Part shown: piece by piece, positions 1-64,000 of the stretch | How the letters are laid out: each line of letters begins with the position of its first letter | How positions within the stretch are numbered: the first letter of the stretch is position 1 | From: Owenia fusiformis | Lineage: Eukaryota | Assembly: GCA_903813345.2 (NCBI GenBank) | Contig: CAIIXF020000001.1 | Coordinates: 15,190,001-15,254,000 of the forward strand | Direction: 5' to 3' | Length of the DNA stretch: 64,000 nucleotides | The notes under the pieces: model-generated | Told to the model about the DNA's origin: nothing | The model's input: the letters and a program-made list of their open reading frames with translations, nothing else | Database searches by the model: none | Position numbers and translations under genes: made by a program

Positions 1-64
1 AATCAGTACGTGAATGGGTGAATGGTATGGTGAAATCTGTTATGTAATCTATAAATCTTTGAAA

Positions 65-275
65 TGATTTGCTTCATAGGCGTCAATCTATTTAAAAATG
101 CGAAACATCGTGACTGGTCAAACATCAATATTTGTGCTGCAATTCAAGCAGTGAACATCTACATGAATTTTTAAACTGATTTGCTTCATAGGCGTCAATC
201 TATTTAAAAGGACGAAACATCATGACTGGTCAAACATTAATATTTGTGCTGCGATTCAAGCAGTAATCATCTACA
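65..275. repeat. Two-copy tandem repeat, 112-bp period
   Basis: tgatttgcttcataggcgtcaatctatttaaaa...catctaca starts at 65 and again at 177, with scattered substitutions. Confidence 0.85.
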
Positions 276-329
276 TAACCTGTTAATACAAATTTATGAC
301 ATTATATCACAAAATGTATGTCATTGCTG

Positions 330-735
330 TTTTTATGTCACCACCAAAAGCGTTGACATATTGTTCTCCATTTGTCTCCATTTTTGAGACGGCGTTTGAC
401 ATCTGTTTGGGATCTGTAACAAATGGTAGGTTGTGACATTTTGCATGTTTATGCCTTGTTTGAATTATTTACAAAATGTTATAAAAAATATCAAAATAAT
501 ATATTTTTAAAAGCCTCATTCATTTTGAATTATTGCATTGAAGAGGATTCAAAGATTGACTTTTTGCATGCTGGTGACGTTGCGCCATTCTTACACCTAA
601 AACCTAACCGATTTTACCATTGTATATGCTTTTTGAAGAAGGAAATCTTATTTGTTGAATTTTCTAGCAGAAATCGACTCCCTTCACTCATTTTGTCAGA
701 TTACTGGCAGTGACATTAAAGAGACAATTTTTATT
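330..735 (+). mobile_element. Short Helentron/HINE-like non-autonomous element (same 5' end as the element at about 50768)
   Basis: T-run followed by the atgtcaccaccaaaag..tgacata hairpin and ..tctgtaaca, closely matching 50768-50880. A possible subterminal inverted repeat (ggcagtgaca) lies near 707-716. The 3' end is uncertain. Confidence 0.45.
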
Positions 736-738
736 ATC

Positions 739-1719
739 TAGAGTGTCTCAAAAGATGAACCAAAGGTATATCAACAGCAAAGATAAATCAATCAATATTT
801 TCAGATATTTTTGCATGGTCATTTAGGAAAAGCATGTAAGTTTTCTCTCCAATACTAATTTTTTAGTTCAGTCTTGCCTTTTTGATGCTTTAACCCTTTT
901 TATACCATGTGTTTAATTTAACCTCCTTACATTTCGATAAAAGCCTGCATCCTTACTGCTACATTGTTTATCATATATGACAATGTTTCTGGTGGAATGT
1001 TTTGAATTTCCTTTCACATGTTGACCTCAAATTGTTCTATGTCTCTTGGCTTTGGGATAAACATAAATATGGTTCTTGAAGTCATTCCAGAGAAAATGTT
1101 TGGGGTGTCAAATCTGTTGAATAGGGAGGCCTTCACACTGTCTTTATATAGAAAGAAGAAACTGCTTTCATGGGAATTTTTGTTTGGCCCTTGCTGTACA
1201 TGGAGGGGCTCAAACTGTCTGGAACCACAGTGTTCTCATTTGGATATCATTCAGTCTCTGTAACTCTGGCAGATGGAACTCCATTATCAATTAACTGCTA
1301 AATCATTTGACGATAATTGAGCTGGTTCTCTGTGATTGTTCTGCCATCTTCAACCTTGGAACTTTTTTCTCTAGGGCTATGTGAAGGAGCATGTTAAGCT
1401 AATCCCACGCCAAAAGACCTAGAACAACATAAAGCCAACACCCAAAGAGAAATTAAAAACGTTCCACCTGAAATATTATCAAATGTGATGAACAATGTAG
1501 CACAAGGATACAAGCTGTTATCGAAATATGAAGTAAAAAGTAAAGGGTTAAATCATCAAAATGCAAGACTGAGCTGAAAACTTTGTATTGGGAAGGAAAC
1601 TTACATGCTTTAGCAACATGACCATGCAAAAATATCTACAAAATATCTATAAAATAAATATTGATTGGTTTAATCATGGTGTTAATATACTTTTGGGTAC
1701 ATTTTTGAGACACCTTGTA
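739..1719. mobile_element. Tc1/mariner-derived non-autonomous element with long imperfect TIRs
   Basis: Ends are gtgtctcaaaagatgaaccaaaggtatatcaac and ttaatatacttttgggtacatttttgagacaccttgTA. Same family as 35614-37659. Both arms carry degenerate transposase 3' sequence. Confidence 0.75.
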
Positions 1720-1947
1720 CTATTTATCATACCAAGCTATTATAGTTCATAAATAGCATTGTATTTTTATATTAAGTGTTGATGAAGCGAGGACTTTAAC
1801 CCAAGAGTTCCTACATCCATGTGACATTTATTTCCATGTGACTAACATCACCTTTATAGTGTAACTTTGAACAAATTAACGTTTTATCACCATGTCATCC
1901 ATGTGACATTGATATCCGTGTTAACATCACCTCTATGGCATTCATTC

Positions 1948-3036
1948 ATGTTATAGCCATCTACATGTACGTATATGTAACATCAATATTCATGTAGCAT
2001 TACCCATGTCAAGGACCCATATGGCAGTGGTTGAATTTTTCTTTTGTTAATCTATTTCAGTGGTGACTTTCATGACAGGGATGCTTTTTATTCTTAATGT
2101 TTCCATCATCCTTGTCACATCTCCATGTTCACCTCACCAGTGTGATTTGACTCCCAAATATCATCTGTGTGACATTAATCTCCTTGTTAACATCATCTAT
2201 AGCTGTGACATTGATTCAGCTCCTCTGGGCACATCTTATTGTGATGACTTTTGCCCCAGCATCCAGGCCTACATGTACATCTGAGACTTTTTGATAAAAT
2301 CCGTTATACAGGGCGTTTCAAAAAACGCAACGGGTAGTTATCTCGTAAAATCACAAAACTAGTGATGACTACATCAATTTCATTCAATGCACCATGAAGC
2401 AACGTCTCTCCTCTTTGCGATGATATGTCTTAATTCACATGTGGTAATGATGGGTGAGAAATCCTTCCATTTGCACAGTGGGTCAAAATCAAAATGTTAT
2501 AGCCATCTACATGTACATATATGTAACATCAATATTCATGTAGCATTACCCATGTCAAGGACCCATATGGCAGTGGTTGAATTTTTCTTTTGTTAATCTA
2601 TTTCAGTGGTGACTTTCATGACAGGGATGCTTCTTATTCTTAATGTTTCCATCATCTTTGTCACATCTCCATGTTCACCTCACCAGTGTGATTTGACTCC
2701 CAAATATCATCTGTGTGACATTAATCTCCTTGTTAACATCATCTATAGCTGTGACATTGATTCAGCTCCTCTGGGCACATCTTATTGTGATGACTTTTGC
2801 CCCAGCATCCAGGCCTACATGTACATCTGAGACTTTTTGATAAAATCCGTTATACAGGGCGTTTCAAAAAACGCAACGGGTAGTTATCTCGTAAAATCAC
2901 AAAACTAGTGATGACTACATCAATTTCATTCAATGTACCATGAAGCAACGTCTCTCCTCTTTGCGATGATATGTCTTAATTCACATGTGGTAATGATGGG
3001 TGAGAAATCCTTCCATTTGCACAGTGGGTCAAAATC
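1948..3036. repeat. Recent 546-bp tandem duplication including the left end of a mariner-like element
   Basis: 1948-2490 is nearly identical to 2494-3036. ORFs 2060 and 2606 are offset by 546 bp and differ at 2 aa. Confidence 0.95.
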
Positions 3037-3822
3037 GGCTCTGGTCCAAGTTTTAGATTTTGCAAAATGCCAATGGGAGTTCCCCTGACTTGAAATGCTG
3101 TGACTTTTTCTTTTGGAGCTATCTCAGGAGCATCTGTGCTCACAATTCCTTCACCAGATATTGCGAAACCTCGAGAAAGAATTGCCCATAGGCTGCTTTT
3201 CTCTGCTTTAACCCAAAGATGACTCGGGGCTGAACCATGCATGATGTGGACAAATGAGTGCATGTGCAAGGAAGTGGTGGCAATTTGGAGAGGTATAGGA
3301 TGTATTCTTGCAGGAGTATGAGTATGAACACTTTACTGTCTATGCCACACCTGTCACACCTTCTTCCAATAGCCCCTATATCCATTGTACTGACTTTTGC
3401 AATGTTTGAAACTTGAGTCCGAACTGAATTTTGCCCTACTTTGCAAAATAAATGATTATTCAGCCAGCCATGACTCCCTGTGAATGAATGATATTCCATT
3501 GCAAAGAGGAGTAATTTGGCTTTTCGGTACATTGAATGAAAAGGATACCGTCAGCATTTGTTTTATGTATTCTTCCAATATTGCATCGGGCTCCATACGC
3601 TGACTTTTGCGATGTTTATAACTTGGCCCCAAGCTAATTCTGGCCCACTTTGCAAATGGAATGATAACCCGCCCAACCATGACCAAATATCAATGAATGA
3701 TATATCATTGTAAAGAGGAGACACATGGCTTCATGGTGCATTGAATGAAATCAATGCTGTTATCACTGGTTTTGTGCTTTTCAAGGATAACAATCTGTTG
3801 CGTTTTTTTTTGAAACGCACTG
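2855..3822 (+). mobile_element. Tc1/mariner relic with TIRs and TA target-site duplication
   Basis: TA|cagggcgtttcaaaaaacgcaac ... gttgcgtttttttttgaaacgcactg|TA. About 3078-3125 reads SSPDLKCCDFFFWSYL, the SPDL..DFFLWGYL motif of the transposase C-terminus. Confidence 0.85.
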
Positions 3823-5004
3823 TATTGATAAGATCTTCATTAGATTAGATCATCTAAACTATAAAAAGTGTAAATTACAATAGTTAAGATTCAACCTCTG
3901 TCAATCATACTATGTGATTAACTCCTTTATTTTCCACTTAAATCTCCTGTTGTTACAGTTCTCAGTTTTGAATGGTATCCATAGTGTATGGGGATATACC
4001 TGAAATCCATCCATTTGAGACTCATATTTTTCATAGATTTTTGGTATTTCATATTTTGGAAACCTTTTAAAACAAATTCAGATTATAAGTCCTATACCAC
4101 ACATACTTTGTGACATAAGAGATAGATGTAGGAAACCTACATGTAGATGTAGGAAGGGTAAGTTAAAGTCCTACAAAAATCAGTTCTTTCAAAAATATTT
4201 TAAAGGGCATTTTTTCTTCATGGTTATTTTGATCAATATACTTTAATTTCAGGATTACTAGTACTACTACTGGGCTCTTGTATGGATTTTGTCATCATTT
4301 TTCATTGCATATCGAAGACGTTATATTATGTAAAATTATATAAAAACTACTTTTCATTTTGCTTCACTAAGTACCTACTTTATGCTTATAGTCCATTTTC
4401 AGAAAAGCTATAACATAAATCATTCTAAGGTTGATCACCAAGGATTTTGAAGGTTAAAAAATTCCCCTAAAGTAGTTGTCACATTAGCTGTGTGGGCTCG
4501 CCATTTGCCACCGATTGACTTATTTTTGGCATTGATTTTTGGAAATGTTAACATCTAAGTTCTAAAGTTGACACTCTATCTGTATTTTAAATATAAAATG
4601 GTAATTAAGATTTATTTAGTTTATGTCCAAATATCAACAAAATTTTGTTTTCAGCTTTTTCACATGTTAGAAATCAAATGAAACCAGGAATACACTTCCA
4701 TATAAACTTTGTAAATATTGATATGTATATTAGTCAACATATGTCAAAATAGCATAATTAAAGCATTACTATGTATTCATATGGATCATTGACAGTGTAT
4801 GGTAAATTATAACATTAGATTTTAAAATACAAGATCAAGATCTCATGATTTTGACCCCTGTGAATGATAGTCAAAATACATGTAACATTTCCACATACTT
4901 TCATGTACAGTTCAATGGAAAAATATGAACAAGTCATGCACATTTTTACTCAATAAGATTGAAACAACTATGTTTGTTTCTTTTTTTGTTATTGTAATAT
5001 TTTT

Positions 5005-5750
5005 ATAATTGTCAAACAATGACGTTCACAGTAGCTGCCCCAAAAGCTGAATAACTTTGCTAATTCTAACCCAATTTTGAATCTGTTGTCTCTCGAATGT
5101 TGCCTCTATCTTCCACTCATCAAATAAAGGTCAAAACTATGCACACATTCTGTCATACGGCCTAAGTTCTTATATTTATGTTGCTAAACTGGGATATTCT
5201 GAACAAAAATAGATTGATGACGTCACAATTTATGCAAATTAGCTAATTTGCATAACTGAATATTGTAATCGTACAGGATATTTTATAACGTTTAATTTGA
5301 TACCAATATCATTTCTATAGACCAAATAATGACAAAGCTACAAACACTTTAAACGTCCATGATAAGATGTCTGAATATAATTGTCAAATAATGACATTCA
5401 CAGTAGCTGCCTCGAAAGTTTAATAACTTTGGCAATACTGATCCAATTTTGAATCTGTTTGCACTTTTATGTTGCTTATACATTCTTCTTATAGTCTAAA
5501 GGACCAAACTTTGCCGAAATTCTGACATACAGCCTCAGTTCTAATAGATATGTTGCTATACTCGAAAATTCTGAATCAAAAATTGATTGATGACGTCACA
5601 ATTTATGCAAATTAACTAATTAGCATAATTGAATATCATTACTTTATGAGAAATTTAATTAGGTTTAATTTGATACCAATATCGTCTCTATAGACCAAAT
5701 AATGACAAAGCTACAAATGATTTAAGATTCCAAGGTAAGATGTCTATAGA
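5005..5750. repeat. Two diverged tandem units of about 372 bp, probably the internal array of a TE
   Basis: ataattgtcaaa..atgac.ttcacagtagctgcc...tgatgacgtcacaatttatgcaaatta...gaccaaataatgacaaagctacaaa recurs at about 5005 and 5377. Confidence 0.8.
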
Positions 5751-6311
5751 TGCGTAACCATGGTAACGGAATGCTACAATACAGAGCAACCAATGAGAGT
5801 TTGCAAGGGCATCCGGCAGAAAATTGAACCTCAATATGTTACCTTTCAGAAAAGTATGGATGCCATAAATTAACAGAGACCGATACGTTAGGTACATTTT
5901 TTGAAACGATAGAGAGGCATGGGTCTCTAACTAATTATTATGTACTCTATTTGAAGAAACAAATAAGTAATTTTCATTTTCAACATTTAATGATGACTGC
6001 TTCGTATATGCATTTCTATTGCATTTGGCCATTCAAACCCCTATAAGACCTGGTAGCAGGGAAGATAAAGGGTACTTTTGACTGCTCACATGATCTAATT
6101 AACTGGTCATTTGTACTTTTCATCTTCCCTGGTAGCAAGGATTTAGGTTTTCGAGGAAATTAGTAATTCTATTTCCTATCATGTAGCCATTAATAATCCA
6201 ATGAGCATCAATAATACACAGAATAATTGAGGGCATATAATTTGAATATGCATGGGATTACACATACTGTATCATTTTATTTTTTTGATCTACTTGTAAT
6301 AGTTCTAAAAC

Positions 6312-7125
6312 TAACCCCCCTATCACACCAAACTAGTTCTTACCCGTTCTTGCCAGTCCTACGAAAACGTCGTAAAACGGGCTCAATCTGGCTGTGGTCG
6401 GGAAATTTGTCTGAAATAATTAGCTTCTTCGTTCTTAAACAGTCTTCAATACGTCCATCTCGTTCGCAGTTCGTTCAGGTCGCACCACGTCGGCGTGCAA
6501 CGTAGTAGAACGCGTCCCTTAGTCTAGAAGGTCAACATGACCTGATTACAGAACGGTATGGTCGCCATCGAATTTTGAATCGATTCAAAATTCTAAAATC
6601 ACATTCCCGTCTGAGAACGTTCACAAAGTTCGTAAATAGACCTTAGAAAGTTGCAGCTACGTTCATTCCGTTCGCACACAGTTTAAAACCAGTTTTGAAG
6701 AACGCAGTGGCAACTTGTTTGGTGTGATAGCTATATTTTTGCTAACTCGTTCATAAGCAGTGTTAAATACGTTCTTAATCAGTTTAAACCCGTTTGCAAT
6801 TAGTTCTACCTCGTTCTCTACACGTCCTCAGACAGTTCAACTCGTTGTTAAAACGTCCCTAGTAGGATTGAAGTACGACGGTTCCGTTCGTAGTACGTCC
6901 AGCTCGTCGTTAGTACGTTGTCACTCGTTCTAATTGTAGAACGTGGCGACCACGAGAACATTTTGAGCATTGTCTAAGTTCTTGAGGACCTACCCGTTCG
7001 AGTACGTTCGATGAAGTTTGTAAATAGATCCCAAACGGTTCTTAGTAGGTCCAGTCCGTTCGTACACAGTTGAAGCCCGTTTTCGAGAACGTAGTGAGAA
7101 CTAGTTTGGTGTGATAGTAGGGTTA
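6312..7125. mobile_element. MITE, PIF/Harbinger-like termini, copy 1 of 2
   Basis: TIR accc..ctatcacaccaaactagttct / agaactagtttggtgtgatagtagggt. A highly similar copy lies at 23715-24512. Superfamily assignment is inference. Confidence 0.85.
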
Positions 7126-7723
7126 AACATGAAAGGCCAGGCATGCAAACTGGCATGGTATTGTGTTACAAAACATTATTTCATTCTAGATACAATAACA
7201 TGCATATTGGCATACTTCGTTTTAATATAAGATTGTTATAACTCCAAGTTTTGCAAGTCACATGACCAATTCTTAGAGAGTTGATTGGTTGAAACAGTTG
7301 ATATCAGATATGACAATTTAAAATTAGAAATAAGCTGTTTGTCTGGAGATGGTACAATTTCACACTGAATTCTAGCTTAATGAGAGGGAATTGAGATGGG
7401 GCATGTATCTGAGATGAAAGCCTGTGTTTCAAATAGTAAAATTCCATGTCTATCTCAATTTTTTTTGAAAATGGCAGTTAGTACAAAGTTATTCTCACGC
7501 GACGACATGTCATGATATAGGGAGAAAATCAATAAACTCAAGGCCTGTGTTACACTTGCTAACTGTATATATATTGAATGCTCTTACTATGCTAGAATAT
7601 TTTCTCTCCATATATCTTGACATATCAAACACACAATAAAAATGTATCTCTTGCATAAATAAATAAAATATTTTTATATATATTTTTTCTATGGCTCTAA
7701 TCAGAGTGTGTCCTTGATTTTAG

Positions 7724-7837
7724 ATGACACAGTTAATCAAGAACAGCTTAGACGGTGTAATAACTGACTACGCATTTATCGTAGATGTATTCCCAAAGTT
7801 TAACATAATCGTCTCAAGACCAAAAGATCCAAATGCA
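7724..7837 (+). CDS. Glycine-N-acyltransferase-like GNAT, exon A (MTQLIKNSLDGVITDYAFIVDVFPKFNIIVSRPKDPNA)
   Basis: ttttag|ATG ... GCA|gtaaga. F-I-V-D-x-F-P-x-F-x-x-I-V-x-R-P resembles the GLYAT N-terminal VD.WP.F..V..RP motif. An upstream first coding exon may exist but was not located. Confidence 0.7.
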
Positions 7838-8408
7838 GTAAGAACTTGAACCGTTTTTATTTTCATGCATGCCTTTACATATAGCTTCTAGGGATAATTT
7901 TATCAAAAAATCTAGCGAGCATTGAAATTATGGATTGGATAGAATGGCTTTTAAAAGGTGCACATAGATCAGGAATTTAGAAATACGCAAGTTTTAGAAT
8001 CTTGTTTAGAAAATGATACAATAATTATGATCGAATATCATGTAGTCATTTTTACTTCACTATACAGAATGGGCTAACATTTTCCATATTGTGTTTTAGT
8101 ATGACTTTATCAGGTAGCCATCATTACTTAATCATATAGGTTGGACCAAGAAATGTCCACATTTTTGAAATTTTGCGGCAACTCAATTCTTTGATTTAAT
8201 ATATTTTTGAGAATGCAACAGTCAATTACTGGCATACAATTGATCCTAGAATGGCATAACGTGTAGGTCTACTTAGTTTTTAGTTTTTTATCAGTAATTG
8301 TACACAACAGCTTGATCTTCATTTTAATATGTATCTTTAATTCTGTGGATTTTACAGAAATTTCAGATATGCCCCATATATTTGAACCAGGTGGCATATC
8401 AAAATGTA

Positions 8409-9369
8409 CAGGGTGACCCAAAAAAATGCAACCCTCCATTTCTTCAATATTTTTCTAAAATGGAGGTAAATTGCTCTGAGATTTGGCACACAAGAACTTC
8501 ATTCAATGTGGGATCCTCTGGCAAAGTTTTAATAACAATAGTCTTATATTGATCGAGTTATGGTTGTTTCAAAATATGCTCCATATATCGTCAATTTCGC
8601 TGAAAACAAACTTGCAACTGTTCATAACACGGATGCATTCTTCCCCATGGGTATGGCTCAAATTTTTGCAGGAATGCTTGTTGGAGTTCTGCAATTGCAG
8701 TAGGGTTATTTTCATACACATTATCCTTTAAATAACCCCATATATAGAAGTCAGGGGCATTGAGATCAAGGCTGTGGGATGACCATGGGTTCTCCATCCT
8801 AGGAGAGATAATCTCATCATAGAAATGACTAGTGAGCCAGGCTATGCTATCATAAGAAGTGTGAGGAGTAGCCCCATCCTTCTAGAATCACCGTTCTTGT
8901 CTATTGAAGCCTGTATGTCATTCTAGAACTGCCTAGAACTTCCTGGGAATGCCAATATTGCGCTGTGTGTTAACAGTAACAGTGTTGCCATTATCAACCT
9001 CAAACCAAAAGGGGCTGATTATTTCATGTTTGGAAATTGGCAGCCCAAGCTGTGCATTTAACAGAATGAAGGGGCCTTTGAAGCACTTCATCTTGAATTT
9101 GTGATCCCAGAACACATTATTTCTTGAGTTTACATGTTCAGAAAGAAGGGAATGTGATTCTTCCGAAAACCTAACATTGGAAATGGACGACATTTGGAGC
9201 ATATTTTGGAACGACCATAACTCTATCAATATAGGACACTGATTATTGAAACTTTGCCAGAGGATCCCACATTGAATGAAGTCCGTGTGTGCCAAATTTC
9301 AGAGCAATTCACCTCCATTTAAGAAAAATATTGAAGAAATGGAGGGTTGCATTTTTTTGGGTCACCCTG
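8409..9369 (-). mobile_element. Tc1/mariner DD41D (rosa/Visitor-type) internally deleted relic
   Basis: TA|cagggtgacccaaaaaaatgcaaccc TIRs of about 190 bp. The minus strand encodes FSEESH..VNSRN..FW, DGATPH and WSSHSLDLNAPDFYIWGYLK. I count 41 residues between the second and third catalytic Asp. Stop codons are present. Confidence 0.9.
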
Positions 9370-9905
9370 TACATTTTGATATGCCACCTGGTTCAAATAT
9401 ATGGGGCATATCTGAAATTTCTGTAAAATCCACAAACAGATAAAAATTGAAGCATTGGAAGAGCGTTGAGTCGAATATGGAAGATAAGATAAACTACTTC
9501 AACATTAAAAAAGCGGAAGTGGTAGGCCAAATCTTGATTGAAAAATTAATGAGTTTATTTTGGTTATGAATTTGAAAAGTATTAAGCTTAATCTTAAATA
9601 TGGCGCCTGGGGGTCAGGTAGAAAAACGCAAAAATATGCAAAAGAATCTCATGGCTAAATTTTCAGAATTTCAAAAAGATACATTCATTTCTTTGGTCGG
9701 AGATAAAAGCAAAAACTGTTAATAGCCAGTCGGGGAGTCGGTAAAATGATAATGTTTGTCCGATGTGGGATGATAAATGTAGGCCTAGTCGTTCTATATA
9801 TAGATATATTAAGAGTTAGGGATAAAAAATAGTAAAATTATTCTTTAACAAAATCCCATCCTTTGTAAATTCCCGATCCAATCCAAGATTCAGCGTTTTA
9901 CAATC

Positions 9906-11250
9906 AAATGATAGGTATCGATATGGTGAACTGAATTCAACAATGTTTCTCTCTTAAACCAATTATTGAAAACATTTTGTAAAAAACACGTTTCTTTATG
10001 TAATTTTGACTGATTGGCAACAATTTAATGCAAAAATTATATTATATTTTTCATAACTGTTTTTGTTAACATTTTTTGTTTTTTAGTGCAATTGTTTTTT
10101 TTTGTTCCTTTGTACCAATTCTTGAGAATGAAATGAAATGTCTTTCCGAACCTTGTTGGAACAAAATAGCATATAAAACATTTTCTTAGACCTCTCAATA
10201 TTATAGTTATACAAAGGAAATTTTGGTTGATTTAACAAAAAATATGCAAAAACTTAAAACAAAACCCCCTCCCCCAAAATAGATAATAAAAATTAAGATA
10301 ACCCTTTTATTTCATTAACAAGATATTTTTTTAAAATCAACCAAACTTTCCTTTGTACAATTACAATATTGAGAGACCCAAACACGCTGTGTTTATGTCG
10401 TTTTGTTCCAATGAGGTTTGGAAAGATGTTTCATTTCATTCCGAACATATGATACCAAGAACAAAAGAAGTGTCTGATGTGTTTTTCAAAACAATATACA
10501 GGGTGTCAAATAAGTCCCGTTCCCCCTGCCACAGCTAGAACCTTAATAGATGGTGCCTAGTGTGATATACCATTGGAAAGATCATACAAAGTTATGTTAA
10601 CTCACCAACTCTCTGAGTATTTTGGATGAACTTCACCTATATTTTCATGATGTCTTTTATAGTTAGCAGACCCTCCTTTAAGCAGCTTTTTCGTGTCAAA
10701 ATGAGAAGGATTTGACATCAGAAATACGTCAAAAAGTTAATCTTTTTTTGCATTCCACTTGCTACAAAAAGGTGTTCACCACTTACATTGCTCCTCTATT
10801 TTCTACACATCTTGCTCTATCTAGAAATTTGTTAAATTCATTGCCATATACATATGTAGTCATCTTTAGGTTCTTATACCTCATTCTGAAAATCCTGCCA
10901 AATACGCCAAATTGCCATGTTTCTAGGCCTGTAGTCACCTCAATTGATACACTGTAAAACTTTGTGAGATTGATTGACATGTGTCAGATATATGCTAATC
11001 AACGTAACTTTGGAAGACCTTTCCAATGATATATCACACTTGGTACCATATATCTTGGTTTTTGCTATAGGGGGGGGGACTTATTTGACACCCTGTAGAG
11101 AAAAGTATATATATTTCAAATTATAATGTTACCATCCAGAAGATGACCATTAAATTGACGATGTGTAATTTTTTCAGAATGTTTTGTTTTGGGAACGGGT
11201 TTAAGAGAAACGCGTGTTCAAAAAGTTCACCATATCGATACCACTCCTTT
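9906..11250. mobile_element. MITE family B, copy 1 (interrupted by 10499-11095)
   Basis: TIR ggtatcgatatggtgaac / gttcaccatatcgataccactccttt. Other copies at 28085-28821 (inverted) and 61532-62264. Confidence 0.85.
10499..11095. mobile_element. Tc1/mariner-type MITE nested in MITE B
   Basis: TA|cagggtgtcaaataagtccc ... gggacttatttgacaccctg|TA. The empty site aacaataTAgatgaaag is visible in the 62.1-kb copy of MITE B. Confidence 0.9.
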
Positions 11251-11489
11251 GCCATTGTTGTCTGTACTTCACCGCAATTTCCGTTTCTTACAAGTTACCA
11301 TCCTTGGTCCTTTTTCCTTTCGTTTCAAGTATAACTCCCAATTCCATGAACTCAATCCCAATTTGATAATCTATACCCTTCCATACCTTCATATATAGCC
11401 AATATAAACATCTCGTTTATCGCCACACATGCTTTGTATGCCATGATGTCTTTCATAAATGTCATACCCCTCTTCGTTTATGTTTGGAG

Positions 11490-11637
11490 AGATGTTCCGA
11501 AGGCTTCCCTGCCCACTGGATCCTGTTCTACTACATTATTGGCGAAGAAAAGGACGTTGCACTATTGAGAGAGATGATGTCAGATAATAATGTTATAGAC
11601 TGGACAAATAATATAGAAAAACGTGTGTACATTTATG
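11490..11637 (+). CDS. GLYAT-like GNAT, exon B (..GFPAHWILFYYIIGEEKDVALLREMMSDNNVIDWTNNIEKRVYIY G)
   Basis: Open frame with a GLYAT-like L..MM....VIDW.......Y.G segment. The donor G|gtatgt is phase 1 and matches the next exon. The 5' boundary is uncertain (11399 or 11490). Confidence 0.7.
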
Positions 11638-11770
11638 GTATGTAGTTGTAAAATGTATTAACAAGTTACATTTTAAAGTTATATGATCATTTTGAAATAG
11701 TGAAACGCCAAAGCGTTTATTACTATAGGGGTAATAGTTACCATGGTTTAAAAGGTGATATCACACCGGT

Positions 11771-14486
11771 GTGTATCAAGCGAAGGTAACGGCCGTAACC
11801 TTCGCATCTAAGATGGCGGACGGGAATTGTCGATTTCGATATTTTTATATGATGTATGAGTATGATGATTTGTAACGGTCATGTTAGCTTTCAATACGTG
11901 GTACCTAAACATCTAAGCTCTCCATTACAAACTTTCATAAGGTTACCGCGTCACCGCGTATCAGGTATCTATCTATCATCTGTAAAACCAAATTCCCAGT
12001 TACCTTCCCTAAGCGGTGAAAGATATCCTTAAAGGATTACGATAAGCTTCCCGTATAAAAACAACATGGCGGCTCCAGGCGAGTCTAAGCTGACCCATTC
12101 TATTTTTAAAAAATTAGGGGAGTTTTGTAAATTCCATTTTATTGTAATAGTCTTGAAGATAAAATAATCGGTTTACAATGATTTCATAAAACCATGCTAT
12201 GTCCATGGCTGAGACTAACATATTTTAGTCTCAGGTGGGTAAATCTAGATGTCAATTTTTCCTATTTAAAGACATGTTTTAAGCAGACTTCTCCGTGGCA
12301 TTTTTTCTTTATTCCTTTTTGCTTTGAATTTTTTACACCATAACATTAACTAACTACTCAATATGCAACTTTTCACCACGTAGAATTTCATAATATTAAG
12401 TTTGAAAATTCCATTTTTATAATGGAGCTCAATGGGAAAAATGACATAATTTGGATTATTTTCAAACGTAGCGGCGCGATTTTCTTGAAATTGACAGATA
12501 TAATAAATATTGGTAAGACGAAATGTTTGAAGAAAAATGAAGAAAATTCACCGTCCTGGTTACGCAAAATATAGAAAAACGTGAAATAATCATAAAAACC
12601 TGTAAAAATAGATTGAAGGGGGTGATATTCATTTTAATGTGCCTTTCACTTCTACAGGGTAACCATAGTTTTGGTAATGGTTTACTAATTCTAAAAGCAT
12701 ATCTTCCAGCATGTGTATCAAACGGAAGTAATACAATAAGTGTTATCATTAATTGGAATGGTATTATTATATTCCTTAGCAATGATGACAAAAAGGTAAA
12801 ATCAATCATATCACATACTAGTTCTTACCATCAAATCGATCTGTTATAACTTATAATGCATATTAAACAATATAGTAGATCTTCAAATTCAAGAATTGAG
12901 CTAAGTTGTAAGATAATAGATAAATTGTTAATCTCTCCGTATAATCCCTTTCTCTGAATCATACTAAATTATAATATTTCGGTATGCTTATTTTAGCTGC
13001 TGTAGTTTAGGTCACTTGATGAGATATTCAGTAACATGCCGTCACTAGAGACAAAACTTGACACTAAATAATAATCACTCGAAATAAACGATATGAATTC
13101 TTCATATTTTTTTCTTTTGTAATACATCCATTCTTAAAAATTAGCATTCAAAGCTTTTCAATGCAATCATGAATTTAGTGATCTGACCCTTAAAAAACTT
13201 TTCAGGGGAAATAGTTTGTCCACCTGTAGCCCTTAGGTGTATCATCTTTTTCTAGCCATATTTTCCTAGGCCTGCTGGAATACCTATTTCAGTGTGCAAG
13301 TTTAGCATTGTTTTCCCATTGATCATTTGAGTTATCATGTCAATAAATGGAAATAAAAATGATAGAGTTTTTTATTTTATTGTAAAAATAAAAAATAAAA
13401 GAAGGTTTGGTCAGGAAGGGAACAGGTGAAATCCTTGGGATATATGAATTAATTAATTATAAGTTAGAAACATATTCATGTTTCTACAATTTAGGGTAAC
13501 CCTGTGTATTATTCTACTGTGCATGGTTATACCCGTGCAAAATATTACAAAATGTTATTTACTTATTATCATAATTCAATGTGACAATATCAGGCTTATC
13601 TTCAAATTTGTATATAATAGTTTGCCTGTAAGGTTGGGCAAGCCGTCTATTACGTTGATAGTATAAGATGTTGATCTTGCAAAGCTCTTATGGGATAATT
13701 CGACAATATGTACAGTAACATATATGTAAGGGTACAAGTATGTAGTCCAGTATGTAGTAAACAAAGGAGTATTTTGGTCAACTCAATACATTTGATAAAC
13801 ACTACATGAAGTGTTTTCTATGCAATGATTATATACAGGCTGCTTATTCATTGTTACTGCGAATTTCAAAAGCTTCAAAATTGTGTGGAATAGAGCATGC
13901 AATGTTTTTCAGTTTCAAGCAGGTTTTAGTACATTCTGACCAATTGTATTTTCAGACTTATTCATTTCATGATTATGTAATATTGACCTACTTATCTGTT
14001 TAACATGTCTTTAAACACAAATAGAAGATCTTGAAACTTCACCCATAAAATGTCAAAATTATTTGTCAAAATAAAAATCTCCCTTTTATACGTGTGTGAG
14101 ATGATCTTTACTATACTATTCCTACATAAACAGGCAGAGGTGTTTACTTGAAGTGACTTCAACCTGTGAACCCTTGAGTTGGTAATATTCCGGGTTCGCG
14201 CCTTTTATACTAAACGGTGAGCTATAGCCACATCAAAAACGAGCGTTCGATTTGCTAAACGATATGCGTTACGCTGTAACTGTTGTGCCTACGAATGGAA
14301 TATGAACAAATGATCATACTCCAGAGTTTTCGTGTCATATAAGCCTGATATAGTTCAAATATCATTTAGCATTACCTCAAATATAAAGTGGTTTAATTCA
14401 ATGAAAACAAAAAAATATCGAAATCGACACTTACCGTCCGCCATCTTAGATGCGAAGATTACGGCCGTTACCTTCGCTTGATACTG
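11771..14486. mobile_element. DNA transposon with about 75-bp TIRs filling most of a GNAT intron
   Basis: gtatcaagcgaaggtaacggccgtaaccttcgcatctaagatggcggacgg...tcgatttcgatattttt, with its reverse complement at 14411-14486. A related shorter element lies at about 55020-55424. Confidence 0.8.
12266..14014. mobile_element. TTAA-flanked (Kolobok-like) non-autonomous element nested in 11771-14486
   Basis: TTAA|agacatgttttaagcaga ... tctgtttaacatgtct|TTAA. A TTAA target-site duplication with AG..CT termini fits Kolobok (inference). Confidence 0.55.
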
Positions 14487-14516
14487 ACCATTATCAGTAC
14501 TATTTTGTCACATTAG

Positions 14517-14637
14517 GTATGGATGAAAGTCAGGCTATATTGAATGAAGTGGCAGAAAGGAATGGATGGCAAGCTGACAGCCATCTGGAAGCTAAAGCAT
14601 TCTCAAAAGCAAAAGTTGATATCAGTGATGCTTTTAT
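14517..14637 (+). CDS. GLYAT-like GNAT, exon C
   Basis: cattag|GT ATG GAT ... TTT AT|gtaagt. Phases are 1 in and 2 out, consistent with the neighbouring exons. Confidence 0.8.
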
Positions 14638-14730
14638 GTAAGTATCGATCGAAAACAATGCACGATTGCCATCTTTTTATAAAGTAAACTCCTAAATACA
14701 TTTTCTATAATTGGATTTCATGATTTTAAG

Positions 14731-15163
14731 CAATTTACCATCGAAGAAGGAATTGAAATGCTCAACTCTCTGCCTGCACGAAGCTTCTATTGTCCGTGAA
14801 CGCTGGCAGCACATCCACGCCGCTGAAACAAATATGCTAAAAGGGATCGAGTACTGCATCAAGCACCTCCCAAATGTATGTCTAAGGACTGACGATGGTG
14901 AGATTGTTGCTCATATGCTGACTGCCTTCACTGGCGAAATTTTGATGCTAAATGTAGTGGAATCACATAGACGTCTTGGACTAGGCACGGCGGTACAATT
15001 ATTGCTGTGTAAGAAAATACTGGAACACAACGGACAGCCGTTCTGGATGGTAATGGCTAACAATGAGCAATCTTTGAAGATGAATCAAAAACTAGAAGCA
15101 AAGGCATTAGATAATGGAAAAACAGTATATGCTTATAGATATAGACATACAAAAGCAAGCTAG
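14731..15163 (+). CDS. GLYAT-like/FR47-like GNAT, last exon (acyl-CoA-binding domain)
   Basis: tttaag|C AAT, phase 2. Encodes YCIKHLPNVCL, GEIVAH, motif A VVESHRRLGLG and NEQSLKMNQKL. TAG ends at 15163. Confidence 0.88.
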
Positions 15164-15897
15164 ATGTTTTAATCGCATAAAATGATCTAGAAAACATTAC
15201 TGAATAAGTGATAATTTTGCCTAATCATTTAATTTGCCTATTGCCGATTTTTTGCCAGGTTCGGAAAATTAAATGTCGGAAATATTATCTTCATAAGTTT
15301 CTTGCCATTGGGAAAATTTAAATTAGAAAAAGGATAAAATTTGACCACTCGGATCAAATACCACTTGTACAGTATTTACATTGTACAAATATACGAGCCG
15401 ATATAACAAATTACAAGACAACGCCAAAAAATATCAGTTGTTGGAATCGTAAATAGCGTTGATTAGTTCATAATTGAAAAAGGTGCGGGGCAATATATAG
15501 AGGTTATACCCTGGGAGATAATATATTGGTAAAGAGAGGAGTGACATATTTTCCCGTCGAACCAGGGAGTATGACCTTTTTATAAGGGGGGTCTGATCTT
15601 TTTATACAAGATGATAATTCATAAAAATGACGAAATTTCAGGAGGGACTATGGTCTTTTTATACCATGATAATTCTTAAACAAATGACAGGGAGGATTGT
15701 AAGCCGTTATTCCAACTCGATATTTCTTTTAAAAAACGGAATATATTGTACACATATACCGTTGCCCGGCGTGGACCAATTTGGTAACAATATTACTCAT
15801 ATTTTGAAGTCTAGAACTGCCAATGAAATGTGTACATACTCCTTATATACTTATTTTATGGTAACACGAGTTTGTGTGGCAATGAGTCCAGGTGAAG

Positions 15898-16128
15898 TAT
15901 AAAGACTTAAATTGGTTGCTATAGTAACATGGGGTAGGGATGGGTACACAAAGTAGTATTTCTTGATTAATTTCTTCATATTTTCAGTTTTTTATTTGAT
16001 CTGACAAAAATCCTGCCCCGCCCTACCAAAACCAAAGTATGAAGTATGAAGTAATTAATCAAGAAATACCATTTTGTGTACCCATCCCTACCCCCATGTT
16101 ACTATAGCAACCAATTTAAGACTTTATA
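15898..16128. mobile_element. Short MITE / fold-back element with about 80-bp arms
   Basis: tataaagacttaaattggttgctatagtaacatggggtagggatgggtacacaaa... has its reverse complement ending at 16128. Confidence 0.8.
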
Positions 16129-17029
16129 TTTATCCATTTCAAAAGGGTCCGTACACATAATTTACACCACTGATCCCAGTCTCCAAATTATATGGTATGT
16201 TTTGCAGGAATCGGCTTTTCACCGTCCAAGCCCAACGAATGGTGTAGAAGTGTAGTTTTCAAAACTGATGCGCATTTTCAAGAGATCACGTACATACCAG
16301 TACACAACTGTTTCATGTAATTTTTTTTTTCAAAGAATAAGCATGTTAAAGCAATTGCAAAAAACAATTACAATTAAATACAGTTACATGGTAAACATAC
16401 ATTTTACAATTTTACAATACAGTATTGGTTAAGCGTTATTCTTTAAGAAATGTTATAACATTGGCAATCTTTTTTATTTAAAGGAAAAATCGTCAGTATC
16501 ATTTGTTTAATTTTGCTATTTTATTTTGCGACAATGGTTATTTTTCAAATATTGGCAATTGCCTCATTACAACGTCTAGCCCATTGTTCATTTGAATTAG
16601 AAGAGCTAACCCACTTATGTTATCAGGGAACAAAGCAACATCACATCCAACATCAGTAAGATCCAACGGATATCATCCTCAAAAAGTCAAATTGTTTTGA
16701 GGACTTGATTTGATTAATTTAACATACTTAGGAATACATTTGTGGAGTTGTTCTTTAGTGGACTTTTGAGTGAATAAAATCACAAGGGTCTGACATAAAA
16801 CATACAATCACAGATAAGTCTCCAATAAACGGACAATAAAGTGAATAAACTAGATAAAATCATATAGCACTGATGGGTCTCCAATATATTTAGCATATTT
16901 AAGACTCATTTACTTTGTCATTATAAATAATACAAATATACCAACTTTGTATGTCAAATGGTTGAAATTGTACGAAAATCAATATTAGCAACGCTAATAT
17001 TGATTTTCGTACATTATCTATAAATTTAG

Positions 17030-17665
17030 AGATCCAGAACCATTGCTATAGGGCTGATCCGTGCATGACCGTGATCTGGTGCAGATAAGACCTTATATTC
17101 AGGACCACTGGTATAGGGCTGCTCCATGCAAAACTGATCTGATGCAGGCGGGACCATACGTTCAGGACCACTGGTATAGGGCTGCTCCATGCAAAACTGA
17201 TCTGATGCAGGCGGGACCTTACGTTCAGGACCACTGGTATAGGGCTGCTCCATGCAAAACTGATCTGATGCAGGCGGGACCATACGTTCAGGACCACTGG
17301 TATAGGGCTGCTCCATGCAAAACTGATCTGATGCAGGCGGGACCTTACGTTCAGGACCACTGGTATAGGGCTGCTCCATGCAAAACTGATCTGATGCAGG
17401 CGGGACCATACGTTCAGGACCACTGGTATAGGGCTGCTCCATGCAAAACTGATCTGATGCAGGCGGGACCATACGTTCAGGACCACTGGTATAGGGCTGC
17501 TCCATGCAAAACTGATCTGATGTAGGCAGGACAATGCACATGTTCAGGACCACTGGAATATCGCTGCTCCACGCTCCATGCAAGACCATGATCGGGTGCA
17601 GGCTGGACCATACACATGTTCAGGACCACTGGTAGAAGACTGCTCCAAGCATGAAAATGATCAAG
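17030..17665. repeat. GC-richer 63-bp minisatellite, about 7 near-perfect units plus degenerate flanking units
   Basis: Unit caggaccactggtatagggctgctccatgcaaaactgatctgatgcaggcgggacc(a/t)tacgtt at 17100, 17163, 17226, 17289, 17352, 17415 and 17478. Confidence 0.97.
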
Positions 17666-17667
17666 TA

Positions 17668-18757
17668 CGAGGGGTGATCCAAAAGTCTTGGACGCCCTGC
17701 TCTAATTTTGTTGGTTTTTGATAAAATTACTTTAAACTTTCCAATAATAAAGACCAACAACCTAACTACTTTGTGTATTAATTTCATGGAGAAATGATAT
17801 GTTTTATGTAGTTTTCTAGATAGTTTTTAATATAGGGACCCTGCCACCCGGAACGGTATTCGCACATGGCAACTTTCAGCCGTAAATGTTGCCTCTATTT
17901 CACTTATTTCGCAAGTCTTGACCACTATATTTCTATGAATTTTGAATGTTAAACTATGTTAGTTTACTTCCTTTGTTAAAGGCAACCAATTAATTGTGTT
18001 TTAGTTATAATGTCACATATGACAATGGCCGTATATGTCAAATTCTAAGAAAATGACAGCAGACAAGCAACCCTCATTCTGGTATCATTTTCGCTGTAAG
18101 ATGGCTGCTGAAATGCAAAACATGAAAGAAATCAAAGTGGAACAAAGAATACTTCAAGATATTTTCACTATTATTGACCTTGAGCAGCTACCATATGCAC
18201 GATACAGTCTAGATATGGCTCCGTGTGATTTTCTTCCTTTTCTCCAGAAAAAGGAGGGCTGAAAGAAATTTTTCATTACTCGTTGTATGAGGTTTAGAGT
18301 GGCACTCCAGCAGCATTTGTATCACATAAGTAATGGCTGTTTCATAAATGTCTCCCATTCATTGGTAAAGCGGTATGAAAAATGTGTTCAAATTCGTGGA
18401 AAATATGCTGAAAAGTAGGTCTTAATATGTGAAGATGACGATGGCAGATGACACTCAGACTGAAAATTGGAAATTCTCTCATATCATGACTGGTGTTATG
18501 TTGTGCACCTGCACCTAATGTATTTGCCATATTATAACAGTTGTGACGTGATTTGCTATATTTAAATGCCGTTCCGGGTGGCAGGGACCCGGTATTAAAA
18601 AATATTTAGAAAAGTAGCTAAACTATATTATTTCCTGTTGAAACTTATTCACAAAGTTGTTAAGATGTTGATCTTTACTATCTGAAAGTTTCATGTAATT
18701 ATATTAGAAAAGAGCAAAGTTAGAGCGAGGCGTCCAAGACTTTTGGATCACCCCTCG
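17668..18757 (+). mobile_element. Mariner relic with long TIRs
   Basis: TA|cgaggggtgatccaaaagtcttggacgcc ... ggcgtccaagacttttggatcacccctcg|TA. Internal LPYARYSLDMAPCDFLPF resembles the mariner HPPYSPDLAPSDF.LF motif. Confidence 0.9.
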
Positions 18758-19280
18758 TACAGACGGCACTACTTGATCCTTTCAAAATGTGTGAAGTACT
18801 TAAAGGTTCTTGCAATGTCGTCCATTCTTGTTGAGCTTTGATAATTCTTCTTTAAATCTAGTAATTAGTAATTAATTTTAGTAAATGCTCAACATTTACA
18901 ATAATTAGACACAATTAACAGTTACTATTTCTAATTGCATTTTTACAGAGAAATGGTCGAACTTAATTGAAATAATTATTGCAAACTAAAAATGTGTACT
19001 CCATGTGCAGTCGACCGATGCGATTATCCAACACGCTTTAATGTCGAAGTGATTTCAACGTCTTAATCATGGTTATCTACCCCTATGTATAGAAAAATCA
19101 ATACAATTTCATTGACATCTGTTAATAATAGTGTTTATAATTATATTCATTTATACATTTGTATACAAGCTGAATAACATTGGTTTCAGAAATATAATTT
19201 TTGTTCATTTACACTGTTCAAATGTTCAAATACCTAATATTGCATAAGTCGACACTTTCAACACCTTCAACAAAATATCC

Positions 19281-20324
19281 TCATCCACGTATGCAGCACA
19301 AATGTTGCTTGAAGTATTTCCGCCATCGACTGTCCAACAGACAAAGTGCACATGGGTTAACACAAGAATTGAGAAACATAAGACAGAAGCCGGCAATCTT
19401 GAAGCCGTGCCAGTAAATATTGTACGGAGATGGGTCGAGATAGAACCAAAGAAGATAAATGTGTCTAGGGAGCCAACACATGACGAATAGGATGACGAGG
19501 CATAGGATCAGCCATGGACTTGTCCCTTCTTCAACAAACGCGAACCGTTGATTTTCATTTGTTGTGTGTTCGTCGTGTTTCAACTTATGTTCTGCTTCGT
19601 CAGAGCTACCAATGTCCATATACTGGCCTTGAAGTTCTTGAATGTCAAGAGTACGCTTGTATTTGGTTGCGATAAAGTAAGCTAGTCGTATATAAAACAA
19701 GGCAATAACAATTAGAGGCAGGGCGAATAGAATGAGGAAACTCACGATAGTATAGGCGCTAGCGTATCCTTCACCCCAACTATCTTGGAAAGGTAAACAG
19801 AAAGAAACATTAACGCCATCATTGGTGGTGTAGTCTTGAATATTAGCGCTGATGGCATTTAAGATCCCGAAAATGACAGCTATCAACCAGACACTTAATA
19901 TCTTGCCAATTGTCATTTTTGTTGAGTTGATAATCTTATATGTGTTCGATTGAACGGCTGTTGCGTATCTTTCTTCGCTCAACCATGCCAGAGTTAACAC
20001 AGATACGCTGACAGACAACACCCTCATGAAGTTTCCTAGCTTGCATATGGATTCACCAAAAGGCCAGCTATGGACTGTGTAAATTGTTGCAGCGAATGGA
20101 ACATACGTACAAATCAATAAAAGGTCTCCAATGGCCAGATTAACAAGGTACCAATTAGGTGTGTTGCGCATGTCTTGGTGTCGAACAACTATGTATAACA
20201 GCGTGGCGTTTCCAATCAGTCCAAGGATGAATATAATCAGGAACAGAATCGGCACAGTGACAGACTCGGGGGTCAATTGATAGCCACCAAGCGTGGTAAT
20301 GTTCATAGCACTCCTATTTTCCAT
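19281..20324 (-). CDS. Rhodopsin-class neuropeptide GPCR, CCHamide/excitatory-peptide (bombesin/GRP-related) receptor-like, 347 aa
   Basis: Seven TM segments. MRNTPNWYLVNLAIGDLL..VPF..TIYTVHSWPFG..ICK, SVSVLTL..LSEERY, CWLPRHIYLLWFY, YNIYWHGFKIAGFCLMFLNSCVNP.AL and a terminal CC all match CCHamide/EP receptor signatures. The splice acceptor tttccag| opens the exon at 20366. Confidence 0.92.
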   Translation of the reverse strand: MENRSAMNITTLGGYQLTPESVTVPILFLIIFILGLIGNATLLYIVVRHQDMRNTPNWYLVNLAIGDLLLICTYVPFAATIYTVHSWPFGESICKLGNFMRVLSVSVSVLTLAWLSEERYATAVQSNTYKIINSTKMTIGKILSVWLIAVIFGILNAISANIQDYTTNDGVNVSFCLPFQDSWGEGYASAYTIVSFLILFALPLIVIALFYIRLAYFIATKYKRTLDIQELQGQYMDIGSSDEAEHKLKHDEHTTNENQRFAFVEEGTSPWLILCLVILFVMCWLPRHIYLLWFYLDPSPYNIYWHGFKIAGFCLMFLNSCVNPCALCLLDSRWRKYFKQHLCCIRG

Positions 20325-21668
20325 TATACGAAATAGATTTCTTTATTGGCGCCAACAGAATAACACCTGGAAATGAAAAACAGTTATATTATCGTAACGA
20401 TTATATAATTGTATGACAAGCAAAATAATATTTTCAAAGTACAATTAGTTCTAGAAAATTAGTATGCAAAGTATTTTTAAGCTACATCTATAAGATTATC
20501 AAACCATCCAACACCTTCAAAAACTTTATCGACCTGACCTGACCTGACCCCGACTGATTGCGAAGTTTTTTCAAGATGTATTCCTTCGTTATCGCACAGT
20601 GTTTAATGGCTTGTCAACGCTTATCAAATTTAATTGCATGTTATTGAATACAATTTAACCTCTAGTTAAACATTGCCATGGTTGACATTTTAATTGCTTT
20701 AGTAATTGATTATTTACAATTGTAGTTTTTCGAAAAACACTACTAGTGTTTGGCATGCCAAGTGTTTATAGAAAGTCATGTCCATTGGTACGATAATTAG
20801 AGCATGTTTTGCTCTAAAGGATTGCTCTAAAGGATTTTAAACACTTATTGTGATATTGATCAATCAAAGGCAAAGGAGAAAAGTGGGCAATAATGGGAAC
20901 TAGACCTTAGTAGAGTCTTAGATGCCAAAACTGTCATGCAAAGAATAAATGTGTGATTATTAAAGTAACTACGAATATTGAACATGAATATATGTAAATG
21001 TAATTACTTTTAAATGTTTTTATTAATAAAAAAAGTCATAAAAATTATCCTTTAGTATGTCGATAAAATTGGTGAATGCAATAAAGTTGAAAACCATACG
21101 TCCCTTGTTATTCTCTCTTAGTAGAAAACACTATCAATGCAAAAATGGAAAAATATCATTTTTAGAGAATAAGTCCATAATTTTGAAAAATGGGATGTAG
21201 CGACTTTAACCCTGGATTATCTATTTTCTTTTCTTGCTTGGTGATTAAATAATGACGGACCCTCCACGAGACAACAAACGTCCCCATTATATGATAACTG
21301 CTAATGCCTGTTTTTGTTCCGGTTGCAAAACTTTTGGAGGGAAGTGTAGAATCGCTGCGCTGTATTGCTTTGTTCGATATGCCTGATCCCAAACTACAAA
21401 ATGGGTATCATAAATGATTGTATTTTCTAACATTGATCATCTTAAGTTTAGTTTAGCATATCATAGTGATTTTTCATATTGGGTCATTGTAATACCATTA
21501 ATTCTTATTCATAATCATAATTAATCACGAATAACTACTTTTCCATTTGCAAATAGACCATACCTGATAAATATGATTGATTAATCTACAATAATTTCGT
21601 ATTACGTATGGACTTCTATATAATTTATTACTATCAAACGTCAATTTGGTTCATATCATTTTGCATAC

Positions 21669-21900
21669 CTCTTTCTTCCGCAGATAAAGTTGAGCGTGCT
21701 GTTGTATTACATCGATATCGACCCTAATATTCCAGAAATCGGCGTTTACCTTGCTAATTGCCAGTAAGATGCGCCTTATCTCAACTGCCCGGTGTTGAGG
21801 CTGGCGGTGATATGAGCTTTGTTCGTGATTTAAGAATTTTAAAAGCAACGATGTCTGGAATGTTGTATTTCCAAGATGTGATTGCAGATTCAAGTAGAGT
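21669..21900 (-). other. Probable 5'-UTR exon of the GPCR
   Basis: Donor GAG|gtatgc after 21669 and a locally GC-richer block. Splicing to 20366 puts in-frame stops before the receptor ATG. The upstream boundary is unknown. Confidence 0.45.
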
Positions 21901-22861
21901 TCACTTTATTAATTATAAACATGTCTAACAACCCAAATAAAAGTGAAGTTTATTGACTTCTGTTATTTTCAGGCCCTTAAATTAATGTCAATGCAACTAG
22001 GTCTCTTATCTTTTTTTCTGTCTCCCACATCAAGTCACGTGATCTTATCTTTACACGCATATTATGACTAAATAAAAATAGCACTGGGGAATACAGTTGG
22101 AATGGAACATAGTTCTTCATTACTCAAATAAAGCCGAATATTTGGTTTTAAATATTTTCTCAAAGAAATACTCCGAAATTAAGCAACTCTAAGATTCCAT
22201 ACATAGGCAAGGACTGGCTGAACTGTGTTTGTCCCACCATCTGTCAACCCAAAACTACTGGACACATTTATCTTTTAATATTATCGAAGCTTGTGTAATG
22301 GGACTATGTATTTACCAGGCCCTAGCTGTTAAGATTGTTCTGGGGAATTTTATCAAATCGCAAATGAATAATTTCAATTACTGCTATCTAGAATGGAATG
22401 GAAAACACGAATTTAGTGCCATGGCGCCATAAGTCACTTTGCTTGAATAATGGTACCTCTCAATCATTCCCCTTTTAAGTCGACTTTGAAATCCATCTTA
22501 ATCATTATTATTAAGTTCCACTTGAAAAAAGTTAGACGTGTAATTTTTCTTTATATGAAACATTTCTTGTTCCCACGATAGATGAAAACTGAAAAACTCA
22601 GTAGAACCAGACACATGAAATAAAACTAAATTAAATATATGTTTTGAGCGAGTCCCTTTGAATTTTATCTGAGATTGAGCTTACAAGGCAATAATTTGTA
22701 TTTGAACGTCACAAATTGTCTAATTTTGCTATGATTGTGATTTTATCATATGATCTTTATTCCAATAGTCGGGCACTGGACGAAAGTGTTCAAACTCTTC
22801 AATGTCGATCTTTCCTGTGAGAAAATATTTATCTCTCGTTCAGATTCCACGCCCTGTAGAC

Positions 22862-23290
22862 AAGATGTTAGTAGAAATTATCTTGATTTACATCATTAAA
22901 TATTCAAAATTCAGTCAAAGTGATGTCATATTTGAAATCTACATGTAAAAGTACATCTATAAATATGGTTTAGAAAATTGTTTCATGATCAACTTTGAAA
23001 TTTGTTTTTTGAAAATGTGACTTCTAGTTCGGAGAGTTTCCCCATAGAACCCATGTTGTAAAACCACAAAAAGTGAAATATATTTTCTTGTATTGGACAG
23101 ATAACACTTTCTTTTGCTAGACATATTTTAATTTGCATAACTATTAGATACACAAGGGTGGTATGAAAATTGAACCACTAAAAGCAGGTGTACTTTAAGA
23201 TAAAGGGAACTTTCTACTATACCCGCCATGCTATCTAAACCGAACGAGCCACTGGGTGATGAAACTGGTAACTACTTGCTCACATCAGAG
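22862..23290. mobile_element. MITE family A, uninterrupted copy
   Basis: Termini like agatgcgagtag / ctactcgcatct. Homologous copies at about 28025-29186, 39325-39725 and 50527-52033. Confidence 0.8.
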
Positions 23291-23714
23291 TTATTGGTAC
23301 AGGTCCTTTGGTGAATAGGGAAGACGCTACTATAAGACTTCGTTTCATTGCTTACGCACGATTGTGGAATGGGCAGACTTAATTTCAGTTCATGAGCAGA
23401 AAGACTGTCGATAAGCGCAGATTAAATGATTACGTGGCCTTGTTAACATGCGTTTTATGTTTAATTTGTCATCCTGGATACATGGTTGTTAGCTTATAAC
23501 TAAAAGTATTTAGTCTATAGAATAGACATATGTACCATAATGAATGCAAATAACATTCATATGTTTTTACTCTATTCATTTATCTCTAACTTAATTACAC
23601 GCTCGGTGACACAATTATTGAAATTGAAAGGTACGGTGCGATAGGGAATCAAAATAGAACCTGATCAAGGTCACTGTCATTGTATCACACTCGTAAATCG
23701 CTGCTTTGTTTCTA

Positions 23715-24512
23715 TAACCCCCCTATCACACCAAACTAGTTCTTACCCGTTCTTGCCAGTCCTACGAAAACGTCGTAAAACGGGCTCAATCTGGCTGTGG
23801 TCGGGAAATATGTCTAAAATAATAGCTACTTCGTTCATAAACAGTCTTCAATACGTCCATCCCATTCGCAGTTCGTTCAGGTCGCACCACGTCGGTGTGC
23901 AACGTCGTATAACACGTCCCTTAGTCTAAAAGGTCATCATGATCTAATTACAGAACGGTATGGTCGCCATCGAATTTTGAATCGATTCAAAATTCTAAAT
24001 CACATTCCCCGTCCGGGAGAGTCCATGAACTTCGTAAACAGACCGTAGAACGTTGTAGCTTCGTTCATTCCGTTCGCACACAGTTTAAAACCAGTTTTGA
24101 AGAACGCAGTGGCAACTTGCTTGGTGTGATAGCTATATTTTTGCTAACTCGTTGATAAATACGTTCTTAATCAGTTTTTACGCGTTTGCAATTAGTTCTA
24201 CCTCGTTCTCGATACGTCCTCAGACAGTTCAAATCGTTGTTAAAACGTCCCTAGTCTATTGAAGTACGACGGTTCGGTTCGTAGTACGTCCAGCTCGCCG
24301 TTAGTAGGTTGTCACTCGTTCAAATTGTAGAACGTGACGACCAATAGAACATTTTGAGCATGTTCTAAGTTCTAAAGGACCTACCCGTTCGAGTACGTTC
24401 GATGAAGTTTGTAAATAGACCCCAAACGGTTCTAAGTACATCCAGTCCGTTCGTACACAGTTGAAGCCCGTTTTCGAGAACGTATTGAGAACTAGTTTGG
24501 TGTGATAGTAGG
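23715..24512. mobile_element. MITE, copy 2 of the 6312-7125 family
   Basis: Colinear, highly similar sequence with the same termini. Confidence 0.88.
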
Positions 24513-27500
24513 ATCAAGAGCAAGAGAGAAATATGAGCGATGTCTTATGTAAGCACTGTACGGTGCACGCACGTTAGATAATAGCGAAAGTACGGCACCA
24601 CGATTCACCTTTTATGAATCCATGAATACAGTTCAAAGGAGGTTGACTTACAAATTAGGTTCCATTCCGATCCGCTATCTTGGCATAATAGAATTTCTAT
24701 ATTTCAATTTATTTGAGAGTAAAACAGATGCTGAAACAAGTGTCAAAGGTATGGCAAATGATTTTAGACAGTTGAATCTTGTATGACCAGGATTTTTTCT
24801 CACCATGAATGCACAATTTCTCATCCAAATGGTTTCCTCCAAATGTTTATTAAAATCAAAGTTAAGGCAAGACTAGCCCAAACAACAGTTGGAAACACGT
24901 ACTAGACGATGGCTAGTGAATAACCCAAAAATAACTGACACGTTAACCCATTCTCACGACATAAAAACTTAATTACATCTAAATAGGTTATACATGTTTA
25001 AGAGATCTCCTTCAAAGATGTGATGATGAAATTGAAAGCCTTATTTGGACGATATCAAGTCTTTATGACCAAGTTTAGTCTGAAAACAACGGACCGCTTG
25101 GGGTTCCCCAATTGGAAAATAACATCTTTATCGCATTTCAATTCAATTTCCCCTTTCAGAAGTCACTGACATAGGGCAGAAAAAACAATTGATATGGTAA
25201 CAAGAAAAGGTCTTCTTTTAGAAAATAAGTCAATAAAAATGTGTCAAGATGGAGGTCATAAACAATGTCGACAAAAGGATTGATATTTTTATTAGCTTGA
25301 TAGCTTTACTTTAAAGAAGTCCCGAGCTTTCCATTAAGAAATTATAACTTGTTAATATTCAGTTCATAAATACTTATAGTAAATCTGTTCGGACAAAAGG
25401 TTGTAGTATTCCATCATTACGTGGGCCAATTTTGTCAAACTTTATCGGCCCGCCCTTTAGTTCTACTTCAGATGGTGTAGCTCTTAGTAATACCTATAAA
25501 AGCCTAAAGGTGATATCAATATTTAAACCAAATAGAAGGCATAGCCATTTAGTCCCCAGATACGTCAAGATCGGTAAGATTTATCTAAAGACGATTTGCG
25601 CTACCTGAATACGCAAATATTAAGTGGATCAGTTTTAATTGGTGTATCTAAGAATAGGGTTGTACAACAGCAGAAATCCAATCAAATTAGTAAGTGGATA
25701 ATAGAGATGAGAAACGGGACTTGAAATAAGCGTCTGTTTACGTCATTTAGATTAAAGGGTATGAAGTGGGTCTGGATTACAGCGCTTGAGTGGTCAGTTG
25801 AGAGGAACAAGCGATTGATGCCTCAGTAAATATCACGATGAACAAACAAATTGTAAGGCGAGCCCTGGGCCACAACGGATATCTGTAAATCATATCAATT
25901 TCAATTATTCATTGATTAATCGGAACATATTACAACAAATAGTTGCTTTGTATAAGAGTGATGGTACAAGTGGTAAGCAATTCAAACAAAAAGACACACA
26001 AGTGGAGACGCAGTTAAAAGTGTCCGACCTTTGTAGCTCTAGTTTGGACGGCTACTTGGACGGCGCGAACTTTCTCAACTTTAATTAGTATACGTTTAAG
26101 GGAATTGACTTACCTTGAGACCTGACTGCTGACTGCGACAATAATAATCGTTAGGGTTTCTATAAAAAGTAAAATCAGAAATTTGTAACATTGAAATATG
26201 AAACGTTATTGACAATATTCGTAACACTAAGAGAAGAATGTAAAGACACACATTACAAAATAGAAACATTTATGTAACTTTCTAGATGTGAGTAAATGGG
26301 AGAATATCCAAGACAAACATTATCTCGTGTAATGAAATGCTCAGAAAAGTAAAAACTGGATCATTATGTAAATATCTACACAGATCGTGTCAAATCAAAT
26401 ACAAGGAAACAAAAACTTGATAAAAGCACGGACGAGTTTTATATTTGGACTTACAAAAGGTCACGATAATTGATTGGAGTTCGTGGCCATTCACAAATAA
26501 CTCTTTACTAGAACTAATCTAGCGTCTCCTCCCATCAAAGTTGAAACAGTCGACGACAAATAGAGATTAAATTAAAAGTAACTTCATAAACCTGCTTCAG
26601 CTAGTGGACCATATCGGGGCCAGGTACGATGAAACGGGAAAGTAACCGTGTGTTTGTAGTACTGATGACGATGGTATATATTCTCACATGTATCCAGACT
26701 ATTGAAGCACGAAGTAAGTATTCTAGTGGGTGGTAATAGGGGCATGTCAGTATTCAAGAAAACTAATCGCGATCCGTACTTGAACCAACAAGAAAAATGC
26801 ATCTTATATAATGTCATTACTGGCGGGTTTTCAACCCTAATCTTAAAAATGTTGGTAATTAATTACACTTTGTCAAAACTGTATGAGGAAATGTGATAAT
26901 GATCGATAAAAGACTAGCTAAGTGACGTGAGTACTTCGGTAAAAATCTTCAAATTATAAGTTAAATTCTTAGCACTTATTTATATTTGACATTCTATGGG
27001 CCGGATATAACATTAAAAATATTGACAGTATTTGTCTAGTTTACTGTAATAGCAAAATTTGGATTTAAATACAATTTTGGAGTACTTGGTTCGAAAGTCA
27101 AATTCGTTTGTTAGGTGTGTTTTGAGAAATGCAAAATAATTACTGTAGATACCTAAAGAAAATCATTAAATAAATGTAAGTTCACAAAGTATAATATGGT
27201 ATGTTGTGTACATTTACCTTCATGCTATGGTTGCGTACAATATCATATTATTGTCTTCTTTGAAGTTTTACCTGGCCATTGTGTTTACGGAACATGTTAT
27301 CGTAACAATTTACAATAAAAACGAGAGTATGGCTTGATCCTTCCCACCCCTTCAAAAAGAAAGTGTTGATAAATGATTTTCGTCGTGGATAATAAGATCT
27401 CATGACTGATGAAATCCATGTCAAGCAGAAAAAATGCACCCCTTGTCCCCCTACCCTAACGTTCTTGTAATAATTCAATCGATATTATGATAGTTCCTTT

Positions 27501-27560
27501 CTAAATAAATGCCATCCTCTTCACTCTTCACTGAAAAATAAGGTAAAAGCAGGAAGTGTA

Positions 27561-27817
27561 CACCGTTGCTCAAATATCTGGAATATTGAGCACGACACAA
27601 AAATCAGCACACAAATCTGAACTGTAACAATTACAAAGAAATAATTGTTTGAAAGTATGCAAAAATAATTATCCTAAAACGTTAATTAGTCACTCTGAAA
27701 ATAATGTGAATTCAAAAATATCCATTCTTTAAAATTTGAGAGCGCATTGCAGCACATTGAAATTGAGGAAATCAATGGTAAATATTGGAAAACATTCTAT
27801 ATATATGAGCAACGGTG
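27561..27817. mobile_element. Short Tc1-like MITE
   Basis: TA|caccgttgctca ... tgagcaacggtg|TA. Confidence 0.7.
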
Positions 27818-28024
27818 TATTGCTGGGCAATTCATCGCAATTATGATTTATGGATGACTCTTATTACATAAACGCTTAGCAACAAAGTGAAGCGATAAAA
27901 CCTGTTGATCTTTTCAATTTTACATAAATATCTATTCTGAGCTGTCAGTTACGTTAATCTAAGATATACCATTTCTCAGAATTAATGCAATTTTTGGAAA
28001 TACAAATTCATTACTTCTGGATTA

Positions 28025-29186
28025 CGATTATCTTTGCAACTTTTGAACGTCATTAAAAATTCTAAATTCAGCCAAAGTGATATCAAAGGAATGGTATCGA
28101 TATGGTGAACTTTTTGAACACACGTTTCTCTTAAACCAGTCATAAGAAAAATCTAAAAATTCGACATATCGTCAATTTAATGGTCATCCTTTGAATGGCA
28201 ACAATATAATTTGAAATATATATAATATATATACTTTCATCTATATTGTTTTAGAAAACACATCAAACACTTTGTTCTTGGTATCATGTTTCCAGAGTGA
28301 AATGAAACATCTTTCCGAACCTCATTGGAACAAAACGACATAAACACAACATGTTTAGGTCTCTCAATATTGTAATTGTACAAAGGAAATTTTGGTTGAT
28401 TTAAAAAAAAGTATCTTGTTAATGAAATAAAAGGGTTATCTTGATTTTATCTATTTTGGGGGATTTTGTTTTAATTTTTGAATACTTTTTTAAAATCAAC
28501 CAAAAAATTTCTTTGTATAACTATAATATTGAGAGGTCTAAAAACATGTTTTATATGCTATTTTGTTCCAACAAGGTTCGGAAAGACATTTTATTTCCCA
28601 AGAATTGGTAGAAAGGAGCAAGCAAAAAACAATTGCACTAAAAAACAAAAAATGTTAACAAAAACAGTTATCTAAAATATTTCTAAATAATTTTCGCATT
28701 AAATTGTTGTCAATCAGTCAACATTACATAAAATACTGTGTCTTTTTACAGAATGTTTTCAATAATTGGTTTAAGAGAAAAACATTGTTGAATTCAGTTC
28801 ACCATATCGAAACCTATCTTTCAAGTCTACATGTAAAAATTACTTCTAGAAATGTAGTTTTAAAAAGTGTTTATCAACTTTGAAAATATAACTATAACTA
28901 TAAATATAAAATAAAATGTGACTTTGAGGTCGGGGAGATTCCCCTCCCCTATAGACTCCATGTTATAAAATAACAAAAAGTGAAGTATATTTTCTTATAT
29001 TGGGCTAACAAATTATTTTCTTTTACTATTCATATTTTAATTTGTATAACTACCAGATAGAAGGGTTATATGAGAATTGGACCACTAAAACCGATGAATA
29101 TTCAAGTTTAAGGGAACTTTCTAATACCCTACCACCCGGAATTGCCAACCACTGGTGAAAATGGTAACTATCTACTCGCACCTGGG
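28025..29186. mobile_element. MITE A copy interrupted by MITE B (28085-28821)
   Basis: A-family aaattcagccaaagtgatatc breaks at 28085 and resumes as aagtctacatgtaaaa after the MITE B TIR at 28821. Confidence 0.8.
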
Positions 29187-30160
29187 TAATTTGGGTACCT
29201 TTTATAGCGATCGATATATCTATTAGATTGTTGAAACTGTTTTTTTATAAAAAGTTGTTTCAATTAACTCTAGCTATTTATAAGCTTTCATATGGTACAT
29301 AACGTCTAAGGGATGCTACTTAGGATAGACGGTTGATTGAAGCTGTCATTATGAAACACCGTGTACATCGGTTTGAATCGAGTTCATAGTTCACCGAAGT
29401 TTGGAAGTATGCTAATATACATGTATAACACTGGTATGCTTGAACGTCTTCTGGACCGTACCCGTGCTGTGTAGCATACTTCCAAACTACGTTGAACTTT
29501 GAACTCGATTCAAGATTTTCACTTAGACCATGATCAAGTCTTGTGTTTTGGAATTTTTTGTTTTGAAATAAGACCAAAGCGATTCAAAATGTGAAGTGAA
29601 CAAAAGAATGTCACCCGGCAAAACAGTTAGACGTTTTTACACAATTCCTGAAATTAGGGTCGAAGAGATTTCTTTTATACACGTCGCACTAAACTTGGGA
29701 CAATAAGCGTAACATTATGGCGTCAAAATACCAAAGCAAAACAATGAGCAGTATAGGGCGCAAACACCCTTACAACGTCAAAAACGACGAGCGTCACATT
29801 TTTTCAAGTTTAATCAACCCAAAAAGAAAATACTTTATCCTTATTTAATCATGATAAACTTCACTGATTAGCAAGATCTCGAGGACAATATTTCTAAAAT
29901 GTTTTTGATTTTTGAAAAACGGTCAAGAAATCCACTTGGGGCGTTAGTAAAAATTGATATGTATTGAATTTGTGGTAAAAATCGATGCGTCACTTTTTTC
30001 ACGTTTCGAAAATCAGCGCCGTAACAATATTGTGCAGTTAATTTTTTTTCAAATCAGACCTAAATTAGTTCTAAGGTAAAATCAAGGTAAACGGATTGCT
30101 CGTCCCCTTCGCCTTCAAAACCTTACACAATTTTGAAAATGTTAAAAGCGTTCATATTAA

Positions 30161-30626
30161 GCCCGGTATACACCAATGGGGCAAACCCACTTGCCCCATC
30201 GAGTCCCATCTTGCCCCATCGAATCCCAATTTGCCCCATCGAATCCCACGAAGTCCCATGTGACCTTCATGACTTTGCCCCATCGTGCCCCATGGTGTCC
30301 CATCAAGCCCCATGGAGTCCCATCAAATCCCACCGTGCCCCATTGGTGTATGTCGGGCTTCACACAACACGTCATATGATCGAAAATCCCACGATGCCCC
30401 ATGGAAAGAATAAACATGTTCATTCTCGATGGGACTCCATCGAGTCCCACCGAGTCCCACGTGGGATTTCATGGGACCCCGTGGGACTCGATGGGGCAAG
30501 AGGGGCAAAATCCCACGAAGTCCCTAAAGGTCCCACGAGGTCCCACGCAATGTTATACATAGTATAACAAAGTCACGGTATTAAGTCTATGGAGGTCCCA
30601 ACTTGCCCCATTGGTGTATACCGGGC
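30161..30626. mobile_element. GC-rich MITE (Harbinger-like termini) with internal ccccat/gtcccac short repeats
   Basis: TIR gcccggtatacaccaatggggcaa / ttgccccattggtgtataccgggc. The overlapping ORFs here are repeat artefacts. Confidence 0.85.
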
Positions 30627-33600
30627 AATTGTGACGTCATAAATGCACATGCTCCATTGAATAAAATGTGAACTTTTTGTGGGATTCTGATCATTATTTC
30701 AAAAGTTGTCTCAATTTCAACGTCTTACAACATATTTGACGATGTTGGGGTATATTTAACTTTAAATATATGGTAGATCCAATCAAACTTTTCAAGGAAA
30801 AACAAATTCACTAAAATGCGAATAAAAAATCCTTCAAAATGATATATAAAACACATAGTTAGTTTTTCAAATAAGGCAGAGATTAACGCTTAAAGCTGAG
30901 CTTTGCTGGAGATCGACCCTGTGATTGATCCAGAAAATCAATTTAGGGAGAAAAGGTCCAACTAACTGTTGCCACTTCGCTTCAATCAACTCTTTAGACA
31001 ATGTTTTTCAGACAAAAAGTTATAAAGGACTTTTTTTAACTTCTTTTTGTGGAGTAGTATTGTATACGTTTGGTTTTGAATTTGCTAGTCACATAAGATC
31101 ACAATAAATTCATCTTGTTGATTGGCTAATCGTATTGTCTTTGAGAGTCTCTCATAACTGAATTAGCTGCTTATTATGATGACACAGAATATGTAAGTAG
31201 CTGTATTTGATAATAAATCAGATCCGATAATTAGCTATTAGTAAGTTTTCGTGAAAAAGTACTCGCAGGAACCAATTAGCTACATCCTCCAATACAGAGT
31301 GGGCCAAACATTGGTTTAACTTCACAAACGTTTTCCAGGATTATGGTATACTTTAATACTATTCATTTGGCTCTAAATGCTGTAACGTAATCAGTCCCTT
31401 TAAACTGATGACCTAAAATGGCGGCATAAATTCACATCTTCTAACATTACTTGCTTCTTAAACCCCACTTAGGTAGCAACACAATAGAATGAGGTGTGAT
31501 TTATTTTAAATAATGTCATGTTGTATCAAAAGGAAAGTACATTCTTTGTCCATGTTTTTAAAGAATGGACACTTAGCGAGCTATCAAAAACCAATGTGGC
31601 ACAAAAGACGATTGACTGCAGTGCACAAAAGCTAAACTATCCACTCATTCAATAGTTGAATACTAGTAAACACAGGAAATCAAATTTTTAACTGTTACAT
31701 GCAGTGCACTGGAGATACACCATCTCACTTGTCAACAGTCACACTCTTACCTCATAGTCATTGCAAAATAAATACAGTTTTCTTAAGATTGAATTATAAG
31801 CCATTTAGCTTTCACAATAGTATGTGTGGGGTTTAAGTTATTTAAACCATTCGTATTGGGCCTTTGGAGAACTAACAGCCTCGGCCTGGTGGCATCGGCT
31901 ATTATTCTAAAACCCAAGTTTCAAATATTACCAGTTTAGAGATTTATAAATTAGCAAATCCCATGAGAAAGAAATTATTAATAAAAGATATACATGTATG
32001 TACAGGGACTAATTTTGTTTCACTAGGCGATGATATGTATTTCAACACCAGTTCCTTTAAGAATGTTAGAATCCATCGATCACTAAAGTCCAAAGCATGT
32101 TTATCGCCCAAAACCACAATGGAACTTCAGATAAAACATAGATAAATCAAGTACATTTTATTCCTTCACAATCAACAGGGATAAGGTTCTAGCAAATAAG
32201 TGTCTGAATCTGCGTCAGTGACACTAAAGATATGACTTGTTTGAAATATCAGGCGTTTTGTGTTGATAAAAGAACACAACAAAGTACCATCCAGTAGGAA
32301 ATTAATTTAATTAATGCAACCGATCTTTCACTTCATGGATTATATTAGTCCTCTGACCAGATGCTACCACGGTAAATGATGTTGAAATTGTGACAATTGT
32401 TCTCTAGAGGAGGGCAATATATCGACTTATCTGGTAGACCGGATATCGTATAACAGTGAATGATCAAAAACAAGTATACTTAATCCAATCAACATTTCAA
32501 AAAATTAGTTTAATTTTATTTATCGATCCACCAAAACAGATCACTCAACTCAGATCTTTTGTCATGTCAGAGAAAATAACCTTCTCATCCCAATTCTCCA
32601 TGGGTTTATATAATTTGTGGGTAATCTTTATTTTTGTTTGAAGTTCAATAACGCTTGGAGTAAAATCTATTTAAAACGGCCCTAGCGACACTGCTCTAAA
32701 ATGTATGTTCTCTCTCCTCACTTTTAAAAATTTTGTAACTTGTTTATGTTTACACATTTCCATCATAACTCCTGAAGTATTTGTGAGACCTCGAGTCCTT
32801 TTTGGTCCTTTTTGCATTTTTTTGTCCGCTATAGGGGATCAGTTCAATCAGATTTCCTGATTTTCTTCCACCCCACTACCTCCAGAAAGCCTAGTAGGTA
32901 CTTTCCGCAATTCTTAAAAGGTCGCATGAACCGTGACAGGCCTACTCAATAAATTCAAGGTTGATAAATTACATCCTTCACTAATTCACTAAATAAATTA
33001 TATTGACTGAGTAATGTGACATATCACTTACGTATCTCTGTTGTCGCAGACTTATTGTATCATTTACGAACAAATCAAATCAAATTATATCTTTCATTAA
33101 TGAAAAAATCATGCCAATTTCAAAGGCAACACTAAATCACTATCAGAGATGAATTTGAAGATTGACACGATTCATCTTAAATGGATTATGAATCATTTAC
33201 CTTTCATAAGACCAGTGTGGGTTCTAAGTAATATAAACCATGTGTACTAGCTGCTAGGAGATCTAATGGCCTCTGGCCAACGGCCCTCGATAAATATTTC
33301 ACCTAGCCAGTACTCATGGTTTATACATTACATAATACCCGCTCTTTTCTGATAGCATTCTGCCTTGAATCATGTATCATAAAGACAGTGTAGTTTCGTT
33401 AGGACCTTCCATATTTTTTTCGACTATCATTTTGCTTTATTAATTAAATACAAATATATTAATGAAATTGCGTTCCATAAATAAGATGAATCTGTGGTTT
33501 ATTAGAATCATATAGATGCCATAGTTAATGAACGTATGAACACAACGACTCTAGAGTCGCTTATTGTTTGAACAAATTATTAATCTTTTTCGAATTATAG

Positions 33601-34628
33601 AAATGTTCATATCACCTTACCTTCTTTTGAGGCCACTATATCGTGCCCTTCGTCTAAAGATAAATCCCTATGTTTTTACTCTGCCGGGTGTGAGTCATGT
33701 CGCTTTATACGGGTCATATCGTAATCATAAAATTTGAAATAAAATTTTCGCCATTTTTCCACATCACAATTTGAATTGCGAGTTTTGGTCTTATTACCTG
33801 ACCAAAAATTCCAAAACACACGTGAAGTAATCAATATATTAGTTCATATCTTCTGGATTGCTAATTTAGAATTTACAGCCAGTTACTATTAATGTCAGAC
33901 GTTAGCGACATTTAGTCCAATTTTCGAATATCGCCATTTTTCTTGGAGCCGTTTGTTTTAATTTTAAACGAAATCCTGACGAAATCATGCAATATCTCAT
34001 CATGGAGCCCAGCCAGTTCCATTTCAATTCATGAAATATTAACATGACCGTTAGAATATATTACTTAAAATTGAACCCCGACTAGAAATTTTACAATAGT
34101 TCATGGTGACCCAGATGGAATTACCTAGGCCAAGAATTGTCTAGAGACTGGAATAAATGTCACCAACTTGCATCTGTGATGCGATGTTGTGTTGCGTAAT
34201 ATTTTTGATATATCCATATTTTGACGAGTAAGGCATAAGTTCAAGTAAGAGAGGGTTGCATGGCGAATCAGATGACATATATTGTTTTGTCTGTTTTTCT
34301 TTTTCTTAATCACTTCCCTCTCTCCTTCTGAGATTCTTTTCAGCAACTACATAAAACGTCTTATTCAATGCTAATTATATGGTTAGTTATAATATGAGAA
34401 CTAGTTGGTAAGAATGAAATTATGTTATTTGTATCTAGATCAACGGTCAAAATCTAGGTCAGATCTTATATTTTTATAATATATTTTGTCAAGTATCGCA
34501 ACAGATTTCGGACAGTCATATGTTGGATTTTGACTATTTTCTGAGGATTTAAACAGGTACATACCTGTTAGAGCAATGTATTACCTCCAGGAAAAGCACT
34601 CCTGGAGATGATAGAATAATTTCGACTA

Positions 34629-35060
34629 TGAGACAGGGAAGATGCAAACAACCTACCCACATTTTTTTCTGAAATGTTTTCCTGATTTGCAACCCCTTCC
34701 ACCCCTGCTTTTTTAATTTTTCTTGCATCAATATGTTGTGTTTTGACACACAGTTAACTCCTTTAAGGAATAAGTGATTCATTTTAGATAAAGTGGAAAA
34801 CAATATTTCCCACGTTATTTTCCCATAGGGAAAACTCATGCGAACCATTGCTTTCAGCTAATTTTGGTCACCCATTTGGATATCTTTTAAACCCCCAAAG
34901 GAATCACTTATTCATTTAAATGTGTTAACTGTGTGTTGTGTGTCAAAACACAACATATTGATACAAGAAAAATTAGAAAAGCAGGGGTGGAAGGGGTTGA
35001 AAATCACGAAAACATTTCAGAAACACATGTGGGTGGGTCGTTTGCATCTTCCCTGTCTCA
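34629..35060. mobile_element. MITE with about 130-170-bp imperfect TIRs
   Basis: tgagacagggaagatgcaaac...tgttgtgttttgacacacagttaac, with its reverse complement ending tttgcatcttccctgtctca at 35060. Confidence 0.85.
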
Positions 35061-35364
35061 AATTCAAATTTCAAAATGCGATATGTTCCGTAAGATTTTA
35101 ACCTTCTGAGAGCGTTGTTTCTTCAGTGGGATTTTAACCTTCTTCCAAAATGTTAGAGGGCGTTGTCCTCCGTAAGGTTGAGCTCTCAAATGACGTTGTT
35201 CTCAGCGAGATTCTAACCTTCAGATGGAGTTGTATTAAGTAAGAATGAAACCCTAAGAAGGCGTTTTCCGCTGAGATTTTTGCTCCTGTAAATTCCTAAC
35301 AAACCATTTTTTACCTCAGTGATTTAAGTTATTTTATCAAATATCAAATATCTTGTTTTTGCAG

Positions 35365-35406
35365 GAAAGTGTGTGGGGAAGTGGGCAATACATGCTTGTG
35401 GAGGAG
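35365..35406 (+). CDS. Excitatory peptide (EP/GGNG; CCHamide orthologue) precursor, peptide-coding micro-exon
   Basis: tcttgtttttgcag|GA AAG TGT GTG GGG AAG TGG GCA ATA CAT GCT TGT GGA GGA G|gtgagt, which reads xKCVGKWAIHACGG(G). This matches the annelid/mollusc EP motif KCxGxWAIHACxGGN. Both splice sites are canonical. The signal-peptide exon was not located. Confidence 0.93.
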
Positions 35407-35613
35407 GTGAGTTAAATAACAAGTATCTCAAGAGTATTCTAATCTTCATCAATTAACGTTGCATTCGTAGCTTTCTGTGAAAAATGAAACACAGTTAAAA
35501 AATATGATGTAGTTAAAGAAGAAATATATGTACTGTACATGTAATTATCATTTACAATAACATTTATTGCAAAAATTTTAGAATATATTTTGTCATAATA
35601 TAGGACCAGTATA

Positions 35614-37659
35614 CAGGGTGTCTCAAAAATAGGGTGTACCCAAAAGTATATCAACAGCACAGATAAACCAATCAATATTTTCAGACATTTTTTGCATGGT
35701 CATGTAGCCAAAACATGAAAGTTTCCTCCCCAATACACCATTTTTATTTCAGTCTTGCCTTTTTGATGCTGTATCCTTACTGCTACATTGTTCATCACAT
35801 TTGATAATAATTCCGGTGGAATGTTTTGGATTTCTCTTTGGATGTTGCCCTTAAGTTGTTATAGGTCTTTTTGCTTGGAATGAGTGTTAAAACACTCCTT
35901 AGAATAGTCACAGAGAAAGATGTTTGAGGATGACGATGGCAGAACAAACACAGAGAATCAGGTCTATGGTGTTTAAACTGCTTCTTTATTCGGTACATTA
36001 AATATTCCATAAATACCAAATAAAACAAACAATTTACCAAACCTTTACCCAATCTATCAAATGTTTTTTATTTTATCGATGTAATAATCTATACAATTTA
36101 TATTCGCTAAATCGTTTCACTTGTTCTTTGTGTTTGCATTTACATTTGATATTTATACAAAGTGTACATGTATTTGTGTGATGCAGCGAATCTATTTGTT
36201 TTCCTCAACGCACGTATGATTTAATTAATTATTTGTACATTCGGTATTTACATTATTTATATTCGGTAAATACCGAATGACACATTCGATAATTTCGTTA
36301 TTATTCGATACTTTACGAGACTTTCAGTCACGTGATATATTTGAACAATGTAGAATAGCTGCGCGGCTTGCAAATCTCGATGTCATGTGACAAAATATCG
36401 AACAACAACGAAAGTTATCGAATATTACTTTATTGCATATCGGTAAATAGCAAATTAGCTTTCGGTAAATGCATCAACTATGTCATAGAAAAATAAACCA
36501 TTTGGTAAATATAGGCAAACTTATTTCGGTAGGGTTCAAATAGAAATTCAATATTGTGCCTATAATACCGAATGGAAAAATGATTTAGCGAATATTAATA
36601 TTTCCTATACAGAATATATTTGAATTTAATGAATAAAGAAGCAAAAATAATGCCATACGGGTCAATTATCGGCAAATGATTCCAGAGTTACGCAGGCTAG
36701 CGTGGAGACCATATGATATCCAAATGAATGTTGTGTGTCTCAAATTGATACACACAACAAAGGCTACACAACAATAGCCTGACTACGGTAAAGTCCGATA
36801 CCGTTGTCACAAATGGCGGACACAACCATCGCTTCAACTGTTTAATCACTTGGTCCTCATTTCATGGGATTTTATCGTCGCTAATTCTGTGCATGCATTA
36901 AGCTTTTGTGATAATGTATCATATGAAATCCCATTTTCGATCAAATTGGGTCGTGAATTGCTACAATATATCGTCTTCGATATCGTCAATGACAACGGAA
37001 TCTGAATTTGAGTTTAGAAAGACAACGGCATTGTCCGTTGTCCCGTATCTCATTTTGATCGGTTAAATTAAAGACTTTATTTCGATGGTAGAACGTTATT
37101 AACTGCACAATGAGTATTAAGACACTTTGATATAGTCTAGGTGCTCTATTAAACATACAGTTCGTGAAAATCTAATTGAAGTTACGGTTATATCCGCCAT
37201 TTGTGACAACGGTGGCTATTCCGGGGTGACACTAGAATCCCAACCAATGCAATTTCTTGAATGTCTGACCTCTCTGTATAAGGGGGGTATAAGACATTGT
37301 GAGGGCCTCCCTATTCACCAGATTTGACGGCCCATACTTTTTCTCTGGGGCTATTCGAAGGACCATTTTTATGCTAAACCCAAGCTAAGAGACCTAGAAT
37401 AACTTAAGGCCAGTATCTGAACAGATATCAAAACATTCCACCAGAAATATCAAAAGTGATGAACAATAGTAGTAAGGATGCAGACTATCATCGAAATATG
37501 AGGTTACATTGAATATGTGGTGTAAAGGGTAACGGGTAACCTGAATTAAAAACTGCGTATAAGGGAAAAACTTTCATGTTTTGTCTACAAGACCATGCAA
37601 AAAATCTATGTCTGTCTATGCCGTTGATATACTTTTTGGTACATTTTTGAAACACCCTA
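35614..37659. mobile_element. Tc1/mariner-derived element (family of 739-1719) with two nested MITEs (about 35965-36657 and 36800-37213)
   Basis: TA|cagggtgtctcaaaaat ... atttttgaaacaccct. A PYSPDLT-like relic lies near 37310. Nested TIRs are tgcttctttattc/gaataaagaagca and accgttgtcacaaatggcgga/tccgccatttgtgacaacggt. Confidence 0.8.
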
Positions 37660-37705
37660 TATAATCATTAATCTATTTGTTAGAGTTTTACTTGGTGTTT
37701 TCTAG

Positions 37706-38025
37706 GCAATGGAAAGAGATCCTCAAATGACGCAATTCAGACTCCACAAGTCACAGACCTTGAAGATGATAAATTCGACAATGTTGTGGTTGACCCTATG
37801 CATGATAGCAAAACTGAAAAATACTACATTGATAATGCAGAAACGATTGAGAAATTGTGGATTATTATGATGCGAAATAAACCTAACAGCATCATGCGGA
37901 GATTGTTAGCTGTCCTCATTAGAGAACTGGTTGAAACGGGGGAGCAACCGGTAGATGACCAGAGAGTTATGAGCGATCAACTTAAGACACCTGGTCCTAG
38001 CAAAACAGCTTCCAAGTATACATAA
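37706..38025 (+). CDS. EP/GGNG precursor, last coding exon (..GN-GKR plus C-terminal associated peptide)
   Basis: ttttctag|GC AAT GGA AAG AGA completes G-N-G-K-R (amidation glycine plus dibasic cleavage site). Phase 1 matches the micro-exon. In frame with ORF 37786-38025. Confidence 0.9.
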
Positions 38026-39324
38026 TGAAATGTAATCGTCTTAAGTATTTATGGAGCTGAAGGTTATGGTTTGGTTTGTCTTTTAAGCTGTCACGTCACA
38101 GTGACCTTGACATTACTCCTGATTTTTGATGATAGGCCTGTGGATTGCAGACAGTGAGATGTATGGCGACCGTTTTCTTTTGTGTCGGACAATTTTATTT
38201 TTGTTTTCTGGCACAGATAGGATGAGAAGGAATTGATATTGAATTTAAACCTATAATGGAATTTTTCTGCAACTTTATAAACGAGAGGATTGGACTTGTA
38301 AATATATGAGTAGATATTTCAGCAGACCATTGGATAATAGAAACACTAATAATAAGTGATAGAAAGACTTTATCGGAAGAATTCCCAGTTGGAAAGCAAG
38401 AGAACGATCGATTCACCACCAACACGTGGCAATCCATGGCCACTGCACATGATTTAGAGTGTCTTCTTTCGCAAATATACCAAATTAGGAGTAGATTAGT
38501 TCAGTTCACAACAAATTAAGTAAATTAACAGAAAGTAGCTGGGACAATATTACATTTTCCTCAAGCTTTGATGAAATCTAGAAAACAGGTGCATTTCTTT
38601 TACTTGTTTTGTGAAATAAGATAGGAAGAAAGGATAATGAAATAAAAGTAACTTGATTGTCCATTAATAAATCAATACATACATGTATACCGTACATTAT
38701 GTAATAAGCATATACATATAGAGGAGCCTCTAAAAGGGATATTCCTTGCCAGACAATTGATTTTCTGATATTGTCGCTCTTACTAGTATAAATATATCAA
38801 AAATATTTTAAAGGGTTGTCAACGTCAACTTGAAATGAAAAAGATTAGATTATCTGGAGAATTAAATCATAAACAAAATTGACAAAGAATATTTAGCTGT
38901 TTTTCCTTCTTATGCCTCCTTACCTAATGGTATATGGTTACTGATCTCTAGTTTTTTCAATGTTCCATATATGTTCCATATTCCTGTATATATATAGGGC
39001 ATCATACCCTGAAAGTATGAAATTGTATGGTTTCAATCATCAAAAGTTATGAGCATTTCATGACGAAGCACAGAAAGTTTTGGACCAGAGGGTATACAAA
39101 GTTGAGAATCGATGACATCACTTTCTGTGTGTAATCTTAAAAGGTGGCAGCTTACTTGAAATGAGCACTACATTTTTAAATAATCCCTATTGTCCATCAA
39201 AACATGCATTTTTCATTTTTGCCAAACATACTGTAGAAACTATATATGGCCATTGCTACCTTATATAATTAGGAGAACTGGTCTCGCAGGGAATATTCCT
39301 TAGAGCACCAATACAATCAATAGA

Positions 39325-39725
39325 CTAGATCCGAGTAGAAATAATTTTGATTTACGTCATAAATATTCAAAATTCAGTCAAAGTGATGTCATATTTGAAA
39401 TCTACATATAAAAGTACATCTGGAAATATGATTTAAAAATTGTTTATCAACTTGAAAATGTGACTTGTATTTCGGAGAGATTCCCTATAGACCCCATGTC
39501 ATAAGATCACAAAAAGTGAAACATCCTTTCTTGCATTAGACAGATAATATTTTCTTTCACTGGAGATATTTTAATTTGCATTACTATGATATACATATGG
39601 ATAATATGAAAATTGAACTCCTAAAACTTATACCTAGTTACCTACGATGCTATCTGACCCGAACGAGCCACCTTGGGTGGTGGGCCACCTGGTGGTGAAA
39701 CTACATGTACATACTCGCATCTGAG
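39325..39725. mobile_element. MITE family A copy
   Basis: ctagatccgagtagaaataattttgatttacgtcat ... atactcgcatctgag. Confidence 0.8.
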
Positions 39726-41699
39726 TTATTACAAACCATTGGGTTATTCTTAATAATGATCATGTAATACAGTACCAACCTTGTATTCGCGAATGCAACT
39801 AACGCCTGGCGGCTACCGGATTAACTAACCATTTTATTTAAATATAGTACCTGCCAGTATTCCATTCATATTTAAATGAATTGATCATAAAAGAGTAGGT
39901 TAATCCGGTAGCCGCTATTTGCATATATAGCAAATAGAAAAATATAGCATGCAAAACACCTTACCTGCCTATCAAAAAAAAAAATTCAATAAAAATATCC
40001 CACGAAAATCAAAAGTTCCGCTCTTTTATATTGATGGAGTGGCAATACGTCATCATAATTTGTGTATTTTGACCAATTCACCCCTACCTTGCACATCTAT
40101 CCACAGAAAATAATCACAAATAGTCAGTCTACACTTTTCTGCTATGACCACATGCTTCCCAGTTATTCTGGGCATTAATCAGAGTATTCTATCCAAAGAT
40201 GGTGCTATAGAAATCCCCAAACAGGTTTTTATTAGAACTACTTTCCTCATACCACGAAATAAACAAACTAAGTGAGGAGAGTACACTCATCATCCCAAAT
40301 CTCCATTTAGTAAGTGTTGCCATCTTTACTTTAACAGCAACGATGTTCAAAAATATAGCTTCGAACAAAAGTTCCAGAATTTGCAATATCAAGTTTATGT
40401 CTGCTGTCAGAGTGACCTAGAACTAAAATCTGTTTCAAAAACAGCTTTCAGAAGTTTGAAATATTAGACACATAATCACTACTTATTTATTAGCTCTCAC
40501 ATACTCTCTCTTTTTATTTGTATTTATATAAGGCTGAGTTTATAGATGCATACCAATTATGTATTTCCATGCAACATGGGTGATTGGTTCAAGGGCGTTA
40601 CAATACCCGGGAAATTATCGGTTCGTGCAGTACTTGTTTGTGATAGCGCCCTCTGTAGGTCACTGTGCTTATAGCCTACAGTAATACGGGGTAGGATATC
40701 GGGAATTCGGTCAGTTTCTATCCGTCGATTTCGCTATGAATTGAAGCAAGTGTGACCACTTTATCCACTTAAACAATTTGATAATTGATTAAATCTTTAA
40801 ACAAAATCGATAAACACGTTATACACTTCCTGTCTCCTTAGAAATTAGCATGTATTTATGGATTGTGTTTTCGAACAAGGCTCGACCCATACCAATAGGG
40901 AAATCCTTATGCTAATTAGTATGACGTCATATTTTCCTGGGGAATCCTAGATTTCAAAGCCTCAGTCTGTTATTGTGTCAAATGTAAACGCTCTTTTGCA
41001 GACAGAAAATTGACAGATTAGCTTTTAACTTTCAGCTTTGATGTTTAAATATTCTGTATTTCTACCGGACTTCTTGCTGAATATCATATAATGTTATAAC
41101 TTGATTTGGACAATTGCCTGATTGATCATTCTGAAATTTTGATTGTGATTCATGATTGATTGGCAAGAAAAATAATTCCTATTGTTTTCCAGCGAAGTCA
41201 AAATGTTACAGCATGAGTTATAATGTCGAGTTTGCATCATGTTAAATTCTGCTAGTGATTAGAAGTCCATGCACAAGCATACACATAAGAGACAAACACA
41301 CCCAGGCTCCAGGCCGTGGATGGAAATATAAAACTATTTAAGGCACAAACTGGTATTAATAGACCGATATGTAGTGTCTGCCATGTATTGAAGGTAAACC
41401 AATCTGCATTATTAATGTTTCTTCTATCAATACATGGATTGTGCAATAGAAAAGCAATGGCACAATCAAAAATGTGCATATCAATCGTGAATATCTCTCG
41501 GTTCAAAGCTTATTTCCAACAGAATCGTGTCAAAATATGTGTCTGAGTAACAGTTATACATTATAAGATCGCAAACTCTTACCAATTATCAGCCGAATGG
41601 CTCATTTTCAACGAAATGTCCTTAAGACAACAGCCCTGGGTCGCGCCTGAGACCAAAAACTACTTCAAATAGCCCTCCCCTAATTATATTGGATAATCA

Positions 41700-41800
41700 C
41701 ATTTATGCGTGCGTGCGCAGCTCATCCACTGAACGAAACGCCACTTCCCGCTGAAATCACCGGGTATTGATCTTTCCCTTGATTGGTTTATGACGTCATC
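41700..41800 (+). promoter_or_regulatory. Possible promoter of the RasGEF-like gene
   Basis: Local GC rise with an inverted CCAAT (gattgg) near 41781 and a CRE palindrome (tgacgtca) at 41791. A candidate non-coding exon donor AAG|gtatat lies near 42080 and an acceptor ctttcag| near 43187. Motifs only. Confidence 0.3.
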
Positions 41801-43338
41801 TAGATATTTAGGGAAAGAATATGAAAATCTTGAAACTTATTGTGTGATTTTGTGGAAATCGCCATTTGGGATTGTCTTCTCAGTTCTCAAATACTTGAAT
41901 ACAAAACTGAATATAATTAAAAAATTCAATGATGTAATAATTGATTGTGATGCCAAATAAATAAATAGTTACCATAGTTAGGAAAACTAGAACAAATTGT
42001 TTTCAGTTCGCTTGAGTTATAGACGGTCAACTTGAATATTATTCACTACTATAGGGATTTACATCAATTCAAACATAAGGTATATGACTCTGATTATTTA
42101 TATATTATACATTTCGAATTTTATCAGTCAGCTGTAAAATGTATATTTTGAATATTTTCTATCGCACATCATCACGAGAGTGATCTAATATTTCTATATA
42201 TCGTCAACAGTAACGATGTGACGTCAAATGACTGTATCACTAAGTAAAAAAATTACGTATCTAACTAAATACAATACCATGGCGTCACATTAATTGAGGC
42301 CCTAAAAATTACGTCACAGTTATTGAGGTATATTTGTTACCATGCCTACTTAAATGTTTCTTTTTGTTTTGTTAACAAAATGCAAATAAATAAAATCAGT
42401 ATATTCAGATAAATCATTTTAAGACATACAAATGTAGGTGATAAAATCGTCAATGAGCAAGGCATTGAACGAAAGTGTTGTCTCTGTGGTGCCATCGCCA
42501 TGAGCTTACTTTTGAATTTTAAATTTTTGTGTTGATAACGTCACCTTAACTAATTTATTAAATGTCGCTAAGACTGAAACTGCTTGATTTATAACAAAAA
42601 TTTATTTTTACTAGCACACTGTTGACTTTGATCGCATGCCTTAGTAGAAGTGTACAAGTTAAAATAAAGTCAGACTAAGGCATTTTTTACACTGACTAGT
42701 CATATTTATCCATCGATTAATGAAAACGTTCTAGTATAAAAACATATCTTGAATTTTCAAGATTTTTACGATGCATTGCATTGTTTAATGTTTATATTTT
42801 AGAACTTATCAAGAGTGATTGAATTCAAATAATGCTGTACGTCGATGTTCTTATGTTTATATTTAGAGTGAAGTTTTTGGTTTAGGCATGCTCTAGTATC
42901 ATGTTCTTCTAATGTTCATGTTGTTTTCATAATGTGAAATACAGTTGTAACCGTTTTGGGGGCTTGATTTTTTGGTCACCTTGTACGTTTTGACTAATTT
43001 CTCGCGATTCACTTATTTTTATACAGATATGTTAGGAATTTGGTATATTTCATTTCCCCATTGCTGATGACAGGTTGAAGATAAAACGTGTTAATTTGAT
43101 CAAAATGTTGACACTATTTATTTTATGATTAAATAATTTATTGACGAGTGACTAAGCGTGCGCTTTAAATTTGCTATTTACTTTCAGAAGTAACTTTCAA
43201 TTTTCAATTTAGAAGCTAAGTATATGCATACTTTGACACAAAGACCTACAGGCAACATTCTACTGCTGATCATTTGACCCTGCGTAAAAACTTTTCAATA
43301 CGCTTTGTTCCACATACAGAGGTGATACAGCAAAGAAT

Positions 43339-46300
43339 ATGGAGAATGACAGGAACATTGTACAAAACGTGGTAAGTTTTAAAGATAGTGATTTTGGAAG
43401 CATTGTACTGATAGAGAGTCGGTTTATAGAGGTAACCCCATCGGGTGATGCCATCAGGGTGTTATACGCAGGATTGACGCTAGACACCCTCATACTCGTG
43501 AAGCATAATCCTAAACGAATCTTGGACTACATGAACGATAGACTCGATAAAAACGACAGCCGTTTTGACTCAGATATCAATGATTATGAAATAGATAGGA
43601 TACTTCCTTTGGAAAATATGAATATTGAAATACAATGCCCGATGCTAAGAAAAATACGGCTTGAATTAAAAAACGGCGAGATGATTTATTTAGAACTAAG
43701 CGTGAGAAACTTTAAAGACATTTGGCACGAATGGGTGGATCAAATAAAGATATGCAATTCTAGGATCAACTTAACTAGTGTACATAACGTAAGTAACTCT
43801 TCGGGGGACGAGGTTATAAGTGATGCTATGGAATCTATTGAAGATCACAGGACAAAGGAACGCACTGAAAATATTGTTGATCAAGAAAAAGCTAATGTAG
43901 CACTGAAGCGAGCGGGTGTAAACGCTAGGACTCTAAGTCTGAACAACTTGATACAACTTGATCAATCCGACGACACAACAGCTAGCATGGTTAGTGAATG
44001 TGACGCTCGAGTTGGTGTTGTCAATGCGGCATTCTCAATGGATGAACATCTAGATAGCAACGGTGATAAAGTGGAAGCAAACTTAAACCAAGATGGCCAT
44101 GTACCAAATCTTTCTCCGATAAGACGTGCATCAATAGCAATACAGAATACACTCAGCCGAATATTTTCGTCTTCGCACGCATGGTATGACATTCGTGAGA
44201 AGGAGCAAATCACCGATGCAACTTCAGTTGATAATATATCAGGAAATAAAATTCAAAATGACGTCACTGATATTAATTCGATTATTGGATTAGAAACCAA
44301 TAGTGATAGCTCTTCAATTAAATCGAAAGATACACATAAACCCGGAACCTTATCTAACCACAACGAAAAACACTTGACTTCAGTGAACTCAATTAAACAT
44401 AAAGCTCTTTCGATTAATGAACAACCAGCGACATGCCAAAACAATGCCACGTGGATTAAACAAACTATTGAGAAAGAAGGAAATAATACTTGGAATGGTA
44501 ATGCAACATCGATACAAAGACTACAGACTAATTTCTCAGAGAGGTCGATTGTTATGGCAGGACGAAAAATGAGTTTGTTCGCAGGTGACTTGCTAGGTCT
44601 CCATCACCAGGCGGGTATATTTACAAACAGTTCAGCAGGTCATAGGTCATCGCTCTCAGCAATATATGACAACCCTTTAGAATTGTCATTTTATAGCACA
44701 GCTTCGCCGGAATTTCTTCATCCTTTAGAAACCAGGCAGAACATGAGGGCAACATCCCTGCCATCTATTCTACAACATAACGTCGCATTATTGAACGAAG
44801 GCCGTGGTCTGTTTCGAAAAACTAATGACAATACAGAGATGGGGTTTCATACAAAAGGGTCGTTTGAAAGGAAGGTACGTTTCTTCTTGTATTTAATACA
44901 AAAATAAGTACACCGATGCGAAATACATCTTGTATATTGACAATTGAAGCGGTCTACTTAGGTGGCTCACTTTGATTATGGCTTCATATATTCTAACATT
45001 GTTGATAATATCTCGTTCTAGATTAAAGAGGCAAGGTCAAGCTTAGGGAAAACTGATTTAGAATTTGCCAGTTATCAAAATTCGAAGTATTCGCGTCCAT
45101 CTTTGAGCATAGAACGGACGTGCAGTTCTTCTAGCATAGAGAGCATTGACGAGGTGGTAGAGAACTTCAAGAAAACAGGTATATGCTGCACAATACATGT
45201 ACACTAATGCACCAGTCACACATGATCTACGGCAACCGTACGGTGACCGTAGTTCCCCAAAATCGAGAGAAATATGCAGCATAAATGGGGACAGCAGTAC
45301 GACGTAGACTTTCTTTATCGATTTTGTGAAGCTACGACGCCGTACCACCGTAAAGCAAATGTGACAAGGCTATTTAGCTCTACGTCTATATAGGGGACGA
45401 GCGACCAAAAAACACACTCGCTCTAAAAAGCCCTAGAGTGTCGGCTAACACTTCTTTTTCAGAAACCCCATTTTGAATTGCAAAATTGCTTCATTGCAAA
45501 AATGATTCCTGCATTTCCATCGAAAATATCTTCAATATATGCTATATCGCTACTAGTCAATGTATACAATAGTACTGTCTGTTATTTACACCTACCTAAC
45601 ACATTAAGTTTTCAACCTAGTTTAATTTCCACCACGAATTGTAAACTTGAGACAATCAACTTCAGAGAGCATCCGTTAATTGCCGATCTTAAAACTACTT
45701 CGAAAATCACATCGTTAACTATTATTTCAAAAGTATGGAGTTAGTGTTTGACCTTGTCATCATTCGAATAAGATGAAAACAAAACAAAAAATAACTAATA
45801 CAAATAAATAAGTTCACATATGTACTCGCTACTGGAAACAGACGTTTTGTGTGGCCCAATGTAGTTTAGGTCATACACGCTTTAACAATTATATCAGCGG
45901 GTATATTCAATTTGCATTTTAGAACCAAAACAAAAGAGACGCATCTTGGGTAGTATGCGTAAATATGGCAAGGCAGACAGTAAAGTTGATTTAATGATGG
46001 ATGAACCTGATTATGGAATAGGTTTGTATAGTAGTACTTACAAATGGGAATCAGTCTCACGCGCACAGAAACAATAAATGTACGAATTGAGGTGTTCAGA
46101 TGTTTCCCGTTGACCATATCATCGACGACTTGTTACAGTGTAGACGGTAGTATTTCATACTTGTATGGGTTTGGGGTAGATATCACCCGGGAATATATAT
46201 CATATCTGAGGAGCGGGCAGGATATATTGCATATGTCCCGCTCTAGGCCAAATGCGGGCAGATATAATATATCCATCCCGCTCTCGGGAATTTTTTCAAA

Positions 46301-49300
46301 AGTTTAAAAAAGTTTAAAAATTTTAAAAATTTAAATTTCAGAAGTTTAAAATTTTTCAAAAAGTTTAAATGTTAGAATTCTATTGTATTGAACTGAAGGA
46401 ATATTATGAAAATGTTAAACAAAAATTGTGCTTTTACAGTATAGGCCTATCTTGTCATTTGAAAAGGTGGTAAAGATTATATCTACCCCAAACCCACTCA
46501 AGTATGAGATACACCAGTTATGTTCGGTCGGTTTTGGATACAGTGTGTATCCCGCGGGAAATATGTGTATCCCCCTCGGTCCATGCGGTCTCTCGTGAGA
46601 TACACATATTTCCCTTGGGATAAACCCTGTATCCAAAACCTCCCAGTACATAACCCTTATTTATTCTATTGGTGTTTCTGTTTTGCTTCTGAATTATGCC
46701 TACTTTAATTTGCAATTGTTGCTCGGAGTATTTTGCCGCTTTACTAAAGAAGTATTGTATTTCATCTTTTCTCTACACTTTATTACATATGAATAGATTG
46801 GTTCAATTATTGGGTTCATACCTTTTATACATTCAGATATGGAATCTCAAATAGACCATATGATGAGCAGAAAGAGAAGGTTTCATCTTGATATATCGTG
46901 TTGTCGTCGTAGAAAGTCAAATCCTCCGGATATGGTGCTACTTCAGCGGCGGAGAGGAGGGGTAACTAACATAGAATTTGCCAAATGCAAACCTGCAAAG
47001 AAAAGAACGCATAAATCGTTGGTGTAAGTTGATGATTATGAGACATATATATACTCACTGTATACTTGTATAATAGATGGGGCACCGTGGGGTCCAAAAT
47101 GTATACTCAATCTGAAATGTCTAATCATACAGAAGTTTCAAACAGAATGAATGATACAAATACACAGAGGATTTGAATGATTTTAATTCATAATTACAGT
47201 TTTAAACGTAAGCAGGTTGCTGGTGAGAGCTTGGTAGAACATGTCAGAGATGTCGACCCTGTGATCTTAGCACAAGAGATGAGTCTTATAGACAAAGAAA
47301 TGTTTGTTCACGTCGAGGATGTGGAATTCATTGATTGTGCCTGGACCAAAAAAGACAAGGTTCGAACATGCCATTATTATAGTGCGTTGTGTCCCTGTGA
47401 GATTTGTTCATTACAATTTTTAATTCAGTATCATTCTCATAAATGCCTAGGTCAACATTAGATTCAGTGATTGGCATGATTAGGGAACATGCCTTTCCTG
47501 GACAACCCGATTAGCATACATGTTGATCTGTAAGTGTGATTACCTTAAATGGGCTTATTGCTCTGAACCACTGAAATCTGCATTCCTGGCTTGAATGTTA
47601 TTGGAGATGACAGTATTCCTTATTATAAAAAATCATAAGCTATAAAGCTATACAACGTGTATGATGAGAATACGAGTTGACCATCGGGTGATTAGCAAAA
47701 GGGTAGATCTTGTTATGATGCTTCAGAAAACATGACACAACCTTGTTATGAGAGAGGTCGATGCACCACATGAGTTGTTTGTTTGCAGAGAATAATGTTT
47801 ATACATGTTTTAGTACACCAAGTCCCCCAACATTATGGCGATGATAGACTTTTTCGAGAGAGTTGCAAATCTGGTGTGTACAGAGATCTTGAGCGAAGAG
47901 ACTCCTCAACAGCGCGCCTCGGTGATGGCACAATGGATAACCGTAAGTCCACACAATGGCCATGGTGGTCTACATGGTTTCAGTTTTACCTAGTTCAGTT
48001 TCAAGTAACATTAATTTTGCCTCTAAAGCTATTAAAGGCATCTTTCAGAAGTATTCTTCAAGATCTATATCGGAAACATTTACATAATTTTTTTTACGTT
48101 ATAAGGTTGCACAACGGCTATTGAAGATGTCCAACTTTAACTCACTTCAAGCCGTACTGGGGGGTCTTCAGCTGCATCCGGTATTCAGACTTCAGGACAC
48201 CTGGGAGATACTGGAGAATAAATTCAGTAACAAATATAAGTATGTAAAACCGATCATGCCGTAGCTTTATTCTCGGTTGTTAATTTCTGAAAATCAGAAC
48301 ATCATATACATGTAGTGCAACATTTTGCTAGAAAACGATTGATAACAATTAGGAATACGTACGATCTTAATTGAAAACTACGTTTTGTTTCATAATGACT
48401 GGTAGAATCATATATATATGTATTTCATTAAGGTAAATAATCGATCGTATTATGTTCTCTACTTGTTGGGTGTACCTGGAGCTGTCAGAAATAATGAGTT
48501 ATGAAGACAACTACAGGAGTTACCGTGAGGCACTTGAAACTGCCATTAGTCGTCCACCCGCCATGCCATTCCTCGGTGTTCTCCTTCAAACTGTCCTTAC
48601 ATCACAGGCCATGCAAGCCATGAGGGCCAAGCATAATGATGCTGACACGGAGAGACAAGGTGAAAAGAATTTAACATAGGGTGGTCTTAGTGTTTTTAAA
48701 GCTTACAGAGTATTGGTTCGAAAACAACTTGGTTTGCATATAGGCTAGGCTTGATAGGCCTACCTACGTCATGAGCAAAAAGTTGAAAACTTTAATCAAG
48801 TAGGATTGGCTCCCATGGTTCCAACTCGATATTTTTAATCTCCAAGCAATTTGTTCAGTGCTGATGCCTACGGGAAAGAACGCACGACTGAACTGTAGGG
48901 AAAGTGGCCGATATTCTTGCGACCTTGACCGATATTGACGATAACAATGAAATGTCGTTAATTTTTGACATTATAAGTGACTTTGTATTAATGATCAGCG
49001 ATCCAAAAGATTTGAACTACGAGCTTTTGATCACTTCCTGTGTGTTGTGATTTTTTTGGAAATAAGACCAAAACTCGCGATTCAAATTCTGAAGTGAGAA
49101 ATGACTCTTTATAGCTATGGCCAATGAGGATTGGCTCCCAGGAACGAAACTAGATATTTTCCAACAATGAAAATGTCAGAATGTCGTTATTTTCTGAGTT
49201 TATAACTGACTATAAGTTTATAATCAACAGTCAAAAAGATTCGAACCAATATCTCGATCACTTTTTGTGTGTTTTGGAATTTTTTGTTAGGAAATAAGAC

Positions 49301-50208
49301 CAAAACTTGCGATTCAAATTCTTACAGCGTGTGTTTGAATTCGAATTTTGTAATCACGACATCTCCATATTAATTGCAATATATGGAGTTGTAACTCTTC
49401 TAATAATATATGGCAGAATATCGTATTGGAACCCTGGGACCCAATGCTCTTTGCCAATAGTTGTCCATCTAAGATATCCATTATTCTTTCAGAAGACAGC
49501 CCTTTGATATCTGGTAATAAAAGTCGACGTTCTTGCAGCTTCGAGAAGAAAAACAACAAAATAACTAATAGGAATATTGTTGAGAATAAAGTACCTCCAC
49601 AGCTAGATCTCGTATCTTCATGTGTCGTTCATACTTCAAATCAAAATGACGACATGGGTCATGTGAGTTTAGATTCCTCTCTAGAGATGCAATGTTGTGA
49701 CGTTCTAGACTATGATGTTGAAGAACAAAACGTTGAAAGTGAAGACATGGTTTTAGACTCTGTTGAATTTACGCAAGCAACGCCATATCATGAAACAAAT
49801 AAGGCAAAACGTCTGATAAAAAAGAGCAATGAGACGTTGCATAATATTCTACAGGTGAATCGCACTACTCACACTGTTAGTAAATTGTCTAACCCTCAGT
49901 TCACCCCTGATGACAACGAAAAGAAAAGATCAAGTGAAAATAAAGAATGTTCATGTGTAGCTGGAAATGACACTAGTTCAAATAGATTTAGACGTCACGT
50001 TTTGTTTAAAGAGGAAGAGAAACAAAATCAGGGATTGATGAGATATGTTGATCCTAAGGAGCTACTGTTTCAATATCAAATGTCATCTATTCATTACAAT
50101 TTCACAACTGAAAGGAATATAAGAGATTTTCTACTGCGGGCAAGTTATAACACCAATGAAGAGAACTACCACCTGTCGTGTTCATTGGAGCCTCCGAGAA
50201 AGTGCTAA
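43339..50208 (+). CDS. GARIN/FAM71-like domain plus split RasGEF (CDC25) domain protein, about 1069 aa. Exons: 43339-44874, 45022-45178, 46837-47023, 47200-47359, 47814-47942, 48106-48239, about 48469-48659, 49493-50208
   Basis: Phase-consistent GT-AG junctions except the exon-7 acceptor. RasGEF motifs: LAQEMSLID..F..V...EF...AWTKKDK, SPNI.....F.RV...V.TEIL, R......WI.VA..L....NFNSL.AV..GL....V.RL..TW, NY..YR..L, P.MPFLG and YQ....Y.F...I..FL...E..Y.LS..LEP. Confidence 0.88.
46140..46655. mobile_element. Composite hairpin-rich non-autonomous element(s) in RasGEF intron 2
   Basis: Inverted arms tttcatacttg.atgggtttggggtagata / atctaccccaaaccca.tcaagtatgaga. The adjacent hairpin ggttttggataca..tgtatccaaaacc is also found at about 59052-59138. 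Confidence 0.6.
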
Positions 50209-50526
50209 CGAATCTCATTGCGTACATTAAGTTCAGGGATGACTTAAATGCTCAAATATACATGCATGAGACACTTCACTGCCAAGCTTAAGTGAACACT
50301 GTATCTGCTAGCGCGCATGCGCTTGTCGCTGCGCTTATCATGTACGTTATATCAAAACTCGAGTATATTTACTGAATATTGCGATAACAAAGACACACTG
50401 TTTTTTGGTTTTTAGATATCAGAATATCAAAACAGAAAAATCTAAAATATTTGTTGTGAAAAAAACCTGAACTAAATGGTTCTAATCAGACAAGATTCGA
50501 GTCAAGGTTATGATTGAATCAAATAG

Positions 50527-52033
50527 CCTGGATGCGAGTAGAAATAATCTTGATTTACGTCATTAAAAATTTAAAATTCAGTCAAACTGATGTCATATTT
50601 GGAATCTATGTACAATTGCATCGAGAAATGTGGTTTAGAAAAGAGTTTATCAACTTTGAAAATTTAATCTTTGAAAATGTGACTTAGGTCGGGGATTTTC
50701 CAAATATAGACCCCATGTTGTAAAATCATAAAAAGTGAAGTATCTTTTCTTGTGCTGTGTAGATAATTTTTTTATGTCACCACCAAAAAGTGGTGACATA
50801 TTGTGGTGGTCTCCATTTTTGTGACGGCGGTTGGCGATCGGCGGTTGGTTGTTGGCGTTTTCGATCGGCGTCTGTAACACATTCTTACAACTTCCAATAA
50901 CTTAAAGCCCCCATATAAAGTTTTAACCACTTTGGCTTATATTGTAGTCTTAACCAATATTATCAAAGTGATATAGTTTTTAAAGGACTTTTTGTTCGAA
51001 ATATCGTGAATTCATTTAAAACTAACTTTTAGAGGTCACACGTATCTTTTAATATGCGATAACTCATACCAATGCATAGCATCCATCCTCACATGCTTTG
51101 CCGAAAAAGATAAGAAAATCGCTTCGTAAATAAGCGAAAAATGAACTCATCAATGCATGAAAATGGTTCAGAGAAGAATGCATTTCAAAATTCTAGTTCT
51201 CATAGAAACCAATGTTACAATAAAACATAATATATTCTTCCTTTTAACCTGGTTAGGCCATCAACATTGGTTTATTTTTGAAGTTTAGCATATTTAGAAG
51301 AAAAGAGCCACCTGAGTGAGTCATAATGACATCATTTAGGTTGCAAAATATTTTTATATGCTAAAACATTGAGGTGGCACATTAAATATGGCATTTTATT
51401 ATTGAAATAGTGTGTCCAACTTTACACGGGTACTACAACAACCCATTACAACAAATACTGTTTAGAATGACTTCAATTTTTAATTTAAAATCATCTTCAC
51501 GTTCTCTGAAGTTCAAATCTGACTTAAGATTTAAGATTTGACTTTCTTAAGGTCAAAAAAGGTCAAAAAGGTCTTTTTTCAACTAAAAAATCATCTACAA
51601 GTTCTCAAAAGTTCAAATCGGACTATAGATTTAAAGTTTGACCTTTTTCAGGGTGAAAAAAGAATTGACCATCTCAAAGTCGAAAAAGGTATTTTTTCAA
51701 CTTGCTTAAAATTGATCATTTTCTCAATTGATCAAGTTCTCAAAAGTTCAAATCAGACGATAGATTTGAGATTTAACCTTCTCAAGGTCAAAAAAAGATT
51801 CATAATATTGTGAGCAACTAGGTGATGACATTTTGTCATTTTAATGCCTTGTCTTTTACTTGACATATTTTAATTTGTATATAACTAACAGATACATAAG
51901 GGTAATATGAAAAGTGAACCACTAAAATTGACGATTATTCAAGTTTAGGGGAACTTTGTAATACCCTGCCATTCTATTTCCCCCGAATTAATCATCTGGA
52001 GCCGAAACTGGTAACTACCTACTTGCATCTGGG
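50527..52033. mobile_element. MITE A copy interrupted by a Helentron-like element
   Basis: A-family sequence breaks at agataatttt and resumes as cttttacttgacatattttaatttg. Confidence 0.8.
50768..51852 (+). mobile_element. Helentron/HINE-like non-autonomous rolling-circle element
   Basis: Inserted in a T-run without a target-site duplication. It has a 5' hairpin (tgtcaccac..gtggtgaca), a 3' subterminal inverted repeat (ggtgatgaca) plus hairpin (atgacattttgtcat), and internal tandem gttctcaaaagttcaaatc units. Confidence 0.65.
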
Positions 52034-53210
52034 TGGCGTGGCGTTTGGTTTTCGTCGTTATGGCGCGAGCATCACGTCCAAACGTCATGATTATCTCACT
52101 TGTAATTCGCGCGCTCAACGGCAGCTATGCCATAATACTATCGCTTATCGTTTGATGCACGATCGTTCTCTTTTAGTTGTCCTTTTGAATTTCTGCGTAT
52201 GTGTAAGCTTCGCTTGCTTTTCTGGTTACGTTTGATATGTACAGAATGGACACATTTTAGCAAAAAGATATATTTTGTGACATATTTCGAAATTGTGGTC
52301 TTTTGGACAACTGAGCTACTTTGATACTGTTCCAGACTTCCAGGTGTCAAGTATTGAAAAACCGGGTAGGCGGGCAGATTTTCAAAATAAAGGATCTCGG
52401 ATGATCTAACAATGTATGTCTTGTTTCCAGATCTTTGAATGAGTGCGGCACTCGATTTACCTACATACTTTTCATTTTGCATTTGTTAATTTCATAATAA
52501 CCCGCCTATTCTTTAAAGTACCACAATGCCTAATAGAAAAGTTGTCAAAGTGATATGGTAAACTACACATATCATTGCCAATTGTTGCCCACCTCGAATG
52601 AAATATATGCACTGATACATGTATGTCTTCTTTGGGCAGCTAGTTCCCACCATTGTAACAGTACGTATATGCATTGGTAAAAAAATGAATAAATGAAAAA
52701 ATCCTGGCAAGAGTATACAAATAAATTTGTATATAAATAAATGTGTATGCTCTTGCCACAAAAACTTTTTAAAAGTAGACTCACCTACTAGGATAGGTGG
52801 TTGAGTTCAGAGTTGGTGCAAGACTTTCTACAAGTTTATAGACACTGCTAGTTTACGAGTAATAAACGGTTTAAATTGTCAGTAAAACTGAGGCAAACAG
52901 AGTCTTTACACAGACATTTTTATTATATAAAATATATCATATCACTAAAGTAAGATGGGGAAATAGAATAAGATATAAATCATATAACGTCATCTCAATT
53001 TTCCATCTCTGATCCACTCGTATTCTCAACTTTTGACATAAGTTTCCTCGACCCGCAAGGTCATCCTGGGGGTCACAACAACCAATGATTTATCAACCAA
53101 ATAATTGCGCGTCTCGTCCTCAAGGTGGCGCTGTTGGGGAGGAAATTACATATCATGAAGCATCATAACGAACTGAGTGATTCAATATATGGAAAACCTT
53201 TCAAAAACGC

Positions 53211-53544
53211 CTAGACGCTGGTCCCCACCTGGTTAAACAGACGTAACGTCTTCATAACAAAATGGATAAACTTCCGTTGGAGGAAATTCGTTAGATTTTC
53301 ATTTTCATAATTTTCACCATGGGTTTTCTATTGAATGCCCATGTTTTCACCGTCTTTACAACCAGAGGGGTCATTCTTCAAGCTATCGCAAGCACGTCGC
53401 AAGCCTGCTATGTCGCAAGGGGCCTTTTTAGCGATTACGTCCTATTCATCAATCTCGTGCGACTTCCATCGGTAGAATTTTCTGCGACGTCGCAGTGATT
53501 GCGATATCTTGATCAATAACCCCTCAGGTGGGGGCCAGTGCTAG
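53211..53544. mobile_element. Small MITE with a nested smaller MITE (about 53366-53524)
   Basis: Outer arms ctag.cgctggtccccacctg / caggtgggggccagtgctag. Inner arms aggggtcattcttcaagctatcgcaa / ttgcgatatcttgatcaataacccct. Confidence 0.55.
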
Positions 53545-56023
53545 AGGAGTACTTTCACACAAAGGCTTCTCTTCTATACAATTATGTCATATGCTTTCTT
53601 ATATACATGTGTGAGATTCTAGATTATACAACAGAACTTATGTGATCACAAGTAGTCATCTCATACATATACTTAATTAAATAAACTACGTAAATGGTGT
53701 TACACCAATGTTGTTGTAACCGGCATTGATGGTATTCATGCATATCAGAGAGATTCCGCAACTCACTTATATAGCATGTTTATTATTCCCGTGTAACGTA
53801 TAATGTTTGATTACATCATTATTGCGCAGCTCTATAGGTCCAGGAGTGTGATATTCCTATAGTTGCGAAATCTCTCTATTATTAATTATTTCACTTATGG
53901 TTATGATATCAATAATCATACCATGATACTTAACGGAGAATATGATAACAACTGGGAACATAATTGATATTTAAATAATCTCTCCTCCCATTTTATCATT
54001 ATTTTTGATCCTTTCAAAAACAATTCACTTTTCAAAAATCTTCAAAATTTTCAAAAAAATTTTCAAGGATAATTAGTTTCCTCAAATGGTTTCATTTACT
54101 TTCATTTCTCCATTTATATACCTCTGGTCGAAGGCCATTCACCTTAATATGATCGAGTGATAGGGTCATGACACAATAGGAGGTTACTAGCATCCCCACG
54201 TGCGTCATTTGAAACTGATGATTTTTTTCATTAATTTTGGAATTAATCATTGGACAAATCTGGTATCATATACTTATCCTATTACTAACATGAAACTATG
54301 CAGTGAAATTATCTCAATATTATTCATGATAACAATACTTATCTACTACACGTATCGCATTACACTTCTCGATACTCGTCACACCTTTATATGCTACCTT
54401 TTCTATCGTCCGAATTCGCTTCTTAAAAGAGAGCTTCTTCGGTAGTTTATAACCACTAGCATGAAAATAGAAGGCCGTGATGTTTCCCGATGCGTATTTA
54501 CACGCATTCCAATTATCATTTTAGTATAACAACATGACGATTTAATTATATCGTTGAATGTTGAAGCACGTTTTCCTTTGCAAGAACATCAACGACATAA
54601 TGAGTTATAGTCTACTTGGGAAACAACGATAACATTTAATGAACAAGTTTCAGTATCAAAGCCCTATTATACAGCATACCGATCCCACCAGTTAAAAAGC
54701 TTGGCTCGCATACAAGAACTCCTTTATCAAATCCACCCACAATTCATTGAGTCAATCCTTTAACAAACCATTTTGTAATTTCTCATTACCATCGATTTAA
54801 AAAAAATGTATAAATTCTTTTTTTTTGGAGGGGGGGGGGTTAATACCATCAATATGAACCATGGTCAAGAGCTCATTACTTATAACCAATACTGAACTAA
54901 CATTGGCGTAATTACAATACTTTCAAAGGAATATTTCAATACTATGATGAAATTGGTGCTGTTGAGATCACTAGACTAAACCTGGATAATAAATAGGACA
55001 GACAACATTATATATCACCGATACTGTGCACTACTTTGATACCTTCGCAATTAAGATGGGAAGTGTCGATTTCGATGTTTTTATGAATTTTCATCGAATA
55101 ACTCATAAATGTTCAAATATTGTTCACCGATTGCTCTACCGCTTAAAAGGAAGATTACTGGGATTTTGGTTTCATGACCGTTACCAAATTACACATTTCC
55201 AGTTACCCTACCTTACGTGGTTGAAGATATCATTGAACTGTGGCGCCCACGGACAATATATGAACAAATTATCATACCGATGAGTCTGATTTAGTGAAAA
55301 TATCAAGGCATTACGTCACCTATAAAGTAGTTTAATTCGATGAAAACTAAAAATATTGAAATCAATACTTCCCGTCCGCCATCTCAAAAGCGAAAGTGAC
55401 GGCTGCATACTTCGCTTGAAACTGACCAGTGTTTGATGGGCTCATTCGCCTAGGAAAATGGATCAATGCCACACAAGTAGTAAATACGGCGAAAATTAAC
55501 GTATTTTTACTATTTCCTCTGCAAACATTAGCTAAATCGAAGCAAATGTCCAAATACATTTGTTTCTCGAAAAGGTCGTAACCTTTCAGTCGGAAAACAG
55601 CATCTTAAATTTCCTACAAAAACATTCCTTACTAGTTTTACTTAATAAGAAGGGTATGGTACATGTACATATATGGTAAACAAAATATTGACCTAGTTTA
55701 CACGGATTCGAGGATAAAAAGAACTTACGAGTGGCTGTCCATTTTGTTACGCGAGTGGCCCGTCGTGTAACTTAGTCGGTGAGCATTTTATTTATCACTC
55801 CATTACGATGGAACATTGCACCCTTCGAACGTGCATTTTATGTCATTTTTAAGCTTGAAGAAACGGACGATGCTCAATGTTTTTACAGTCAAAAATCTTT
55901 GCTCATTTCACGTATAACATTCATACGATATAAAGACCAGTCCTTTTTTGACATGAAGTGTATTCGTGTTTAATTATGATCATGAGCACCTTTCATTTAC
56001 TTAAGCTGCCAGCAATGATCTGT

Positions 56024-57346
56024 CTATATAATAACGTAAGCGATCATTGCGAACAAAACATTTCCCATCACAACAAGTCCCTGGACTTCAGCTTTGTGGC
56101 CATGGTTTGATTGTTTGCCCAGATCGCTCACCTCTTCAACTACGCACTTATCTTTCATATCCATGTTACGAGCATAGAAACACTTGCCTTGTCCGGATGT
56201 GCCCGTTGTTGACGAGTGGATTGGTTTTTCAGAAGTTACTAACTCTTCATCGAGATCATCTGCCGGTGTTGCCATTCTATCTTGAGCAATGCGTGTTTCC
56301 GCTCGCTTTTTTCTTTTTTTGCTAGCTTCAATTTGTGATGGTGTTGTTGATTTGGGTGCTGTTTCAGTTTTGTTGCCATCTTCGACAGGAGGTGTGGTTG
56401 ACATCTTGGAATCTACATCGGGCGCTCCAGTGTTTGTCTTGGCCTGATCTGATGTCGTCGTCGTCGGAGTTAAGGTTGTTGATACCATGGATGGGGGTTG
56501 CACAATTCCTCTATGCAAGCTTCTACCCATGCCACGTAGGAAAGATTGTTTATTCGAACCCCCTACAAAGGGCTTTGGGGTCGTCTTCGGACTTGACGTC
56601 GTCGATTTCATATCCATAGGCGAACCGATACTACGTAAATGCTGATGAGGCTGTATTGCTGGCCCGACTTTGCCTGTACGGGGTCCCCCAGAAGCAGAGG
56701 GTTCCTCGATAGATTCAGACTCTTTATTCATCTCAATAATGCTTCCATCTGTAGTGCCCCTGAAACAACCAAGTACGTAGGGAAAGGTTTTGGACAGATA
56801 GTAGCCATATTCCCCATTTGCTTTCATTTTGCCGTTACATTCATCTAGTGAAGACCTATCAGCAATAGGACCATGTATAGGATGACCATCCATTGCTATT
56901 CCAACCAAATCTGTTTCTCGGCTGTCGCTGTAGTCGCAGAACAACGAATGGTGGTTGGCTCCGACATTATCGTATTTGTGATTACACAAGTTTTCATCCG
57001 AAACTAGAGTCGCGATGTCACACCCATCTTCGGTAAATGGCGACATAATCGGCACTCCTTTTATGGTGATACCGATAATACTGGTATGCCTGTCACCTCC
57101 TGACAAACACCCTGGGGAACTCGCAACCGTAGTATCTAGTGGAATCGTCAACGAGATGCTTTTTAAATCGGCCGAAACATCACCTTTGGTAGTTATTGTA
57201 AAGTTCCCGTCGTGTTTCGTCAACGTGATAGTTGGGTGTTTCTCTTCGATCTCTTTTATGTTCTCCTGGCTAAGTCCATAACTTTTCTTCAATGAAAGAG
57301 CCAGAATAAGCATCAAGCATCCAATGGACATAGAGAAGGACATCAT
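56024..57346 (-). CDS. Secreted or GPI-anchored protein with a degenerate YHYH-like domain and Ser/Thr/Pro-rich stalk (440 aa from the ATG at 57346)
   Basis: Acceptor ttccag| opens the exon at 57370. Signal peptide MMSFSMSIGCLMLILALSLKKSYG. IGITIKGVPIMSP, LVGIAMDGHPIHGP, LDECNG and YGYYLSKTFPYVLGCFRG resemble YHYH-family motifs. Hydrophobic C-terminus with no cytoplasmic tail. Confidence 0.8.
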   Translation of the reverse strand: MMSFSMSIGCLMLILALSLKKSYGLSQENIKEIEEKHPTITLTKHDGNFTITTKGDVSADLKSISLTIPLDTTVASSPGCLSGGDRHTSIIGITIKGVPIMSPFTEDGCDIATLVSDENLCNHKYDNVGANHHSLFCDYSDSRETDLVGIAMDGHPIHGPIADRSSLDECNGKMKANGEYGYYLSKTFPYVLGCFRGTTDGSIIEMNKESESIEEPSASGGPRTGKVGPAIQPHQHLRSIGSPMDMKSTTSSPKTTPKPFVGGSNKQSFLRGMGRSLHRGIVQPPSMVSTTLTPTTTTSDQAKTNTGAPDVDSKMSTTPPVEDGNKTETAPKSTTPSQIEASKKRKKRAETRIAQDRMATPADDLDEELVTSEKPIHSSTTGTSGQGKCFYARNMDMKDKCVVEEVSDLGKQSNHGHKAEVQGLVVMGNVLFAMIAYVII

Positions 57347-57385
57347 CGACGTCTTGCTCTCACCGAGAACCTGGAACATAGAATA

Positions 57386-57944
57386 TATAGAGATTATCCT
57401 ATATGAGGTTCAGGAATATCCTGAACCGACTATAGGATGATCTGTTTATCCCACACCATTCTTGGTCATCTGGCTCCAATTGTTCAATTGGACCCCGGAA
57501 TTGGCCATAGTTCAATCGTGGAAATATTTTAGAATATTCATGCCCAGTTTTATTTTCTTGGCTGTGGCCGGATTTTCCTGTTCTTTCGGATATTCCCACA
57601 TTTATTTTCTCGAATTTTTGATCAACCGGATACTGCTTCCCTTCTTTAACATGTTTAAACCATCAAACAGATCGCATATGTCTTTCTCCATGGTCGTTTA
57701 CAATTATTATGCGAACTTTACAAAAAATTAACTAAAATGCGAGCGGTGATTAACATAGCGGGCAGATATAGTAGCGGGACGTAAAGCTATATTTGCCCGC
57801 TGATGAAAGTATACGTTTTTACAAACCTGCTTTGTACCTGTAACACGTACTTGGACGTGTACGGCACTTGGGCAGATATATTATATTTGCCTCGGGATAT
57901 CCCAATATCATGAACCTCATCTAATAGGATAATCTCTCTCTATA
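57386..57944. mobile_element. MITE family D, copy 1
   Basis: TIR agagattatcctat..atgaggttca / tgaacctcat..ataggataatctct. A second, partial copy starts at about 59138. Confidence 0.75.
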
Positions 57945-57954
57945 CATATATACT

Positions 57955-58730
57955 ACAATAAAGTGTGGTCCAAAAATGGGACACTTGTATTTCCGAAAAA
58001 AATAATTATTTTCTTGATGAAAACATGTCATATTATATACCAGTGGATAGGGAATTTACCTATCTTTAATTTGGTATATCATAAGTTTAAAATTATAGTG
58101 TCTGTCAACCAGCGTCCATAATATAAATGACGTCATTTTCGTTTCAAAACGGGTATTTCCGAAACTTGCAAAGAACAAGTTTTATTGTCAACTTTATTTA
58201 CATAACCAGACGTTCAGTATGTCCACCATTTTGATCAATGGTAGCCCTCAATTGTGGCCTAAACTGGCCAACGGCATCATTGATATGCTGTTGAGACAAT
58301 GAATTTCACTTCTCAATAATTCAATTATGTTCTTAAGAGACTGAATAGATGTGAAGGATTCATGGTACACAAATTTTGTTAGTTCTTCCCATACGTGGTA
58401 GTCGCAGACGTTGGGTGATCGAGTGATCTGGGGATGGGAGGCAGTGATTAGCCATATTTTCCTTTAATGGTCTAAAAACAACATAATTGGATAATTATAA
58501 AGTCTGTGACTACCACGTTCTGGGAAAATTAAAGAATTGGTTCACTGTGAACCCCTTACATCTACTCAGTCCTTTATTAAGGATAGACTTGTTGAGAAGT
58601 GGATTTTATTGTCTCAACAGCATATCAATAATGATGCTTTTGACCAGTTAAGGCCAAAATTGAGGGCTATTATTGATCAAAATGGTGGGTATATTGAACG
58701 TCTGCTTGTGTAAATAAAGATGATAGAAAA
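57955..58730. mobile_element. Tc1/mariner relic with an inverted duplication of the transposase 3' end
   Basis: About 58190-58410 and 58500-58720 are inverted homologues encoding CDYHV.G/E.L......LRA.IDQNGG.IER. Confidence 0.75.
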
Positions 58731-59137
58731 GTTAACAGCCTTAGTGTCATTATTACTTATCGAACGGCCTATATCTATCCCGCTCCCGGGAATTTTTCAA
58801 TATAATTCAATATAGTTCTTTTCTTCGTGCAGAGTAATGATGCATTGTGGGAATTCTGCAGACGAAAAATTAAAATAAAACCAGAAAAGTCGAGTGAATT
58901 CTGTAAAGACATGGATAATAGAGTCATAGACACGAAAATGACATTAATTTGAGTGATAAAGAAGGATCTACCAACCTAAGATTCGAAAATCAAATCGATG
59001 CTGAGGATTTTCTATTGATCTCAAGTATAGGCTAAGATTACACGTCCAGATATGTACGGTCGGTTTTGGATATAGGGTATATTCCTCGGGAAATATTTAT
59101 ATCTCCCCTTGGTCCATTCGGTCCCTCGGGGAGATAT

Positions 59138-59520
59138 ATAGATTATCCTATATGAGGTTCAGGATATTGGGATTATCCCGAGGCTAATATAATATATTTG
59201 CCCGAGGGCCGCAGGTCCTGAGGGAAAATATATTATATTGGCCAAGGGATAATCCCAATATCCTGAACCGACTATAGGATAATATGTTTATCCCATACCA
59301 ATCTTGGTCATCTGGTTCACATTGTTCAATCGTGGAAATATTTTAGAATAGTCGTCATGTCCAGTTTTGTTTTCTTGGCCGTGGGCGGATTTTCCTGTTC
59401 TCTCAAATATTCCCACATTTATTTTCTCGAATTTTCTGATTGATTAAGTGGATGCTCCTGAAAATATAAGTTTTTACAAACCGGCTTTATGTACCTGTAA
59501 CACGTCCAAGTATGGGATAA
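59138..59520. mobile_element. MITE family D, copy 2 (retains the internal palindrome)
   Basis: gattatcctatatgaggttcagga..., colinear with 57390-57860 apart from indels. Confidence 0.7.
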
Positions 59521-60199
59521 ATAAATATATCCATCAAGATATACCCTAAGTGTACACAAGACAGCGGGCCAATATAAGTTTTGAAAAGCCCGCGCCCGCT
59601 AATTTTCTGATTGGTCAAGGCGCTGACGTCATAACCAATCAATCGAAGATAAAACTGCGCGAGCAATTTTTCTAAACTCATTTCAATCATTTTCAAACCA
59701 TTTGTTTGTCAATTCTATAAGAAAACGGTACTCTCTGACCAGTCTACATCAGCTTAGGTATGTTATAAATCGTTTATGTCACTATCGTGGCACATATGCC
59801 CTCGGTGCTCAGAGATCAATGTCCCTCCCAAGGTCGGGCCATATATCACTGAGACCTCGGGCATATATGCCACGATAGTGACATAACCTCTAAATATCAC
59901 CCGGTGATCATGGGATCAAATGGGACGGAGGGGGATCAGTCATGTTTTGCTAGAAAATTCAACATATCTGGAAGATTTGTTTTCTTAAGAAAAAGTTTAC
60001 TATTGAATTACTGAATGGATAGGCGAACGGTATGGTGTTAGGTCTTCCGAGATTTTTCTGAACCGATATGCTTCTAAGATATGAGTTCTATTTAAAAAGG
60101 CGCAAGGCCACCAATGAGCAAAATTAGTCAACGTTTTTGCTATAAATCAAGCAACAAGTCTCCACAATCTGTAATAAATACGTGTAAGAGATGTTATCT

Positions 60200-60620
60200 T
60201 CGCTACATCGAAAAAGTTCCAAAAGTGACCGCCAGAAAACAAGATGGCCGTCTAAATATAAATCTAGAATTCTCCATTTTGTGTACGAATTTGAAGAAAT
60301 TCGAAGGAGCTAACTGTTTTCCTAGCTCGCGATGACAGGATTTATCAAAAAGTTCCAAAATGGCCGCCAGTATCCAAGATCTTAGTTCATCATCTTTTGA
60401 ATTTGTTTTCCTCTATCATGTGTAAAAAATATGTGGTTTTCCTGGAATAGTGACAAGATTTATCAAAAAAGTTCCAAAATGGCCGCCAAAATCCAAAATG
60501 GCCGCCAAAAAGTTAATAAACTTTAGAACTTGTTATCCTCTATGATTGTATACTCTAATGAGTACGACTTTTAAGAAAATCCAACGAGTGGTTTTCCTGG
60601 AATCGCGATGACAAATATTC
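60200..60620. repeat. Degenerate tandem units of about 120-135 bp (aaaagttccaaaatggccgcc), probably internal to a TE
   Basis: The motif recurs at about 60211, 60347 and 60467, and ttttcct.g...cgcgatgaca recurs as well. Confidence 0.6.
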
Positions 60621-61531
60621 ATGACGCATCGCAATCAAGATCACGATAACGATCACGCTGCCACCAACATGAAGGCTGGCATATGTGTATATCTTTTTCG
60701 GGCAGAGCATGCTTGATCAAAATTTGTTTAGGGGAATTGATTGTATTTTGCATTGAAAACAATTGCACTGTATGAACAGTGATGGCCTATTATTACAAGT
60801 GCCTGAGTAATGACTCGACAAGATCTGCAAAATTCTAAATGTCGGAGGAAAGGCATGTTTGTTTCTCTTTTCTTTACCACTGTAATATTATTTTACCTAC
60901 AGTATAGATGGTATTCCATAGTACTATGCTGTATAAGAGACTCAAGATTCATTTGGAAAAAGGATTCAATGATTGGCTTAAAGATGCAGTATACCATATT
61001 AGGTTTCTCACCAAGACAACGGTGTACTATTCTTATTGCTCATATAATATCTCACATAGCGTGGATATTTGAGAATAACTTAAATTATTAGTAAATTATT
61101 GCCGAAATATTGAAATAATCAACAGAACAACCAACCTCCAGAATTAAACACAATCGATTCCCGTTGAATCTACCAAACCTACGACACAGTCAGGCCAAAT
61201 TCATTAACACTGGGTTGCATTGTTCAGAGACATATAAATGGCTCTGCATTGTTGTAGTCATCTGTAAGTTTTTTGTGATGATCTCAGCAGGCTAGTTTGA
61301 GTCTAATCAAATATCAAGTACAAAGGGAAGAAAAGTGAATGGCAGCATACGCATGTTGAAGACCAACTGGTCTGGGCTACCCAAGTGTTTTGACTCTTGC
61401 TCAACTATTCTAACAACACAAGTATTCCGAGTTCAATTATTTTGTCAGAGAATTCACAACAGATGGTGCCAACAAAATATGTTGATCCCTTTTTGAAGAT
61501 CAAAACAGATCCCTGTCGCCAATAAGTAGGA

Positions 61532-62264
61532 AAAGGATTGGTATCGATATGGAGAACTGAATTCAACAATGTTTTTTCTCAAAAACCAATCATTGAAAAC
61601 ATTCTGTAAAAACACGGTATTTTATGTAATGTTGACTGATTGACAACAATTTAATGCAAAAATCATTTAGAAATATTTTATATAACATTTTTTGTTTTTT
61701 ATTGCAATTGTTCTTGCTCCTTTCTATCAATTCTTGAGAATGAAATGAAATGTCTTTTCGAACCTTGTTGGAACAAAATAGCATACAACATGTTTTTAGA
61801 CCTCTCACTATAGTTATACAAAGGAATTTTTGGTTGATTTTAAAAAAGTATTCAAAAGATAATTTTTAATAACCATTTATTTCAAATATATACTTTACAT
61901 ACAATAATACAATAATAACGTTTGACTAGGTTACAAGTAACATTATTGTCAAACTGAAAATTTCCTTTGTACAATTACAATATTGAGAGACCTAATCATG
62001 TTGTGTTTATGTCGTTTTGTTCCAATGAGGTTCGGAAAGATGTTTCATTTCACTCTGGAAACATGATACCAAGAACAAAACAAGTGTTTGATGTGTTTTC
62101 TAAAACAATATAGATGAAAGTATATATATATATACTTCAAATTATATTGTTACCATTCAAAAGATGACCATTAAATTGACGATGTGTTAAATTTTTAGAT
62201 TTTTTATGGCTGGTTTAAGAGAAATGTGTGTTTAAAAAGTTCTCCATATCGATACCACTCCTTT
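61532..62264. mobile_element. MITE family B, copy 3 (uninterrupted)
   Basis: aaaggattggtatcgatatggagaac ... gttctccatatcgataccactccttt. Confidence 0.85.
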
Positions 62265-62699
62265 GTATTGTTTTTTAATATCTTGTATTTAGTTGCATCT
62301 AAGTTTAGTTCATGTTTAACCACCGCTAGCGCATTTTTTCTCTCAGAGGGCAGGACAAGAGTTTATGTTGTGTTGTCTCTCGAACTCCACAGTCGAGGTT
62401 AGGTTATCATTGAGCAAATTGTTCCCGTTTCCATTTTTTTACTAATTGAGCCTGGTAATTTGTAGTCGTTGGTTGTTCTATGAACTCGCGTCTGGGGTGA
62501 TTTATATCGTTCAAAAATCCGTTTTACTAAGATGGTACCAAATTGATATGAATCTTGAACATAACGCGCAATTTATGTTCATCCCGTCTATTTTGAAGAT
62601 TACCCCCAATTTAATATTTTAGGTTTTTTCTTTGCTTGCTCCTTGCATAACACCAGAACAAATAACAGCTGCCCTATAATGTAGCTTGTCTAACTGGTC

Positions 62700-63410
62700 T
62701 AGGTCTAGCTGGAGCAGCGTCATAATAATATCACAATAGTCCAGATGAGACAGGATAAAGGAAGAGTAAATTTTTCCAGGTGTTTTTTATGGTGCGAAAG
62801 TTAGTCACCACTAAGTTAGTTACCACATTTGGATATAAATTAAGTCTTCTTGAAGGACCTGGCTGTTTGTTTAGTGATTGATTGGGTCAATCGGACAAAA
62901 AAATGTGATATGTCATCCGCATAGATAAAACATTTTGATTTTAAGTCGTCTATGTCATTTAGGTATAATAAAAAGAAATCGGTCCCCATATTGAGCCTTG
63001 GGGGACTCCAGAGTTGATTTGACCGACTTTAATTGACCTAGACAATTCATCATTGATCCTAATTTTAATTGTTCTGCTCTTTGAGGTAAGATTGAAAAGG
63101 TCAAATAGTGATTTAGCTATACCGTAGGATTTTAGTTTCTGAAGAAGGAGTACATGAGGGACTTTGTCGAAGGCTGATTGAATGTCCAAAAATATTGCTC
63201 TAACATCAAGACCATTTTCAAAATTTTGAAGAATGTAGATTGTTATAGCAGTTAGTTGAGTGTTGTGTTCTTTAAGAAATCTTGATTGCATTTCATAAAT
63301 TAGGTTATTTGATGTCAAATGGGTTATCAGTTTACAATTTACTATTTTTTCGAAAAGTTTAGAACTTGTTTAAAGTAAAGTTACAGGCCGATAGTTTTTT
63401 ATCAGAGATT
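62700..63410 (-). mobile_element. Degenerate LINE (CR1/L2-like) reverse transcriptase fragment
   Basis: NYRPVTLL near 63390, AIFLDIQSAFDKVPH..LL.KL..YGI, SGVPQGS and YADD (ctatgcggatgac, near 62915). Frameshifts and stops are present. Confidence 0.88.
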
Positions 63411-64000
63411 TGTCATGAAATAGTCAGAAATATCAGAAATAGTGATTCTTGATCATTTTGTCCTAGCTATTACATTTGTCCATAAGATTTTGGAGTTATA
63501 CAAATGCCAAGCCCTCGACAATTTGTTTTTATTAAAATACGATCGTTTTGCTAATAGGTGTGTTTTGTGAAAATATCAAGGAAGAATATAAGATGGAAAT
63601 AAAGAGCAGAATAAAATGAAATGGTTAACCAATAGCGCTTCTCTCAAGTCCAGATTCCTCTTTGTCCAATACTCCGATAAGATCCTTTCTAAACTCGATA
63701 TGTTTAATGACAAGATAGAACGATTCGCTAACAAGAACAAGAATCTAATGATATTAAATTAAACTTAAAACAATTAATGATGAAATGAATTACAAATAAA
63801 GCATATTTCTTACCTAAGTCGTCAATTGTTAACAAGAGATGATCAACCTCTTCTTCGATTCCCGTGTGCCTGTGTAATGATCTATTAAAGCCAACACAGT
63901 ATATTAAATATGAAGAAAGCGCAAAGCATCTATATACAAGACACCTGGAGAAATTGAATACCGAGTGTAGATGGCATTCTGTGAAATTAATTTGTCTCTA

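Follow-up and report, generated by a model that had tools for sequence, protein, structure and literature searches.

In animals, neuropeptide genes and the genes of their receptors are normally unlinked. To our knowledge, this holds in Drosophila for the genes of the CCHamides and of their receptors and in vertebrates for those of GRP, NMB, endothelin, and the corresponding receptors. A 64-kb stretch of the Owenia fusiformis genome (hereafter, the window) raises the question of whether a peptide gene and its receptor gene are neighbors here and, if so, what that adjacency means. A first-pass annotation of this DNA had described a hidden exon for an EP/GGNG (CCHamide-type) peptide beside a G protein-coupled receptor (GPCR) gene. 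Our analysis supports the view that the peptide gene adjoins the gene of its receptor type (Table 1).

Table 1 Features of the peptide gene, the receptor gene, and the spacer between them, in window positions
Feature	Position	Strand	Evidence
GPCR coding sequence (P0003), 347 aa, intronless	19284-20324	-	ORF; stop codon 19281-19283
GPCR transcript as assembled	18757-20368	-	X1 contigs 18757-19601 (depth 15) and 19608-20368 (depth 22.1)
Spacer between assembled 5' ends	20369-25759		5391 bases; depth table, contig ends, ORF lists
EP exon 1	25760-26713	+	X1 joint 26713>35365 (exact); 25760-26713 covered by contig record 5
EP micro-exon (42 nt)	35365-35406	+	Sequence; motif unique in window; both joints in X1
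EP exon 3, coding part	37706-38025	+	Sequence and X1 joint; TAA 38023-38025
EP 3' UTR	38026-38599 and beyond	+	X1 record 8: length 1362, letters 29-924 on 37704-38599

The hidden exon is part of a transcribed EP/GGNG (CCHamide-type) precursor gene, an identification supported by the sequence together with the RNA contigs of one run (X1). The gene has three exons on the forward strand, and their coding parts (85 + 42 + 320 = 447 nt) form an in-frame, 148-codon reading frame with a single stop at its end. Exon 1 carries a 5' UTR of ~869 nt, an in-frame stop at 26602, an ATG at 26629, and then 28 codons plus one base up to the donor GAA/gtaagt; its product is the predicted signal peptide MKRESNRVFVVLMTMVYILTCIQTIEAR. 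This exon, missing from the first-pass annotation, was predicted from the sequence first, as the top-scoring candidate in a scan for an ATG, a hydrophobic stretch, and a phase-1 donor, and was afterwards matched exactly by an X1 joint. The micro-exon (...tttttgcag/GAAAG...GGAGGAG/gtgagt) lies between two phase-1 introns and encodes (R)KCVGKWAIHACGG, the peptide core. Its motif, C.G.W..H.C, occurs only there when all 64 kb of the window are translated in six frames, so that no second, alternative peptide exon was found by this motif. Exon 3 begins behind the acceptor ...ttttctag/GCAATGGAAAGAGA; it completes Gly-Asn, adds the next Gly (amide donor) and Lys-Arg (cleavage site), and continues in an open frame through a 101-residue C-terminal part. 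Because X1 record 8 has 438 letters past 38599, the RNA would end near 39037, and the region contains AATAAA at 38641 and 38666 and ATTAAA at 38861.

Both joints are present in X1. The first (GT..AG, depth 288.5) skips 8651 bases, and its short side of 42 letters is the entire micro-exon. The second (35404>37704, GT..AG, depth 438.5) skips 2299 bases, and a cut two places rightward fits equally well and gives 35406>37706, which is the in-phase splice that the first-pass annotation had proposed. Since unique intron and intergenic bins had a depth of 0 to 3 in X1, this run behaves as RNA. Each joint was seen in one contig of this one run, and the raw RNA-seq runs X17-X19 (6-12% sampled) yielded no joint reads and zero depth on both genes, as would be expected if the joints came from misassembled contigs or another organism's reads and the micro-exon were a chance motif. 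We consider such an artefact highly improbable: both joints are exact, fall at the predicted bases, and keep the frame; the introns are silent against exon depths of 288-438; and the X1 contigs show 3-5 differences per kilobase from the window. In addition, exon 3 words were present in sixteen runs of five studies, and the peptide motif is unique in the window.

The encoded precursor closely resembles known members of the EP/CCHamide family, in agreement with the first-pass assignment. PMC6617912 gives the EP/GGNG layout as a signal peptide, one peptide copy, cysteines, and GGN-Gly-Lys-Arg, and PMC12969411 names as the family criterion a pair of cysteines separated by eight residues. In the window gene, the predicted signal peptide (judged by hydrophobicity alone, with charge at its start, 15 residues of hydrophobic core, and then ...IEA) is followed by Arg-Arg and then a single peptide copy, in which the two Cys are eight residues apart (C-VGKWAIHA-C); GG/GN-G-KR spans the second joint and provides GGN, the Gly amide donor, and the basic cleavage site. 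According to PMC12969411, the Aplysia californica apEP/CCHa precursor shares this order of signal peptide, single copy, Cys spacing, and GGN-Gly-dibasic end, its coding sequence is similar in size (426 bp vs. 447 nt here), and its peptide, KCHGRWAIHACFGGN-NH2, is identical to ours at 12 of 15 residues, differing at positions 3, 5, and 12. That text gives no exon structure or receptor linkage for Aplysia ("intron," "exon," and "synten" do not occur in it).

Two further features set the window precursor apart from that of Aplysia. One is the Arg-Arg that follows the predicted signal peptide and precedes Lys-Cys, a position at which insect CCHamide-2 also has a dibasic site (PMC5627052). The other is the C-terminal part, which has no detectable similarity to anything: the exon 3 product had no Pfam family and no homologue in the protein collection, and its Atlas model reached a pLDDT of 0.44. 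Lineus longissimus EP1/EP2 share the peptide family and precursor layout, and PMC6617912 describes two Lineus splice variants with different peptide N-termini, which fits an intron directly before the Lys-Cys start, as here. Unlike in Lineus, a second peptide exon is lacking from the window. During processing, the signal peptide would be removed and the precursor cleaved behind Arg-Arg and at Gly-Lys-Arg; trailing basic residues would then be trimmed, the Gly converted to a C-terminal amide, and the loop closed by a disulfide. This would yield cyclic KCVGKWAIHACGGGN-amide as the mature peptide.

The neighboring GPCR gene is also transcribed, with a 44-nt 5' UTR and a 3' UTR of ~0.5 kb that runs into a repeat at 18757. 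Upstream of it, bins 20601-22601 had a depth of 0 to 0.5 in X1. An additional 5' exon of this gene may be represented by a contig of depth 3 at 21235-21385. The protein is a rhodopsin-type seven-helix receptor (Pfam 7tm_1, PF00001, residues 37-324, E 3.7e-45). Its closest solved structures are NMBR, GRPR, BRS3, and ETB (E 4e-38 to 2e-37), with ETB scoring like NMBR in this PDB search, and an Atlas structure search placed a "CCHamide-1 receptor-like" cluster at first rank (TM 0.83). All four named proteins among 13 matches to the GPCR were arthropod CCHamide-1 receptors.

To place the receptor, we relied on a careful tree of 45 rows, in which the protostome EP/CCHamide receptors formed a 38-row clade split from fish NMBR and Ptychodera bombesin-receptor-like rows (99/96). 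Inside it, the GPCR fell into a 17-row clade with the Aplysia protein P0057 (XP_005098643.1, apEP/CCHaR2) at a support of 98/95. The same grouping was recovered in a 70-row tree (SH-aLRT 94, with a 62-row EP/CCHamide clade at SH-aLRT 97) and a 119-row FastTree tree (97), all of these trees being without named endothelin or elevenin receptors (none under those names among 30 nameable proteins) and without the Lineus EP receptor and Platynereis AKQ63032.1. This supports the GPCR as a member of the EP/CCHamide receptor family and of its type-2 (apEP/CCHaR2-like) clade, and the first-pass description of an EP/CCHamide receptor-like protein stands, as the GPCR grouped inside rather than outside that family.

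The motifs point the same way. Type-2 rows had Glu-Arg or Asp-Arg at TM3 in 21 of 21 cases (19 Glu, 2 Asp) and Asp behind NPxxxY in 18 of 21; type-1-like rows had Asp-Arg in all four shown at TM3 and Ser behind NPxxxY in nine of nine. The GPCR has ERY and the Asp, sharing the ERY-type TM3 motif, the Asp, and the class A fold with apEP/CCHaR2 and the "CCHamide-1 receptor-like" proteins of its clade, and it also keeps CWLP and NP. It differs in type from the Lineus and Platynereis (AKQ63032.1) EP receptors, which PMC12969411 places with type-1 receptors. In our careful tree, the type-2 clade joins other spiralian receptors (92/91), whereas in PMC12969411 it joins arthropod receptors.

By orthology with the Aplysia pair of EP and apEP/CCHaR2, the window peptide most likely has the GPCR among its receptors. 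As reported in PMC12969411, EP activated apEP/CCHaR2 with an EC50 of 28 nM when a promiscuous G-alpha-q-type protein was co-transfected, and both tested types of Aplysia receptor responded to this peptide. Still, the window receptor is divergent. Among 1.8 billion representatives, its nearest relatives reach only 39-41% identity; in the tree, its end branch is long (1.43); compared with apEP/CCHaR2 and the molluscan, nemertean, and brachiopod members of its clade, it is only 32-39% identical and shorter (347 vs. 370-584 aa). In addition, the NPxxxY tyrosine is replaced by Cys, and the C-terminal tail is very short, with 32 residues from the start of the NPxxxY segment (residue 316) to the C-terminus vs. 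46 to 60+ in the other type-2 rows shown. Together with the intronless coding part, these traits could mark a divergent paralogue that has lost its role as an EP receptor, whether orphaned or retuned to another ligand, so that the resemblance between the two neighbors would be coincidental.

We find that outcome quite unlikely, as the reading frame is intact and transcribed, ERY, CWLP, and NP are retained, and the RNA sample differs from the assembly by one synonymous and one conservative change (V47A). The NPxxxY-tyrosine position is also Cys in a Lingula relative (P0031) and in P0069 and is occupied by other residues elsewhere in the clade, so the Cys is not a lone defect. Relatives on two metagenome contigs (L002 and L003) likewise gave contiguous, apparently intronless matches, and the response of both Aplysia receptor types to EP makes a loss of this ligand less plausible.

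The two genes diverge from a spacer in which, as the first-pass annotation had noted, no other coding gene is recognizable: it holds only short ORFs and repeat-derived sequence. A dispersed repeat at ~22602-24602, heavily covered on both strands in all four runs, includes the ORF 23645-23926, which has a look-alike at 6227-6502 in the window. The 15-kb distance first given for the pair is correct from the GPCR ATG to the micro-exon (15.0 kb) but not for the head-to-head distance, which is ~5.4 kb when measured from one assembled 5' end (20368) to the other (25760); these are contig ends, and the true transcription starts could lie closer together or further apart. Bidirectional-promoter pairs are usually defined by starts within roughly 1 kb on opposite strands. 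The present pair resembles them in its divergent orientation and lack of intervening coding sequence, but its 5' ends are 5391 bases apart. This distance, combined with the repeat insertion, argues against a classical shared bidirectional promoter.

What, then, does the adjacency mean? On balance, we slightly favor the view that these are two ordinary transcribed genes of one signaling system lying head to head, with an adjacency that is neutral or restricted to this lineage rather than a maintained cassette, and we lean toward the absence of functional coupling. A doubtful alternative is that selection keeps the pair together for a shared regulatory landscape, or that EP and the type-2 receptor were already linked in ancient spiralians. 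Co-expression could then be driven by enhancers located within the spacer (5.4 kb) or the first intron (8.7 kb), for example, as part of a feedback or autocrine loop within EP neurons or endocrine cells of the gut. The divergent arrangement with no gene between and the cognate relationship by orthology would fit such a cassette, and both transcripts were present in X1 and both absent from X17-X19, which also counts against neutral adjacency. Adjacency by chance would also be rare: by rough arithmetic, which was not calculated on this genome, the probability of a cognate receptor as immediate neighbor is ~2 in 10,000 per pair and ~1e-2 per genome over all peptide systems.

However, the linkage is seen in one genome only, and the agreement in expression comes from four runs of two studies with tissues unstated, in which EP depth was ~15-20 times the receptor's in X1. 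Moreover, a shared core promoter would not stretch over so long a spacer, which carries the repeat insertion as well, and the parts of the literature covered by our search contained no report of linked ligand-receptor genes for EP/CCHamide or any other neuropeptide system. An EP-type exon was present in none of nine short metagenome loci with a related receptor, but these hold at most 5 kb of receptor-upstream sequence, too little to speak for or against linkage. The full form of the cassette, in which EP and the type-2 receptor are an evolutionarily maintained head-to-head unit with a shared regulatory domain and linked or autocrine expression, seems unlikely to us. If true, it would be the first genomic ligand-receptor linkage described for a bilaterian neuropeptide system, as far as the literature searched shows, and it might date from the time when the type-2 receptor arose in Spiralia.

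Neutral or lineage-restricted adjacency remains our preferred reading. Both genes add new members to known families, and their proximity is a testable curiosity. Were the head-to-head arrangement conserved, it would suggest shared regulation; as a coincidence in a single species, it would have no further consequence. The peptide gene itself was invisible to an ORF-based reading, because a 42-nt exon, separated from the exons on either side by 8.7 kb and 2.3 kb, carries the active core. Such genes can be recovered by combining peptide motif and splice logic and then confirming them with public RNA contigs. The GPCR is a divergent addition to the newly recognized second (apEP/CCHaR2-like) receptor type. 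Because the type-2 clade in our tree also includes nemertean and brachiopod sequences, this type appears not to be a molluscan peculiarity, and the receptor sequences suggest that the two EP/CCHamide receptor types were present in early spiralians, if not before.

The micro-exon of the excitatory peptide (EP) gene, 42 bases on the plus strand, is preceded by a polypyrimidine tract and cag and followed by gtgagt, and a second acceptor, ttttctag, opens exon 3. Read across this joint, the translation gives (x)KCVGKWAIHACGG-G-N-G-K-R, the same product that the first-pass annotation had proposed. Across the 64-kb window, translated in six frames, the micro-exon holds the only occurrence of the motif C.G.W..H.C, and the motif search found within the window no second, alternative peptide exon of the kind that Lineus splice variants suggest. 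In EP precursors, the peptide comes immediately after the signal peptide (available text of PMC6617912); we therefore searched 20300-35364 for an ATG with a hydrophobic stretch after it and then a phase-1 GT donor. The top candidate by hydrophobicity encodes MKRESNRVFVVLMTMVYILTCIQTIEAR and ends in GAA before the donor gtaagt; a longer reading of the same ATG scored an equal 2.94, and the consensus donor decided the choice. Its last base and the GA of the micro-exon form an Arg codon; therefore, x stands for Arg, and Arg-Arg comes before the peptide. The coding parts sum to 447 nt with one stop, at the end, and the same frame has a stop 27 nt upstream of the ATG. The exon 3 product returned three candidates, none significant, in a protein search, a best and meaningless score of 0.76 in an Atlas search, and no family in Pfam.

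Sixteen runs from five studies contained exon 3, none of them on record as RNA. We compared 18600-38599 with one of these as contigs (X1) and with three raw RNA-seq runs under the same species label (X17-X19). Unique intron and intergenic bins in X1 had a depth of 0 to 3, and this run is therefore RNA in practice. One X1 joint, 26713>35365, is flanked by GT..AG, skips 8651 bases at a depth of 288.5, and has the complete 42 letters as its short side, confirming to the base the signal-peptide exon predicted from sequence, for which the first-pass annotation had called for a search. The other, 35404>37704 or, equally placed two bases on, 35406>37706, is again GT..AG and skips 2299 bases at a depth of 438.5, and thus the junction claimed earlier between micro-exon and exon 3 is present in transcripts. 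The receptor is also transcribed, as two unspliced X1 contigs; between these and the assembly, the coding part shows one synonymous and one Val-to-Ala change. X17-X19 had no reads on either gene, which says little because 6-12% of each run was read and the tissues are unknown; statements on breadth of expression are limited accordingly. The 5' leader of the peptide mRNA spans 869 nt and has 12 upstream ATGs. These may be upstream ORFs exerting translational control, or the 5' part of the contig may not be the main start.

The receptor ORF encodes a 347-residue protein with a rhodopsin-type domain (E 3.7e-45), and its best solved relatives were NMBR, GRPR, BRS3, and ETB (E 4e-38 to 2e-37). A word-index search gave 13 matches at E <= 1e-20, and the four family-named ones near the query were arthropod CCHamide-1 receptors, 35-38% identical. 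An exhaustive search gave 125 representatives at E <= 1e-30, the best of them (P0016) 41% identical. We assigned names to 30 relatives, including proteins from Tubulanus (a nemertean), Lingula (two paralogues), Haliotis, Pomacea, Sinanodonta, Patella, Liolophura, Elysia, and Lymnaea, as well as fish NMBR and a Ptychodera bombesin-receptor-like protein. The key anchor was Aplysia XP_005098643.1 (P0057). This is apEP/CCHaR2, one of two receptor types in molluscs, and Aplysia EP activates it with an EC50 of 28 nM in the presence of a co-transfected promiscuous G-alpha-q-type protein (available text of PMC12969411). A protein search with a 20-sequence alignment returned at least 14 matches, and the Aplysia R1, Platynereis, and Lineus receptors were not among the matches listed. 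Because these receptors were not brought in, "type-1" is a presumptive label for the Patella/Elysia/Liolophura clade. A retrogene origin of the intronless receptor was dropped as uninformative, as relatives on genomic metagenome contigs match uninterrupted too.

All three trees placed the query with apEP/CCHaR2. This clade (type-2) held 19 rows with a support of 97 in a FastTree analysis of 119 full-length rows (320-620 aa, of 163), and 21 rows with an SH-aLRT of 94 in a quick IQ-TREE of 70 rows, where the split of EP/CCHamide from bombesin-type receptors (62 rows) had an SH-aLRT of 97. In a careful IQ-TREE (LG+C20), its 45 rows were hand-picked to represent the FastTree clades, leaving out fragments, the majority of arthropod rows, and several small clades without names; the query clade had 17 rows (98/95) and the EP/CCHamide clade 38 (99/96). 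The family resemblance noted from sequence thus held up in phylogeny. Within type-2, the careful tree left a polytomy of the query, Lingula P0031, two unnamed proteins (P0016 and P0018), a nemertean pair, and a mollusc group. The clade includes nemertean (Tubulanus) and brachiopod (Lingula) sequences, and a second Lingula member sits just outside. In this tree, type-2 joins other spiralian receptors (92/91) and not arthropod CCHamide receptors, and the topology in the available text of PMC12969411 differs.

Two sequence markers agree with the trees. The TM3 motif is Glu-Arg in 19 and Asp-Arg in 2 of 21 type-2 rows, vs. Asp-Arg in the 4 Patella/Liolophura-type rows shown, and the residue behind NPxxxY is Asp in 18/21 type-2 rows and Ser in 9/9 Patella/Liolophura-type rows. 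The NPxxxY tyrosine, retained in most relatives, is Cys in the query. This is clade variability rather than a lone defect, because Lingula P0031 and another relative (P0069) share the Cys, and Leu or Phe occurs in others. The receptor chain stops 16 residues past the Asp behind NPxxxY, far short of its relatives' tails. The short tail and the Cys, at the C-terminus and residue 328, may bear on G-protein coupling or desensitization.

Positions of features in the window (X1, contig run behaving as RNA)
Feature	Position	Strand	Description
Acyltransferase exon	14711-15160	+	coding-looking; FR47/GNAT-type
Tandem array	17026-17619		unit about 63 nt
Receptor contigs (X1)	18757-19601; 19608-20368		depth 15; depth 22.1
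Receptor ORF	19284-20324	-	C-terminus, 19284-19340
Lone X1 contig	21235-21385		151 nt, depth 3
Dispersed repeats	22602-24602; 27938-29271; 33900-37300		in spacer and both peptide-gene introns; both strands covered in all four runs, many loose ends
Look-alike ORFs	6227-6502; 61593-61865		resemble 23645-23926 and 28426-28675, respectively
Peptide 5' leader	25760-26628	+	
Signal-peptide coding part	26629-26713	+	X1 contig record 5, 25760-26713
Micro-exon	35365-35406	+	
Exon 3	from 37706	+	frame open until TAA 38023-38025; X1 contig record 8, 37704-38599 plus 438 letters further
539-codon ORF	43288-44904	+	coding-looking; no Pfam family
Fragment	47177-47458	+	coding-looking; weak RasGEF match below Pfam cut-off
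461-codon ORF	56027-57409	-	coding-looking; YHYH domain
Reverse-transcriptase fragment	62962-63369	-	coding-looking

The assembled 5' ends of the receptor (20368) and the peptide gene (25760) are separated by 5391 bases instead of the 15 kb estimated earlier, too distant for a shared core promoter and close enough for shared enhancers. As first described, no other gene is recognizable between them, and the spacer contains a dispersed repeat. The lone X1 contig in the otherwise silent spacer could be an upstream non-coding receptor exon, or noise. Elsewhere, the tandem array reads as a 21-residue repeat, ...PPASDQFCMEQPYTSGPERMV..., with several frames open on both strands. Its Pfam match to a CCK-A receptor N-terminus was spurious, with no significant stretches.

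The original observation is confirmed and extended to a three-exon gene with both joints in RNA beside a transcribed receptor. Gene structure, RNA joints, and receptor trees together support the description of an EP ligand beside an EP/CCHamide-type receptor; by orthology with the Aplysia pair, the peptide acting on the adjoining receptor is a candidate pairing. The only indication of co-regulation is that both RNAs occur in X1 and neither in X17-X19. Related receptors were also sought in metagenomes, together with flanks of 10 kb; the 202 pattern matches yielded nine loci of 1.1-12.4 kb, reaching at most about 5 kb upstream. None of the nine had an EP-type motif, a result too short in reach to inform on linkage. 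The available text of the literature searched, including PMC6617912, PMC12969411, PMC4244043, PMC8557429, and PMC5627052, says nothing about how the EP gene is built or whether it is linked to a receptor gene, and the words intron, exon, and synteny are absent from the first two. Assuming about 25,000 genes, two immediate neighbors, and two or three family receptors, we roughly estimate, rather than compute, that a given ligand and receptor type adjoin by chance in about 2 in 10,000 cases, and that over some 60 peptide systems such a pair arises about once in 100 genomes. The pair therefore merits a synteny check. Still, we consider it unlikely that the two genes form a maintained cassette, because the pair comes from one genome and we know of no precedent for ligand-receptor gene pairing in well-studied animals. 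Both genes belong to known families, and the way they are arranged is a moderately interesting curiosity, so far unreported.
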